Positions 1-64,000 of a DNA stretch of 64,000 bases are shown piece by piece. The stretch is from Vulcanimicrobiota bacterium (GTDB taxonomy: Bacteria > Vulcanimicrobiota > Vulcanimicrobiia > Vulcanimicrobiales > Vulcanimicrobiaceae): contig CAVRQT010000002.1 in the NCBI GenBank assembly GCA_963723515.1, forward strand, positions 256,001-320,000, given 5' to 3'. Positions within the stretch are counted from its first letter, which is position 1. Each line of letters begins with the position of its first letter. The position numbers were made by a program, and so were the translations under genes. Below the pieces are notes generated by a model. That model was given only the letters and a program-made list of their open reading frames with translations, was not told the origin of the DNA and did no database searches.

Positions 1-1747
1 TTGCGGCGATGTGTAATGATTGTCGACAAGCCACTGGCCGCAGGCGATGAAATCTTCCCACGTGTGATGTTTTGTCGCGATCATGCCGGCCTGATGCCAC
101 GCTTCGCCGTACCAGCCGCCGCCGCGCGGATGACAAACGGCGTACACGCCGCCGCGTTGCATCCACGCAATCCGCGTTGTTGAAAACGCCGGCTGGAGCG
201 TGATGCCGTACGAGCCGTAGCCTTCCAAATACGTGGGATGGCTGCCGTCGAGTCGAATGCCCTTCTTGTACACGAGCGAGAGCGGAACCATCGTCCCGTC
301 TTGCGCTGCGCGCTTGCACCTCTTGCGACGTGTACGCCGACATATTAACCGGCGCCGGTTTCTTCAAACGCGTATCGGTCACGCTGCCGTTTGCGGCGGC
401 ATAGAAGTAACGCAGCGAGCGCGTCCACCCGGTTAGACCGAAGGTCACGCCGGGAACACGCGAATCCGTTACGATGCCCCCGATTGCGCCGGCATACGGC
501 ACACGAACGGTGCTGCCGCCGCCAACGATATTTCCGCTTTGATCGAGCGAGAATTTTGAAATTTGCCCAAACCCGCCGTCGCGTGCCAAAACGTAGAGTC
601 CGTCCGCAGCAACTTGGGGTGCCTCAACAACCGCACGCCCTGGCGAGACAACCGTTTTCGCGTTGGCAAAATCCGGCGCAGCGAGGGACATCGAAACGAC
701 TTTATATGTCGGCGCATCGTGGTGCGTCAGCAAGTAGATCGTCGAGCCTTTGACATCGAAGCCCGTGACGTCGTTGGAGTCGTCGACGATCTTCTTCCAC
801 GGCGCACGCGCTGCCATCACCGGCGTTTGATCGAGCACGTACAGGACCTGCTCATTCTTAACGCCATGCACGACGATCGCGAACGAATACTTCGAAACCG
901 GCGAGTAGACGATGATCGGAAAGTCGGTTTCAGCAAACGGGATGTTCGGATCGACGCCGTAGCCGAAAATCGGCTGATCTTGATCCGGATTGCGTCCGAG
1001 GACGTGCAGGTAGTTGACTGCGCGCGTTTCCTTATCGGTCTCCGGCTCGCCGGGCTGCAGTTTCGGGAAGCGCACGTAGTAGAATGACTTTCCATCCGGC
1101 AGCCAGCTTGTCGCGCCGACGAAATAAGCGCGATCGATTGCATCAGGCAACGTTCCGCCGGTGGCCACGTTGACGACGTGAATAACAGAAGATTCCGAAC
1201 CACCTTCCGATATGCCGTAAGCGACGTACTTACCGTCAAGCGATGGCAGATAGTAGTTGATCGTGTAGTGTTTGCCGGCGCTGGCGAGCCGGTCGGGATC
1301 GACGAGAATCCGTTCGCGCGTGCTTCCGGCGGTTCGAACGTATAGTTTTTCCGTATTCTGACCCGGTTTGAGCTTTTCGTAAAAATAGAGATTTTTGACG
1401 CGCTGAACGCTCCCAACGCTCTCGCCCGCGTTATCGAGCATCTTGATGCGATTGAAAAGCGCCTGACGCGGTAACCCTAAACGGGCGAGGACGCCGCGCG
1501 TGTAGTTGTTTTGATCTTTGAAGAATTGCTGCACCTGGGGATCGTTCATGTTTTCCATGTAGCGATACGGGTCCGTGACAGTCGTTCCGAAATACGTTTC
1601 GGTCACTGGCCGAACGGGAGCCGGCGGTGGCGGGCTCGGAAAGGCGACGAAAGGTCCCGCGGCCGTTGCCCTAGTGGCTCCAGCAGCAAAGCTCAAACCC
1701 AGCAAGCCAATGGATAGCGCAAGCGCGCTCAAGCGCAACTTCTTCAT
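1..1747 (-). CDS. Secreted prolyl oligopeptidase (S9A), 3' end beyond window, apparent frameshift near 301
   Basis: Not in the ORF track because it has no stop. Manual translation from ATG 1747: signal peptide MKKLRLSALALSIG..., VTETYFGTTVTDPYRYME, SLDGKYVAYGISEGGSE. After a 1-base shift: DGTMVPLSLVYKKG...GYGSYG...RGGGWYGEAWHQAG...WEDFIAC. Confidence 0.9.
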   Translation of the reverse strand, partial: MKKLRLSALALSIGLLGLSFAAGATRATAAGPFVAFPSPPPPAPVRPVTETYFGTTVTDPYRYMENMNDPQVQQFFKDQNNYTRGVLARLGLPRQALFNRIKMLDNAGESVGSVQRVKNLYFYEKLKPGQNTEKLYVRTAGSTRERILVDPDRLASAGKHYTINYYLPSLDGKYVAYGISEGGSESSVIHVVNVATGGTLPDAIDRAYFVGATSWLPDGKSFYYVRFPKLQPGEPETDKETRAVNYLHVLGRNPDQDQPIFGYGVDPNIPFAETDFPIIVYSPVSKYSFAIVVHGVKNEQVLYVLDQTPVMAARAPWKKIVDDSNDVTGFDVKGSTIYLLTHHDAPTYKVVSMSLAAPDFANAKTVVSPGRAVVEAPQVAADGLYVLARDGGFGQISKFSLDQSGNIVGGGSTVRVPYAGAIGGIVTDSRVPGVTFGLTGWTRSLRYFYAAANGSVTDTRLKKPAPVNMSAYTSQEVQARSARRDDGSALARVQEGHSTRRQPSHVFGRLRLVRHHAPAGVFNNADCVDATRRRVRRLSSARRRLVRRSVASGRHDRDKTSHVGRFHRLRPVACRQSLHIAA

Positions 1748-1913
1748 ACGGGCTCTTTCTATGGGCTTTGTGGCCGCCGCCTCTACGAAGCTCGAGGCAT
1801 TGCTTGCAGCGCTTCGCTACACGTAACCGTTTGGCGAGGCGCCCCGACTGGTAGTATATTTAAACCGAAGCAGCCGTCCGCTCACCGTTATCCGTAAAGG
1901 AGGCGATCCACTC

Positions 1914-2483
1914 ATGGACTGTGTCGTTGCCGGAATCGCTCGCACCTCAGATCCAAAGCAACTTGAAGATATTCTGATGGGCTGCGCGCATCTCGACGCA
2001 AAGCGCCTGGCCGTCGTCACAAAGTCGACGCAGACCGATGCTTTCGATAAATCTCCGTTGAACTTTGTACACTCATCCAGCTCGTGGGGAATGGGAAGCG
2101 CCACCGACGGCACCGGCGTCCCGGGAATCGGCAGGCGCACCACGTTCTCCGACCTCGTGCATCATCACGCCGTGCCGCACTATCTCGAGGACATCGCAAT
2201 TTCGCGCGATCTCGCGGAAAACTATAACGTCGCGATTCACGAAGGCCGCAGCGTCGTGACCTTCAAGGCGACGACCGACGAATCAAAGGACGTCGAGAAC
2301 ACGTTTCGCGGATGCGGTCTGGTCAACGTGAGAACGCTTAAACCGCGCGCTGAACAAAAAACGAGCAGCCACGCAAACCTAAAGTCGCTTACTTTGACAG
2401 GTCGTACGTGTGGCAGATATAATGCCCCTCGTCGCTGTCCTGGGGGTGTAGCTCAGCTGGTAGAGCACTTGCTTCGCATGTAA
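1914..2483 (+). CDS. Hypothetical protein; true 3' end probably near 2350-2385 because the ORF runs into the tRNA and its promoter
   Basis: SD AAAGGAGG before ATG 1914 and a protein-like N-terminal 145 aa. Confidence 0.6.
   Translation: MDCVVAGIARTSDPKQLEDILMGCAHLDAKRLAVVTKSTQTDAFDKSPLNFVHSSSSWGMGSATDGTGVPGIGRRTTFSDLVHHHAVPHYLEDIAISRDLAENYNVAIHEGRSVVTFKATTDESKDVENTFRGCGLVNVRTLKPRAEQKTSSHANLKSLTLTGRTCGRYNAPRRCPGGVAQLVEHLLRM
2394..2423 (+). promoter_or_regulatory. Consensus sigma70-type promoter of tRNA-Ala
   Basis: TTGACA (2394-2399), 18-bp spacer, TATAAT (2418-2423), ending 18 nt before the tRNA. Confidence 0.85.
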
Positions 2484-2514
2484 GGGGTCAGCGGTTCGAG
2501 TCCGCTCACCTCCA
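2442..2514 (+). tRNA. tRNA-Ala (anticodon CGC), CCA not encoded
   Basis: GGGGGTG/CACCTCC acceptor stem, D-arm AGCTCAGCTGGTAGAGC, anticodon arm CTTGC-TTCGCAT-GTAAG, T-arm AGCGGTTCGAGTCCGCT. Confidence 0.97.
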
Positions 2515-2520
2515 TATTTG

Positions 2521-2558
2521 AAAAGCCCGCGTTCCTTAAAGGATCGCGGGGTTTTTGT
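2521..2558 (+). terminator. Intrinsic terminator after tRNA
   Basis: AAAAGCCCGCG-TTCCTTAAAGGAT-CGCGGGGTTTTTGT hairpin with T-run. Confidence 0.8.
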
Positions 2559-2659
2559 AATCGCACGGTGACGGCACGCGGCACGCGTATGCTTGGGAAA
2601 GCAGCCCATGCTTACATTCGATGGGCCGATTTACACGCAACGGCAATGAGGAGACGTTC

Positions 2660-3052
2660 ATGTTCAAACGCACAGAATTCCGGCCATCGTTGGGCGCGTT
2701 GGCGCTCGTAACTTTGGTGCTTGCAACCGCCCCCGCCTTGGCCGCGAGCAATTTCCCAACCGGCACCTACGCGGTCAGAGGCGTCGCCGCCACCGCCACG
2801 TTCGATAACAAAGGACAGGTCCGCGTGAACAAGCACGGAGTGATGGAAGTCGCGGCCGATTACGCGGTCAAGGGAGATCAACTTCGGTTGACCGACAAGA
2901 GCGGACCGTGGGCTTGCACGAAAGCCGGCGAACAGACCGGCACGTACCGCTGGAAGTACGACAGCGGTGTGCTAGCATTCACCAAAGTCGCCGACACGTG
3001 CAAACCGCGCGCGGATACCCTGACGAAGTACGTGTGGAAGCGACAGCCGTGA
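2660..3052 (+). CDS. Secreted hypothetical beta-strand protein
   Basis: SD GAGGAG, signal peptide ending PALA, Cys pair (WACTK...DTCKPR). Confidence 0.75.
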   Translation: MFKRTEFRPSLGALALVTLVLATAPALAASNFPTGTYAVRGVAATATFDNKGQVRVNKHGVMEVAADYAVKGDQLRLTDKSGPWACTKAGEQTGTYRWKYDSGVLAFTKVADTCKPRADTLTKYVWKRQP

Positions 3053-3230
3053 GCGCTTGACAGCACTCGCGAACCGCCCTGCGCCGAGTTCGGCTCTTGC
3101 TTCCAGTCCAGGTGTGGGTAACGGCGAGCGACGGTAGTCACCATGACGCCCGCACGAGAGCCGTACGCCGCCAGGGTATTGTTAGCTTGGCTTAAACGGC
3201 GGCTGACAACCCCTACTACGAGGAGGCCCG

Positions 3231-3611
3231 ATGCACACTGTTTTGCTTCTAGTCGTGCTGCTAGTAATACCCGCGATGACGATCGCTAAGGGCGCCGCGC
3301 CCGCAATTCATTCTGCGCGCCTCGACGGCTCGATACCGATTTACCCGAACTCGACGTTAGCAACCATGGGAGGGCCTGGAGAAAACGACCCCAAAATGGC
3401 CGCGGCCCTCAAGGCCGGTACCTCGGCGACCTTCCTCACGAGCGATAGCGAATCCACTGTCGCTACGTGGTATCGCAAACACCTGCCTGGAAGCTATACG
3501 ATGAAGTCATCTGCCGGGACTGCGCAATTCACGTCAGGCGGTAATCAAGTCAACGTTTACTCACACCAGACTGCGACGTATCGCACCAGGATTGTGATAC
3601 TGCCGCGATAG
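3231..3611 (+). CDS. Secreted hypothetical protein
   Basis: SD GAGGAGG, hydrophobic N-terminus, IPIYPNS...VATWYRKHL. Confidence 0.7.
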   Translation: MHTVLLLVVLLVIPAMTIAKGAAPAIHSARLDGSIPIYPNSTLATMGGPGENDPKMAAALKAGTSATFLTSDSESTVATWYRKHLPGSYTMKSSAGTAQFTSGGNQVNVYSHQTATYRTRIVILPR

Positions 3612-3841
3612 CAGTGAATCCCCGAAGACGCCTGCACTCGGGGAATGGGAAACTATCGCACGGAGAGAGATTGCGAGGGCGACGTTTCCCGGGTTACCGA
3701 CCCTCGGGACGGCGGTTTTCCTAAGCGTACGCCCGGGAGGCGGATGGCCTTGCGACGCAAGTTGCGGAACGTGGCGAGGTGATTGCACTTGCGTTGATAA
3801 CGGTTCTTTAAACAATACGCTTCTACCGGTGGTAAGAGCCG

Positions 3842-6649
3842 ATGTCGATTAAAGCCGCTGCGTCCAGAACTGCAAAGCATTCGCCTCCTACAGGAATGGT
3901 AACGTTCTTATTTAGCGACATCGAAGGCAGCACCTCACGCTGGGAAGACCGCAGTGCGCAGATGCAGGCGGCGTTGCGGCGGCACGACGAGCTCTTGCGA
4001 TCGGTCATTGAGAACCATGGCGGTTACGTCTTTAAGACCGTCGGCGATGAGTTTTGCACGGCGTTCGCTGATGTGCGGAACGCGATTGCGGCGGCGCTCG
4101 CCTCGCAGCGCGCGATTGGCGCCGAAGACTGGAGCGCGGTGGATGGCTTGCGGGTTCGCATGGCGATCCATGGCGGCCTTACCGATGAACGGAACGGCGA
4201 TTATTACGGAACGGTCGTTAACCGCGTCGCGCGCATTCTCGCGACCGCCCACGGCGGACAGGTAATAACTTCTGGGACAGTAGCCGATGTTGCGCGGGAG
4301 CGACTGCCGCCTCAGGCGTCGCTGCGCGACTTAGGCTCCCATCGTCTGCGTGATCTAGCGCGCCCCGAGCGGCTTTACCAGCTCGTCGCGCCGGGTTTGC
4401 AATTCGATTTTCCGCCACCGCGTTCGCTTGAAACACGTTCCAACAACTTGCCGGTGCAACTTACGAGTTTTATCGCGCGTACGGCGGAAGTTGCAGAAAT
4501 TGCTGAACTTCTTGAGGGCGCTCATCTCGTAACGCTGATCGGCGCTGGCGGAATCGGAAAAACGCGCACCGCGTTGCAAGTGGCCGCCGACGCTCTCGAT
4601 AGCTATCCCGACGGCGTATGGCTGGTCGAACTCGCACAACTGGCGGATCCGGCGCTTGTCGCGAGCGCAATCGCGCAGGTCTTCAATATTGAAGATCGGG
4701 GCGGCTCCCGGCCGCTCATCGACGACGTCGTTATTGCGCTCAAGGATAAACATGCTCTCATCCTGCTCGACAATTGCGAGCACTTAGTGGCTGCGGCAGC
4801 TGACGCTGCCGAAAACATTCTGCGCCGCTGCCCAAACATCAAAATGCTTGCAACGAGCCGCGAGCCGCTAGGCATTGCAGGCGAACAGTCATATCGCATG
4901 CCCTCGCTTGCAGTCCCGCCCATAACGGATCGATTGAGCGCCAACGATGCGATGGAATATGGAGCGGTTGCTCTTTTCGTTGCTCGCGCGCACTCAGTTC
5001 AGGAAAAGTTTATCCTCACTGATAGCACGGCTCCGATAGTCGCGGAAATCGTGCGACGCTTGGACGGCATCGCTCTTGCGATCGAACTGGCGGCGCCGCG
5101 CATCAACGTGCTCAGTATCGAGCAACTCGCGCAACGACTTGACGAGCGCTTCAAGATACTGACCGGTGGAAGCCGCACTGCTTTGCCACGGCAACAGACT
5201 CTGCGCGCCATGATCGACTGGAGCTACGATCTGCTCAGCGAGGCGGAGCGCAGTCTACTGCGACAGTTAGCGATCTTTCGGGGCGGTTGCACGCTGGAAG
5301 CGGTGAGCGCGGTCTGCATCGATGACGGGTGGGGTGACGATGAAGTGCTGTCGCTGCTTTCCGCCCTCGTTGACAAGTCGCTCGTTGTCACGGAATTGCA
5401 AGACGATAAACATCGCTATCAACTTTTGGAGTCAACACGCCAGTATTCGCAAGAGCGCCTACAACAGGCCGGCGATTTGAACAGCGTTGCGGCGCGTCAC
5501 TCTGAGCACTATCGCGCGCTCGCCGAGCAGTTGGAGGACGAGTTCTGGACAACGAACACGAAGCGTTGGTTTCAACGCGCCCGCGGCGAGTTAGAGAACT
5601 ATCGCGCTGCGATTGACTGGGGGCTTGTCGGCGGCAACGCGCCCGAGGCGGCCGCTGCGATCGTTGCCAGTTTGCGGTCTTTGTGGTTCGAGTCGTTTCG
5701 GCGTGAAGGACGCGCGCTCGTTGCGCGCGCTCTCGACTCGTTTGGCGATAATGATCAATCGCAGCTCTTCGGGCGTCTCTTGCTCGCGTCGGCGGTCTTT
5801 GATAGCGATAGCGGACGGGGTGCGAAAGCAGCAGAGGAAGCGGTGGCCATCCTTGCGCGGGGCGAGGATCGCGCGAGCCAAATCAACGCACTTCGCGCCC
5901 TCGCAGCATGCCGGGCACGAGGGGGAAATGTTGAGCAAGCGCTGCACAACTACGACGAAGCGTTGGCTCTCGCTCGCACGACACGACTCCCGACGCTCAT
6001 TGCGCAAGTCGCAAGCGAAATGGGCGGCTGGGTTAGCATTAGTGGCGACTCCGAACGCGGACGAGTTCTCCTTGAAGAAGCGCTCGCTATCGATCGCTCG
6101 CATGGAGACCGCCAAAGAATGGCGACCGTGCTGACGAATCTTGGCGAACTGCGGTTCGCCGGAGGCGACGTTCGCGGTGCGCTCGAGAACGTTCGGGAGG
6201 CCGAAACAATTGCTCGCGAGCTTGGCAGCGAGTACCGGCGCATGGCGACATCGGTCAATATGGCGGCGTACCTTCTCGCGCTCGACGAACGTGCCGATGC
6301 ATGGGCTCGTGCGCGTGAAGGTCTCGAGCTCGCGCTAGGACGTGAACAGACGCTTCCAGCAGCGATGGCGATCGGCCATCTTGCGCAGCTGGCTGTCTTG
6401 GCAGGCAAGAATGTTTCTGCCGCTCGCCTGAATGGTTATGTCGATGCCGTGTATGCTCGTCAAAACGCGGTCCGCGAACCGACTGAGCAACGAGGGCGCG
6501 ATAAGACAACCGCGATGCTGCGCGACGCTCTTACCGAAAACCAGTTAGCCGCGCTATTGGCGGAGGGCGCATCGATGGACGAAGCTACAGCCGTCGCGGA
6601 AGCCATGGCGGTTCCGCAGCCGCACAGCGACGATGTAGAAACTGCATAG
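3842..6649 (+). CDS. Class III adenylate/guanylate cyclase domain + NB-ARC-like ATPase + TPR protein
   Basis: TFLFSDIEGST, KTVGDEF, VNRVARI; Walker A GAGGIGKT, LLDNCEH, LDGIALAIELAA, RQQTLRAMIDWSY; C-terminal TPR-like helices. Confidence 0.92.
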   Translation: MSIKAAASRTAKHSPPTGMVTFLFSDIEGSTSRWEDRSAQMQAALRRHDELLRSVIENHGGYVFKTVGDEFCTAFADVRNAIAAALASQRAIGAEDWSAVDGLRVRMAIHGGLTDERNGDYYGTVVNRVARILATAHGGQVITSGTVADVARERLPPQASLRDLGSHRLRDLARPERLYQLVAPGLQFDFPPPRSLETRSNNLPVQLTSFIARTAEVAEIAELLEGAHLVTLIGAGGIGKTRTALQVAADALDSYPDGVWLVELAQLADPALVASAIAQVFNIEDRGGSRPLIDDVVIALKDKHALILLDNCEHLVAAAADAAENILRRCPNIKMLATSREPLGIAGEQSYRMPSLAVPPITDRLSANDAMEYGAVALFVARAHSVQEKFILTDSTAPIVAEIVRRLDGIALAIELAAPRINVLSIEQLAQRLDERFKILTGGSRTALPRQQTLRAMIDWSYDLLSEAERSLLRQLAIFRGGCTLEAVSAVCIDDGWGDDEVLSLLSALVDKSLVVTELQDDKHRYQLLESTRQYSQERLQQAGDLNSVAARHSEHYRALAEQLEDEFWTTNTKRWFQRARGELENYRAAIDWGLVGGNAPEAAAAIVASLRSLWFESFRREGRALVARALDSFGDNDQSQLFGRLLLASAVFDSDSGRGAKAAEEAVAILARGEDRASQINALRALAACRARGGNVEQALHNYDEALALARTTRLPTLIAQVASEMGGWVSISGDSERGRVLLEEALAIDRSHGDRQRMATVLTNLGELRFAGGDVRGALENVREAETIARELGSEYRRMATSVNMAAYLLALDERADAWARAREGLELALGREQTLPAAMAIGHLAQLAVLAGKNVSAARLNGYVDAVYARQNAVREPTEQRGRDKTTAMLRDALTENQLAALLAEGASMDEATAVAEAMAVPQPHSDDVETA

Positions 6650-6699
6650 GGAGCTGTACCGCAAATTCGTAGGTCGCCGCTTGCGACAAGGAGTCGTCT

Positions 6700-7113
6700 A
6701 TGCGTACCATCACGCTAACGCTGATAGCAACACTCATGTTCACCGTCGGGCCACCGGTTGCCGCGCAGCCTTCCCCGCCGATAACCCCGACGGTTGCGTG
6801 CCGTCCAATATTAACCGCTTCCGGCGCAATGTTCATGATCGCACTGCCCGCAGATCACACGACTGGCTTCAGTTGGGTACTTGAAGAGCCGCTGAAGCGA
6901 GCTAGCATCGCGTACCGCGGCAAACGCTACGTTCCGGCCGGCACCGCAACTCCGGGAGCGATGGGCTCGGAAGTATGGACGTTTGCCGCCATTCGCCCGG
7001 GCAAGATGCTGCTTTCTCTAAAGTACATACGACCGTCGGACAACCCGCCGGCAGCGGGCGAAGAATCATTTTTCGTCGTCATCGTGCGCGACTATTCGGT
7101 GAGCGCGCGCTGA
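6700..7113 (+). CDS. Chagasin-like cysteine protease inhibitor (I42), secreted
   Basis: Signal peptide; DHTTGFSW (NPTTGY-W loop), GAMGSEVWTFAA, LKYIRP. Confidence 0.8.
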   Translation: MRTITLTLIATLMFTVGPPVAAQPSPPITPTVACRPILTASGAMFMIALPADHTTGFSWVLEEPLKRASIAYRGKRYVPAGTATPGAMGSEVWTFAAIRPGKMLLSLKYIRPSDNPPAAGEESFFVVIVRDYSVSAR

Positions 7114-7223
7114 TGAAACGAATCGTCGTTTGCACGCCACTCGTCGGGGCATTTCTGTTCACCGCGGTGCCGATGCCGGCGTTATCCGCCAACACCGATG
7201 GCACTTGTCAAAAACCGTCCTAG
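7113..7223 (+). CDS. Possible 36-aa secreted peptide or gene fragment
   Basis: ATG overlaps the upstream TGA (TGATG); MKRIVVCTPLVGAFLFTAVPMPALSANTDGTCQKPS is mostly signal-peptide-like. Confidence 0.4.
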   Translation: MKRIVVCTPLVGAFLFTAVPMPALSANTDGTCQKPS

Positions 7224-7256
7224 TTTGGGAAGATAGCTCAAGTTCGGAGGCTCGTC

Positions 7257-8240
7257 ATGGTCAAGAGTTTCGTTTTTATCGCGTGCGTTGCTGTCGTTGT
7301 GTTTTTCGTCCCCACCGGCGTTCATGCGCAGACCCTCGTCAATGCGGCCGGCAGCTGGAACATCACTTCCACCGGCGAGGCATTCGCGACCGGCCTCGTC
7401 AGAATAGCGCAGCGAGATTTAAGCATTACCGGCACCTACGGGCAAGGAGGCCGGATCGACGGCAAATTCCAGCCCGGTACATCGCAGGTTGACGCCAATT
7501 GGCGTGACTCGCGAGGCGACGGCTGGATGACGATCGTCTTTGCCGCCGACGGCAGCCGATTTTCAGGCCAATGGGGCCGCCCCGGCAGTAACGCGAGTGG
7601 CCAATTCGTCGCGGTTCGCGCGCCCTATCCTAGCGTTAGCGGAGACTACAACGTTACCGTCACCGGCGGTCCTGAGTTTACAACGCGCCGGATAAGTTTG
7701 CATCAATTGGCATTAGATGTCGTCGGGAATTACGGGCCGGGAACTCAGTTGAACGGCGCGATGGCGACAAATGCAAACACTTTGACCGGCACGTGGAAGG
7801 GAACCAACGCCAACGGCTGGCTCAAGCTACAGTTTGCCGACGACAGCAAGAGCTTTCAAGGCACGTGGGGTCTAGCGTCTGATGCCGCGCCCTCCGGACA
7901 GATCACGGGCAGCGTTGTCAGTACCGCTCAGCTTCGGATCGCAGGAGTGTGGCAGATCGCCTCCAGCGGTGCGGCTTTTACGGCAAACATGCTCAAAATC
8001 CAGCAGAAAGGGCAAACGATCACGGGCTCTTACAAAGGCGGCCGCCTGCAAGGCACGCTTCCGCGCGGTTCATCCTTGCTCAGCGGGAACTGGAAAGACT
8101 CGCACGACGCGGGCGTTTTGCTTTTCAAGTTCGCCCCGGACGGTATGAGCTTTCAAGGCACCTGGACTACGAAGAGGCAGTACGAAGGGAGCATTATCGG
8201 AAAACGCCTCATCGCAGGAACGCCAGCCTTACGGCATTAG
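7257..8240 (+). CDS. Secreted protein with three tandem ~100-aa beta-rich repeats
   Basis: SD GGAGG; signal peptide ending VHA; repeated G-W/Y...Q...G-Y...G-W...FA-D--F-G-W units. Confidence 0.8.
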   Translation: MVKSFVFIACVAVVVFFVPTGVHAQTLVNAAGSWNITSTGEAFATGLVRIAQRDLSITGTYGQGGRIDGKFQPGTSQVDANWRDSRGDGWMTIVFAADGSRFSGQWGRPGSNASGQFVAVRAPYPSVSGDYNVTVTGGPEFTTRRISLHQLALDVVGNYGPGTQLNGAMATNANTLTGTWKGTNANGWLKLQFADDSKSFQGTWGLASDAAPSGQITGSVVSTAQLRIAGVWQIASSGAAFTANMLKIQQKGQTITGSYKGGRLQGTLPRGSSLLSGNWKDSHDAGVLLFKFAPDGMSFQGTWTTKRQYEGSIIGKRLIAGTPALRH

Positions 8241-8291
8241 CGCAGAACGCGCGCGTCTTCCAACTGGGTTTGACGACCAGCGTTTTGCACA

Positions 8292-8918
8292 TCACCAGTG
8301 TAATGCGCCGGCCGCATGCGGTCGGACCCAGACGATAAGGTCCCAAATTGTCGGAAACTCGAAGATCGTCGTGACCGCATCCGCGGTGGGCGCTCGATTC
8401 ATTTTAACGAGCGTGTCCGCTGACGGTTTCGATATGTTGCCACCGGCATTGACGAAGTCGCCGTTCCAAACCCACTGGTCGTAGATCGTCTTGCCGCTGC
8501 TTGGATCTTTGATGACGAAGTGCACGTGCCCATTGAACTCATACCATCGGCCGGGATTGATGCCCCAAAGTTGCGGTCGCGGCTCGTTATTGGGACGCGG
8601 CACCGAAAAGTCGGCACCCATCAGATTTCCGTTTGCGTCGTACCACAGTTGGCTCGGATGCGTTGGATCCGACGTCCACTGCTGATTGGCGTAGCTAATT
8701 GCGCCCGTATCGTCCGGAGCCGTGTATCGCACGTAACCGGCTTTTAACGCGTCGCCGACGTGCGGGAAGCGTGCCGTGATGTCGCGTCGCACCGACGCGA
8801 CGAACTGCGCCTCTGTGGACGAGAGCGGACCGTTGTATGTCGGCTGCTCGTCCGCCCGAGCGGGCGCGGCGAAACTGCAGCAAATGGCAAGAAAAGCTAC
8901 CGCTAGAAGAGCCTTCAT
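8292..8918 (-). CDS. Secreted hypothetical protein
   Basis: SD GAGGAGAAGG before MKALLAVAFLAICCSFAAPARA; globular domain with GHVH. Confidence 0.75.
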   Translation of the reverse strand: MKALLAVAFLAICCSFAAPARADEQPTYNGPLSSTEAQFVASVRRDITARFPHVGDALKAGYVRYTAPDDTGAISYANQQWTSDPTHPSQLWYDANGNLMGADFSVPRPNNEPRPQLWGINPGRWYEFNGHVHFVIKDPSSGKTIYDQWVWNGDFVNAGGNISKPSADTLVKMNRAPTADAVTTIFEFPTIWDLIVWVRPHAAGALHW

Positions 8919-9000
8919 CGAACCTTCTCCTCGCTGATCAACGTCTTTTCGTGAAAACGCAAAAGCCGTACAAGTGTGACATCGCCTCCCCCTGGATCTT

Positions 9001-10149
9001 CTATTGGACGGCGCCGGCTTTGAGCACCGCCTGAGGTTCGCGCAGCGTCCGGATGTCTTCACCGACATCGCGCCGCAGCAAGAGCATATCCGCCGGCTCA
9101 CCCGGGGCCAAGACGCCTCGATGGAGTCCAATGAGTTCAGCGGCCACGTTCGTCGCCGCATGCAGCGCCTGCTGCGGCGTCATTCCGAGCAGCGTGCACA
9201 TCAGCTCGACTTCTTGCGCGTAATTCTCATGGTAATTGTAGGGCGTCCCCGCGTCGGATCCGCCGGCGATCCGTACCCCGTTTTCATACGCCCGGCGAAC
9301 GTTGGTTAACATCGCTTCATTGACTCGCTGCCCCTTATCGATCACGTATTGGGGCTGCTCGCCGTCTTCAAGGTGCGCGAGAATGCAGGTCGGAGCGCTC
9401 AAGGTCGGCACAAGAGCGACATTGCGTTCTTTGAACAACTTGATGCATTCGTCATCGAGCATGTGTCCGTGCTCGATCGAGTCGATGCCGCAGCGAAGCG
9501 CATTCTTGATCCCTTGCGTGCCGATCGCGTGTGCAGCGACGCGCAGCTCTTGCCGATGGGCTTCATCGATTGCCGCCTCGAGTTCATCGGGTGTTAACTG
9601 CGCGTTGCCCGGCACGGCGCCTTTCGTCAAGACGCCGCCCGTGGCGATCAGTTTGATGCAGTCCGCGCCGGCAAACATTTGCTCGCGCACCGCTTTACGC
9701 GCATCCCACGGCGAATCGACGGCGCGTCCGACCGGCCATCCGTGGCCGCCTGTCATGCACAGAACCGCAGCTGCAGCGCGCATACGCGGTCCCGGGATTC
9801 GCTCTTCTTCGATCGCGTCGCGCACGTCGGGAGCGATATGGTTGGAGCTACCGACGTCGCGGATTGTCGTGATGCCGGCCTTGACCGACTTGCGCGCGTT
9901 TTCAACGGCGCGCAGCAGCCGCTGATTCGCCGTTGTGGCTTGGATTTCGCCCATCGTATCGGGCTCGCCGCTCATTTCGAGATGCGCGTGCGCATTGACC
10001 AGACCCGGCGTGATGCACGCCGCTTCCAGCTCGCACGAACCGCTCGCTGCGCGAATTTCCGAAACGCGCCCGTCGGCGATAACGATATCAACATTCCGTT
10101 TGGGCGGCTCAAGCGTCCCATCGTAGAATGCGCCGGCTCGAACGATCAT
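9001..10149 (-). CDS. Metal-dependent amidohydrolase (Xaa-Pro dipeptidase-like)
   Basis: PGLVNAHAH, GITTIRDVG, TGGHG, IKLIATGG, AAHA, SIEHG, GSDAG. Confidence 0.92.
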   Translation of the reverse strand: MIVRAGAFYDGTLEPPKRNVDIVIADGRVSEIRAASGSCELEAACITPGLVNAHAHLEMSGEPDTMGEIQATTANQRLLRAVENARKSVKAGITTIRDVGSSNHIAPDVRDAIEEERIPGPRMRAAAAVLCMTGGHGWPVGRAVDSPWDARKAVREQMFAGADCIKLIATGGVLTKGAVPGNAQLTPDELEAAIDEAHRQELRVAAHAIGTQGIKNALRCGIDSIEHGHMLDDECIKLFKERNVALVPTLSAPTCILAHLEDGEQPQYVIDKGQRVNEAMLTNVRRAYENGVRIAGGSDAGTPYNYHENYAQEVELMCTLLGMTPQQALHAATNVAAELIGLHRGVLAPGEPADMLLLRRDVGEDIRTLREPQAVLKAGAVQ

Positions 10150-10220
10150 AAGAGCCCTATTTTGCCTAAGCTGCAGGGCTCATGCAGCAGCCGACATGAT
10201 GCAGCTTGAAAGAGCGCGCC

Positions 10221-11048
10221 ATGGCGACACAACGTGAAAAGGCAACTTCGCTGCGAAACCTGCACCGGCGCGGCGAGCCGCTTCTCCTGATCAACGTCTG
10301 GGACGCCGTGAGCGCTCGAATCATCGAGCAGCTCGGATTTCCTGCGATCGCGACAACGAGCGCCGGCATCGCGTGGCGTGAGGGCTTTGCCGACGGCGAG
10401 CGCATTCCGCGTCAGCGCATGCTCGACGCGGTGGCATCCATCACCGCCGCGGTCGGCGTTGCCGTCACCGCAGACCTAGAGGCCGCGTATGGACCTACCG
10501 TCGATGATGCGATCCAGACGGCCAAAGGCGCGATCGCAGCCGGCGCGGTCGGCTTGAATTTTGAAGATTGGGATGCGCAGCACGAGCGGTTAATGGATGC
10601 TGACGCGCAAATCGCGCGCATCGCCGCAATGCGCAAAGCAGGTGATGAGGCGGACGTACCGTTGGTCATCAACGCTCGCACCGACGTATTTCTGAAGAAG
10701 GCCGGCGACAGCGATGCGTGGCGCATTCAAGAATCGGTGCGGCGCGGAAATTCATATCTGGATGCCGGCGCGGACTGTGTCTTTGTGCCGGGCGTTACCG
10801 AAGAAGAAACAATTGCAACCCTGGCAGCGCAAATTCCCGGACCGATCAACGTCCTCGCGGCTCCGGGCATGCCGACTGTTGCACGCTTAAGCGCGCTCGG
10901 AGTTGCACGAATAAGCGTCGGCGGCGCGGCAATGGCCTCTGTCCTGGCGCAACTTGGCCGGTTAGCGAGCGACGTGAACGAAACCGGACGCTTCGAATTT
11001 ACTGCCGACCGCATTTCTCATGCAGACCTGAACGCGCTCTTCCCGTAG
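10221..11048 (+). CDS. Isocitrate lyase/PEP phosphomutase family protein
   Basis: NVWDAVSA, ATTSAG, ADLEAAYG, GLNFED, INARTD, AGADCVFVPG. Confidence 0.9.
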   Translation: MATQREKATSLRNLHRRGEPLLLINVWDAVSARIIEQLGFPAIATTSAGIAWREGFADGERIPRQRMLDAVASITAAVGVAVTADLEAAYGPTVDDAIQTAKGAIAAGAVGLNFEDWDAQHERLMDADAQIARIAAMRKAGDEADVPLVINARTDVFLKKAGDSDAWRIQESVRRGNSYLDAGADCVFVPGVTEEETIATLAAQIPGPINVLAAPGMPTVARLSALGVARISVGGAAMASVLAQLGRLASDVNETGRFEFTADRISHADLNALFP

Positions 11049-11051
11049 TAC

Positions 11052-11651
11052 TCACGCATTGTCAACGCGTATTAAGCCTTCGAAGCGGCGATCCGGCACG
11101 ATCCACATGATCGCAACCGCCACGATGAGCAGATCGGAGAGAAGCGTGGAAAACATCGCGCCGATGATCGCAATAACGTACAGCGCGATCGAGAGCATGC
11201 CTTTGATGTCAACGGCTACCGCCTTCGCAAAGGGCGAACCGCGCCCGTTAACGCCAACCAGCGCCCGCTGGAGCAGCGTATACGCAATGGCATCAAGCAA
11301 GAATATTAGGCCGTAAAGCACCGTTGGGCCGACGGCAGCGGGATTGCGCCCAAGCCACGCGGTGGAAAACGGCACCAGTGAAAGCCAGAATAGCAGATGC
11401 AGATTCGCCCACATCGCACGCCCGTCGATGCCGCGACTGGCGCGCAACATATGGTGGTGATTGTTCCAATAGATCGCGATGAAAACGAAGCTCACGGCAT
11501 AGGTCGCAAGCGTTGGCAGTACCGCCAAAAGCGACCGAAAATCCACGCCGACGGGAGCGCGCAATTCAAGCACCATGATCGTGATGATGACCGCGAGCAC
11601 GCCATCGCTAAATGATTCGAGCCGGTTCGATTCGGTGAGAAATCTCTTCAT
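11052..11651 (-). CDS. TMEM175/DUF1211 family K+ channel-like membrane protein
   Basis: RLESFSDGVLAVIITIMVLE, YWNNHH, LVPFST. Confidence 0.92.
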   Translation of the reverse strand: MKRFLTESNRLESFSDGVLAVIITIMVLELRAPVGVDFRSLLAVLPTLATYAVSFVFIAIYWNNHHHMLRASRGIDGRAMWANLHLLFWLSLVPFSTAWLGRNPAAVGPTVLYGLIFLLDAIAYTLLQRALVGVNGRGSPFAKAVAVDIKGMLSIALYVIAIIGAMFSTLLSDLLIVAVAIMWIVPDRRFEGLIRVDNA

Positions 11652-11734
11652 TCGGCGCTATTTGAAGCGCCCGGTGGAAAACACTGCGCACGGCTCGAAA
11701 CACCGCTGCTTCGAGATGTAGGGAGAGCGAAATC

Positions 11735-12694
11735 TTGAGCCTTCATGATGCTGCGGCAAGCCGCTGGTTGTGGCAAGATATCGACGTTTCGCATTGGAGC
11801 GAAACGAAGCGCAGCTTGCATCTGTACTCGCAGATGCTCGGCAAGATCAAATTGGCCGCCGCGCCGATTCAGCCGAACTGGATCTTTACCGCGCTCTATC
11901 TGACGCCGCGTGGGCTGACGACCGGAACGATTCCCTGGCACGGGATGTCGTTCGACGTCGTCATCGATGTTTTTGAATCGTCCATCGTGCTCTCGCGCAG
12001 CGACGGCGCTCGCAAGAGCGTTCCTTTGATTCCGGTTCGTACCGTCGCAGAGGTATACGCGGCGCTCAGCGCCGCGTTGGCCGCGTTGGACATCAACATT
12101 ACGATAAGCACGATACCGCAAGAAATCCCGGATACAACGCCGCTCGATCAAGACCGGCGCCCCAGCGAATACGACGCGTCTGCAGTAATGCGTTGGTTTG
12201 GCGCATCGACCGCGATCTCGGGCGTCTTTGATGCCTGGCGAACGCGCTTCTTTGGTCGGGAGGGACTGCAGCTTTGGTGGGGAGCCTTCGACCTCGCTTT
12301 GCTCCTCTTCAGCGGTCGTCACGTCAAGCCGCCCGCCGATCGCGGTTACCTTATGAAATACGATCTGGATGCGGAGTTGATGAACGTCGGCCTCTACTAC
12401 GGTGATGCGCAAACACGCCCGTTTTTCTACGGCTACATCTACCCTGAGCCAAGAGGCGCAGCATCACTGCAGATCGCGCCGTCCGAGGCGTCGTGGTCGG
12501 AAACGTTGCACGAATGGGTGCTGCCGTACGAGGCGGTTCGAACTTCCTCGGACCCTGCAGCAACCGTACGGACGTTTATCGACGCGATTTACGAGCAGTG
12601 CTTCACCGCGGCGGGCTGGTCGCGCGAGGCGTTCGCTTATCATCCGCCGCCGCTGGCAGTACGCTCGCGCGCAAGCGACACTCAGATTTCATAG
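11735..12694 (+). CDS. DUF5996 family protein
   Basis: LHLYSQMLGKIKL, LYLTPRGLTTG, WWGAFDLA, FYGYIYPEP, EWVLPYEAVR. Confidence 0.8.
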   Translation: MSLHDAAASRWLWQDIDVSHWSETKRSLHLYSQMLGKIKLAAAPIQPNWIFTALYLTPRGLTTGTIPWHGMSFDVVIDVFESSIVLSRSDGARKSVPLIPVRTVAEVYAALSAALAALDINITISTIPQEIPDTTPLDQDRRPSEYDASAVMRWFGASTAISGVFDAWRTRFFGREGLQLWWGAFDLALLLFSGRHVKPPADRGYLMKYDLDAELMNVGLYYGDAQTRPFFYGYIYPEPRGAASLQIAPSEASWSETLHEWVLPYEAVRTSSDPAATVRTFIDAIYEQCFTAAGWSREAFAYHPPPLAVRSRASDTQIS

Positions 12695-12697
12695 CGA

Positions 12698-14026
12698 GTG
12701 GATGCTGACGTTGTCGTCGTAGGCGCCGGCGCCGCCGGGTTGGCGGCGGCGCACAAATTAGCGAAAAAGAAGTCGCGCGTGCTTCTCTTGGAAGCGCGAG
12801 ATCGAGTTGGGGGTCGCGTTTGGTCATGCCCAACGTCGCCCGACGGCCCGCGCGTAGAGTTGGGCGCGGAATTCATTCACGGAGACGCGACCGATACGAT
12901 GGCGGTGCTGCGCGATGCCGGCGTTCAAGCACTCGCCACCGCCGGCGATGCGTGGTTGTGTTCGAGCAGCGGCGAGCTGCAGCGCGACGATGAGACCGAC
13001 TTCTTCTCGTCGGCTGCAATCTTCGAAGACGCCTTATCGCTCCCGCAAGACGAAACGATCGATAAATTCTTGCAACGCTTTGCGCATGATCCGGCGATGC
13101 GCGAAAAAATGGCCACGGCACGCGCCTTTGCGGAAGGCTTCGATGCAGCTGACCCAAGTATTGCAAGCGCGCAGGCGATCGCGGATGAGTGGTGCTCCGG
13201 AGTGGACTTCACGAGCCGGCGACCCGTCGGCGGATATCACCGGATGTTCGAATGTCTGCGCAGCGCTTGTCTTCAGGCGGGCGTCGAACTCTTTGAATCC
13301 ACGGCCGCTGAACGGATCACTTGGCGCCGTGGCGACGTAACGGTTCATGCAACGATGTCCAATGGTCGATCGCGCGATTTTGCTGCCCAAACCGCCGTCA
13401 TCACGTTGCCGGCCGGCGTGCTAAAGCAACGCGGCGGTGAAGGCGACGTCATTTTCGAGCCGGAGCTGCCGGCAGAAAAACGCGATGCGTTACGATACAT
13501 CGAAATGGGCGAGGTTCGTAAGGTCACGCTTTGGTTTGAAACGCCTTTCTGGGAGCGCCTTCGCGCTGGACGATATCGTGACGCGGGTTTTTTCCGCTGC
13601 GAGGACGACGCATTTGCGGTCTACTGGGCGCAGCTGCCGTTGCGCACGACGCTGATCACCGCGTGGGCCGGCGGTCCCAAAGCCGTTGCGCTGAGAGACG
13701 TTTCGAATCAGGACGTCATCGATCGAGCACTCTTCGGCTTTGGGAATCTCTTCCACGAAGCGCCTCTAGCGAAGGAGCAGTTCAAAGGCGGTTTCACACA
13801 CGATTGGGCTCATGATGGTTATGCACGGGGCGCTTATACCTATATCGCCGTCGGCGGGCGGAAGGCGCGCGCGACGCTAGCGGCGCCGATCGCCGAGACG
13901 TTGTTTTTCGCAGGCGAAGCAACCGCAGGCGATGGCCAGGGCGGAACGGTCAGCGGAGCACTCAACACCGGCGAACGCGCAGCACAAGAGGCCGCGGCTG
14001 CGCTTGCAAAAAAGCGCGCTAGATGA
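12698..14026 (+). CDS. Flavin monoamine oxidase family FAD oxidoreductase
   Basis: VGAGAAGLAAA, LEARDRVGGR, ELGAEFIHG, GAYTY, FFAGEAT, GTVSGALNTG. Confidence 0.92.
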   Translation: MDADVVVVGAGAAGLAAAHKLAKKKSRVLLLEARDRVGGRVWSCPTSPDGPRVELGAEFIHGDATDTMAVLRDAGVQALATAGDAWLCSSSGELQRDDETDFFSSAAIFEDALSLPQDETIDKFLQRFAHDPAMREKMATARAFAEGFDAADPSIASAQAIADEWCSGVDFTSRRPVGGYHRMFECLRSACLQAGVELFESTAAERITWRRGDVTVHATMSNGRSRDFAAQTAVITLPAGVLKQRGGEGDVIFEPELPAEKRDALRYIEMGEVRKVTLWFETPFWERLRAGRYRDAGFFRCEDDAFAVYWAQLPLRTTLITAWAGGPKAVALRDVSNQDVIDRALFGFGNLFHEAPLAKEQFKGGFTHDWAHDGYARGAYTYIAVGGRKARATLAAPIAETLFFAGEATAGDGQGGTVSGALNTGERAAQEAAAALAKKRAR

Positions 14027-14564
14027 AATCCGCGTTGGCCGCTTGGTCGACGTTCTATGTCATGCTCGGCTCTGCGGCCGCGTCTTTAACCGGATTGACG
14101 TTCGTTGTGATTACGCTGGCCACAAGCTTGGAGCGATCGCCTCCGGCAGAGGAAGGGATCGCGGTATTTACGACGCCGACCGTTTTGCACTTCGGCACCG
14201 CATTGCTGATGGCAGCGCTCCTGAGCGTACCATGGCACTCGCTTGTTGCTCCAGCGTTTATGCGTCGCAGGCGTCGGTCTCGCCGGCCTCGCTTACATCT
14301 TTTTCGTGATGTACCGCACGAAGAGGCTGAGTGCATACTCGCCGGATCTCTCGGATTGGGTTTGGTACTCCATCGCGCCGTTGGTCGCGTACGCCGCGAT
14401 CTTGGCCGGTGGCATTCTGCTGCCGTCCGCTTCCTAAGAAGGCGATGTTCTCAATTGCGGGAGGCGCGTTGCTCTTGATCTTCGTCGGCATCCGCAACTC
14501 GTGGGACATCGTGACGTTTCTCGCCGTTCGAAATCTGCACGCCTCACCGGACGAAAAGAACTAG
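14023..14564 (+). CDS. Membrane protein with two apparent frameshifts (~14258, ~14433)
   Basis: WSTFYVMLGSAAASLTGLTFVV, then DWVWYSIAPLVAY, then IFVGIRNSWDIVTF lie in three successive frames. Confidence 0.75.
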
Positions 14565-14625
14565 TCTTAATGAATTAGTTGACAGTCGCGTTCGAGAGCC
14601 GCTATATTCTCTTAAAGAATTAGTT
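14565..14625 (+). promoter_or_regulatory. Promoter flanked by a 16-bp direct repeat (putative operator pair)
   Basis: TCTTAA(T/A)GAATTAGTT at 14565-14580 and 14610-14625; TTGACA 14579-14584 and TATATT 14603-14608. Confidence 0.6.
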
Positions 14626-14682
14626 ACTGTGAGCGAGGCGACTTCCGTGAACCTGATCGGCGGCTTGCGTAGTACAAGGGGC

Positions 14683-16893
14683 GTGAAATACTCGGTCCTC
14701 AGCGTCTGCCTGACGATGCTTTGGGTTGCATCGGTGCAAGCGCAAACGATAGCGACCTCGACGCCGCTTTCGGTCCCCAAAGGCGCGCCGGCGTCGCTCG
14801 ATCCGACCGCATCCGCCGCTTCGGCGTGGTCAGCCGCGGCGACAGTGACGCTGCCGTGGGACGCGAGCAATCAGCGCGCCGCAAGCGAACCGACAACGGC
14901 CTACATCGAAACCGACGGCAAGTTCATCTACGTTCGCTTTGACGTTAAACAGCGCGAGACGCTGCTCTCGCAGCAACATACGAACAACGTCGGCGACGGA
15001 ACGGACGACGAGGTTTGGGTCGACCTCTGGCCGACCGGTAATAACGGCTTCTACTACCAATTCGCAGCCACGTCCAACGGCACGCACTACCAATACTCGT
15101 CCGAGAACTCGATCTACCAGCCAAATTGGGATTCTTTCGGCGCGCCGAACGGCGGCGGGTTCACGGTCACGATGAAGATCCCGCTCGAAGTGATGCGTGG
15201 CGTCGGCTCCGGACGGTGGAAGGCGCAGTTCGTGCGTGTCATCCGCTCGACCGGCGAATACCAGGTGTGGTCCTACGATCGCGGTGAGACCAATCAAGGC
15301 GTCGACAACGTTCGTTTTGCCGGCGCACTCAACGGCTTACTTTCCGTCAGCGCGCGTCCTAAACCACGCCTCGGGGTGTACGGGCTTGGCGAAGTCGGTT
15401 CGCCGGCCTCGGGCCTCTCAACATCGCGCATGGGCGCCGACATTTCGATCCCGATTACCTCGACCGCATCGTTCTATTCAACGCTGCATCCGGATTTCTC
15501 AAACGTCGAAGTCGATCAGCAGACGATCGCGCCGACAGCCTACCAGCGCTTCTTTACTGAAGTGCGCCCCTTTTTCACCCAAGGCAACGCCTACTACAAC
15601 AATTTCGATTGCAACGCGTGTCCCGGCATCAGCGAACTGTACACTCCGGGCATTCCGACGCCACGCGCCGGGTATGCGTTCGAAGGAAAACAAGGGCCAT
15701 TCTCGTTAGCCGCGTTCGATGCTATCGGCGTCGGGCGTTCGGACGCCGCTCAGGCCTTTGGAGCGATTACGAACAACCATCTGTTGCGCTTCAATATCCA
15801 GCGCGTGGCCGCGGACTGCAACCTTGCAGCCAGCAACGGATGCCAAAACGGCCAACCGACGGTGCACGACGACAACGTGCTGAGTCAGCTTGAATACTAC
15901 GATGGAAAGCACGTAGACGCATATCTTGATTACGGAAGTGATTCCGGCAGCAACGTCCTGGCCGGCAATCGCGCGCAGCGGTACGAAGCCGCAACGTATC
16001 TCTTCAACAACACCTTCGGTTTTGCGTTCGCGGCTCGCAAAATCGGACAGTATTACAACCCTGCGGATGGACTCGTGCAGCATCCGGACATTGCCGGTTA
16101 CGCGACGTTCGCGGCGAAGATCTGGTTATTCGGTGAGCGGAGCCCGCTGAACAGCGTTGGAGTCTCGGGATTTCTGGATCGCTACCACGATCATACGGGC
16201 GCCCTCGATCAAACCGACAACAGCATTTTGCTCGACGTCCTGACCAAAAACCGTCTCGATGTGCAAGCCTCGATCGGTTCCAGTTACCTGCTGCAGAATT
16301 TCAGTTGCACCGGCGCGGCCTGCGTCTTCACGCCGATCTCGCAAAACGGCATTGGCGTTACCTGGCACGCCGGAACGCTGAACTCGCCAGGAAATTTTCC
16401 CAATCACGGCAGCTCATCGACCCCCACGACGATTACATTTAATACCGGCCGCTTTGGCCCGGGCAAGCTTGATTCGTGGACCCGCAGCTCGACGATTCGA
16501 TTCGGTAATCGCGGCTCGATCTTGCTCGAAGCCGATGATACGCGCCAATATCTCGATTCCGGCGGAGTCAACATCCAGTGGCTCGAGCGCCTCGGTTACA
16601 ATCTCGCGACCGGACCGAATTCTTCGCTGACGGTGGGCGTTCGACGCATCATCGGAACGCCGCCGCTCGTCTTTGCCGCCGCTCCGGTCAATTGCACGAC
16701 GGTCTACGTCGCGCCGCCGCCGGGTGCGGTGACTGCGCCATGTACCGGCGCGTGGAACCTCTCATTTGCCTACCACCGGCAGACGTTGCACGATGAGCTC
16801 TACTTCGCTTACGGCGACGCGAGCCTGCTCTCAACAACGCCGTCATTCATTCTAAAATTGATACACTATTACGGCGCCCCAAAAGGCACGTAG
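14683..16893 (+). CDS. CBM9-like sugar-binding domain + DUF5916-like outer-membrane/secreted protein
   Basis: Signal peptide; DGKFIYVRF, FTVTMKIP; TLHPDFSNVEVD and FFTEVRPFFTQG motifs; ORF track starts it at 14629. Confidence 0.75.
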   Translation: MKYSVLSVCLTMLWVASVQAQTIATSTPLSVPKGAPASLDPTASAASAWSAAATVTLPWDASNQRAASEPTTAYIETDGKFIYVRFDVKQRETLLSQQHTNNVGDGTDDEVWVDLWPTGNNGFYYQFAATSNGTHYQYSSENSIYQPNWDSFGAPNGGGFTVTMKIPLEVMRGVGSGRWKAQFVRVIRSTGEYQVWSYDRGETNQGVDNVRFAGALNGLLSVSARPKPRLGVYGLGEVGSPASGLSTSRMGADISIPITSTASFYSTLHPDFSNVEVDQQTIAPTAYQRFFTEVRPFFTQGNAYYNNFDCNACPGISELYTPGIPTPRAGYAFEGKQGPFSLAAFDAIGVGRSDAAQAFGAITNNHLLRFNIQRVAADCNLAASNGCQNGQPTVHDDNVLSQLEYYDGKHVDAYLDYGSDSGSNVLAGNRAQRYEAATYLFNNTFGFAFAARKIGQYYNPADGLVQHPDIAGYATFAAKIWLFGERSPLNSVGVSGFLDRYHDHTGALDQTDNSILLDVLTKNRLDVQASIGSSYLLQNFSCTGAACVFTPISQNGIGVTWHAGTLNSPGNFPNHGSSSTPTTITFNTGRFGPGKLDSWTRSSTIRFGNRGSILLEADDTRQYLDSGGVNIQWLERLGYNLATGPNSSLTVGVRRIIGTPPLVFAAAPVNCTTVYVAPPPGAVTAPCTGAWNLSFAYHRQTLHDELYFAYGDASLLSTTPSFILKLIHYYGAPKGT

Positions 16894-16930
16894 GCAGACA
16901 CAATTCCGGCGGCCCGACCGTTATACGGGT

Positions 16931-17689
16931 ATGATGCTCAGGATTTTTGGAATCGTGTTGGCAGGCATGGTCTTGTTTGCGGCGCCCGCGCAAGCCGATC
17001 AGAATGCATGGCGTCACCTCGTGTATAGCGTCGGCGTCAACGTCGCGACGCGAACGGATGTGTTGGTCTCGGGAAAGCCTGCCACCGTAGTGATGGGTAG
17101 TCCGAGCCAAGAGTCAGGGCAGATGAGCGGAACAAACAGTTCTACCGACAGCATGCTCTCGAAAGGCACGATGACGGTGGACATTATCGGGCTCACAGCG
17201 GATAACGCGCTCGCGATGCAGGTTTCTGAAGACACCGACAACCGCAAGGCGCCGCCGGTTCGCGTTGACGTCACCTCCGACGGCAAGGTGCGGGTTCCAG
17301 CGGATCAGACGCTCAATGTGAGCCAAGAGGAGCAGACGCTTTTACGAATGCTAGCGCGCAATTTCCTCACCGCGCAAGATGCCAGGGCGGGACATTGGAT
17401 TCAACACTTGTCGCTCACTTATGTGGACGTCGATGAGGCCTATCGCATAACCGACATCCAACCGAACGGTGATGTGACGATTGCGCTCGACCAAATGATG
17501 AAAGTGCCGGGCGCCCAGCACTCCGAGTCCAAATTCCATGGCACCATTATCTACAGCAGCAAGTATAAAGTGCCGCGGTCAGTATCGCTCGAGGGCATCT
17601 CGCGACGCGAAGGGATCGACCATGCGGAAACTGCGGATTCGAAGCTGAACTTAGATTTGCTGAGCGATTCCTTTCAGCCGCGCAGCTAA
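16931..17689 (+). CDS. Secreted hypothetical protein
   Basis: Signal peptide ending AQA; 252-aa ORF. Confidence 0.7.
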   Translation: MMLRIFGIVLAGMVLFAAPAQADQNAWRHLVYSVGVNVATRTDVLVSGKPATVVMGSPSQESGQMSGTNSSTDSMLSKGTMTVDIIGLTADNALAMQVSEDTDNRKAPPVRVDVTSDGKVRVPADQTLNVSQEEQTLLRMLARNFLTAQDARAGHWIQHLSLTYVDVDEAYRITDIQPNGDVTIALDQMMKVPGAQHSESKFHGTIIYSSKYKVPRSVSLEGISRREGIDHAETADSKLNLDLLSDSFQPRS

Positions 17690-17720
17690 CGCGTGATCAG
17701 CGTCGCCATCGGCGTTGTAT

Positions 17721-19391
17721 TCAAGGCGAGACGAGCGCCGCCCACGACCGCGCGCCGCTTTCGCGGCTCAGCGCAGCCGCTGAAAGCCGCTTGACAATCA
17801 CTTCGCTGGATTCGCTCCGCTCGCCGTCTTTATCGAATGCGGCCGAGACGATCGTTCGCGACTTAGCGTCAGCGAGACTAACCCGTAAGGGTCTGTAGTA
17901 GAGAAAACTCGTTGTAGTCGGCTGAGAGCCGTCCAACGTGTAGCGAATTCTTACTCCGTTCATCGGTTCGCTCAGTTGCACGTTTACCGTTGGCGAAGCG
18001 GTGAACGCCGCAGCACCCGAAACGTTGTGCTCGATCGAACGAAAGCGCGCTGCGCCTCCAACGACCTTGATAATCGGCGACGGCATGCGAAACGAATAGC
18101 CGTGTTCTTTCAACCAGTCCAACTGAGCCGGCAGGCGCGCTAAGAAACCGTCCCAACTCTTGCGGCGCGGTGCTGTCCATGCGATTTCGCTTAAGGCCAG
18201 CGCGCGCGGCAAAGTCATTTGAAATAAGCGCTCCGCCGAAGCGATTTTCTCCGTCCAAACGGCTCCCTCGACTCCCAGAATGTGCGAACGTTGCTCGGCG
18301 CTTAAGCCATCGGGTGTGGGATCGTACGAGTAAACCTGCTCGAGCGTCGCCATGTGCGGCGCGGCGGCCGGTTCCTGAAAGCCGGCGCCTTGATACGCAT
18401 TGAAGTAGAGCGGCCCATCGGGCACCATGACGACCTCGTGCCCCGCGGCGATTGCCTCAACGGCGCGGTGCTCGCCGTTCCACGATGTGATCACGGTGTC
18501 GCGAGAGATTCCGGAACCAAGTGCGTCATCCCAGGTGACCATCGTGCGCCCGTGCGACTGCAAGAATGCCTCAATGTGCAGCAGCACGTATCGTTGCGCC
18601 GCTGCCGGGGCCTCATCGCCGCCGACATGAATGTAGCGCGACGGAAAGAGTCGGATGACTTCCGCCAGGACGTTTTCAAGGAACGTGAGCGATGCCGGGC
18701 GGGGGCAAAAAACATTCTCAGCGCCGCAGCGTAGTTCGGGGTAAGCACGAAGTGCCGCGCTCGCATGCGCCGGCATCTCAATCTCCGGCATCACCGTTAC
18801 GTTTCGCGTTCGCGCATAGCGAACGACGTCGCCAACATCGCTCTGCGAGTAGAATGCACAAGATGTTGCACGGCATGACGTTGTTGCGGTCAAGGCGGGA
18901 TAGCGCTTCACTTCAAGACGCCAGGCTTGATCGTCGGTGAGATGCCAATGGAAGACGTTCAGCTTGTAGTGCGCCGCAAGATCGATGTAACGCTCGAGCA
19001 CGCTAACCGGAAAGAAATGCCGACTGACGTCGAGATGCAGGCCACGCCACCGATACATCGGCCGATCTCGTACGTCGACGTCGGTGCCTTGAGGTGAAAA
19101 CGCCAGCTGCTTGAGCGTCGTCAGCCCGTAGGCAAATCCGGCCGCGGAAGATGCGCGAATCGTTGCCTCGTCATTCCGGATTCGCAGCGAATACGCGTCG
19201 CGCGCCATCGCGGACCACACGAAACGAACTGCATGAACTCCAGCGGAACCCCGATTCAGCCCAATGGATCGGACATCCAGCGGTGCCGGGACGATCGATA
19301 ATGGGGGATCACGCAAAACGCGATGCGCATGATTGCATGCCGCAACGACCGCGAGCAGTAGCGCTGCAACAAGACGCGCTGCAGCGCGCAT
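17721..19391 (-). CDS. Beta-N-acetylhexosaminidase (GH20) lipoprotein with C-terminal chitobiase/FN3-associated domain
   Basis: Lipobox VAAC; RGLHLDVSRHF, FHWHLTDDQAWR, PEIEMPAH, HVGGDE, WTE; IRYTLDGSQP. Confidence 0.93.
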   Translation of the reverse strand: MRAAARLVAALLLAVVAACNHAHRVLRDPPLSIVPAPLDVRSIGLNRGSAGVHAVRFVWSAMARDAYSLRIRNDEATIRASSAAGFAYGLTTLKQLAFSPQGTDVDVRDRPMYRWRGLHLDVSRHFFPVSVLERYIDLAAHYKLNVFHWHLTDDQAWRLEVKRYPALTATTSCRATSCAFYSQSDVGDVVRYARTRNVTVMPEIEMPAHASAALRAYPELRCGAENVFCPRPASLTFLENVLAEVIRLFPSRYIHVGGDEAPAAAQRYVLLHIEAFLQSHGRTMVTWDDALGSGISRDTVITSWNGEHRAVEAIAAGHEVVMVPDGPLYFNAYQGAGFQEPAAAPHMATLEQVYSYDPTPDGLSAEQRSHILGVEGAVWTEKIASAERLFQMTLPRALALSEIAWTAPRRKSWDGFLARLPAQLDWLKEHGYSFRMPSPIIKVVGGAARFRSIEHNVSGAAAFTASPTVNVQLSEPMNGVRIRYTLDGSQPTTTSFLYYRPLRVSLADAKSRTIVSAAFDKDGERSESSEVIVKRLSAAALSRESGARSWAALVSP

Positions 19392-19476
19392 CTTATGCCG
19401 GTGTCTTGCGGCGGCGCGGACACTCACGCCGAAAACATTGCCGCAGCGTATATTCGCCCGACTCAAGACGATACGC

Positions 19477-19704
19477 ATGACATCCGCAACGGAACCAGAG
19501 GTAATGATCCTCGCTGACCGCGACCGTCTGGCCGCGCAGATTGCGGGAAACGAACGGCTCGCGGCGCGTCGGCGCGCCCAACGTCCCGATCAGCTCATCC
19601 ATCGAAGGCATGGTGGGATTTTACCACTTGGACGGCTGGATGGCGCACGGGGGTCTGAGGCATTTACGCGGGCATTGGCAAGCGCGCTGACCTCGACAAA
19701 GTAA
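19477..19704 (+). CDS. Small hypothetical protein
   Basis: 75-aa ORF ending exactly at a terminator hairpin. Confidence 0.4.
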   Translation: MTSATEPEVMILADRDRLAAQIAGNERLAARRRAQRPDQLIHRRHGGILPLGRLDGARGSEAFTRALASALTSTK

Positions 19705-19736
19705 GAAAGCATCCGCGCGGGATGCTTTCTACTTTC
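19698..19736. terminator. Bidirectional intrinsic terminator between convergent genes
   Basis: AGAAAGCATCC-GCGCG-GGATGCTTTCT (19704-19730) with A/T-rich flanks. Confidence 0.8.
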
Positions 19737-19757
19737 GGGGCGAGCTAGTGCGGAGTC

Positions 19758-20324
19758 TTAGCCGCCCGGATTTTGTGGATTGCGGCTCTGTTGCTGAAGC
19801 TGTTGCTGCTGTTGCGGCGTTAGGACCGCGTTGATTTGATCGCGGAGCTGCCGCATCGCGTTGCGGTCAGGAGCGCTGCCTGCGGGGTGCGCTGCCTGGA
19901 ACTGCGAGACCAATCCTTGAATCCGTGACTTTTGATCGTCGCTGAGATTCAAGTTTGCCAACCGCGCCATGAAGCGGCCGGAGAAATCGCCGCTGCGCGA
20001 AGCTTGCATGTTTGCGCGCAACTGACTTTGTTGAGCGGGCGTTAGGACGGCGTAGATCTGATCGCGGAGCGCTTTGCGCGCTGCCGGATCCGGAGTGCTG
20101 CCGTGTGGATGTGCTTGGCGATATTGCGCGATTAGTGCCTGAATCTTCTGTTGCTGGTCCGGGGAAAGGTTCAAGTTGTCGAAGCCGCGCATCATGCCGC
20201 GGCCGTTTCGCGGCGCATTGACGCCCGGCTGATCGGACGGGACTGTTTGCGCAAACGTTGCGACCGGGAAAAGCACGGCGGCTACCAAACCGCCGATCGT
20301 AAGGAATGTGCGAATCGTTTTCAA
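19758..20324 (-). CDS. Spy/CpxP-family periplasmic chaperone-like protein with duplicated LTxxQ unit
   Basis: Signal peptide; LNLSPDQ...VLTPAQQ and LNLSDDQ...VLTPQQQ. Confidence 0.8.
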   Translation of the reverse strand: MKTIRTFLTIGGLVAAVLFPVATFAQTVPSDQPGVNAPRNGRGMMRGFDNLNLSPDQQQKIQALIAQYRQAHPHGSTPDPAARKALRDQIYAVLTPAQQSQLRANMQASRSGDFSGRFMARLANLNLSDDQKSRIQGLVSQFQAAHPAGSAPDRNAMRQLRDQINAVLTPQQQQQLQQQSRNPQNPGG

Positions 20325-20427
20325 TGGTGACTCCCAAAAAAGGCAAACGTATGGACGAATCGTCCCATACCATAACGTTGCTCCCTGGGAAGTCGTTGTG
20401 AAGGCGGATTAGAGCTTGGTGAGATCG

Positions 20428-21159
20428 CTACTCCGTAGAGCGCGCCATGATCGCCCTGACATTCGCATAGCAATCGCAAGAGTCGCGCTCGAGCGCGGCG
20501 CGATCTTCGATCGTCATCATGCCATGCCGAAAGGCCAAGACGCCTTCGCGCTGCATCGAGGCCGCAATGCCGGAGACGGTCTGACGGCCGACCCCCAGCG
20601 TCAATGCGAGAAATTCTTCGGTCAGAGGAAACGTATCGCGCCCGATACGGTCTCGCACCATGAGGATCCAGCGCGCCGTTCGTTCCTCGACCGAATGCAG
20701 TCCGTTGCACGCGGTCGTCTGGAGAATCATCGAAATGAAACCGTTCAGGTAGCGCAACAAGCGATGATAGAAGGGACTTTTTGCGCGAACGACGTGCTGC
20801 AGGAAGTCCGTCGCGTGCATGCGCATCGCCAGCCCGGGCACTTGCACGATAACCGTCGCGTTGCTTTCGCGCGTCTCAAGCAATAGCGATAGGCCGACCA
20901 TGCCGTCGGAACCCATCAGGCCCGCCTCCGTAACGCCGCCCTCTTGCGTCGTCACAATCGTCGACGCGATTGCGTCCTGCGGAAACCAGACGTGCGCAAT
21001 CGGCACGCCGCTTTCGGTCAGTTGCTCACGCACATCAAGCTGCACCGGCTCAAAGTAAGGCTCGAGCAGAGCTTTCTCGCCGCTCGAGAGGCCGTCGAGG
21101 AGAAGGTTTTTCAAGGGTGCCAAAGGCGGCAGGCCTGTCCGACGTAGGACAGACGCCAC
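20428..21159 (-). CDS. Crp/Fnr family transcriptional regulator (true start may be the TTG near 21123)
   Basis: NLLLDGL, GLMGSDGMVG, ACNGLHSVEERTARWIL, LTEEFLALTLGVGRQTVS HTH, SCDCY. Confidence 0.9.
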   Translation of the reverse strand: MASVLRRTGLPPLAPLKNLLLDGLSSGEKALLEPYFEPVQLDVREQLTESGVPIAHVWFPQDAIASTIVTTQEGGVTEAGLMGSDGMVGLSLLLETRESNATVIVQVPGLAMRMHATDFLQHVVRAKSPFYHRLLRYLNGFISMILQTTACNGLHSVEERTARWILMVRDRIGRDTFPLTEEFLALTLGVGRQTVSGIAASMQREGVLAFRHGMMTIEDRAALERDSCDCYANVRAIMARSTE

Positions 21160-21178
21160 AATGTTCGGTTCCTTACAT
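21135..21178. promoter_or_regulatory. Two TGT-N10-ACA palindromes between the divergent Crp genes
   Basis: CTGTCCGACGTAGGACAG (21135-21152) and ATGTTCGGTTCCTTACAT (21161-21178). Confidence 0.55.
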
Positions 21179-21279
21179 TAGAAGGGCGGCCCTTCCACAT
21201 TCTGGCGGCTTTTTTTGTTTGACCGCCTTTCGCAGCCGCATGGCGGGCCCCAAGCTGGGCGCCCCGAGATCGGAGCCGA

Positions 21280-22002
21280 TTGCACGAGAACATCTTAGTT
21301 CAAAACCTGCCGCAAGATGAGCAGGAGCGGCTAAAACCTTATCTCGAGCGTACGGCCATGGATTTTCGGCAGACCTTAATCGAAGCCGGCGAACCGATCC
21401 CATACGTATGGTTCCCGCACGACGCGATCACTTCGACCGTCGTAGACACGCGCGAGGGAACGACCATCGAAGTCGGACTTATGGGCGTCGAGGGCATGGT
21501 CGGCCTCTCGCTCTTGCTCAATGTTGAGCTCAGCAATACGACCGTGATCGTCCAGGTGCCCGGCGTCGGTGCACGGATGCGCGCTGACCACTTCTTGGAG
21601 CATGTCGTCGGCGCCGGCGGCGTACTTTATGAACGTCTCTTGCGCTATACGAACGCCTTCATGTCGATGGTCGCGCAAACTGCTGCCTGCAACAGCCTGC
21701 ACAGCATCGATCAACGTCTAGCGCGATGGCTACTGATGACGCACGATCGCGTTCAACGCCCGCAGTTTCCGCTGACGCACGAATTCTTGGCTTTCATGTT
21801 AGGAGTGCGCCGGCCGTCGGTTTCTGTCGCCGCGAACGCGCTCTTGCAAAATGAATACATCAACTATACGCGGGGACTGATGACGATCACGAGTCGGGCG
21901 GGCTTAGAGCAGAACGTCTGTCCCTGCTACGACATCGTCAACAATATCATGGACGGTGTCATGCAGCGTGAGGAAGTCCTCGTAAGGGGGCCGGAACGCT
22001 AG
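21280..22002 (+). CDS. Crp/Fnr family transcriptional regulator (paralog)
   Basis: GLMGVEGMVG, ACNSLHSIDQRLARWLL, LTHEFLAFMLGVRRPSVS, CPCY. Confidence 0.92.
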   Translation: MHENILVQNLPQDEQERLKPYLERTAMDFRQTLIEAGEPIPYVWFPHDAITSTVVDTREGTTIEVGLMGVEGMVGLSLLLNVELSNTTVIVQVPGVGARMRADHFLEHVVGAGGVLYERLLRYTNAFMSMVAQTAACNSLHSIDQRLARWLLMTHDRVQRPQFPLTHEFLAFMLGVRRPSVSVAANALLQNEYINYTRGLMTITSRAGLEQNVCPCYDIVNNIMDGVMQREEVLVRGPER

Positions 22003-22003
22003 C

Positions 22004-24233
22004 CTACCGTTTGATAAAAACGCGAACGTCAGTCGTCGTGCGGCGGCCATCGACCGTAATCGCCTCGAACTGGACGTTGTAAGACCTTCCTTTCAAGAAC
22101 GACGGCATCGACGGGACACGAGTCGAGGCCTCAAAATCTCCCGGCGCAAGCGGCGGGATGCCGAGCGTTCGGCCGGAGATATGCGCGTAGACGCCGTTGA
22201 CGTTTATCGAGGTCAGAACGCGCACCGCGAGCAGTCCCGGGGATGAAAGTTGTTGATCGTTGAGATCGATTTCTAAGATCTGCGGCGCGTTCGGATCAGC
22301 GGATGGGCTCGGCGTTGGCCGAAACGTGTAGCCGTATGACGGCGCGGTGGATGGCGAGGGCGCCGGCGAGGGCGTCGGGGCCGGCGACGAAACCGGAGTT
22401 TCCGTTTGCGCTACTCTGGCAACGGCGATTTTGCGCCACGGCTGGTTTGCTCTGAGCCAAGCAGTCAATGCACGAGCAACAACTACCCTTCCATGGTATG
22501 AGAAGTGCGGATCGCTCGTGCCGAACAGCGGCGCATGATGCGGTGACTTGACATCGTTAACGAAGACCGGCCACAAATCGAGTAAGGCGGTCCCCGAGGC
22601 GCGCACCGCGTCGTTGATCATCGCGCCGACGGATGCAGCCGGCACGATTTGCCCTTCAGTCGAGAGCAGCTGTGGCCACGCGCTTTCCACCGGTGATATG
22701 TCCGTTGCCAGCGGGGTGGTCACGACCAGTAACCTAGCGTGCAACGCTGCGAGCGTTTCACGCAGCCGCCGCAAACTCGAAGTCACCATCGGCTGCCATT
22801 GATTCACCGCTGACGACAACTCGAGCGCGCCGGCAAGATCCGCGGTTGGATAGACATTCCCTGGATTGATGTTCAGCACGTAAAAATCGGCTGCTCCGCC
22901 GCGCGCGAGATATTCAATATATTGCTCGTCCGCACCAAACGCGGATCCCGGCAATACATAAGGGTTGATGCGGATGTGCGGTCTGCGCACGGCCGAACCC
23001 AACGCCGCTTCGGTCATTCCTTGGATCGAGTCCGACCAGCGCGTGTACTGCCACAGAAACGAATTTCCGACGAACGCGATGTTGTACGCGCCCGAAGCGC
23101 TCTTGGGCAATGCCGATCCAAGCACCGCATCATGCGCGCGATCGATGTTTACGATCTCCCGGACGCGCTTGTTTCCGCCGTCGGCGATAACGAGGGAGCG
23201 CGCATCGCGCACCGCGATCCCGAGCGGCACGTCGAAGCGCGATTGCGTTCCCGATCCGTCGCGATATCCGCCGCCGGACGCAGCGCCGTTTTCAACCGGA
23301 ACACCGCCCAGCGTTTGAAGCGCCCCTGCCGACCAGTTCAAGTATCGCACCGTGTTCGCGCGCACGTCCGTAAAAGCGATCCCGTTTTCGTCGAACGCTG
23401 CCAATCCGAAAGGACTTCCCAACGGCTGCTCACCTTGCAAATCTCGAACGTTTTTTTGCGCCGCCGGAAGGGAGCCGTACCGTTCGATCGTTCCATCGGG
23501 CATGCGGCGAAGCAACCCGCTTTCATCTGCGGCGAAGATAACCGGAGCCGGCGTTGCTGCTTGCTACCGCCACGCCGAACGGCGCCGTTCCGAATTGCGG
23601 AATCGTCGCCACGATCCCCGACGGAGAAATGATACGGATACCCGAGAAGTCGGCAACGTACAACGTTCCATAAGCGTCGCTTGCAAGACCGGTTGGCCGA
23701 TCGAATGTCGCGACGTTACGCGGACCATCGAGGTGACCCGCAACGCCCGCTTGTCCGGCATAGGTCGTGACATTGCCCGTCGGATCGATGCGCCGAATGC
23801 AATGGTTGTTCGTGTCGGCAACGTAGAGCGCTCGATCGCTGCCCATCGCGAGTCCGGCCGGACGATTGAACCGCGCAAGCTTTCCGGGACCGTCTTGATA
23901 GCCGCCTTCAACCCATAAGCCGCTTGCGATCGGCTCGCCCGAGCCGGCTAGCGTGCGCGTGGTACCGTTTCGCTCGATAACGCGGATTCGCTGCGCGCCC
24001 GCGTCGCTGACATACAAGCGTCCGTCCCTATCGTAGATAACGCCGAAGGGCTCGATGAACTGGGCGGCGTGCGCGGGGCCATCTGAAAATCCGGCTACGC
24101 CTGAACCGCTGATCGTTGCCACGCGAACTTCCGGCGACCCGCTCAAGGCTGGATCGTCGGCTAAGACAGCTGCTGGGCCGTAGAGCAGACAACAGCAAGC
24201 TAACGCTGCTGCTAAACGAGGCAGAATGCGCAC
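22004..24233 (-). CDS. Secreted NHL-repeat + SGNH/AlgX-like domain + Pro/Ser/Thr linker protein, frameshift near 23520
   Basis: NHL repeats (ARFNRPAGLA, LYVADTNNHCIRRI) continue across two ORFs; FVGNSF and DPHFSYHG; TPVSSPAPTPSPAPSPSTAPS linker. Confidence 0.8.
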
Positions 24234-24240
24234 GTTAAGG

Positions 24241-24756
24241 TTACTTCTGCGGAATCTCGCTCACGACTTGCAGTTTTATGCCGGGCGGGAGAACACCACG
24301 CTGCGCGTTCGCTTCCCAACCGCGCGGAAAACCCATGTTGCGATGCAGATTTCCGTCAAGCGTGAAGATGGTCTGAATTCCCTCGAGCGTTGATGTCTGA
24401 TAGCGCGCGTTGATCGGTCCGGTTTTTGCAAAGGACGCAATCAAACGGAGGTGGCGTTCCGTCTTTGCGATCTCCGGTGCGTGGGTGACAAAGATCTTGA
24501 CGGCTTCCAGTTCAAGCGCGCTCAGCGCATCTTTGGGCGATGTGCCGTCTGCGATGAATCGCTCAACGTACGGCGTAGCATCCCAAAAAATTACGCCGCC
24601 GAAGATGTTGCTGTGTGTTTGAATGATCCGCGGCGCCGGCATCGGCGCTTGCACCGCGACGACGGCTGGTGGAAACATGAAGAGCACGGTGGCACAAAAT
24701 TGCCGTTGCAAAGCGCGGCGTCCTGCGTTCTTAGGGATGGTGCGGGGCAGGAACAA
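24241..24756 (-). CDS. Secreted hypothetical protein
   Basis: ORF tightly packed in the minus-strand operon; hydrophobic N-terminal segment. Confidence 0.6.
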   Translation of the reverse strand: MFLPRTIPKNAGRRALQRQFCATVLFMFPPAVVAVQAPMPAPRIIQTHSNIFGGVIFWDATPYVERFIADGTSPKDALSALELEAVKIFVTHAPEIAKTERHLRLIASFAKTGPINARYQTSTLEGIQTIFTLDGNLHRNMGFPRGWEANAQRGVLPPGIKLQVVSEIPQK

Positions 24757-26254
24757 CGCGGTAGATCGCCGGCGATTCGCCTCCCGTAGGCTCTAGCCTC
24801 ATCCCATCAAGCGAGAACACGCGGTCGCCAAACGGCTTGAAGTAAATGACATAAACCGGCCGGTTGCGTTGCCACCGCTTAACGTATTCCGCGATCTCAT
24901 CCGGCTCCGCGGACACGATGACGCGCCCTCCGAGCCGGTGTTCGACATAACTTGCATAAGCGAGCGGCGTCGCGTAAATCCAGCTCGCAACGATAATGCT
25001 GCGATCCGGCGTTTCGCGCAGCGCACGATCGATGAATGCGTCGCCGGTGTGATCTGCGTTTTGCGCGAAAGTCGCACGGTTGGCCGCGAACGTGTAGCCG
25101 ACACTGAAAAACAACAATAGCGCGGCTACCCCAAGCGCGACCGCGGCAATGCGCAAACGAGCTTTCAAAAACGTCATTACCGCTTGCGCGCCATAGCCGG
25201 TAAAGAGCGCGAGCACCCAATATGCCGTCAAAAAGTACCGATCGAAATCCGTTTCGATCGCATAGCTCAAAGCGAACGGAACGCCGGCCACAACGATCAG
25301 CATCAAACCGAGCGCTTTGAAAACATCCTTAACGATCACAGCCAACATGCCGAGCAGCATCAAAGCGATGGCAATGACTGAAAACTCGGCGTAAATCTTA
25401 GCGCCAAACTCCTGCGCCATCGACGGATACAGCGAAGGGCGGAAAATCGCGATCAGTGCGTCCCATTTGGCATAGTACGATCCAAGAACCGCCCGCAGAA
25501 AACCGTGCCAATCCGCCGGGTGACCCCAGTTCCAAAAAGCTTGGCTCGGCGGCAGCCCCAGCGCCTGCGTTGGATCGAGCGTGTGAGCCGCAACATACGC
25601 GCTCCGTAGCGGCATGTAGAAGTACAGCAAGAGCGGCGCCAGTACGAGGAGCAGCGCCGTCAGCATAGCCCGCGCCGGAAAACGTTTCGCTCGCGCGGGC
25701 GGCAAAAACAACAAAATCAGCACACCCGGAATGGCCCAAATCATGACCGGATGCGTCGCCGCCGCAAGTCCCATGCACAGCGCAGCCGCGTAAAGCGGTT
25801 GCGTAGACCCCGTTGCACGCGCGCGAAGCGCGGCCCAAATCGTTGCTCCGATCAACAGAATGGCAAGCGCATGCACTTCAGCACGCGTTCCGCGCGTCCA
25901 GGCCACAACGCCGAATGCAAACGTCCACGCGCAAAGACATGCGATCAGGTCATCGACGCCCTCATCCCGCGAAGCCAAAAACACCAACCATGCTGCGCCG
26001 GCCATCGCGATTGCGCTCATCAGCGACATGCGCCAAGCAACGCTGAAGATCGCAACAGCATGCGAGAAGACATATCCGAGCAGGATGAACAACGGGAAGC
26101 CGGTGGGATGCGCGATTCCGAAAATGTATGGAACGGTTTGCATTTCGCCGGTGTCCCAAAAGCCGACGCTCGGCGTCAAACTCCAGATATACACAACCAA
26201 CGGTACGCAAAATGCCGCGGCGGAAAACGCTCGGCGCGTGAAGACCTCGTTCAT
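24731..26254 (-). CDS. DUF2723/TMEM260-like GT-C membrane glycosyltransferase (protein O-mannosyltransferase family)
   Basis: WDTGEMQ, GIAHPTGFPLF, AEVHAL, many transmembrane segments. Confidence 0.85.
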   Translation of the reverse strand: MNEVFTRRAFSAAAFCVPLVVYIWSLTPSVGFWDTGEMQTVPYIFGIAHPTGFPLFILLGYVFSHAVAIFSVAWRMSLMSAIAMAGAAWLVFLASRDEGVDDLIACLCAWTFAFGVVAWTRGTRAEVHALAILLIGATIWAALRARATGSTQPLYAAALCMGLAAATHPVMIWAIPGVLILLFLPPARAKRFPARAMLTALLLVLAPLLLYFYMPLRSAYVAAHTLDPTQALGLPPSQAFWNWGHPADWHGFLRAVLGSYYAKWDALIAIFRPSLYPSMAQEFGAKIYAEFSVIAIALMLLGMLAVIVKDVFKALGLMLIVVAGVPFALSYAIETDFDRYFLTAYWVLALFTGYGAQAVMTFLKARLRIAAVALGVAALLLFFSVGYTFAANRATFAQNADHTGDAFIDRALRETPDRSIIVASWIYATPLAYASYVEHRLGGRVIVSAEPDEIAEYVKRWQRNRPVYVIYFKPFGDRVFSLDGMRLEPTGGESPAIYRVVPAPHHP

Positions 26255-26439
26255 CGAGAAGGGGCTTCTTTCGATTTTATTGGAGAATCACCGCCGCTTT
26301 GTTAGCGCTCTGTGCGGATATGGCGCCCGCCCGCGAAGTTTGGGCGGGGGCGCGTAGGTCATTTTCGTCGCATCGTGACGAAAGTGAACCGGAGCGCCAA
26401 GCGTTTCGCGATAGTGAGACGCTATCTAAATAAGGAGAA

Positions 26440-27558
26440 GTGATGAGCCGAGTACGCGCCCTGGTCGGCACGCGCAAAGGTGCGTTCGTGTTGACATCGG
26501 ATGGCAAGCGTGAAGAGTGGGACATCAGCGGCCCTTTCTTTGCCGGCTGGGAAATCTATCACGTCAAAGGCTCGGCCGCCGACCCTAATCGTCTCTACGC
26601 TTCACAGACGAGCGGCTGGTTCGGGCAATTGATGCAGCGTTCGAACGATGGCGGTGCGACATGGGAAGCGGTCGGAAACGAGTTTGCGTACGATGGTCCC
26701 ATCGGAACGCATCAATGGTACGACGGCACGCCGCGGCCGTGGGAATTTAAGCGCGTTTGGCATCTTGAACCTTCGGCTGCCGATCCGGACGTCGTTTACG
26801 CGGGCATCGAAGACGCCGCAATCTTTCGCTCGAGTGATGGCGGCAGCAGTTGGCACGAGTTACCTGCGTTGCGCAACCATGGGTCCGGTCCCGCATGGCA
26901 GCCCGGAGCCGGCGGGATGTGTCTGCATACGATCATCTTCGATCCCATAAATCCGCAACGGATCTTCGTGGCAATCTCGGCCGCCGGCGCCTTCCGCACG
27001 GATGACGGCGGCAAGACGTGGCAGCCGATTAACCGTGGCTTGCAATCACAGTATATTCCAGATCCGACCGCCGAGGTCGGTCATTGCGTCCATCGGATTG
27101 CAATGCACAAAGCTCGACCGAACGTGCTCTTCATGCAAAAGCATTGGGACGTGATGCGCAGCGACGATGCAGGCGATTCATGGCGTGAGATCAGCGGCAA
27201 TCTGCCGACCGACTTCGGCTTCCCAATCGACGTGCACGCCCATGAACCGGACGTGGTTTACGTCGTGCCGATCAAGAGCGATTCCGAACACTTTCCGCCC
27301 GATGGCAAACTCCGTGTCTACCGCAGCCGCACCGGCGGCGACGAATGGGAGCCGCTGACGAACGGGCTGCCCCAGCGGGATTGTTACGTCAACGTGCTGC
27401 GTGATGCGATGGCGGTTGACTCGCTGGATCGATGCGGAATCTATTTCGGAACGACGGGCGGCCAAGTGTATGCGTCAGCAAACGAGGGTGATACGTGGGA
27501 CGCGATCGTTCGCGACCTTCCGCCCGTGCTTTCCGTCGAGGTACAGACATTGCCGTGA
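26440..27558 (+). CDS. BNR/Asp-box beta-propeller (sialidase-like/WD40-YVTN) protein
   Basis: SD AAGGAG; VGTRKG; repeated SxDGGxTW boxes ([32 protein letters not shown]). Confidence 0.9.
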
Positions 27559-27851
27559 TACGGATCATATTGCCGGCGCATCTTCGGACGCTGGCTCGCG
27601 TCAACGGCGAAGTAACGCTCGAAGTGGCAAACCACGCGACACAGCGTGCGGTTCTCGATGCCCTCGAATCGCGCTATCCGATGTTGCGTGGAACGATACG
27701 CGACCAGGTTACGCAACAGCGCCGGCCTTTCATCAGATTCTTTGCATGCGAGGAAGATCTCTCGCACGAATCGCCGGATAACGCGCTGCCGAGTGCCGTC
27801 GCATCAGGCCGCGAGCCCTTGCTTATCGTCGGCGCGATCGCGGGGGGTTGA
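27555..27851 (+). CDS. MoaD/ThiS family ubiquitin-like sulfur carrier
   Basis: GTGA overlap with the upstream stop; [17 protein letters not shown]-terminal GAIAGG. Confidence 0.88.
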
Positions 27852-27887
27852 AGATTCAGCACCGACAAGCATGGGAAACATTCGTGC

Positions 27888-28316
27888 ATGCGCAAGGTGA
27901 TCGTCGCGGCGATGCTTCTGCTTGCGGCATGCTCGAAAGGGCAACAAGCCGTTGGACCATCGCGTTCTCCGGCACTAAGCGACAATGGCCGAACGATCTT
28001 CCTGCAAGGCGTCGACGCGGGCGGGAAGCGGATCGTCGCGCAATCGACGCCGCTGCGTCCGTCTTGCGCAGCGTGTCACGGGACCAACGGCGCCGGCGGA
28101 CTTCATCTGTCCGGCGGCGCGGTCAGCGCGGATCTGCGGCATAAGGCGCTCGTCGTACAACAGCGTCACCCATACACATTGCCACTGCTGGAGCGTGCGG
28201 TCTCCAAGGGGATCGACAACGAAGGCAAGCCGCTCAATCCGGTGATGCCGCGCTGGAAGCTCTCGCCGGCAGATCTGCACGATGTCGCGCAATACGTTCT
28301 AACGCAGCTTCACTGA
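27888..28316 (+). CDS. Cytochrome c lipoprotein
   Basis: Lipobox LAAC; CAACH heme motif; distal MPRW. Confidence 0.88.
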   Translation: MRKVIVAAMLLLAACSKGQQAVGPSRSPALSDNGRTIFLQGVDAGGKRIVAQSTPLRPSCAACHGTNGAGGLHLSGGAVSADLRHKALVVQQRHPYTLPLLERAVSKGIDNEGKPLNPVMPRWKLSPADLHDVAQYVLTQLH

Positions 28317-28765
28317 GCGAGCGCCTAGGGCGAATCGGCCCAGCGGCAGTCGTCGTAACCCTTTGCGTCGCGCCGCTTGCGGTGCACGCCGAGGCGCTGC
28401 CAAATCGCTCCTTTACTCCCGGCGCGGTCGCTGTCTCGAGCGCCGCCGATGTGTGTCTTCCTTTCTATAGCCGTCGTCACGTGCGACGTGTTTCGACACA
28501 GCTCAAACACCGCGTGTACGTCGAATACTTCGGCGGCTACCGGCGGGGATATGTCATTGACCACCTGGTGCCGCGCGAAATCGGCGGGGCGGACGATATT
28601 CGCAATCTGTGGCCGCAGCCGCGCGCTGAAAGCAAAGTGAAAGATGCGATCGAAAGTCGCGCGCGCTTTGAAGTGTGCGACGAACATCGGCCGCTGAGCG
28701 AGGCGCAGCGCGCGTTCATGCGCGATTGGCGAGGCGCGGCCGAGTGGCAGCCTGGCCGCCCCTAA
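28313..28765 (+). CDS. Secreted HNH-endonuclease-like protein (probable CTG start)
   Basis: TPGA, IDHLVPREIGGADDIRNLWPQ, KDAIE; in-frame signal peptide upstream of the track start 28382. Confidence 0.7.
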   Translation: MSERLGRIGPAAVVVTLCVAPLAVHAEALPNRSFTPGAVAVSSAADVCLPFYSRRHVRRVSTQLKHRVYVEYFGGYRRGYVIDHLVPREIGGADDIRNLWPQPRAESKVKDAIESRARFEVCDEHRPLSEAQRAFMRDWRGAAEWQPGRP

Positions 28766-28914
28766 ACGGGCGTAGGCCGTTTAAAGGACGCCGATCGTTG
28801 GTACAATGAGTACGTCAGGTACATTCCAATGGACTAAGACACTACAGACGCGACTGAAGTCGCGTCTGTTCTTTTGCGCAGGGAGCTCGCGCTGCGCCCC
28901 TGCATATCAGGCGC

Positions 28915-30006
28915 ATGCCAGGCCGCCGTTTGCACATCGGTGTGGATGCATGGAATCTGCGCGGAGATCGCCGCGGCATCGGCCGCTACACTCGTGCGAT
29001 GCTGCGCGAATGGTCCACCGCCTTTGCGAACGATGCTGATCTCACGCTGCTTGTTCCGGAGCGGCCGGCGTGGTGGTATGCCGGAAAATACCGGCGCGAA
29101 GCCGGATCGCAATTGCGCGTGCGCAGCCGTGCCGCCGCCGATGACATCGACGTTTTGTTCTTCCCGTGGAACGGTTTGAGTTGGACGGCCGGCAAACCCA
29201 AGGTCGCGGTCTTGCACGATGCCTCGCTCTTTGCGCTCGACATCCCGGCGGAAACGCGCAAGCAAGAGACGCTTCCGTTCTTTCGGGCGGTTCGTGAAGG
29301 CGCGCGCATCATCACCGATTCACAGTTTTCGAAACGCGAACTGCTGCGCTATCTTCCGCTCAGGATGGATTCAATCGATGTCGTTCCACTAGGGGTGAAA
29401 CTGCCAAGCGCGACGGAAGGCGAACAGAAACCGCGCCTCCCGTTTGAGTTACCGTACATCCTCTTCGTCGGCGAGTTGGAAAAGCGCAAGGGCATCGATC
29501 TCTTACTCGACGCCATCGCGCACCTTACGCCGGAGATTCGCGCGAAAGTAGGATTGGTCGTTGCGGGCGAAACGCGCGGCACAACGCAAATCGATGCTGC
29601 GGTCCCAACCGCAATTCTGGGTCATGTTGAAGATGCGATGTTATCGTCGCTCTATCGTAACGCCGCGCTCTTCGTATATCCCTCGCGCTATGAAGGCTTC
29701 GGTCTTCCGGTGCTTGAGGCGATGGCTCACGGCGTGCCGGTCGTTGCATCCGACGCGGGCGGAATTCCGGAAGCGGGCGGCGATGCGGCGCGATACTTTC
29801 ACAGCGGTGATGCGGCCGACGCTCGGCCCGCGCGATTCGGCGATGTGCTCACGAATGCAGGCTTAGCGGAGGACCTGCGGCGACGTGGACTGCAGCGTGC
29901 CACCGAGATGAGCTGGTCGGCAACCGCGCGTAAAACGTTCGAAATCTTACGGAGGGAATCGAAGCGTCAGGCAGCTGACCGAGCGCCCGCAGGGACGGTT
30001 CGTTAG
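28915..30006 (+). CDS. GT4 glycosyltransferase
   Basis: RGIGRY, ILFVGELEKRKG, PSRYEGFGLPVLEAMAHG. Confidence 0.92.
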   Translation: MPGRRLHIGVDAWNLRGDRRGIGRYTRAMLREWSTAFANDADLTLLVPERPAWWYAGKYRREAGSQLRVRSRAAADDIDVLFFPWNGLSWTAGKPKVAVLHDASLFALDIPAETRKQETLPFFRAVREGARIITDSQFSKRELLRYLPLRMDSIDVVPLGVKLPSATEGEQKPRLPFELPYILFVGELEKRKGIDLLLDAIAHLTPEIRAKVGLVVAGETRGTTQIDAAVPTAILGHVEDAMLSSLYRNAALFVYPSRYEGFGLPVLEAMAHGVPVVASDAGGIPEAGGDAARYFHSGDAADARPARFGDVLTNAGLAEDLRRRGLQRATEMSWSATARKTFEILRRESKRQAADRAPAGTVR

Positions 30007-30076
30007 CGAACTGAAAAGCGAGCGCTCCCTATGCGAGTGTAAGAGCACTAATCGCACTCCGCCGAGGACGAACCGC

Positions 30077-30265
30077 TTGAAATACGTTTGTATCCAGTGC
30101 GGGCGCATATTGCCGGTCGATCGCGACCTTGATGACGACCGCACCTTTGAGTACGTCGTCGCGCGACATGAGGAAGGCGACTGCCCGCACACATTTCTTC
30201 CGAACGACGATACGTCGACCTCGCGATTGCGTTTAGTGCCGCACGCGAGCGCTTTTCGACACTAG
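30077..30265 (+). CDS. Small putative zinc-binding protein
   Basis: SD-like GAGGA; CIQC...HEEGDC. Confidence 0.5.
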   Translation: MKYVCIQCGRILPVDRDLDDDRTFEYVVARHEEGDCPHTFLPNDDTSTSRLRLVPHASAFRH

Positions 30266-30290
30266 CACCTACCGTCTCGCCGCGCTCGTC

Positions 30291-32555
30291 CTAGCCGGCG
30301 GCCTGCGGTACGCCCTCCAAATTGCCCTGAAGCATCGGGTCGCGGCCGGAGTAATAATAGCCCTCTGCAGCCGGAGGTTGCGCACGGTTGAGCACGATGC
30401 CGGCGATATTCGTGACGCCGAGTTTCTCCCAACGCTTCAATCCTTCGCGTAAGTCCGCGCGTTGCGTTGCGCCGGCTGCGACGACGATTAACGAAGCGTC
30501 CGTTCGTTGCCCGATCAGTGCAGAGTCAAGCACCGGCCTCATCGGCGGCGAGTCCAAAACGACCACGTCATAGCGCGTCAAACATTCTTTGAGCAGCGAA
30601 TCTAAACGCTCGGGCTGCAGGACCTTAAGCGGATTGAGTGCGCCGGCGCCGCTCAGCAGCGCGTCGACGTCGCGATGCGCGGTCGTGCAGATCGCGTCTT
30701 GAAGATCAGCCTTGCCGGAGAGAACCTCCGAGAGCCCGCATTTGTTGGCGAGGCGAAGTCGTTTATGGAGCGATGGACAGCGCATGTCTGCATCAACGAG
30801 CAAGACTCTCCGCCTCCGCTTCGCGCCATTTCGCGCCTCTTCCGAATGGTGTTGTAACGCCAGCATCGTCGTGATGTCCGCTCCCTCCTGATTCGGCGCA
30901 GGTTGCAACGGAATGGCCGAGGCGGCGGTTCTCATTTGCGAAATTGCGATCGCCAAGTTGAGTGCAATCGTCGTCTTTCCATCACCGCCGTGCGGACTCG
31001 TTATCGCGACTGTCCTGATCGGATTGCTTTGGGTGGCTCGCAACGTCGTGCACAGTTCAAGAAATGACTCCGCCGCGACCGCTCGCAACCAAGGCGCCGC
31101 CGGTTCCTCGACCGTCCCGAGTTGAGGAACGCTCGAGAGCACGGGCAGCGCGAAGTCATGCTCGATTTCGCGCTTATCGCGCACGCGTTGATCCAGATAA
31201 TCAAGGCCGAGGACGGTCCCCAGTGCCGCTAAAAGGCTGACGGCGAAACCAATGATTAGCATCAAAACGCGGTTCGGCTGCGCGACAGCGTTTTCTGCGG
31301 TTGCAGGCTGCGTCACCGATATATCACTGAGCGCGGTCGTCTCCATGATGAGCGCGTCGTTGTATTTTTGCTGGAGCGCCGTATAGACGTCTTCAGAGAG
31401 TTTGGCTGCTCGTTGGAGCTGGAAAAGCTGAGCGGTTTGCAGCGGCAAGGCGCTCATGCGCGGCATCATCTGCGCGCGTTGCGTATTAAGCTCGCGCAAT
31501 TGCGCGCCATCGCCCGCGATCTGGGCTTGATAGGTGGCGGCTGATTGACTGAGTTGCTGGTACACCGGATTGGGCAGCGTGCTCTGCGCAGAGACGACCG
31601 TCGCCGGCAATGCGGAGATCTCGCGCTGTAGGGCGGCTTGTTGCGCTTCGAGAGATTTGACGGCGGGATGGTCTTCAGTGAACTGCTGACGCGCAGTTTG
31701 CAACTGCGTCTCTACTTGCGCAAGTTGGGTCTGCAACTGTGCAAGGGCCGGGTTCGGAGCAAGCGTTGTTCCGCCCGGCGTCGAGGCCCCTACGCCGGAA
31801 AGTTGCCCTTGTACGCTGCGCAATTGCGCTTCCGCTTGATTTTGGTCGAGCTGAACCTGACCGATTTTGGAGTCGAGTCCGGAAAGCGCGTTCAACGTGT
31901 TCTGCGTCTGCAGATTCATATCGCTGATGCGATGCGACGCCTGGAATTCGGCGAGTGCACCCTCGGCCTTGCGCAGCCGCGCGGCGCTCGCCGGCATCTG
32001 CTGCGACAAGAATGCCAACGCCGCCTCGGCCTGTCCGGTGATCAAGTTGCGCTGGTGCATGATCAGTGCATCTGAAAAAGCATTGGCGATTGCAGCCGAA
32101 GTCTTCGGGTCGCCCCAGCGAGCCGAGAGTTGCAAGATCGACGTATTCGTTACCGGCTTGACGGTAACGCGCGACAGCAGATGCGGCACACTGGTCTTAA
32201 GACCTAAACGGTCGATGACGGCTTGGGCGACCGGCGTCTCTTTGATGAGTTCGGCGTACGTCTCAGCTGATTGGGCGCCACCGCTTTGCAGAAGCGCGTT
32301 CAGAACGGGAAAGTTCGTCAAAGCCGCGTTATTGTTGCTCGAAGGCGAATTCGAATTGCCGATGATGAGGCGCGCTTGCGTCACGTAGGTCTTTGGAATC
32401 GCGACGGCTAGCAGCAGTACGACGGCGGATAAGAGACCGAGGATCGTCCAAAACAATCGTCGCCGCGAAAGCACGCCGCGTAACGATTGCGCGCCAATCC
32501 CAAGAGAATTCCGAGTAGCGTCAGGATGCGCAGGGCTAAGGGCTAGATATGACAT
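30291..32555 (-). CDS. wzc: Polysaccharide co-polymerase / tyrosine autokinase (Wzc/GumC)
   Basis: Two TM segments flanking a coiled coil; Walker A GGDGKTT, LVDADMR, VLDSPP, Tyr cluster GYYY. Confidence 0.93.
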   Translation of the reverse strand: MSYLALSPAHPDATRNSLGIGAQSLRGVLSRRRLFWTILGLLSAVVLLLAVAIPKTYVTQARLIIGNSNSPSSNNNAALTNFPVLNALLQSGGAQSAETYAELIKETPVAQAVIDRLGLKTSVPHLLSRVTVKPVTNTSILQLSARWGDPKTSAAIANAFSDALIMHQRNLITGQAEAALAFLSQQMPASAARLRKAEGALAEFQASHRISDMNLQTQNTLNALSGLDSKIGQVQLDQNQAEAQLRSVQGQLSGVGASTPGGTTLAPNPALAQLQTQLAQVETQLQTARQQFTEDHPAVKSLEAQQAALQREISALPATVVSAQSTLPNPVYQQLSQSAATYQAQIAGDGAQLRELNTQRAQMMPRMSALPLQTAQLFQLQRAAKLSEDVYTALQQKYNDALIMETTALSDISVTQPATAENAVAQPNRVLMLIIGFAVSLLAALGTVLGLDYLDQRVRDKREIEHDFALPVLSSVPQLGTVEEPAAPWLRAVAAESFLELCTTLRATQSNPIRTVAITSPHGGDGKTTIALNLAIAISQMRTAASAIPLQPAPNQEGADITTMLALQHHSEEARNGAKRRRRVLLVDADMRCPSLHKRLRLANKCGLSEVLSGKADLQDAICTTAHRDVDALLSGAGALNPLKVLQPERLDSLLKECLTRYDVVVLDSPPMRPVLDSALIGQRTDASLIVVAAGATQRADLREGLKRWEKLGVTNIAGIVLNRAQPPAAEGYYYSGRDPMLQGNLEGVPQAAG

Positions 32556-32570
32556 TTCTTTCTCCGCGGC

Positions 32571-33475
32571 TTACGGGATCAGCCAGCGTTGCAGCAAGTA
32601 AAGCAGCCCGAGGAGCTTCCGGGGCGACGCGACTGCGGGACATAGACGATGTCGCCTTTCTTCAGGGCGGGGTCGTAGCGCAAATCGCCATTTTGCAATG
32701 CTTGATAAAGATTGACTTCATGCGATGCTGTTCGGCCGTCGGGTTCCGTGCGCGTAACGAAGATGTGATTGAGGTCCGCGTAGGAGTTGCTGCTCGTGCC
32801 TGCCTTTGCGATCGCCGTCGCAAGACGGTCGCCTTCGCGCATTTGGATGTAACCGGGACGATCGACCGCACCGACGACCTCGATATCGAATGACAGCGGC
32901 CCCTCGACGTAAACGACGGAGCCCTCGTCCAAAGCGAGGTTTTGCGTTTGATCGCCGTCATTGAGCAGTCTCTGTAGCGAAACGTGCGACAGTGTGCCGT
33001 CGGCCAGAGAGACGCGCGCGTCAGGAAACGCGCCGTTCGTTGGAGCGAGGCCACCCGCTGCAGCGATCGCGTCTGTCAGCCGGCCGCCGGGGCGCAGCGC
33101 GTATTTGCCGGGCGTCTTGACGTCACCCATGACGAGAACATTCGCTTGACCGGCAGTAGCGATGCCGACCGTCACCGCGGGATGACGGATGTACTTTTGG
33201 AGTTGCTTCGCGATCTGTCGCGCAGCCGTTTCCGTCGTTTCGTTCTCGACTTTGACGCGTCCGATCAGCGGTAGCGTGATCGTGCCGTCGGGCAACACGG
33301 TCGGCGGGGTGAGCTGCTTGAAATTGTCATCGCCATAGACTTGAACCGAAAGCTGGTCTCCGCGATGAATCACGTATTGATCGCTCGATCCCGCAATTGC
33401 AGCAGTGCAGCCGAAAGCTGCAACGCCGACGATGAAGATGAGCGATGAAGCCGAATGTTTTACAAATGCGGTCAC
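32571..33475 (-). CDS. wza: Polysaccharide export protein with SLBB domains; last codons frameshifted (likely ends LLYLLQRWLIP)
   Basis: YVIHRGDQLSV, VLPDGTITLPLIG, VMGDVKTPG, AIAAAGG, GDIVYVP; SD AGAAGGG before GTG 33475. Confidence 0.88.
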
Positions 33476-33927
33476 GATGGCAGACCCTTCTGTGGGCTGC
33501 GGTCGGCGTGGCACTCGTTGCGGGATTCTCTTGGGCTGCTACCGACCGTGAAGTATATGAGACGACGTCCCCTCATACGCTCGTCGCCTACGTGTGGTTT
33601 CGAAAAGCGTACAGCGTCGTTGCGTTTGCAATCGTTGGTGCGATCGTTGCTCGATGGATGCCGCGAGCGAGCGCGATCGCTCGAATCCTGTGCAGCGGCG
33701 CCGTCGTTGGCGCGTACAGCGCATTGATCGAAGTAGCGCAGAAGTTGCACGGTTCGACGGAGAGCTGGCGCTGGAACATCTTCGATATTGCGTGCGGTAT
33801 CGTTGGCGGCTTTGCCGGTGCGCTTGCCGCGACTGTGTATCGGCATTACGTTAGCGCTATTGCGGCGGCGCGCCGCTGCAATCGGCCGATTGAACGGCAT
33901 CGACAGGCGGGCACGGCACAGGATTAG
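33466..33927 (+). CDS. VanZ-like membrane protein
   Basis: RKAYSVVAF, YSALIEVAQ, FDIACGIVGG. Confidence 0.65.
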   Translation: MRSRWQTLLWAAVGVALVAGFSWAATDREVYETTSPHTLVAYVWFRKAYSVVAFAIVGAIVARWMPRASAIARILCSGAVVGAYSALIEVAQKLHGSTESWRWNIFDIACGIVGGFAGALAATVYRHYVSAIAAARRCNRPIERHRQAGTAQD

Positions 33928-34601
33928 GCGGTCCCGGAACCGGACCGGGGCCCGGACCAGGGCCTCCACCGCTGCCGATCAACGTTAAGATCAGCCCGCC
34001 GAGCAAAACGAAGATGCCGCCATTGTGATGCGGCGGAGGCGGGAACGGCCTCGGGCGTTGCCGCTGCAGCAACAGGCGCCGGCGCGGGAGGCGGCGTCGC
34101 GGCGGCCGTTTCAATATAGCGCGGCGGTAAAGGCGGTCTGGCTGCGATATGCTGCACGACCGGCGTACGGATCACCGACAAGTTGCCGCAGGTCGCCGGC
34201 ATGAACAAGCGGACGAGCTGGCGCGGTTCGTGCAGATCGACTTCCCAGCCGTGCGAGCCGGCGGGAATGACGACGTTACGCAGCACGTACACGTTGCCGT
34301 TTCGGTGAACGGCGCTCATCGCGTCGAGATGCCGCGGGATTTGCACCCAGGCTGGATGCGCCGTTCTGAACGTATGAAGGAACCGCGTGAACTCGCGCGG
34401 GCTAAGTCCCACTTCCGCGCCGGCCATTGTCAGACGCGATTCATTGGCCGCAATCCGGCGCTCGATGTCCGTCGTCGATGTGCTTTGCCCACCGAGTAGT
34501 TGGTCGCGGTTGAGGGCGTGAATAACCGTCACGCTCGCAAATGCCGGAGCACCCGCCGCAATGACGGCGAGCACAAAGGCCGCTAGCCGAGTTATTATCA
34601 A
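33857..34601 (-). CDS. Secreted/membrane-anchored hypothetical protein with Pro-rich linker, C-terminal TM and (GP)n tail; frameshift near 34045
   Basis: Signal peptide, domain ending PATCGNLSV, PPPAPAP linker; the next frame gives GIFVLLGGLILTLI-GSGGGPGPGPGP. Confidence 0.65.
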
Positions 34602-34729
34602 GAAGGGTGGCTCCTTATTTTTCGCGCTGTGCTCTCAGCATAGCCGGTCGAGCAGGATGCCGAACCTTCTGTTCGTAGCGACGCTCGCGGTCGTTCGGCC
34701 CAATAGACTTGGTGCTTACGTCGGCGGCG

Positions 34730-35572
34730 CTAGTAGTGACCGAGCGTGCCATCGATTTTCGAGCGCCGGACGGCCCGCGCGAAGAGATACAGCGATACAG
34801 GCAGCAGGATCAAGGTTGAGGCGGCAAGCCACCAGGCGTCCGGCGCCAGGTCCGTCAGCCGAGCACCGTAGAGGGCGCCCCGAAAACCGTTCAGCGCGTG
34901 GGTGATCGGCAAGCACCAGCCGACCATTTGAAGCGCAACGGGCAGTTTGGACACCGGAATATAAACGCCGCCAAAGAGGTTGGCCGCGCTGGTCATGAAA
35001 AACGCGATCGGCCCGGTTTTCTTGAACGTCATGGTGGCCGCGGCGGCCAGCACGCCGATCGGCGACACCGACGCCACGGTCAACAGCAAGAAGCAGAGGA
35101 ATGTCCAGCCGTTCAAATGCGAGAGCTGCAGCCCGTACAGCATCGCGATACCGAAGTAGGCCACGACCTCGAGCGAGGTTAGCGCAAACGCAAACAAACC
35201 CGACGACAGCACGATTAACGGCAGGCTCGTCGGTGTCGCCAAAATCACTTCCAAGGTGCCCAACGTCTGTCCGTCTCGAACTGCGTCGGCGAAACTCAGC
35301 AACGCGGTCGTTTGAAATTGAACGAACGCGAAACTGACCACCAGATAGTCGAAATAACTGGCGACGTGGCCACCGAAGCCGAAGCGTGCCGACGGCGCAA
35401 TCAACAGCGAGAGAAAGAACGCGATGCTGACCTCGACACCGATCGTGACCCAGCGCAACCAGAAGTACGCACTGTAAGAAAGCGTGATGCGTCGATCGCG
35501 AGCAAATATCGCGCGCATCTTATCGATTGCCGACGCAATCGCACTGTAGCGAAGCGTCGTGACATTAACCAT
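34730..35572 (-). CDS. ABC-2 type permease
   Basis: About six TM segments, GTLEVILATP, GGVYIPVSKLP, LPITHAL. Confidence 0.9.
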   Translation of the reverse strand: MVNVTTLRYSAIASAIDKMRAIFARDRRITLSYSAYFWLRWVTIGVEVSIAFFLSLLIAPSARFGFGGHVASYFDYLVVSFAFVQFQTTALLSFADAVRDGQTLGTLEVILATPTSLPLIVLSSGLFAFALTSLEVVAYFGIAMLYGLQLSHLNGWTFLCFLLLTVASVSPIGVLAAAATMTFKKTGPIAFFMTSAANLFGGVYIPVSKLPVALQMVGWCLPITHALNGFRGALYGARLTDLAPDAWWLAASTLILLPVSLYLFARAVRRSKIDGTLGHY

Positions 35573-36557
35573 GCACGGCGGCTCCCAGCACGTCTTTAAA
35601 AACGTCAACCGGCGACGGTTCGAGCAACCGCACTTCATGGATTAGGCTGCCGTTTGAACCGAGCGCATTCAGCAAGCTTGTCAGCGAATGCCGCGAACCG
35701 TTGACTGCAGCCGTGACGACGCTCAAGCCGGCGCCGTTTTCCACGGTGAGATCGTTGCAGCCGGTGATCGCTCGTAGCCGCGCTGCGAAATCCGCATGCA
35801 GGCCGCTTAGCACGATCTTGTACCGGCTGGTTCTGCGATGGTGCAACGTCTGCGGTGCGCCGACTTTGATAACCGTACCCGACTGAAGAATCGCGATGCG
35901 ATCGCACAGGCTCCACGCCTCATCGAGCAGGTTCGTCGCAACGATCACGGTTTTGCCTAATTTTCCGACGAGCTCGTCGCGAATTAGTTCTCTCAATTTT
36001 TCGGCGTGCACCGGATCGACGGCGCGGGTCGGTTCATCGAGAAAGAGCACCGCAGGGTCCGCAAGGAGCGCGCGCGCGACCGTCAACCTCTGACGCATGC
36101 CCGACGAATACTCTGCAAACCGCCGGTCTAGGACGTCCTGCAAACCGACGCACTCCGCCACTTCGAAAATCCGCTCGATCAACGCGTGGCCGCGCCAGCC
36201 GGCAAGCGCGCCGAAAAACTCTAAATTCTGGCGTGCCGTTAAGCGGTAATAAAAACTTCTCTCCTCGCTCGTGCAAAGACCGACACGCAACTTCGCTGCC
36301 ATGGGGTGCTGTGCGATATCGATGTCATCGAGCAGGATGCGGCCGGCGTCCGGAATCGTCAGCGTCGCCATGATCTTCAATAGTGTCGTCTTGCCTGCGC
36401 CGTTGGGCCCAACAAGACCGAAGAGCTCGCCGCGCTCGACGACCAGGTTAACGTCGCGAAGCGCAACGCGACGCGGCGGACGACCGGCATATTTGAGCAG
36501 TGACGGAAGGCCAAAAACGGTCGGAAAAGACTTGGTGACGTGTTCAACCGCCAACAT
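35565..36557 (-). CDS. ABC transporter ATP-binding protein
   Basis: GPNGAGKTT, YSSGMRQR, FLDEPT. Confidence 0.93.
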   Translation of the reverse strand: MLAVEHVTKSFPTVFGLPSLLKYAGRPPRRVALRDVNLVVERGELFGLVGPNGAGKTTLLKIMATLTIPDAGRILLDDIDIAQHPMAAKLRVGLCTSEERSFYYRLTARQNLEFFGALAGWRGHALIERIFEVAECVGLQDVLDRRFAEYSSGMRQRLTVARALLADPAVLFLDEPTRAVDPVHAEKLRELIRDELVGKLGKTVIVATNLLDEAWSLCDRIAILQSGTVIKVGAPQTLHHRRTSRYKIVLSGLHADFAARLRAITGCNDLTVENGAGLSVVTAAVNGSRHSLTSLLNALGSNGSLIHEVRLLEPSPVDVFKDVLGAAVHG

Positions 36558-36661
36558 GGGCGTGTCTGGAGTAATGAAAAATCCTCTCGGTGTGAAAGTC
36601 GAGCAGCGTTCAGTGTAAAGCAATACCCGAAGCGAAAGAAGGACTAGAGCGCGCTATTCTA

Positions 36662-36711
36662 TTGACCGAACATCCTAACAAGAGCGCGTGCGAAATAGGG
36701 CGTTTGGCCCC
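36662..36711. promoter_or_regulatory. DosR/NarL-like boxes in the divergent ABC/asnB-like intergenic region
   Basis: TTGACCGAACATCCTA (36662-36677) and TAGGGCGTTTGGCCCC (36696-36711), degenerate matches to TAGGAC-N4-GTCCTA. Confidence 0.4.
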
Positions 36712-36776
36712 AGGAAATTCTCACCGATTTACAGGACCGTTGTAGCTGCAGGACTTGCTTTAGGAGGCCTCCCCTC

Positions 36777-38552
36777 ATCAGTGGTTTCGTCGCTATCATA
36801 TCGCGGAATGATCAGCATTCGCTTGGCGATGAAATTCGGCGGTTTGCCGATGTTTACGCGTCCATTCGTCATGTGACTGCGCGCGAAGTTGCCTTTGCCG
36901 ACGGACTGGGAGCGGTCGTCAAGCTCGATTCAGCAAGCGGCGATCAGCCCGGCATCGAGCACGGGGGCAGTTCATGGGCCGCATCCGCCGGCGTCGTATT
37001 GTGCGATTCTGCGCTCACTTCTGCCCCGCTTCAAGAACTTGACGGGCAATTCAGCATCATTCGCTACGATGCAACCGCGCATCGTATTGAGCTTATCAGT
37101 GATCCTTTCGGATTGCGTTCGCTGTATATCGCCGAGCGCAACGGCAAATCGTACATCTCGACGTCCGTTTTAGCGCTCGCAAAATTCCTCGAAGCGCCGC
37201 CGGACCGCTATGGACTGTCCTTCTTTTTGCGGACCGGCTATCACATCGGGGCGCTAACGAATTGGCAGGGAATCGCCCGTCTGGATCCGGCAACGATTCT
37301 TTCGTTCACCAAGACCGGATCCGAGACGTACAAATATTTCAATCCGCAGGTCGATCCGTCGGTCGAGCGGCTTGACCTTGCACACACGATCGACCACGCA
37401 CTCGAAGTTCTGCTTGATTCGTACCGGCGCTGGTACACGAATCGTCCTCCTGCCTGGGCGGATTTGACCGGCGGATTCGACTCGCGCCTTGTGGATTCGC
37501 TGCTCGCCGAATGCGGCGTCAAGTTTCGCACGAATACCGTAGGCGCCGAAAGCGAACCGGACGTGCGGTTGGCTCGCGAGGTCGCCCATCGAGCGGGATG
37601 GGAATGGACGCGGTTTTCGCTTCCGCACGACTGGAGCGAAGTGTTACCGCACCGCTTGTTTGAGGCATTGGGGTGGGGCGACGGTCAGCTCGACGTGCTG
37701 CAACTCGCCGAAGTGTTGCAAGGACATTCCGAAAAGAGCATCATCCACCGCTCGCTCTTTGTCGGCGGTGGGAACGAACTGTTCCGAGGCTACGCGTGGC
37801 AACAAGAGTTCTGGGGCGCGGGACGCTCGACTAAAGTGAACTTCAATAGGCTGATGGAAATGCGTTGGTTGCAGCCGCTCAATGCCGCAACGATCTTCGC
37901 TGAAGATCCGACGTCCAGAATTCGTGAAGACCTTCAGGCGCGCGCTCAGCGTTGGGTCGCGCCGTACGAAGGCGCGCTCAACACAACACAACTCGATATC
38001 CTGTACCTGCGTAAGATGCCGACGCACTTCGGCCCATATCAAACCGCGGCCGATGCTTCGATGCGGGCCATCTTGCCGTTCTTTTCACGACCGATTGTCA
38101 ACGCCGCGTTGTCTTCGAATTTCCGTCACCGCAAAGGCCATCGCCTCATGCGGCACATGATCGACCGCATTAACCCTGCGGTCGCAGCGGTTGCGACGGC
38201 GAGCGGCGGACCGGCGCAGCCGACACGCGCGACGAACCTTCATCGCTTTGCACCGTACTACTTCAATCTCGCGCGCAAGGCGTCTTCAAAGCTCGGTCAA
38301 AATTTGACGAAGCGGCGAATGCTCGGCGCCAGAGCGCTGCCGGTCATGTCGCAACGCACCGCCGCTCGCCGGTTCGTGCTGCATCATCTCAATCTTCAGC
38401 CCTCGGCGATGCGGACCGGTTCCCTGTACAATACATCTGCGTTCGAACGTTTCTTGCAACAAGCCGATGACGAGACGTTCGCAGACAGCGCGCTGTTAGG
38501 ACGCGTCATCGCTGCAGAACTTTCACTTCGGGAAACCGGTGCCGAGCTTTAA
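36777..38552 (+). CDS. Asparagine-synthetase-like amide ligase (ORF track start 36873; probable true start ATC 36777)
   Basis: LDGQFSII, SDPFGLRSLY, PP-loop LTGGFDSR, GGGNELFRG, PFFSRP; SD AGGAGG 9 nt before the in-frame ATC-S-G-F. Confidence 0.85.
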   Translation: MSGFVAIISRNDQHSLGDEIRRFADVYASIRHVTAREVAFADGLGAVVKLDSASGDQPGIEHGGSSWAASAGVVLCDSALTSAPLQELDGQFSIIRYDATAHRIELISDPFGLRSLYIAERNGKSYISTSVLALAKFLEAPPDRYGLSFFLRTGYHIGALTNWQGIARLDPATILSFTKTGSETYKYFNPQVDPSVERLDLAHTIDHALEVLLDSYRRWYTNRPPAWADLTGGFDSRLVDSLLAECGVKFRTNTVGAESEPDVRLAREVAHRAGWEWTRFSLPHDWSEVLPHRLFEALGWGDGQLDVLQLAEVLQGHSEKSIIHRSLFVGGGNELFRGYAWQQEFWGAGRSTKVNFNRLMEMRWLQPLNAATIFAEDPTSRIREDLQARAQRWVAPYEGALNTTQLDILYLRKMPTHFGPYQTAADASMRAILPFFSRPIVNAALSSNFRHRKGHRLMRHMIDRINPAVAAVATASGGPAQPTRATNLHRFAPYYFNLARKASSKLGQNLTKRRMLGARALPVMSQRTAARRFVLHHLNLQPSAMRTGSLYNTSAFERFLQQADDETFADSALLGRVIAAELSLRETGAEL

Positions 38553-39729
38553 CGAAGACGGCTTGCATCAGATCCGTGTGATGCACGTTGTGGCGCATCT
38601 CTCGACTTACGGAGCGGAGAATCTCGTCGCCCAGCTCGCGCAGGAGCTCAGCTCGTCGCTTAACGTCGCGGTCTTAACCGTCTCCGATATTCCGCTAGCG
38701 GCGCGCGAAGTCGATTTCGCGGGGCCGATTTTTTGCGCGGCGCGTGAACGCCGTGATGCCTCATTCTTTTTTCGTATGGTCGGGCTGATGCGACTGTGGC
38801 GCCCGACGATCGTCCATAGTCACGTGCATAACGGGAAGTTCTGGGGACGCATGGCAGCCGTCGTCGCCGGCGTACCGCACATCGTACATACGGAACATAA
38901 CAGCGATTTTCGAGCCGGTCTGCTGGAAGGTGCAGCCAATCGATTCCTCCATGCGCGGACCGAACGCTTCGTCGCGTTTTCGAAAACCCACGCGACCGCT
39001 CTGGCTGCGGCGGAGCGCATTCCTAAATCGAAGATGGCAATCATCCCCAACGGCATCCGACAACCGCTCTGCGCCGATCGCCGTGCGGCTCGTATGCGAC
39101 TTGGAGTCGATGATGATACGTGTACGGTATTCGTCGTTGGACGATTCGCAGCTGTCAAGAATCAAGAGCTCGCAATCCGAACGATCTCGCGACTGCGCAG
39201 CGAGATAGCTCAGCATACGAAATTGTTTTTAGCGGGGAACGGTCGCGAAGAACCGCGGTTGCGTGGTATTGTCGCTGACTTGCAGCTAGAGGATCGCGTC
39301 GCGTTCTTGGGATTCAGGCCGGATCTCGAAGAGATCTTGCCGGCAGCGGATGCGCTGTTGGTGACATCCCTCAATGAGGCGATGCCGCTCTCGATCATCG
39401 AGGCAATGAGCGCACGAGTGCCCGTCGTTTCGACCCCGTGGCTCGGCGCGGCCGAGCTTTTGGAAGATGGAGCGTTGGGATTGATTTCGGCCGATTGGAC
39501 GGCTGAGAGCCTGGCGGATTGTCTAACACGCACCTTTAGCGACGTTCTTGGTACGACTGCGCGGACTCGGAGAGCTCAAAGCGCCGCCGTCTCACGCTAC
39601 AACATTCGCACCACGGCGGCAAAACATGAGGCGCTCTATCGAGCGCTATCCGGCGCCGGCGGTCCCGATCATTCCGACGTGCGAGACAAGCTCGTTCATG
39701 ATCCGCAAACGGTCGTAGCGCTTCGTTAA
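38539..39729 (+). CDS. GT4 glycosyltransferase
   Basis: GAEN, VHSH, HTEHN, IPNG, VGRFAAVKNQ, EAMPLSIIEAM. Confidence 0.92.
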   Translation: MPSFNEDGLHQIRVMHVVAHLSTYGAENLVAQLAQELSSSLNVAVLTVSDIPLAAREVDFAGPIFCAARERRDASFFFRMVGLMRLWRPTIVHSHVHNGKFWGRMAAVVAGVPHIVHTEHNSDFRAGLLEGAANRFLHARTERFVAFSKTHATALAAAERIPKSKMAIIPNGIRQPLCADRRAARMRLGVDDDTCTVFVVGRFAAVKNQELAIRTISRLRSEIAQHTKLFLAGNGREEPRLRGIVADLQLEDRVAFLGFRPDLEEILPAADALLVTSLNEAMPLSIIEAMSARVPVVSTPWLGAAELLEDGALGLISADWTAESLADCLTRTFSDVLGTTARTRRAQSAAVSRYNIRTTAAKHEALYRALSGAGGPDHSDVRDKLVHDPQTVVALR

Positions 39730-40878
39730 GAAACGGCGCGCGCTGTGCCGATACTCGAGCAAGAGGGATCGGTCGGCACGCAGGTGACGTATCGCCTCCG
39801 CCAAGGCGACGGGATCTTCAGGCGCGACGGCCACCCCGCCGCCGGACTCTTGAACGAAACGGCGGGCCTCACCGTCGGCGGCAACAATGACGGGGCATCC
39901 CACGGTGAAGGCATCGAAAATCTTTGTGGGCAGACTGCGCGTCAGCCCCGCACGCAGCGGCACGATGCAGACGTCCGAGTCGGCGAAGGCGCGGACCGCG
40001 CTCTCGCGAGGCAATACGCCGAGAAATGAAACGTTGGCGATCGTCTCCGCCTGAACGCGACGCCGCAGTTCCGGTTCATGCGCTCCACCGCCGACCATGA
40101 TGAATCGAAACGCCGGGTCGTCAAGCAAGAGTTTCGCTGCATCGAGCACGGTATCCAACGAAGCGGCGACGCCCATGTTGCCGACGTAGGCGACCACAAA
40201 ATCTTGGCGCTTTCGGACAAAGAGCGCTTCTTCTGCCAATTCGACCGCATCCGCGCCGTTGGGCGTCACAATCACTTTGGAAGGCGCCACTCCGTGCTCG
40301 AGGATTTCCTTTCTTGCGCCCTCGGTCACGGCGACGATGAGGGCCGCTCGTGCGTAAAGCCAATCGACCAACGCACCCACGGCGCGACTGGTAAAGCCCC
40401 TTTTGCGCCACGTTCCCATGCCAACCGCGACCTCCGGAAAGACGTCACGGATATCGGCGATCAACCGTGCACGCCCGCGCGACGCAGCGGCAATTGCCGG
40501 CACAATCAGTGTGATCGGAGGACTCGAAACAACGACGAGATCGGCTGCTTGTCGTTGCAAGATCACATACAGCAGCATCCCAAACGCGACCGAGAGCCAG
40601 TTCAACGCTCGTTCGACGGCTCTTCCGCCCGGTGAAGCAAACGTCCAGACGCGCTTTACGTTCACTGGACCGTCGCTTTCAGCGACAAAGAATCGCCCCC
40701 GATATGCGCGCGCGACCTTGCCTTGCGGAAACGATGGCATTCCGGTTAAGACCGTGACCTGGTTTCCTGCCGAGGCGAACGCTGCCGCAAGCGCACTGAC
40801 TCTGTTTGCAGCCGCGCACGATTCGGGCTTATAGAATTGCGCGATGATCATCACGCGCTGGTTCTTTCGAAACGTCAT
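39646..40878 (-). CDS. GT4 glycosyltransferase (WcaI/WbuB-like)
   Basis: YKPE, SSPP, DIRDVFPE, YVGNMG, LPTKIFD. Confidence 0.92.
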   Translation of the reverse strand: MTFRKNQRVMIIAQFYKPESCAAANRVSALAAAFASAGNQVTVLTGMPSFPQGKVARAYRGRFFVAESDGPVNVKRVWTFASPGGRAVERALNWLSVAFGMLLYVILQRQAADLVVVSSPPITLIVPAIAAASRGRARLIADIRDVFPEVAVGMGTWRKRGFTSRAVGALVDWLYARAALIVAVTEGARKEILEHGVAPSKVIVTPNGADAVELAEEALFVRKRQDFVVAYVGNMGVAASLDTVLDAAKLLLDDPAFRFIMVGGGAHEPELRRRVQAETIANVSFLGVLPRESAVRAFADSDVCIVPLRAGLTRSLPTKIFDAFTVGCPVIVAADGEARRFVQESGGGVAVAPEDPVALAEAIRHLRADRSLLLEYRHSARRFLTKRYDRLRIMNELVSHVGMIGTAGAG

Positions 40879-41960
40879 CTCGCGAACGCCTTTTGCGTCC
40901 GCGCGAAAGCGCGCTCAGCCAACAAAACCGCTCGTCGAACACCATTTAAGACCGCGTGACGCGGTCCGCTTCGAGTAACACCGAAGTGACGCGTATAGCG
41001 AACCTCGCAGCCGAAACGAAACTTATACGATTCTGCTCCACGCAGAAAGTCGTACGTTTTGAAACCATGTTCGATCGCGAATTGAATGGCGAACCCCATG
41101 AGCGCGTTACCGGGCGCTAAATCAGCAAAGCGCGGGTTGAAGCCGATTTTATATCCGCAGAAGATGCGGCCACGGCCATCAAGCAGCGCCAAGATCGTCG
41201 CGACCGCTTCCTGCCCGGACCATAAGGTCAACGACCACAGACAGCCAGTCCGAAAACACTCGGTCAGGAGCGCACGCTGCGCCTCTCGATACCGCCGAGA
41301 ATTTCCCCATCGCAACTCCGACATCTCAATGCACCGGTCGATGTGCTGCGCGATATTTGCCGCCGTGCCGATCTCCGTACGAAAATTAGGCAGCGCGGAC
41401 ACGTCACGAATGCTCCTACGCATTTCGTACCGGAAGCGCTTCGAAACGCTATGTAAGTAGTCGTCCCAACTTGAGGGCAGAGCGATGAACGGACACGGAC
41501 TCGTCTCTTTCTTCATAAAGGCGATCGGCCTGAAGGCACCCGGAAGCGATTCAAAGAGCGTCACAAGACGCGGATCGGCGACATCCGTCGCTCGGAATGT
41601 TCCCCAATGCATGGCGCTCAGATGCTGCGCGAGACTCGCGAGCACGGCGGCTTCACAGTCTGGGCGCGCAAGCAGTCCGTTCAAATCGCCCATCGGATTG
41701 CCGGCGAGCAACAGGTCGCGGTCGAGCGACGGCCCCACGCGTGGAAACGCTTGACTTACCAAAGGCAAGAACCCAACGTATTCGTTTTCTACGTCGCGGA
41801 CGGCGAGGATGAACCAGCGTTGGGATGTCACCGTTAGAAGCGCGCGCGTCCAAGCCCATGATAGGAACACTTGTGAATTGGGATCAGCGTCGTAAAGACG
41901 CTCCCACGATGGACGAATGCGATCTAATTCGCCAAGATCTTCAATCCGGTCAACCTGCAT
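40875..41960 (-). CDS. CelD/BcsL-type GNAT acyltransferase
   Basis: VFLSWAW, PFIALPSSWDDYL, LAPGNAL, YDFLRGAESYKFRFG. Confidence 0.9.
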   Translation of the reverse strand: MQVDRIEDLGELDRIRPSWERLYDADPNSQVFLSWAWTRALLTVTSQRWFILAVRDVENEYVGFLPLVSQAFPRVGPSLDRDLLLAGNPMGDLNGLLARPDCEAAVLASLAQHLSAMHWGTFRATDVADPRLVTLFESLPGAFRPIAFMKKETSPCPFIALPSSWDDYLHSVSKRFRYEMRRSIRDVSALPNFRTEIGTAANIAQHIDRCIEMSELRWGNSRRYREAQRALLTECFRTGCLWSLTLWSGQEAVATILALLDGRGRIFCGYKIGFNPRFADLAPGNALMGFAIQFAIEHGFKTYDFLRGAESYKFRFGCEVRYTRHFGVTRSGPRHAVLNGVRRAVLLAERAFARTQKAFAR

Positions 41961-43365
41961 GGCTCGACACCGCCCGATTCCAGAAGCCGCCGACCCGCGT
42001 GCCGGCCGCTGCCACATCACCTACCGGTTTTCTCGCCAACGCCGGATACGTGTGAGCTAACGACCGCAGCTGCGCGATAAAAGCGAACAGCAGCCAAACA
42101 TATTTGTAGGTAAAGAGATCGATAAACAGCGCGGTTATCGACAAGCCGATCAGCGCCGCCATTGCAACGCCGCGCATCTCCCACAGCGCACTGCCTCGCT
42201 CGATGATTGATAGCATTCGAAATTGCGCAATCCAACATGCGACCACCAGGAGCACGCCGATAATGCCAAGTTCAACGGAATAGTGGATCAACAGATTGTG
42301 AGGATCACGGTCCCACCCGACGCTAAAGCGTTGAAAAACGTTCAAATACGACTCATCGTACGCGTTCAAAAAGCTGCCAAGGCCTCCGCCGAAGAGCCAG
42401 TGGGACTTGAACGCTTCGATCCCGACGGCCCAAATTGAGGTGCGGCCAGCGCCTCCCGTTGACGACGCTTCGGCAAAACGCTGCCACATGGCCGGATCAA
42501 AAATGACGCACAAGCCTCCGATCGCCGTGACGCAAAACAACTGCAATCGTTTTCGCGACACGATTATCAAGTAGATGAGGATCGCCAAAAGTCCTAAGAG
42601 CGCTTCGCGAGACTGCGTTTGGTAGAGCGCCGTCAACATGATCGCCAGACCGCCCGCCCACGCAACTTTGACGGCAATCCGGCGTTCGTTGAGCGCAACG
42701 ACAAGCAACGCAGCGATCGGGAGCAGCAACGCATTCGCAAAGTGGTTCACGTCGATTGCGGCCGATTGTCCAAAGCGTATCGCGACGCGTCCAAAGTCAC
42801 GCTGCAACTCCGCTTCGATCGGATTCTGGTTGTGGAAAACGTAGAGTCCAAAGATCGCAGCCGCGATTCCGCCGCATATCGCGCCCCGCAGCAGCCATTT
42901 GAGGTCCTGCGTATCGATCGGTGTGATTGAAATAACCGCGTAAAGCAGCACGACCTGCAGCATCGTTTGAAAATCGCGCATACCATCCGCCGGACTCGAC
43001 GTCCAAAGCAACGATATCGCCATCCAAGCCAGAAGAAGAACCCACAAGATCAGTGAGCTTTGTGGCGCAACAAACCGTCTGCGCCGCAGTGTCCAAAGCA
43101 AAAAGCCGGCGCCCGCCAGCAGTCCAAGCAGTTTTGTGCCCGTACCGAACGACGAGACTGTCAACAGGTTGTCGAACGGCACAAAGAAGGCGTATGCCGC
43201 GTAGGGAAAGAGCATTGGGCGCTTCCATGCGATCAGCAGCGCGATCGGAGCGAGCAAGATAACCGCACCGGCGGCGATCTTTTGTGTAGAACCGCTCATC
43301 ACGGCTGCCAAGATCAACACGCTGACGGCGCAGACCGCTAGAACAACGAGATTACGGAATCGCAT
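41950..43365 (-). CDS. O-antigen ligase / Wzy polymerase family membrane protein
   Basis: About 12 TM segments, DVNHFA, TQSREA, GRTSIW, GGGLG, PHNLLI...ELGIIG. Confidence 0.88.
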   Translation of the reverse strand: MRFRNLVVLAVCAVSVLILAAVMSGSTQKIAAGAVILLAPIALLIAWKRPMLFPYAAYAFFVPFDNLLTVSSFGTGTKLLGLLAGAGFLLWTLRRRRFVAPQSSLILWVLLLAWMAISLLWTSSPADGMRDFQTMLQVVLLYAVISITPIDTQDLKWLLRGAICGGIAAAIFGLYVFHNQNPIEAELQRDFGRVAIRFGQSAAIDVNHFANALLLPIAALLVVALNERRIAVKVAWAGGLAIMLTALYQTQSREALLGLLAILIYLIIVSRKRLQLFCVTAIGGLCVIFDPAMWQRFAEASSTGGAGRTSIWAVGIEAFKSHWLFGGGLGSFLNAYDESYLNVFQRFSVGWDRDPHNLLIHYSVELGIIGVLLVVACWIAQFRMLSIIERGSALWEMRGVAMAALIGLSITALFIDLFTYKYVWLLFAFIAQLRSLAHTYPALARKPVGDVAAAGTRVGGFWNRAVSSHAG

Positions 43366-44134
43366 GCATCAGCCGCGGTTTTGTTAGCTCGAGCACGATG
43401 ATCCACGCATACTTGCGCAGCCCAGGAAAAAACCTGAATAAGCGAGCGTCCACATCGTTCAGACGCTCGACAAGTTTACCCGAGAACGACTTACCAAGCA
43501 GCGGCAGTGCGAGCAGGGCAGTTAAGTAATAATACGTGATATCGATGCTTGCGAACGCGTCTTGTGCGTACGTCAAATCTTTCTCGAGCAGCGGATGCTC
43601 ATCCGGCGTTCGTTCCGCGGGAGTAATCCGCCGGTAGAGATTGATAAACGGATTGTATCCGAGCGGTTCCAAGAACAGCGCGCGGCCGTCAGGCGCCAGA
43701 ACACGCGCAATCTCTTTGAATGCACGAGTCGTATCCAAGTGGTGCAGGATTGCTCCGCCACAAACGATTTCAAACGAACCATCCGGGAATTCCAGCGTTT
43801 CGGCGTCCATCTGATAGAAACGCGCGTTGTCGATTCCCAGTCGTCGAGCATTAGCTTTCGCTTTCTCGACAGCGACGTCAGATAGGTCGATCCCGGTGAT
43901 GATCGCGCCGTGCTTCGCAAGCTCAAGGACGTTTGCACCGCTGCCGCAACCAATCTCGAGAACCCGTTTGCCGCGACATTCTGCCAAGAGCCGCGAGCGA
44001 TGATACCGGTGTGAACGCCGCGTGATTCCGTAAAAGCGATCGACCCGGCCCCGCGCGGAGTTGTCCGAGGCAAAGCGCTCGTTTTGCAGCTGCCGTTCGC
44101 GGATTTTTCTTTCTTCCATAACTGCTTTCGTCAT
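43352..44134 (-). CDS. Class I SAM-dependent methyltransferase
   Basis: VLEIGCGSG, GIDLS, MDAETLEF, ILHHL, RTPDEHP. Confidence 0.92.
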   Translation of the reverse strand: MTKAVMEERKIRERQLQNERFASDNSARGRVDRFYGITRRSHRYHRSRLLAECRGKRVLEIGCGSGANVLELAKHGAIITGIDLSDVAVEKAKANARRLGIDNARFYQMDAETLEFPDGSFEIVCGGAILHHLDTTRAFKEIARVLAPDGRALFLEPLGYNPFINLYRRITPAERTPDEHPLLEKDLTYAQDAFASIDITYYYLTALLALPLLGKSFSGKLVERLNDVDARLFRFFPGLRKYAWIIVLELTKPRLMHAIP

Positions 44135-45747
44135 CGGACCGCCTCCCGATCGCGTTTCAACAACCGGCGCGGGCGCGATGCTAATCGCGCTGCCGCCTTC
44201 TCACGTTCACGACGCAACACGTACGGCAGACGCCGCAACGTTAGATACTGTCGCTTTCCATCGATCACGCAGACATCTCGGTCCCATGACAATGTATGCG
44301 TTCCAGCCGTATAGGGGCGCAAATTATGCGGCAGCAACGTCGCAACGATCTCTTCCGCGAAATCGTCAGGCGTCAGTTGCAGGATTCGATTAATGCGCAG
44401 CGCGCCACCGTAAGTAGTCGCGCAGTCCTGAGATGGTCGATACAGCTGCCCTTGATGAAAGAAAGGCTTGCCGGCCGGACGCGCTGATGTGATGTCGCTC
44501 TTGATCGGATTGCGCCCATGGGGTTGCCATACTCCGGTTAGCCTATCTGCATAGAACGCAAAGAGATGCAGATTGGAGTTACTGCTGCTCGAAGTGCAAA
44601 ATAGCCACCATCGACCGTCGTGTCTAAACAGCGTGCTGTCGCAAGCATCAAACCCTTCGATCAGCGTGCACACGCGCGCCCATTCATATGGAAATGACGT
44701 CGCCCGATAAAGCTCAACGCAATTCTTTTCGGCGCTCTCCGGCACGCAATAATAAACATCCGAGTGCTTGAGCAGAAACGGGTACGAGAGGTGGGAGGGC
44801 TCTTGCATAACCGGTCTTTGGTCGCGTGCAACGCCTCCGGAGATCTCAAAGGCGTCAATGTGGCCGCGATTGGCGCGCCGGTCAAGCGATTCGCAAAGGA
44901 CGAACGTCTTGCCGTCGCTTGAGCCGACCATCGGGTCGGCATAAAACGGATGCCGCTCATTCCAATGCAACCAGCGAACCGAGGGCCGGTAGCCGGAAGT
45001 CAGAAAGTCCTCAGGTGTTGCATTCGCGATGATGCCGATGTTCCAATCGACCTCCGCGAACAAATGGCGCACGGCTCGGCGCCAGAGTCGTTGAGTCAGA
45101 CGCGCCGGCGCACTCAACATCGCTCTTAAGGGAAGCGCACGGCGCGCCTCCCACGGAATCGCCGTATCGAACGATTTGCCGGCCCACTCTTGTGCGCTCC
45201 ATGCGGCCCATTGCGCGCAGGCCTGAAGAATCGGATCTAAATCGCGCAGCCGCAGCGGCAGATTGAATCGAGCGGAGCGCAGGACGCGCGCGCTTCCGTT
45301 AGCGAGGCCAACGACAAGCGCGATATCGAGCGTTCGTGCACCGGCCGCAAATTCGCGCCAGGTGATAGAGCGATCGATCGTCTTGGATCCACGTGTTTGA
45401 AACGACCAAATACCTAAAGGGAAACGCTGACCGTCGCCATCGCTCGGACCACCGCTAAAGTCGAGCAGGAAATCGAATTCACCGGCGCCGAGCTCAGTCA
45501 CGGCGGAAAGCTCTTTGACGCCCTCGATTTCAACGAAGCTTAGCGCACCGCTTTTCGGAGCGGCATGCCATGGGACTCTCGCAGCTCGGTCGTGCTTCTT
45601 GCAAAAGAGGGCGACGTTCATTCCCGGCGTCTCAAGCAAGGCGTTGATGCACCGTTCTTGCCAGACGGCTATTTGCGGTCTCTCAACGAGCACGGCGCAA
45701 CGCAATGCGGTCGGCGCGTTCGCTTTAGGCCGCGGATATATCGGCAA
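44131..45747 (-). CDS. Glucosamine-inositolphosphorylceramide-transferase-like five-bladed beta-propeller protein
   Basis: YADPM, HLSYPF, VPES, DSTL, NPI, ARPAG, RPSQDC, YG, HTLS, IDG. Confidence 0.8.
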   Translation of the reverse strand: MPIYPRPKANAPTALRCAVLVERPQIAVWQERCINALLETPGMNVALFCKKHDRAARVPWHAAPKSGALSFVEIEGVKELSAVTELGAGEFDFLLDFSGGPSDGDGQRFPLGIWSFQTRGSKTIDRSITWREFAAGARTLDIALVVGLANGSARVLRSARFNLPLRLRDLDPILQACAQWAAWSAQEWAGKSFDTAIPWEARRALPLRAMLSAPARLTQRLWRRAVRHLFAEVDWNIGIIANATPEDFLTSGYRPSVRWLHWNERHPFYADPMVGSSDGKTFVLCESLDRRANRGHIDAFEISGGVARDQRPVMQEPSHLSYPFLLKHSDVYYCVPESAEKNCVELYRATSFPYEWARVCTLIEGFDACDSTLFRHDGRWWLFCTSSSSNSNLHLFAFYADRLTGVWQPHGRNPIKSDITSARPAGKPFFHQGQLYRPSQDCATTYGGALRINRILQLTPDDFAEEIVATLLPHNLRPYTAGTHTLSWDRDVCVIDGKRQYLTLRRLPYVLRREREKAAARLASRPRRLLKRDREAVR

Positions 45748-46996
45748 TTTCTTTTCCGTATCCGCGACCGAGGGTATAGCACTCGAAGCCGGCCGCCTGC
45801 CAGAGACGAGCCGAGAAAAAGTTGCGAGTGTCGATCAGGACTCGTGCGCGCATCCGTTTGCCGACATCCAAAGGTGAGAGCGCGCGAAATTCTTCATGAT
45901 CGGTCAGCAAGACGATCGCCGAGGCGTCTTGAACAGCGGCTTGCAACGTCTGAAGCGGCGAAGAGAATCGCGTTGCGATCGGATCGCAAATGGCAACAGA
46001 GTACCCTCGCTCTTGGAGAAGCGAGCAGATTGCGCGCGTCGGCGTTTCACGGGTGTCGTCAACGTTGGCTTTATAGGAAGCCCCAAGTAATGCTATCTTC
46101 GTCCGCGGCGGAGTGAATCGCTCGATCCGCCGCACGACGATGTGCGGCATGCGCTCGTTGATGCGCCGTGCCGTCTGAATGAGTTCCGTTACAAACGGGT
46201 TCGCGTTGGATAGGAAATGCGGGTCGACGGGTATGCAATGGCCGCCGACACCGGGACCAGGGGAAAGGATGTTTACGCGCGGATGTGCATTAGCCAAGCG
46301 GATCGCTTCCCACACGTCAACATCGAGCTCTTCCCCGAGCAATGCAAGTTCGTTCGCGTATGCGATGTTGATATCGCGATAGGTGTTTTCGACGACCTTG
46401 ACGAGCTCCGCAGTCAGACAATCGGTCAGCTCGACATTGCCCCGTACAAACGTCGCATATAGGCGCGCGGCGGCAGCCGCATCGCTTGGTTTACGTCCGC
46501 CGATGACGCGCGGATTCGAACGTAGCTCGTTGATGATATCCCCAGGTATGACACGCTCTGGAGCATGCACGATGCTGACAGTGTCGGGATCTCGTCCCGC
46601 CCGCTGCACCGCGCCGGCAAGAATTCGTTCGGTCGTACCGGGCGGCACCGTCGACTCTAAGACAACGAGATCATCGTCCTTGAGCAGCGATGCAATCGCT
46701 TCGGCTGTTTCTTCAACGTGGCGAAGGTCCGGCTTGCGCTCCCGCGTCGGCGTCGGAACGCAAATGACATAAGCATCCGCGGATTGCAGCATATCAACGA
46801 CTCGCAGCCGGCCGCTCTGCAAGCCTTCTAACGCAATGGCACGCACATCGGGATCCGCCGTGGTGGCGCAATTTTGGCGCAGCGCGCGGCGAACTTCGGG
46901 ATCGGCGTCGTAACCGCTAACTTCAAAACCGGCGCCGGCGAACATGGCCGCCGTTGGTAACCCGATGTAGCCGAGGCCTACGATCGAAATTTTCAC
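45725..46996 (-). CDS. wecC: Nucleotide-sugar (UDP-ManNAc/GlcNAc) dehydrogenase
   Basis: GLGYIGLPTA, ICVPTP, ESTVPPGTT, PERV, KVVENTYRDINIA, GVGGHCIPVDP, YKANVDD. Confidence 0.9.
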   Translation of the reverse strand: MKISIVGLGYIGLPTAAMFAGAGFEVSGYDADPEVRRALRQNCATTADPDVRAIALEGLQSGRLRVVDMLQSADAYVICVPTPTRERKPDLRHVEETAEAIASLLKDDDLVVLESTVPPGTTERILAGAVQRAGRDPDTVSIVHAPERVIPGDIINELRSNPRVIGGRKPSDAAAAARLYATFVRGNVELTDCLTAELVKVVENTYRDINIAYANELALLGEELDVDVWEAIRLANAHPRVNILSPGPGVGGHCIPVDPHFLSNANPFVTELIQTARRINERMPHIVVRRIERFTPPRTKIALLGASYKANVDDTRETPTRAICSLLQERGYSVAICDPIATRFSSPLQTLQAAVQDASAIVLLTDHEEFRALSPLDVGKRMRARVLIDTRNFFSARLWQAAGFECYTLGRGYGKEIADISAA

Positions 46997-46998
46997 GG

Positions 46999-48243
46999 TT
47001 ACGCTTTCATCTCGGCCAGCACGCCGGAACGCTCCTCAAGCATCGCCGGTCGCCGGAGCAGCGCAGAGAGAACCGCCGCCGTTTGACGAGCGTCGTATTG
47101 CTCTGCGACGCGTTGTCGCGCCTGGAGACCCAGCGAAGAGCCGCGATTTGCATCGCGAGCTAACGTAATGATCGCATCCGCAAGTGCGCCGCCGTTACCT
47201 TGCGGAACGACGATGCCACATGATCCGTCGAGCAACTCTGTTACGCTGCCCGAGTTCGTTGCAATACACGGGAGCCCGACGGCCATCGCCTCCATCAGCG
47301 CGACCGGGATGCCTTCCATCTGATCTTCACGCTCGATGCTCGGCAAGACGGCGGCGTCGAACATGCCCGCCTGAAGTTGACGAAGCAGCTCGCGATGCGG
47401 CACCTCCGAGAGGATCGTCACGACCGATGAAAGCCGATGCTTTCGAATCAGCGCTGCGATCGCTGACTTTAACGGCCCGTCACCCGCAAGAAAGCAGCGC
47501 ACCGAATAGCCGGCGTCCCGAACCTGCGCAAGCGCTTCAATTAGAATCTTGTGCCCCTTGATCGGCACGAACGCCGCGGCACACAGCAGCGTAAGCGGCC
47601 GATGGCGCGCTGCCAGCGGATACGCCGCTCGTTCAGGCGGTACGCGAACACCCAGATGTAAAGCGACTGAACGCTCCCAATGGACGACCCCGATCCGCTT
47701 GCGATAGTCGGAAAGTCCACGGCGGGAGATCACGCGGGTGAAGGAAGCAGATTTCGCTTTTGCGTGTGCTAGGTTGTCCTCGTAGATGTCCCAGCGGTGC
47801 GCGGTTGAACTCCACGGCTTACCGGCGAGTTGTGCAGCGATGTATGCGACCGTGGACGGCGTCGAGAGCCAATACGAGTGAATGTGATCGATGTTCTCGC
47901 GACGGACGATGTCAGCCACGGCAAGCGCCTTCGGAAAGATGGCGAGGTTTTTCAGGCGCACAGTGAAGCGCGCTTTGGGCGCGATGATAGAGCGCAGTGC
48001 GCGCAGGACCGCGCGGGGCCGCGAACAGCACATTTGGATCGTGCGGCCGTACGTGCGCAGTGAGATCAGCGGCAAGCGGAAAACTTTCGCCGGCAAATCG
48101 GGATAGCGCGATTGCCGGCGCGGCGGCGACGTTGGAATAATTGTGAGCTCTTCTATGTACTCCGAGAGCGCACGGATTTCGGCTTCCAGATACGGCTCTT
48201 TCGGTCCGAATGGAAACTTTGCGGAGATAATTGCGATCTTCAC
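46999..48243 (-). CDS. GT4 glycosyltransferase (WcaL-like)
   Basis: HIHSYW, STAHRWDI, KGH, EGIPVALMEAMA. Confidence 0.9.
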   Translation of the reverse strand: MKIAIISAKFPFGPKEPYLEAEIRALSEYIEELTIIPTSPPRRQSRYPDLPAKVFRLPLISLRTYGRTIQMCCSRPRAVLRALRSIIAPKARFTVRLKNLAIFPKALAVADIVRRENIDHIHSYWLSTPSTVAYIAAQLAGKPWSSTAHRWDIYEDNLAHAKAKSASFTRVISRRGLSDYRKRIGVVHWERSVALHLGVRVPPERAAYPLAARHRPLTLLCAAAFVPIKGHKILIEALAQVRDAGYSVRCFLAGDGPLKSAIAALIRKHRLSSVVTILSEVPHRELLRQLQAGMFDAAVLPSIEREDQMEGIPVALMEAMAVGLPCIATNSGSVTELLDGSCGIVVPQGNGGALADAIITLARDANRGSSLGLQARQRVAEQYDARQTAAVLSALLRRPAMLEERSGVLAEMKA

Positions 48244-48274
48244 CTGAGGCGGTCACGAACATCAGCGAAATTCA

Positions 48275-49690
48275 CTATACGGCCCGGTGAAAGAGAAATT
48301 CGGCAGCGGTCTTGCAGATCACCGAGATGTCCATGAAGACCGACCAGTGTTCAACGTAGAACAGATCGAACGCAAGTTTCTCGCCTGCTGCGGATGGCTC
48401 CAGGACCCGTTTCATATGCACCTGAGACCATCCGGTGATGCCGGGCTTGACGACGTGGCGTTCATCGTAGTGCGTCAGCGTCAAGCGAAACATCTCAACG
48501 AAAAACGGTCGCTCGGGTCGTGGACCGACGATCGACATTTCGCCGCGAAGTACGTTGAAGAGTTGAGGCAGCTCGTCCAAACTTGTCCGGCGTAACAGCG
48601 CACCAACGCGCGTGACGCGACCGTCACCGGCCTTTGCCCACGTCGGGCCGCTCGCTTCTTCCGCTTCGCGTCTCATCGAACGAAACTTGAGCATCACAAA
48701 GGAGCGGCCGTTTTGACCGATCCGCTCCTGACGAAACAAGATAGGGCCGCGGTCTTCCAACCATATCGCGGCTGCAATGCAGCCCATGAGCGGCAAAGCA
48801 ATCGCGGTAGTGATTGCAGAAAAACCAAGATCGATCGTCCGCTTGAGGACCCGCGCATGCAACGTGCACGCTCGCTTCGGGCGCGGTACGACAAGCGGCT
48901 GATCACCGATCTGCTCAAGATAGAGCGCGAAACCGTTCGCCGAAACGCGCGGGGCCGCAAAGGCGACGGCAATCTTTGCCCGTCTTGCGAGATCTAAGAT
49001 TGCCGCGATCGAATCTTTTTCGGGAACACCCGCAAAGACGATACGGTCGGCGCCCCAGCGGCGCGCCTCTGCGATCGCAAGCGCCGGCGACGCCTGGTCT
49101 TGGACGCGCAGCGTTTCAACGCGCTCGACGGATCGCAGCGATGCATCAAGAGCGTACGCGTCATCACTCTGTCCTACGACGGCGACACGATGCGGTCGTC
49201 GCAGATGCGGCGCGTCAACCAGCGCGTGCGATATCGCTCGGAATGCACCTACGAGTGGTACCGCAAGAAACAGCGTGATGAGAAGAACGGCGCGCGACGT
49301 CGAGATTGCGGGAAATAACGAGAAAACGGCAACTTGCGGAACGATCGTCAAACAAAGAGCGGTGACGACATAGTAAAACTCGTCCCGCGAGTGCTGAGCA
49401 AAGCTAACGTGGTACAGCCCTAGGCGCGCGAAAATCAGAATACAGACGAAGGCTCCGACGAGAGCAGAGACGAGCACGCGGCCGTAGTTGAGATCTGCAC
49501 TCCAACCGTGGACGACGATGACGCTGGCAAGAAACGTAGCGAAGAGAAACGCCGAAGCGTCGCCAAAGAGCAGCGTCAGGGTCCGTTCAGAGCTGTACAG
49601 AAGCGGCGGCCCTTTGGAACGCATCGTTTGGGGCGCAGCATTGCCAGCCACCGACGATACAGCAGAATCGCCGGGGCGTGAAACATCCAT
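48275..49690 (-). CDS. Priming polyprenyl glycosylphosphotransferase (WcaJ-like)
   Basis: KRTIDL, FRQERIG, KFRSM, LRRTSLDELPQLFNVLRGEMSIVGPRPE, KPGITGWSQV. Confidence 0.95.
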   Translation of the reverse strand: MDVSRPGDSAVSSVAGNAAPQTMRSKGPPLLYSSERTLTLLFGDASAFLFATFLASVIVVHGWSADLNYGRVLVSALVGAFVCILIFARLGLYHVSFAQHSRDEFYYVVTALCLTIVPQVAVFSLFPAISTSRAVLLITLFLAVPLVGAFRAISHALVDAPHLRRPHRVAVVGQSDDAYALDASLRSVERVETLRVQDQASPALAIAEARRWGADRIVFAGVPEKDSIAAILDLARRAKIAVAFAAPRVSANGFALYLEQIGDQPLVVPRPKRACTLHARVLKRTIDLGFSAITTAIALPLMGCIAAAIWLEDRGPILFRQERIGQNGRSFVMLKFRSMRREAEEASGPTWAKAGDGRVTRVGALLRRTSLDELPQLFNVLRGEMSIVGPRPERPFFVEMFRLTLTHYDERHVVKPGITGWSQVHMKRVLEPSAAGEKLAFDLFYVEHWSVFMDISVICKTAAEFLFHRAV

Positions 49691-49747
49691 TGCAACTATC
49701 TTAGAGGGAACAGCCCCCGCGCCAGAAGGGTCGGCGGACCCCCGCTA

Positions 49748-49808
49748 CGGCCCTAGAGTCTCAAGAAGTGCCCGAAAGTCCTAAGCATCAGGGTAGTTAC
49801 TGACCCTG
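49748..49808. promoter_or_regulatory. Tandem DosR/NarL-like boxes upstream of the priming transferase operon
   Basis: CGGCCCTAGAGTCTCA (49748-49763) and GTGCCCGAAAGTCCTA (49768-49783), 20 bp apart, then inverted repeat TCAGGGT...ACCCTGA. Confidence 0.55.
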
Positions 49809-49818
49809 AGGTGCTCGA

Positions 49819-50622
49819 TTAAGGATACGCGATGAGTTCTTGATCGTAGTAGTCGGCGGTCGCCCCATTCACAATTGCCAGGCCGGCCCACTTGACCTTC
49901 GGATTCAGCAGATTGGTAGAGTGCGTTGCGAGCCCATCGCGCGCCGCCGGTCCTTCCGCGAGAAACGCGGACTCGATGTCGGACCAATTCGCGCCGTTGG
50001 CGACGGCGATATTCTCATAATCTTGACCGATACCAAAGAAACCGAAATAGCGTTCCCACGGCTCCTTGCCGCGCCGGTCAACGTGTCTAAGATAGCCGTA
50101 TCGCTCCATTTCGGCGGCGTGGTCGCGCGCGGCAAGCAACGCCGCCTCATCCATCGCTACGGGAGCAACATGGTGCGCCTCGCGATCCCGATTGACGCGC
50201 GCAAGCCACTTGTGTTCATCAGCACTCAATTTGCTGAGGGCAATAACGCGTCCGATGTTCCCGAGCGATGTGTCAACGATTCCGTGGAATGCGGCGTAGA
50301 TCGCGTGCGGGCAGTTCACGACCAGCAACACTTGTGCGCGGCCACTTAGAGCGGCGGAATAGGCGCCATCGCGCCGGGTTCGCATTCTTGCAAACGCTGG
50401 CGCGCCATTTTCAGGAAGAGCTTCAACGCTCGCGCCCGCGATTGGGCGTCCGGAATCACGATCCACGATCTTCCCGATAACGGGCACATCAGCCGCGTTC
50501 GCGCATCGCGCGCCGCCGAGGACTGCTGCAGTTAGCACAGTCGCGCAGGCCAGCGCCCGCAACGACGTCAGCCTCCGGGGCCGCCGTGGACGCTCTGCGG
50601 AGCCTTCAGTGCGTACACGCAT
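49819..50622 (-). CDS. Secreted protein with carboxypeptidase-regulatory-like domain + CAP (SCP) domain; start uncertain
   Basis: GKIVDRDSGRPIAGASV; VNRDR, AARDHAAEM, ENIA, HSTNLLNP. Confidence 0.8.
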   Translation of the reverse strand: MRVRTEGSAERPRRPRRLTSLRALACATVLTAAVLGGARCANAADVPVIGKIVDRDSGRPIAGASVEALPENGAPAFARMRTRRDGAYSAALSGRAQVLLVVNCPHAIYAAFHGIVDTSLGNIGRVIALSKLSADEHKWLARVNRDREAHHVAPVAMDEAALLAARDHAAEMERYGYLRHVDRRGKEPWERYFGFFGIGQDYENIAVANGANWSDIESAFLAEGPAARDGLATHSTNLLNPKVKWAGLAIVNGATADYYDQELIAYP

Positions 50623-50788
50623 GGGGACTTTTGGCCTAAACCCGTAGGGCATACACAGGGAAGGTTGGGACCTTTGGGCTAAATGCCCTCGCAGATCACC
50701 TTTTCGTTCGTTTCCAATTTTAAGGAAGACGGCAGGAGAACGCCCGCACCGGCGGGCACAGTCGTGGGGTAAAGGGACTAAAGACCTA
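50623..50788. promoter_or_regulatory. Three DosR/NarL-like boxes in the CAP/peptide divergent region
   Basis: GGGGACTTTTGGCCTA (50623-50638), TGGGACCTTTGGGCTA (50666-50681), AGGGACTAAAGACCTA (50773-50788). Confidence 0.65.
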
Positions 50789-50841
50789 GTATTTTAGTAC
50801 TTACCTCGGAGAGTCTAAACCTCGGCAGAAAGGCATTTTTG

Positions 50842-50997
50842 ATGAAGAAGACGCTGGCGCTCGCTACCCTTGCACTCTTGGCTTCAGTCTTCGCAGGCTG
50901 TTCAGGCGGCACAGGGACGTCCATGATTCCGACTGCGCCGCAGCAGGCGCAGGCGCACCAAGGCGATGCGCTGGGGGGACAGCCGGCTCACAGATAG
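50842..50997 (+). CDS. 51-aa lipoprotein-type peptide (candidate signalling-peptide precursor)
   Basis: Below the ORF-track cutoff. SD AGAAAGG; MKKTLALATLALLASVFAG-CSGGTGTSMIPTAPQQAQAHQGDALGGQPAHR with lipobox FAGC. Confidence 0.8.
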   Translation: MKKTLALATLALLASVFAGCSGGTGTSMIPTAPQQAQAHQGDALGGQPAHR

Positions 50998-51050
50998 CGC
51001 TGGCGCGCACAGCGCGACCCGGAATTGAACCCGTCGCAAGTCTTTTGCCC

Positions 51051-51091
51051 GAGGCGCCTAGTACGATCGTACCAAGGCGCTTCTTGTATTT
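51051..51091 (+). terminator. Hairpin/terminator-like element between the peptide gene and the regulator
   Basis: GAGGCGCCT-A-GTACG-AT-CGTAC-CA-AGGCGCTTC followed by TTGTATTT. Confidence 0.55.
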
Positions 51092-51113
51092 GCTGCTAGA
51101 CTAACCGCAGCAT

Positions 51114-52667
51114 ATGCTGCCTCTAACCTTGCTGCCCGAATCGCCCTCGGAAGTCCTTACAGAGGTCCGCAAATCGATGCGTGCCGGAGACTTCTCGTGC
51201 TGTCACGAGATGCTGGACACACTCCCGAATGATCCGTGCACGACACTCCTACGTAGTAGGGTCTTGATTCGCGAAGCGAAACATGCGGCAGCAATCCAAC
51301 ATCTTCTCGAAGTCGAAAGCCAAGTTCAAGATGGCGACCGCGCTCTATGGTGTACTCTGCTCGGAGCAGCGCATGCTTATAGCGGACAGTTTGCTGACGC
51401 TCAAGCCCATTTTGAACGAGCCGCTGCATTGCCGTCAGATGATGACGTCCACCTGGACTTAGTGTACTATCGCGGCACATTAGCCCGATTGCTGCGCGAT
51501 TACGATGCGGCTCTTTCTGCCGCCGCCGTCCTGGAAGCATCAGACGAACACACGTATCGCGGACTCGGCTTCACGCTTCACTCCTGGGTTGAAGTGAATC
51601 GCGGAAACGCCCAAGGCCAGTCGAAGCTACTTGTCCGTGCGCTCGACGCCTTCGAAAAATCGCGCGAACGCGACGAGTACCTGGTGGGCCGCACGTTAAT
51701 GACGCTTGGGGCTCTCTGTCGCGACACCTTTTTGGCCAGCGCCACAAAACGCCTAAAGTCCTCGGCGGAACGAGTTCGGTGGGGGTCGAGCCTGGCGCTG
51801 GACCACTTCCAGGTGACGCGATTTCTCGCTTCGATCGAAGCGCTCGCAGGTAACGAACTTGCGGCTTTTCGTCTGCTCAAGCTCTCCGCCTCGCTAGCAC
51901 CATCGAACGTTTGGAAAGTTCTGCCGTTGCTTGATCGCGCAAAGTTAGCGCGTAGCAATGGCGAAGAAAGTTTCGCCCTTGACCAGCTGTACGAAGCACA
52001 TGCGTTAGCCTCTGAGGTGAACTGGGTTGAAACGCATAACGAAGAGCGCTGTGCGCTTCTCATCCTCGGCGAACTTTTCGCGTCGACTGACCCGCGAATC
52101 GCAACGCAGTATCTTGAAAAGTTTCACGCGCTGCCACCTGTCGATGCGAATCTCGCTTATGCCTCGGATCGGCGCGTCAGCGCCTTCGCCGCGTACTCCG
52201 CCGGCATGGCGCATAAGCAGCTCGGCAATGGCTCCGTCGCGCTGGCCGCGCTTACAGACGCCTGGGATACCTTTGAGGAGTTCGCATATGGCTGGCGGTC
52301 GGCACTCGCCGCTGCAGCGATTTACGAGCTGACCGGTGCCCGCACATGGCTCACCCGCGCACAGCACGCGATTGCGCCGTGGCCGAACAGTTGGATCGCG
52401 CGAAAAGTCGTGCGGCTGGACGCTGAAAAGCCTCCGACTGCTAAACTGACGTCAATGCAGCACCGAATCTACGATTCGCTTCTTGCCGGTCACTCGACGA
52501 AAGAGATTGCTGAAAAGTTGGGACGCAGCCCCAACACGATACGCAATCATATCGCGTCCGTCTTCTTGGCGTTTCGCGTCAAGTCGCGCGCGCAGTTGCT
52601 CTCCACGAGCTTTGCACTTTCCAACGTGAGGTCCGCCGAACAAGCCTACACTCAAGCATCCGCCTAA
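51114..52667 (+). CDS. TPR-like helical sensor + C-terminal LuxR HTH transcriptional regulator
   Basis: Ala/Leu-rich TPR-like repeats (LLGAAHAYSGQFADAQAHFERA); LTSMQHRIYDSLLAGHSTKEIAEKLGRSPNTIRNHIASVF; no receiver or Walker motif seen. Confidence 0.88.
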   Translation: MLPLTLLPESPSEVLTEVRKSMRAGDFSCCHEMLDTLPNDPCTTLLRSRVLIREAKHAAAIQHLLEVESQVQDGDRALWCTLLGAAHAYSGQFADAQAHFERAAALPSDDDVHLDLVYYRGTLARLLRDYDAALSAAAVLEASDEHTYRGLGFTLHSWVEVNRGNAQGQSKLLVRALDAFEKSRERDEYLVGRTLMTLGALCRDTFLASATKRLKSSAERVRWGSSLALDHFQVTRFLASIEALAGNELAAFRLLKLSASLAPSNVWKVLPLLDRAKLARSNGEESFALDQLYEAHALASEVNWVETHNEERCALLILGELFASTDPRIATQYLEKFHALPPVDANLAYASDRRVSAFAAYSAGMAHKQLGNGSVALAALTDAWDTFEEFAYGWRSALAAAAIYELTGARTWLTRAQHAIAPWPNSWIARKVVRLDAEKPPTAKLTSMQHRIYDSLLAGHSTKEIAEKLGRSPNTIRNHIASVFLAFRVKSRAQLLSTSFALSNVRSAEQAYTQASA

Positions 52668-52676
52668 GGCAAATCT

Positions 52677-53366
52677 TTGAAAATGCTTCCACGTGAGCGC
52701 CTCATCGACACGGGGCAGCTCGATCGTTCGCTCCTGTGCTATCGTCCCGTTGTCGGTTTCTTGCCGCGCGGGCGCTATGAACTTGCGCGTGCGCTGCTGC
52801 CGGCCGAACGCGCTGAACGCGCTCTCGAAATCGGGTACGGCAGCGGCATCTTTATGTCCGAATTGGCTCAACATGCGCGTCAGATCTTCGGCATTGACAT
52901 GCACTCTGAACAGCCCGCGGTTAGGGACGCGCTTGCGCAGGAGCGAATCACCGCGCATCTGGAGTCCGGCAACGGTGCCCACTTGCCGTTCCCGGATAGC
53001 TACTTCGATGTCGCTGTCTCGACGAATGGGTTGGCGTCGGTCTCCGACGTCGGCGCAAGCTGTTTTGAAATCGACCGCGTCCTAAAAGAGGACGGCCGCG
53101 TTATCGTTGTAATTCCGGCGTTCGCGTGGTTCGCTGAAGCGGCATCGCAAGGGGTGTTTGGAAAGAACGTAAGACAACATTCACCCAATAGCCGACAATT
53201 ATTGATGCCGATGCTTCGGCGCCACTTTGAGGTAGAAACCTCGCTGAGTTTTCCCAAATGGCTTTCGAACGCATTGCCGCTCTACCGCGCTCTTCGGCTG
53301 CGAAAACTCGGGTCAAGCACCGCGCCGGACCTGTGGCATGAAGACCCCTTAAGAACGTCCGCTTAG
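52677..53366 (+). CDS. Class I SAM-dependent methyltransferase
   Basis: LEIGYGSG, GIDM, LPFPDSYFD, RVLKEDG. Confidence 0.88.
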   Translation: MKMLPRERLIDTGQLDRSLLCYRPVVGFLPRGRYELARALLPAERAERALEIGYGSGIFMSELAQHARQIFGIDMHSEQPAVRDALAQERITAHLESGNGAHLPFPDSYFDVAVSTNGLASVSDVGASCFEIDRVLKEDGRVIVVIPAFAWFAEAASQGVFGKNVRQHSPNSRQLLMPMLRRHFEVETSLSFPKWLSNALPLYRALRLRKLGSSTAPDLWHEDPLRTSA

Positions 53367-53375
53367 CGGACGCTC
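53353..53375. terminator. Hairpin between convergent methyltransferase and PPTase genes
   Basis: CGTCCGC-TTA-GCGGACG (53356-53372). Confidence 0.5.
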
Positions 53376-53379
53376 CTGT

Positions 53380-54117
53380 TTATGCGGTCAAAGAGGCCCG
53401 GATCCAATAGATCGAGACCGGTGCGCAGGAGTCCCGGCGAAGAACGGCCGCTGCGGCGACATGGCACGCACTGGGACGCGAGATGAAGAATTGCCAGTTC
53501 CCAATGCCGACGGGCCGACCGTTTTCGCGCTGTCCGACCATCAATCGTTCGGGCACGTTCCCCAATCCGTCTCCAAGCGCCTTAACGAACGCCTCCTTCA
53601 AAACCCACTGTTCGAAAAATCGCGCAGCGCGCTGAGGCCGTCCCAAACTTTCAATAAACGCCGCCTCAGGAGCTGTGAGGAAATGTCGTGCGAGCAGCGC
53701 GGTATCAATCGGCCGAGACGTATCTTCGGCATCCACGCCCACTTCGCCGGCTCGACTGACGGCGCAAACGACCAAATTGTCAGTGTGCGTCAGGTTGAAG
53801 CGCAGGGACGCGAAACGCTCCGGCGCGGCGACTGCCGGCTTGCCTTGCGCACCGATCCTAAAACGCCATTCGGAGGGGTTGACGCCTGTGTACCTCGAGA
53901 GCATTGCACGGCATAACGCATGTCCAGCGAGATACTGTTCGCGCATTTCGTCCGTCTCAAACCGCTCGTATTGCGAACGCTCGTCATCTGAAAGCCGAGA
54001 CAACCACGTATTACGCGACGCGCGCGAACGCACTTCGCTTGGCTGCAACTGCCACGCATGCACGGCGCCGAGAAGCGCATCCCACGCACTCGATCTATTC
54101 GAAACTGGCGTCGCCAT
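53380..54117 (-). CDS. Sfp-type 4'-phosphopantetheinyl transferase
   Basis: LSDDE, GKP, FNLTHT, VGVDAE, WVLKEAFVKA. Confidence 0.93.
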   Translation of the reverse strand: MATPVSNRSSAWDALLGAVHAWQLQPSEVRSRASRNTWLSRLSDDERSQYERFETDEMREQYLAGHALCRAMLSRYTGVNPSEWRFRIGAQGKPAVAAPERFASLRFNLTHTDNLVVCAVSRAGEVGVDAEDTSRPIDTALLARHFLTAPEAAFIESLGRPQRAARFFEQWVLKEAFVKALGDGLGNVPERLMVGQRENGRPVGIGNWQFFISRPSACHVAAAAVLRRDSCAPVSIYWIRASLTA

Positions 54118-55196
54118 CGTACGCTGAAGGATCCCAAAATCGCGATTCGCTTAGCTCAGCCTCGAGCGCCTGATCGCCGGCTCTGTAAAAAAACTTCCAG
54201 TTCTCAAGCTTCTTACGATAGGGCGCGCACGCATCAAGCGCTCGCATCTTGGGGATCCCACGCCCTAGATGTTCGAGAATATACAAATTCTCAGCGGCGC
54301 ATCGCTGTAGCACAGCCCGAAGAAACACTGGCAAGAAATCACCTGCGACGTCGAGGCTTTGGTAGTCGACAAGCCTCATTCCCCGAAGTTCGCGTGTCGC
54401 CATGCGGCAGAGCCGGCAGCCGAAAGGCATGATCTTGGTACGTCAGGGTGCAGTAGGCGCGCAGCTTACCGTTTCGGGAAGCGGTAAACGCCCACAACCT
54501 GCCCTTACGTAACGGTGCGGCAAAATGCCAGGAAAGAGCTTGCGAAGTGCGCTCGGCTAACAACTTCTCAGGTTGCTCGCGCACGAGCTCTTCCCAGAAT
54601 ACATCAAACCGCGAGTCGAAGCGATCTATGCTTTCGATCGTAAAAGGCCCTCGCATCTTTGGAAGCCGTTTGTGGGGAACAGCATCCTTCCAGCACAGCA
54701 TTGCATCCGGATGGAAGCCGGTCACCCAATATGAAATGGTGTCCCATTCCCCTAGCGGGATGCGTTTACAGAATTGGCTGAACGATTCAAGTGCCGGGAC
54801 GCTGACGGCATTGTTGATGAAGAGATCGACGCCTGACTGATTGAGATATTCGTCCATGAGCTGAAGAGCGAATCCCCGATACGCCGCAGTAACGAACCAG
54901 GCACGCGAAACAGCTGAGATCAGATCTTCTCCTCGGAACTTGTACCGTGAGCGAACGGTGCCCATGGTGCCGACAATCTCGCCGTCCGGGAGCTCAAGCA
55001 CCCACCCGATCGGAAAATCGTTGCCCGACTTCGATCGAAGCGGATTGTCGATCCATAGAGTGCTCCAATCCTCGTACTGCGGAACATCCAGCGAATGCGC
55101 TAATCCGAGGCGCCGAATTTCTGAGTAATCCTCAAGGCGCGCGGAACGAAGTGTCGGAGCGGGGCGCGCCGCAACAAGCGGAAGCGACGCATTCAT
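54095..55196 (-). CDS. GNAT-like acyltransferase paralog 2, frameshift near 54385
   Basis: Collinear with the neighbour: W-DNP, IGWVLE, AWFV...YRGFAL, FDSRFDVFWEEL, ERTS..L.WHF; the next frame gives VDYQSL...FWDPSAYDGD. Confidence 0.75.
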
Positions 55197-56326
55197 AGCG
55201 TGGCGTCACCATCGAAAAGTGAAGGGTCCCAAAACTGCGGCTGTCGCAGCTCCGCGTCGAGTTTCGCATTCGCTGCACGATAAAAAAATATCGAGTTCGG
55301 GAGCTTTTGGCGATACGGAGCACACTGGTCAAAAGCCCGCATCTTCGGCACACCGACGCCGACGTTTTGCAGTACATAACACCCTTCTGCGGCGCAGCAT
55401 CGAAGTGCCGCGCGAAGAAAAGACGGCAATAGGTCGGCCCCCAGCTCAAGGCTCTGGTAATCCACAACAGACATGCGACAGCCGCCCGCGGTTGGTTGCC
55501 GCCGCAGAACGCAATAGCCGCGTAGCCGTCCGCTGTTCGATGCGGTGAAGATCAACAATCGGTTCCTGCGAATAGCGCCCTCAAAATGCCACATGAGGGC
55601 GCGGCTGCTACGCTCGGCCAACAATTTATCGTAATTTTCGCGCACGAGTTCTTCCCAAAATGTGTCGAACCGGGCGTCGAACGTGTCCGTACGTTCAACG
55701 ACGAGAGAACGCTCGGATTTCGGGAGCGTTTTGCTGGAGAGCGCGTGCTTTAGCCGTAGCGAACCAGCGGCGGGATATGCGAGCAACGGCGCCAGCGGCA
55801 CACGATATTTTTTAAGCGCTCGCTCGGCAAATGAAAGATACCCTGTTATAAAGTACGACATCATGTCCCATCGGCCGAGCGGAATGGGTCCGTACAACTG
55901 GCTGAGCGTCGGGAACGCGGCGCGGCCGACCGTAGTACTGATTAACAGATCGACGGGTTGCTCAAAATACTCCTCGATCAGTTGCAGGGCATATCCCCGA
56001 TACGGAGCTTTGACGCACCACGCAGCGCTGGCACCCGCAACCAGATCGCTTCCCCGCCATTTGTAGCGTATCGGAATCGTCTCCATCGAGCCGACGATCT
56101 CGTGTTTGGCCGTTTCTAATACCCAGCCGATTGGCGAGTCTTTGCCTAACTGCCACCAGATCGGGTTGTCAACCCAACGATGACGCCAGTCCTCGAACGA
56201 TGGAGGTTCGAGCGCATATTCTTGGAGCAGCGTGCGAATGTCTTCGTAATCATCAAAGCGCATCGGACGCAGGTCCGGCGCATGAAGCAACGCATCAATA
56301 TGTCCGCTTACTGCGGGCGAACTCAT
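55193..56326 (-). CDS. GNAT-like acyltransferase paralog 1
   Basis: LRPMRFDDY, W-DNP, IGWVLE, AWCVKAPYRG (GNAT motif-A-like), FDARFDTFW, FWDPSLFDGD; fold assignment is inference. Confidence 0.75.
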   Translation of the reverse strand: MSSPAVSGHIDALLHAPDLRPMRFDDYEDIRTLLQEYALEPPSFEDWRHRWVDNPIWWQLGKDSPIGWVLETAKHEIVGSMETIPIRYKWRGSDLVAGASAAWCVKAPYRGYALQLIEEYFEQPVDLLISTTVGRAAFPTLSQLYGPIPLGRWDMMSYFITGYLSFAERALKKYRVPLAPLLAYPAAGSLRLKHALSSKTLPKSERSLVVERTDTFDARFDTFWEELVRENYDKLLAERSSRALMWHFEGAIRRNRLLIFTASNSGRLRGYCVLRRQPTAGGCRMSVVDYQSLELGADLLPSFLRAALRCCAAEGCYVLQNVGVGVPKMRAFDQCAPYRQKLPNSIFFYRAANAKLDAELRQPQFWDPSLFDGDATL

Positions 56327-57562
56327 GCGTTCGCTTCGTATAATAGGCGTAGCGACTTTAAGCCGCGCAAGCCCAGGTTCTCACGCCAGTCCAGTTTTTG
56401 ATTCGTGAGCTCAAGCCGCGGGAATCGCGCCAAAAGCGTTTCAAAGGCAATCTGCCCTTCCAAACGCGCCAGCGGCGCTCCGAAACAGAAGTGAGCAGCC
56501 CACCCGAATGCCAAATGTCGATTGTCTGCTCGCTCGAAATCGAGCTCGTCTGGGTCAGAGAATCGCTCGGGGTCGCGATTGCCGGCGGCCATAACCGCAA
56601 TCACCGCGTCGCGCTTACGGATCTGCTTTCCGCCGAGCATGACATCGTTGGGCGCAAGGCGCGCGGTGTGCTGGCTCGGGCTTTCGTAACGCAGTAGCTC
56701 CTCAACGGCCGCCGGTACAAGTGCCAGGCTCTGCGCGCAGTTTTGCAAGATGATCGGGGTTTCGCAACAGCGTGAGAATGCCGTTGCCGATGAGATTTGT
56801 CGTTGTTTCTTGGCCGCCGACCATGGTAACGATGCAATTCGCGATGATCTCTTCATCAGTTAAGCGATCACCGTCGACTTCGCTCGACATCAACGCTTGA
56901 ATTAAGCCGTCGCGAGGAAATTCGCGTTGCTCGCGAATTGCGTTTTCGAAATATGACGTGAGGCGCTCCACCGCGCTCAATACGCCTTCGAGCTGATCCG
57001 GATTGTGCTGAAAATTTCCCAGCATACCGGCAAACGTGGCGGACCAATCCTTGAGTTTGCGATGGTCCTGAACCGGAACGCCGAGCATCTCTGCCGTCAC
57101 GATCGCGGGCAGCGCTTCCGCGAAGTCGCCGAGCAACTCCATTTCGCCCGTTCCACGCAGCACGATGCAATCGAGCAACTGTGTCGCTATTCTTTCGATG
57201 TGGCGCCGCAACTCACGCACACGGGCCGGCATGAACGCCGGAGCGGCAAGCTTGCGTAAGCGAGCGTGCGCCGGTGGGTCCAGAAAGAGCATTTGCTTGA
57301 CCATCACCTTCGCGATCGGGCCGACATGTGGGGCACCCAAGGCCTCAAAAAATTCGGGCGAGGGCGTGCGGTCGGCGGAAAAGCGCGTCAGTACGGTGAT
57401 GACGTCGTCATACCGTGTGACGACCCAGCTATGCAGGTAAGGATCCCAATGCACGGGATCTTCCGTCCGCAATCGACGATAGAGCGGGTAGGGGTCTGCA
57501 AGAACGGCGGGATCGAGCAGATGGTACAGACTCAGCGGAGCTGCCGCCTCGATTGCAGCCAT
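56323..57562 (-). CDS. Cytochrome P450, frameshift near 56715
   Basis: DPYP, LDPPAHARLR, GGQETT, EELLRYESP, NRDP, heme motif FGWAAHFCFG. Confidence 0.93.
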
Positions 57563-57575
57563 TGATGCGTTCCGG

Positions 57576-59402
57576 TTACCGGGCGCTGATCAGGCCCGCA
57601 ACTTCATTCGCAAGCTCGCGCACGGTTGGCGCGATGAAGATCCGCCGAAGAGGCAATTGCACGCCAAACACTTCGCGAATGCGCGCGACAAGCTGGGCGC
57701 CGAACATCGAATGGCCTCCGATCATAAAGAAGTTTTCATTTGCGCCGATCGACGGGCGACTCATCAGAGAGGCGACCAACTGGCCAATCTCATGCTCAAG
57801 GCCGCTTAACCCACCATTCGTGGCAGAGGCGTCGAGCAACAGGTTCTCAGCGCAAGGAGCGGGCAGCGCCGTCTTGTCCACCTTTCCGTTCCGCATCAAC
57901 GGCAATGCCGCAAGCGAAACAAAAAACGCTGGAATCATGTAGTCCGGCAATTGATCTGCGAGATCTTCGCGCAATTGCTTCTCCGTTAACCGCGCGCCCG
58001 GCGCGGCGACGACATACGCGACCAGCGCGCGTCCCCCCGGAGCGACATCTTTGATTGCAACCGCCGCGGCCAAAACGTTGGAGGATCGGTTCAGGCACGC
58101 CTCGATCTCGCCGAGCTCAATACGGTGTCCGCGGAGTTTCACTTGATCGTCGAAGCGACCCAGAAATTCGATCTCACCGTTATCGAGCAACCGTACGCGA
58201 TCGCCGGTTCGATACAAACGGACCGACTCTCCCGAAGCAGCGATGTAGGTGATAAACTGCTTTGCGGTCAGCTCCGGCATGTTGCAATAGCCACGTCCAA
58301 CCACCGCACCGCCGATGCACAACTCGCCGGGATCGCCTTTTGCTACCGGGCGCAAGGAAGCGTCGAGAATGAAGGCCGTCGCGTTCGTGATGGGAAGGCC
58401 AACGGAGGGCCGCCTTACTTCATTGCCTTCAGGTGCAACGATTCCAGAGGTTGATACGACCGTGCATTCCGACGGACCGTAGTTATTCACGACAGTGAAA
58501 GGCAGTCCGGGGGGCGGGCGCCGTTGGAGCGTATCACCGCCTGTCAACAGCAACCGAAGCGCAGTTTCACGGGGCCAATTGGCGGAAAAGAGTTGCTCGG
58601 CCAGTGCGGTCGCGACAAAAGCAATCGTGATCTGCTCGTCGATGAGCCACGCCTGAAGCGATTCCGAGGAGCGTCGGGTCGATTCATCTGCGATGTGCAG
58701 CGTTGCGCCGGCAGCAAGGTTCGGCCAGATCTCCCAGACGGCCGCGTCGAACCCGAGGCTTGCGAGTTGGCTTGCACGGTCTGCCGGCGTCACGGAAAAC
58801 GCAGACTCATGCCACGTAAGAAGATTGCAGAGGTTTGCATGGGTTATCTTGACGCCTTTGGGCTGGCCCGTCGAACCGGACGTGTAGATAATGTACGCGA
58901 GCGAGTCGTAATCGATCGGAGACTGCACGAACGGCTTCTCAGCGATGCCGTGAACTTGCTCGATTGCGATCAGCGGGCACGGTGCGCCAGCTAGCTCTTC
59001 AGCGAGCGGCGAAGCCGTTATTACGGCCACAGCACCCGCGTCCGTGAAGATCGACAATGCGCGCTTCAGCGGCGTTGAAGGGTCCAACGGCAAGTAAGCC
59101 GCGCCGCTCTTCAGTATCGCCAGCGCGGCAACGACAAACTCAGTGGACCGTTCGAGAAAGATTCCGACGCACCGTTCCGGTTTCGCGCCCGCCTTCTGCA
59201 GCAAAGCAGCAAGGCGGTTCGAGTCGTGTTCGAGATCGCGTCGGGTCAGTCGGCGGTTGACGTCGGCAACCGCGATACGATAAGGATCGGCCGCGGCATG
59301 TGAAGCGATCCGCTCTGGTATCGAATACCGCTTTGCCGTATCAGCGGCCGAGAGCACGCCGATCTCTTTCATACCCGCTCGGTCGCAAACAAATGGACGC
59401 AC
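57576..59402 (-). CDS. Stand-alone NRPS adenylation-thiolation didomain, predicted Leu-specific (start may be ATG 59372)
   Basis: LKSGAAYLPLD, YTSGSTGQPKG, FDAAVWE, NYGPSE, GELCIGG, YRTGD, QVKLRGHRIELGEIE, NGKVD; PCP FFMIGGHS. Confidence 0.95.
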   Translation of the reverse strand: MRPFVCDRAGMKEIGVLSAADTAKRYSIPERIASHAAADPYRIAVADVNRRLTRRDLEHDSNRLAALLQKAGAKPERCVGIFLERSTEFVVAALAILKSGAAYLPLDPSTPLKRALSIFTDAGAVAVITASPLAEELAGAPCPLIAIEQVHGIAEKPFVQSPIDYDSLAYIIYTSGSTGQPKGVKITHANLCNLLTWHESAFSVTPADRASQLASLGFDAAVWEIWPNLAAGATLHIADESTRRSSESLQAWLIDEQITIAFVATALAEQLFSANWPRETALRLLLTGGDTLQRRPPPGLPFTVVNNYGPSECTVVSTSGIVAPEGNEVRRPSVGLPITNATAFILDASLRPVAKGDPGELCIGGAVVGRGYCNMPELTAKQFITYIAASGESVRLYRTGDRVRLLDNGEIEFLGRFDDQVKLRGHRIELGEIEACLNRSSNVLAAAVAIKDVAPGGRALVAYVVAAPGARLTEKQLREDLADQLPDYMIPAFFVSLAALPLMRNGKVDKTALPAPCAENLLLDASATNGGLSGLEHEIGQLVASLMSRPSIGANENFFMIGGHSMFGAQLVARIREVFGVQLPLRRIFIAPTVRELANEVAGLISAR

Positions 59403-59541
59403 ATACGATCTTTAAAGTCGCACCTTTCCCACGACGCTTCCATTCCGGGCCTCTGCGTGCGTTTCTACGACTCTAAGAGAAAAAGCGCCGGTTGTAACCC
59501 GACGCACCTCCTACACCTTAGGGTAATTGGTAGCTATTGAA

Positions 59542-59557
59542 CTAGGCGAAAGTCCTA
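59542..59557. promoter_or_regulatory. DosR/NarL-like box upstream of the NRPS operon
   Basis: CTAGGCGAAAGTCCTA shares CGAAAGTCCTA with the box at 49768. Confidence 0.55.
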
Positions 59558-59561
59558 CTGC

Positions 59562-60276
59562 CTATGCGAAGCCGCTCCTTATGGCGTGGACCGCGGCTTG
59601 CGAACGAGCGGAGATGTTCAGCTTTGAGAAAATGCGGCTCACGTGATTCTTAACCGTCTTCTCCGAGAGGGACAATCGAGCGCCGATCTCTTTGTTGGAG
59701 AGTCCCTTCGCGATCAGCGTAACGATCTCGATCTCACGTCTTGAGAGCTCGCACGCGTCGTTGCCGTCGTGCATCGTACGTCTGCGCAGAATACCGCCCG
59801 CAAGACGTGCATCTACGTAGGGATCGCCCTTTGCGACGACCTTAATCGCCTGGCGGAACTCCTGCGGAATGATGTCCTTCATGATATAGCCGCTCGCGCC
59901 GGCGTTGAGACAACGCTGCATCAGTTCGGGCTCGCTGCGGCCCGAAAGAATGCAGACCGCGACGGTCGGCAGCTCCTTGCGGCATTGTGAAACGAGCTCC
60001 GCGACATCCATCAGCGAATATCGGTCCGGCCCGGTGTGCTCGATATCGAGAATGATAACGTCCGGTCGCCGCGCTGCTAAGGCAGCGGAAGCGACAGAAG
60101 GCGCATCGCAGACCACCTGCAAGATCTGGGTCCGCGGCAAGCATCATGCTCAGCGCCTTTGAAAAAAGGCGCTGCGTTTCGATAATCGCCACTTTTACGG
60201 GACGCGCATGCTGGGTGTCCGCGTCGTGTACAAACGACGGAGCGTCGCGGCGCTGGTCAATGAGCGCGGTCGTCAA
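59562..60276 (-). CDS. NarL/FixJ-family response regulator (REC + LuxR HTH), frameshift near 60122
   Basis: VKVAIIETQ, PDVIILD, ILSG, GASGYIMKD, LSRREIEI...GLSNKEIGARLSLSEKTVKNHVSRIFSKL; SD GGAGA before TTG 60276. Confidence 0.88.
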
Positions 60277-60400
60277 GAAATATCTCCATTCACAAGCTCG
60301 CACCACGCGCGGCGCGGCCGGTTGGCGGTCACCCTTGGCCCACTGTAAAGGGCGCGACGAAGAACGACCATACCAAGAATTGGGTATTGAGCGTCAGATT

Positions 60401-61563
60401 TCAAAAGCCGGCGACGCCAATCGGTGAGCCAAGCCCGGTATGCGCGTTCGGCAGCACAGGGCTCAAACGCACTGGCATGGCCGTAGGAAAAGCTCGGAGC
60501 GTCTCCGCGGCGATTGAGCGCGTACGCCGCTGCGGCCAGCGGTGCGCCCACGCTTGTTCCACCGGCTTCGACCCAGCCACCGGCGAAAACGCTAAAGATA
60601 CCGACCCCGGTGTTCGGATCGGCGACGGAAGCAATGTCTACCGCTCGCCGAGATGTGCACTGAGAGCCGCTCTGCCACGCAGGCTTAGCGGACATAGGCG
60701 CTGCAGCCGCCGCCGCTGTATAGCCACGGAGCTTGGCTCCAGTGGCCGGCGCCGCCGCTCAGCGTCGTTCCGCCGACGGAAAAAACGTATGGTGAGGCTG
60801 CGGGGTACGAGGGCGCGTGGTGGTCTCCGCTACTCGCGGTAATAGCGATGCCGGGATGGTTGAAATGAAAATCTTCCGCCTGCTCTCCAGACCACTCGGG
60901 CGCATAATAGCTGTTACTAATCGCGATCGGCCGAAAAGTTGCAGCCCGATCCACGGCCGCGCCGAAATCATCGACCGATGCTGAGTGCGCTTCCACCAGC
61001 ACAATGTGACACCGAGGACACGCTGCAGAAACGATCTCTAGGTCCAGCGCCGTCTCTTCCGCCCATCCCGCGTTCAGAGCGGGATAGGAGCCGGCTTGCC
61101 CGCCTGATTCACTTTTCGAAAGCAGCCCGTAAGGCTAAGGCACGGCTGGCAGTCGCAAAGACCAATCGGTATGTGCCATCTCGGCGTCCGCCAGCGGATC
61201 GTCATAAGCATCGACAACCGCAACGTTCCGCCGGGCGCTTGTGAGGCAAACGGTAAACATTCGTCAGGTCGGCGGGATGCAACCCGGCACGAGCGATGCC
61301 GGAAGATCCGCAAGAGGATTCGGCGGGATGTTGATGTTGATCACGAGCGTGCATTGCGTAACTCCTGCCGAAGCGGGGGCGCATGGAAAAATACCACCCG
61401 GTAAGCCGTGTGCGCTTTCGCCCGGATAGTAGTTGATCGAGGCGGTAGAATCGGCCGGCAAACCGGATGACTCGCCGGAACAACGGGTGTCCCAAATTGT
61501 CCGCTTCCGGAGCAACCGCCTAAGAGCTGGCCGAGAGAACGAATATTAGGGCCCGTCTATACA
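60401..61563 (-). CDS. S53 (sedolisin-like) serine protease lipoprotein, several frameshifts
   Basis: Stitched frames give LLGGCSG lipobox, EETALDLE, ISNSY, SSGD, YPAASP, VGGT, GGTSVGAP, TGLGSP. Confidence 0.8.
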
Positions 61564-64000
61564 CGCGTCCCTCCAACATGGTTGCACACTGCGAATCCAG
61601 CCTGAATGAACGGCGAGGGCCACAGCTTCGCGCCGACCGCTGCAACGAAGTTTGCGGCAGATCGAGCGAATGTGGGTGTCTACGGTCTGGGGACTACGCC
61701 CAGTTTGTCTTGCCACCTCTTTTGAGCTCGCGCCGATCACGATGAGATTCAGGATTGAGCGCTCGGCCTGCGTCAGAAGGGAATACGCGTAAGCCTGCTT
61801 TCTCGGGGAACCGCAATGCCGATCAAACAAGCGTGCGATGCCGCCCATATGTTCGGAACGCAGCCGCTCAAACGCAACACGCAACGCGCCACCGTCGGCT
61901 TGTTCCATCTGAAGCCGGTAAGAACACGCGGACACAGTTAACCAGCGTCTCGAGCGTTGCATTCGTGATCGGCTTCAGTCCGTTCCGCTTCACCGATATG
62001 GCGATGAGCGACCGCATATCGCCCTCGCAGCAGTTCAGCAACGCCCAGATTTAGTCTGGTGCGGACGGTGCGTGGCGACGGGCGCTTCGCATTGGCTTAG
62101 CGCTGTAATGCCGCTGTTCGATCGCGCGTTCGCCTTCCGCATGCAGTCCGGCGGCCATTGCGCGAACGCTGCTTCGGCAGCGCGGTATGCGCGTCGATCC
62201 GGATCGGTATGAAGTTCTCAATGCTCGTCCGCAAGAAGTTCGTATGCCTTGTTGAACTCGACCGGACCAGCCGAGAAGCATCGCTTCAGCCGGCAGAAGC
62301 GCTTCCGTCGCGCTCCTTCAACCGTCACGCGACTGTCAATGAGCTGCTGATGCAGATGGGCGATCGCCGTGTCATTGCCGCGTTCGACTTCAATCCCATA
62401 GGTTGCGATCAGTCCGAAGATCTTCGCTCTGCGTGCTGCCGCCTTTTCGTGCGCACGCGCCGAGCTTGTCGAGAATTGCAAGAACTGCAATCGGATCATC
62501 GCTGTGCTCGTAAGAACCGTGTAAAGGATGCTGTAAGCTCGGGCTGCGACATCGTAGAGCGAGGCGGCCAAAGCGAACTCGACGGCCCGTTCTGCATTGC
62601 CGTCTCGTGCGCTCGCGATCGGTCCCAAACTGGTAGACATATGCGGCCTGTTGATATACGCGCGCTTGAATATCCTGCACCGAGGATGGGATTGAGCTGC
62701 GCCAAGGCGCGTTCGATCGCATCAGTTGCGTCGTTAAACCTTCCCGCTCGGATAAGTGCGGTTGCAAGAGTCCCCAGGATCGGCACGCGAAGGTATGCCG
62801 GCACGTCTCATCTTCAGCGTAGGGCACGAGCAGGTCGATACATTGACGTTCCGTGCGCACCAGCTCCAGAGCGTAACGATACGTCAGTTGGATGCGAAGG
62901 TCGCGATCGTTTGCGGACTCGATTGCGCACATGAGAAGAGCCGTTCGGCAGCCTCGATGTCTCCGCCGTTTGCCGCCAGAACCGCGCTGATGCCGAGCGC
63001 AGTCGCATTTCTTTGTTCTTCCGGAACTGCGTTGATCGCCGCCGCGACGACCTCCGCCTGGCCTCGTTCGACCAACGGAAATCCGTGTCGTGAGATCATT
63101 CGAAGGATCGAGTCCTTCTCTTCCGCGGCGCTGTAGAGCCGAAGCGCGTCGGCGATAGTCGCCGCGAGCATCAAGCAGATCCGCCGCCCGCTGAAGCGTC
63201 TGCTTCCATTCGTGTCGCCAAACGGCGCAGCTGCGTCTCCAAGAACTCACGAAAGAGATCGTGATATCGGAACTGCGTTTCCGAGATTGCGATGATGAAG
63301 CCGCATTGCAGACGCAGATTTGAGAGAAATACGTTGTCTGCCGCCATATGCGCGCGCAATTTCAAAGTCGAATGTCGAAAAGACGCACGTTCGCAAGAGA
63401 AAGGTGCGCTGGTCGTCCGCGAGCCCCGTGTATGCTTGATCGGCCAGAAAACGATAAAGCAATTCGCGCACGCCGCTTGCCGCAGAGCGAACGTCCGATG
63501 GGCGTGCGCGCGAGCGAACCGCAATCGCCAGTGCGACGGCCCAACCGTCGGTCAACTCGTGCAACGCTTTGATTTCCTCGGGGTCCGCATCAATCGAAGC
63601 GGCGTCGACGGCATGCCAACGTCTCATCCAAGGTGAAGCGCAGGTCGTGCTCGTCGACCGGCAGGTCCATCGTTCCGTATCCCAACCATGTTGCGATGGG
63701 AAGCCCAGCATCAGACCGTGTCGCGAGGATCCATTTGATGCGTGATTTCGTGCGGTCCATGAGATCGGCCAAGAACGTGACGGTGGACGGGTCGGATGCT
63801 GCATGGTGCAAATCGTCAATGACGATCGTGCAAACAACTTTTTGCAAATGCTCATCGAGCCAGTTGACGAGTTCTTGCGCCTCCATGGGCGATGCAATGG
63901 CGCGTTGCTGAACGGCGGGAAACGCAGCGGAGGCGGCGGGTGCGAGGGAGCTGAGCGTCTCTACCAAACCGCGCACCAATGCGAGAAGCGTGCGATCCTC
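61546..64000 (-). CDS. MalT-like ATPase/TPR/LuxR transcriptional regulator; 5' end beyond window, many frameshifts
   Basis: VIDDLH, ILATRS, DLRFT, TDGWAVAL, FRYHDLFREFL; C-terminal LTQAERSIL...SSKEVARQTGRSPQTVDTHIRSICRKL. Confidence 0.8.

Follow-up and report, generated by a model that had tools for sequence, protein, structure and literature searches.

Enterococcal sex pheromones arise by cleavage of the signal peptide that heads a large lipoprotein, and this lipoprotein is encoded elsewhere. RRNPP receptors are described as having their TPRs at the C terminus and their HTH at the N terminus (PMC9765709, 10.1101/767517). Their propeptides are of the SPII type in 211 of 2,734 cases in one account (PMC9765709), and tandem multi-copy propeptides are known in these systems (PMC11343458). 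Cytoplasmic peptide quorum sensing has been described as a Bacillota trait, and the RRNPP_detector survey threw out clusters with N-terminal TPRs (both PMC10075063). The SUPR sensor of MalT is reported to bind maltotriose (PMC4381067).

Here we analyze a locus from a Vulcanimicrobiota genome that quite likely encodes a peptide-sensing circuit, in which the core of a small exported protein would be re-imported and bound by a TPR-LuxR regulator acting at palindromes, and probably on polysaccharide genes. We compared it with Rap-Phr, NprR-NprX, PlcR-PapR, Rgg-SHP, ComR, PrgX, AimR-AimP and AloR-AloP as the RRNPP(A) systems. No description of this regulator and precursor family turned up in the open-access main texts searched.

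The locus and its small gene

The window is the whole 64,000-nt stretch of DNA that was analyzed. Its genome (G000) is 2.11 Mb and 88% complete, and the assembly has several split genes. The features of the locus are as follows.

50787-50802, no strand: operator candidate 1, TAGTA-N6-TACTT, 55 nt ahead of the precursor's start codon, 15.1 bits
50829-50833, plus strand: Shine-Dalgarno-like AAAGG, 8 nt 5' of the ATG
50842-50997, plus strand: precursor gene, 51 aa, ATG start, with leader (1-19), lipobox Cys20, linker and one core
50965-50994, plus strand: core D42-A-L-G-G-Q-P-A-H-R51 (family consensus D-[ST]-[VL]-G-G-G-P)
50998-51020, plus strand: GC hairpin after the small-ORF stop, not significant (z -1.24)
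51059-51074, no strand: operator candidate 2, TAGTA-N6-TACCA, 55 nt before the regulator start, 21.1 bits
51114-52667, plus strand: regulator, 517 aa, cytoplasmic, with a TPR-like solenoid (about 9-438) and a LuxR/GerE HTH (445-496)

The 51-aa protein runs from a basic-hydrophobic leader through F-A-G-C20 and a linker of G, T, S, P, Q and A to a GDALGGQPAHR tail. The Shine-Dalgarno sequence, lipobox, low-complexity linker and compact tail given in a preliminary description of this DNA were all verified in the sequence. The F at position -3 of the lipobox is non-canonical. GAAAGG or GGAGG was found again ahead of homologous precursors, and the position of the lipobox Cys is conserved in homologs, which were picked for having a lipobox. 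There were 0 matches of the 51-aa protein in Pfam and only lipoprotein-leader matches in NCBIfam, all of them sub-threshold. No NCBIfam family was over its cut-off among 50 precursor members. The gene had been called unannotated, a term that applies at most to its function, since the protein is present as a called gene in an NCBI-sourced protein collection. We found no other small exported ORF with a strict core in G000.

The hairpin claimed after the small ORF did not hold up. Its folding was no better than chance against shuffles (z 0.13 and -1.24) and no U-tract follows it, so a terminator or structured RNA was rejected. The hairpin region is possibly a decayed second copy of the core; its similarity to the core DNA was matched by 44 of 2000 shuffles in a post hoc test.

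Repeated cores and selection

The nature of the tail of the 51-aa protein is settled by the closest orthologs, which repeat the core. At L071 (62% regulator identity) the precursor opens with a nearly identical leader and continues with four tandem DTLGGGPI cores, and the one at L072 (56% regulator identity) has four related cores. The 51-aa protein shares 61% identity with residues 1-49 of the L071 precursor, with 18 synonymous and 16 non-synonymous codon differences between the two ORFs. Across the family, the core is present in 1 to 18 copies per precursor, with at least two copies in 73 of 86 precursors and a single copy in 13, and it is preserved among receptors of 25-30% identity.

The repeat cores are under purifying selection. 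Between adjacent repeats of 72 precursors, core codons showed 659 synonymous and 93 non-synonymous differences and flank codons 240 and 688, the core regex having been derived from the same data and constraining the non-synonymous counts at positions 0-6. Conservation between repeats covers positions 0 to +7. Position +7, beyond the regex, has a synonymous to non-synonymous ratio of 91:33, and conservation then falls. This pattern suggests that the mature peptide is about 8 residues long, and the predicted mature signal of the window is D42-A49.

As for the proposed lipoprotein precursor, F-A-G-C20 is consistent with it for the window gene and the wider family does not follow. A lipobox was present in 95 of 114 first-set precursors and, by eye, in about 15 of 64 diverse pairs; the majority of the diverse members have only a short, plain hydrophobic leader and no lipobox. 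Lipidation is therefore optional family-wide.

Pairing of precursors with regulators

Small ORFs with D-x-x-G-G-x-P-like tails had been predicted near homologs of the regulator, and this proved right. We took 169 distinct regulators from loci L001-L230, with one clade supplying 84 of the 169 rows; 145 had enough flank to evaluate. A pair was called when an ORF with a hydrophobic leader, a Shine-Dalgarno sequence and a loose core lay no further than 800 nt on the upstream side or 450 nt on the downstream side. Such a small exported ORF, its core resembling D-[ST]-x-GG-x-P, was the neighbour at 102 of 145 loci, versus 16 of 300 random G000 windows, and 96 of the 102 paired ORFs were upstream on the same strand. 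With criteria unchanged, 28 of 63 held-out loci passed, and about 11 further held-out loci had a clear precursor by eye. Two outcomes that would have counted against the pairing proposal did not come about: small exported ORFs are found beside homologs, and the 51-aa ORF is no fragment of a long lipoprotein. A motif-free test gave pairs at 106 of 208 loci; among 300 real gene starts it gave 3, and the window's own small ORF is one of these.

The loci that failed the automated test made up about 30% of the first set and 55% of the held-out set. They are partly frameshifted or atypical precursors and partly true orphans, which include the clades L002/L098/L229/L230 (beside an HU-like gene) and L154/L160/L187. 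The neighbourhood of small ORF and regulator exceeds chance, with orthologous precursors beside homologous regulators.

Members that have no HTH form a clade. Adjacent precursors are retained in 6 of 15 of them by script, and by eye L059, L063 and L066 have adjacent precursors too. A plain link between a regulator and its target falls short as an explanation of this. We also looked at the co-variation of peptide and receptor that had been suggested. Core similarity tracked receptor similarity with a Mantel rho of 0.22, above the null maximum of 0.16, but the tracking was loose (23 wins and 11 losses against same-genome paralogs). Co-divergence is present but weak, and linked inheritance alone could produce it. 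In G146 and G108, paralogs of one genome bear differing cores.

The regulator and its likely origin

Family searches upheld the earlier account of a 517-aa TPR-like protein with a C-terminal LuxR HTH and neither receiver nor ATPase. The GerE/LuxR HTH at residues 445-496 was matched at E 1.9e-8, the TPR matches were weak, and a family profile search found no receiver, AAA or NB-ARC family. The N terminus is soluble. The inverted architecture was likewise upheld, with the GerE domain following the solenoid.

AlphaFold2 predicted an all-helical solenoid plus HTH (pLDDT 94.5) with zero beta strands. In a wide structural search, MalT domain III came top (Z 21.6, rmsd 6.3, 347 residues) and RapI (Z 20.7) tied with it, followed by Rap phi105 (18.9), OGT (18.6), AimR (17.8) and NprR (17.0). 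MalT domain III, Rap, AimR and NprR were all within the top 10, among generic TPR proteins, and this common fold shows nothing about function. Foldseek with the whole model returned generic eukaryotic TPR proteins only. A TPR-only profile searched against the PDB gave generic TPR matches, and the 372-aa "Transcriptional regulator/TPR domain protein" 5dbk (E 0.0015) scored no better than eukaryotic TPRs.

A 934-aa AAA_16-GerE protein of the same class aligns with the family profile over its C-terminal half (98% when the HTH is included, 86% with the TPR solenoid alone). A second STAND protein of the lineage gave no match in the TPR region (0.2%). The regulator likely descends from a LAL/MalT regulator that is without its ATPase. 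With a MalT/LAL-type sensor plus HTH as the likely source of the receptor, the system is probably convergent with RRNPP and not a member of it. There was no RRNPP-specific family among 25 of the 42 Pfam families listed for 80 members, and no RRNPP-subfamily profile among the 3 NCBIfam families matched.

A single-protein search of genome contigs gave no match; an alignment-based search recovered homologs. At E up to 1e-10 there were 521 representative regulator homologs, with source names Eremiobacteraeota or Candidatus Cybelea, and 77 of 80 named homolog records were Vulcanimicrobiota/Eremiobacterota, the others being two Acidobacteria-named bins and one uncultured. The GerE domain was found in 67 of 80 family members. 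The profile, at an E cut-off of 1e-25, matched 38 of the 44 genomes in family f1 and none of the 76 others in the phylum; with 12 candidates scored in each genome, the count rose to at least 12 members per genome. Three genomes of f2 and one of f3 also have full-length members. The regulator family is found almost only within a single family of the Vulcanimicrobiota (Eremiobacterota). G000 itself carries one full-length copy and no full-length paralogs. Viral contigs gave 5 HTH-only matches and 0 full-length members. Clusters that look alike in language-model features are present in Actinomycetota and Acidobacteriota.

A candidate operator palindrome

A palindrome with 5-bp arms and a 6-nt spacer was present in 66 of 106 upstream regions, compared with 3.4 in shuffles, and 61 upstream regions had exactly TAGTA-N6-TACTA. 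We built an operator matrix from 43 homolog sites, leaving the window locus out. Genome-wide in G000, the site at 51059 ranked first and the site at 50787 second, and matching palindromes lie ahead of the L071 and L072 regulators. Permuted matrices gave more G000 matches than the real matrix (mean 9.4 at 15 bits or more), so the case for the operator rests on rank and position and not on score. Twelve of 38 regulators with no called precursor, which were outside the training set, also have the site, and this ties the palindrome to the regulator. The clade of L012, L016 and L018 has TGGCA-N6-TGCCA together with an altered recognition helix, a single event.

A wider G000 regulon was dropped, since sites of 11-14 bits were not above the permuted-matrix null. 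The site before a secreted prolyl oligopeptidase at window position 1852 falls within this range, at the level of permuted matrices.

Neighbouring genes and a probable polysaccharide output

The genes on either side of the locus are as follows.

39646-49690, minus strand: exopolysaccharide (EPS) genes (sugar transferase, GT4s, UDP-sugar dehydrogenase, Wzy-like, GNAT), candidate output
49819-50652, minus strand: CAP-domain gene (Pfam CAP, CarboxypepD_reg), divergent, first gene of the minus-strand run that continues into the EPS genes
52677-53366, plus strand: class I methyltransferase (Methyltransf_11), 9 nt after the regulator stop
53380-59402, minus strand: A-T NRPS, P450, two unknown paralogs and PPTase, traveling with the EPS cluster

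Operator 1 lies within the intergenic region common to the peptide gene and the divergent CAP/EPS run, and the CAP gene is a candidate target of it. A homolog of the CAP gene was beside none of the others among the 290 loci. The methyltransferase is likely a co-transcribed output gene; it occupies the same place at L071 (42% identity) and is found at only 2 of 290 loci in all. The preliminary description had also suggested that the pair might control the EPS and NRPS loci. In the window, we found no site of 9 bits or more between 19611 and 50787, none of 7.5 bits or more past 51454, and no operator inside the EPS run or ahead of the NRPS operon. In the window, control of these genes could run only through the intergenic region of the divergent CAP gene or through the methyltransferase that follows the regulator.

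The suggestion fared better in other genomes. Homologs of the window's rare NRPS-module gene occur in 4 of 66 genomes (G117, G125, G144 and G006), always accompanied by the same NRPS, P450, PPTase and EPS genes. In G117, G125 and G144, which belong to one genus (g47), the cluster includes a paralogous family regulator (about 30% identity to the window regulator) together with that regulator's precursor. The regulator is immediately ahead of the NRPS in two of these genomes, G117 and G125. The clusters hold 3 of the 11 operator matches in the G117 genome, 5 of 13 in G125 and 5 of 16 in G144, where 0.13-0.22 would be expected, and nearly all of these matches are intergenic. The control palindrome TGATA-N6-TATCA was unclustered in EPS clusters. 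In G006 the cluster is present, and both the family regulator and the operator site are absent.

The g47 clusters also contain a second LuxR-type gene with an operator site ahead of it, and this protein could bind the sites instead. G000 has no homolog of it, yet both operator sites are present. The divergent intergenic region of the window has boxes like the DosR consensus, which suggests that another regulator also acts there, perhaps the NarL-type one encoded at 59562-60306. The control hypothesis thus gains from the paralogs of three g47 genomes, with 3-5 sites per cluster, and not from the window's EPS and NRPS operons, which have no operator. The polysaccharide genes are a probable output of the circuit.

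A proposed mechanism

The steps of the circuit can be set out as we would expect them from these observations. The precursor would be exported by Sec and lipidated at Cys20; the motif is there, and Lgt and LspA occur in the lineage. Proteolysis would then free a peptide of about 8 residues, D-A-L-G-G-Q-P-A, from one copy here and from up to 18 in relatives, with its boundaries predicted from selection. Uptake could take place via one of many family-5 peptide-binding ABC systems, whose genes are present (14 SBP_bac_5 matches in G000) and whose role here is putative. Inside the cell, the peptide would be bound in the groove of the solenoid, as fold and pairing suggest. The HTH would act on the palindromes and so feed back on the circuit's own two genes, with activation somewhat likelier by analogy to MalT and LuxR. 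The output would be exopolysaccharide synthesis and decoration, as the sites in the three g47 genomes suggest.

Neither lgt nor lspA was found in G000, which is 88% complete. Both were found in 57 of 61 genomes searched, including G001 of the same genus, and the two genes are adjacent in relatives. Their absence from G000 is therefore likely due to incompleteness, and a loss as a trait of the lineage was rejected. These machinery tallies include the unpublished genomes G020, G022, G029, G030, G048 and G059, and we make no claim on them alone.

The envelope itself leads to the best-placed alternative. G000 encodes Omp85 and TonB receptors, and a cultured relative is described as a Gram-negative diderm (PMC9758169). 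The core might be the ligand and still not count neighbours, serving instead as a cell-autonomous gauge of export, lipoprotein processing and periplasmic proteolysis, or as a contact- or vesicle-borne cue. Such a diderm envelope and the lipid anchor of the window clade (95 of the 114 first-set precursors) are consistent with this. However, the lipobox is missing in the majority of the diverse members, and the many paralogs with different cores, together with repeat amplification, fit channel-specific signalling better. We consider this reading unlikely.

It is likewise improbable that a small molecule, such as an oligosaccharide derived from EPS, is what the regulator senses, and that the small lipoprotein is just one of its targets and a structural component of envelope or matrix. 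The best fold match is to MalT domain III, a maltotriose binder (PMC4381067), and an operator ahead of the small gene, the EPS context and the occurrence of orphan regulators would all fit. Against this, precursors stay beside HTH-less members, cores vary between paralogs and follow receptor clades, and selection acts on about 8 residues while sparing the spacers.

Multi-core cassettes and a methyltransferase right behind the regulator, here and at L071, could also be taken for a RiPP-type precursor that is modified by the methyltransferase, P450 or NRPS, with a regulator that only controls the cluster. The immediate neighbours differ across the family. Among 55 flanking proteins (phosphoesterases, EamA, PfpI, MIP, patatin and others, with 1 radical SAM), no modifying enzyme recurs, which is evidence against a RiPP. 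Moreover, the methyltransferase is confined to its two loci out of 290, the NRPS module moves with the EPS genes and not with the precursor, and the leader is an export signal. We regard this explanation as very improbable. It is hardly credible that the ORF is a spurious call or the remains of a truncated lipoprotein gene, and a chance neighbour of an ordinary LuxR-type regulator. Its one core against 4 in the closest orthologs, the possible decayed copy past the stop and the split genes of the assembly would fit such a view. Against it, short orthologous precursors with this operator are found at the corresponding position, precursors with a single core are nothing unusual (13 of 86) and the codon differences to L071 are 18 synonymous versus 16 non-synonymous; at most, the window copy alone could be shortened.

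A peptide-sensing circuit remains our preferred reading. We offer a bolder form of it only tentatively and lean slightly against it: an independent second origin of intracellular peptide quorum sensing, with a dozen orthogonal channels per genome working across an outer membrane and using multi-copy precursors, some lipid-anchored and some secreted, in which an ATPase-less MalT-type sensor switches on EPS, as biofilm matrix, via a 16-bp operator. If true, cytoplasmic peptide sensing arose twice, the second time from a different receptor lineage and in an outer-membrane soil phylum, and this would raise the question of how peptides pass over a diderm envelope. The parts for a test in a laboratory host are defined: the receptor, a predicted 8-residue ligand, the operator and a candidate exopolysaccharide regulon. 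Natural receptor-peptide pairs with differing cores are possible orthogonal genetic switches. What this locus contributes in particular is an operator test within G000 itself, evidence that selection acts on the core, and a candidate EPS/NRPS regulon with a natural negative control (G006).

Comparison with known systems

The system resembles enterococcal cCF10/cAD1 and PrgX/TraA in that the proposed signal comes from a lipoprotein precursor and would be sensed in the cytoplasm. The analogy drawn in the preliminary description is sound to that extent and inexact beyond it: the pheromones come from the signal peptide, whereas the window core lies past the lipidated Cys20, in a dedicated small gene beside the receptor. 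With MalT and the other LAL STAND regulators, the window regulator shares a SUPR/TPR sensor and, after it, a LuxR HTH at the C terminus, but it has no NTPase or arm domain and is paired with a peptide gene.

Like the RRNPP(A) systems, the locus has a cytoplasmic TPR-like receptor adjoining a small exported propeptide, and the family shares with them multi-copy propeptides, some of them putatively of the SPII type, and many paralogs per genome. The Vulcanimicrobiota family even has HTH-less variants, as in Rap. Unlike RRNPP(A) receptors, the window regulator has a C-terminal HTH of the LuxR/GerE type, its host is a diderm outside Bacillota, and the precursors of the Vulcanimicrobiota family carry a Gly/Pro-rich D-x-x-GG-x-P core. 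The order of TPR and then HTH is opposite to that of RRNPP, so the window regulator is not an RRNPP member. By analogy, the system probably works like RRNPP without belonging to it.

NRPS module and NarL-type response regulator

Two features lie 3' of the TPR-LuxR regulator gene in the window:

53380-59402, A-T NRPS, P450, two Pfam-less paralogs and PPTase
59562-60306, NarL-type response regulator, apparently broken across two frames

The NRPS module co-occurs with EPS genes in five genomes (the window at 53380-59402 and loci L291, L292, L294, L301 and L302). It looks like a unit for amino-acid activation and transfer that would decorate polysaccharide, rather than an NRPS making a peptide product. 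Its P450 gene is broken across two frames in the assembly of the window's own genome (G000). Because several genes in that assembly are broken by apparent frameshifts (window 56323-57562 and 59562-60306; C1:17103-18187, C2:582286-583340 and C2:768056-769112), we suggest that it contains indel errors.

In L072, one of the closest orthologous loci, the gene at 4040-4753 appears by eye to be an ortholog of the NarL-type gene, with a similar N-terminal sequence. This apparent ortholog is the next gene 3' of the TPR-LuxR regulator at that locus, so the window may owe its methyltransferase and NRPS block to an insertion between the two genes.

The divergent intergenic region between the precursor and CAP genes contains three GGGAC-N4-GTCCC-like boxes, and there is a further one at 49749:

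50624, 50667 and 50774, boxes in the divergent intergenic region
49749, additional box

These boxes are similar to the DosR consensus, TTSGGGACTWWAGTCCCSAA (PMC2275270). With up to 2 mismatches allowed, the window holds only four DosR-like sites, two of them in the divergent intergenic region, for a motif chosen post hoc. The NarL-type response regulator is a candidate binder.

Other genes near operators and precursors

The g47 genomes encode a LuxR-HTH protein of 360-375 aa, preceded by the operator (L298:14411-15532, L300:9871-10968 and L295:1184-2257). Its N-terminal part has no domain assignment, and it is possibly a second cascade tier. The gene divergent from the precursor gene often encodes an internally repetitive lipoprotein of ~335 aa, as at L159:698-1699 and at many g47-like loci. 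This lipoprotein has no Pfam match, and its atlas look-alikes are unnamed or DUF3466.

The secreted prolyl oligopeptidase gene (window 1-1747) is tempting as the source of a processing enzyme for Pro-containing cores. The operator-like site 105 nt 5' of it, at 1852, was rejected, as its score of 13.3 bits is in the chance range.

Variation within the regulator family

Orphan family regulators are conserved next to an HU-like gene at five loci (L002, L006, L098, L229 and L230). None of these has a precursor, and at four of them an operator lies 32 nt 5' of the regulator. They are candidate solo or eavesdropping receptors. Displaced precursors may exist for some orphans, since one precursor with its own operator (L291:3279-3410, genome G125) has no family regulator closer than ~9 kb.

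Two family proteins, P0040 (837 aa) and P0188 (954 aa), have a duplicated or extended solenoid followed by a single HTH. One locus (L249, genome G157) is a tandem array of five family genes without called precursors.

A further clade lacks the HTH (430-480 aa; L019-L023, L049, L055, L059, L063, L066 and L068), with some members in tandem arrays. It is accompanied either by very long precursors of the repeat type or by short hydrophobic peptides that look leaderless, in parallel with Rap and SHP.
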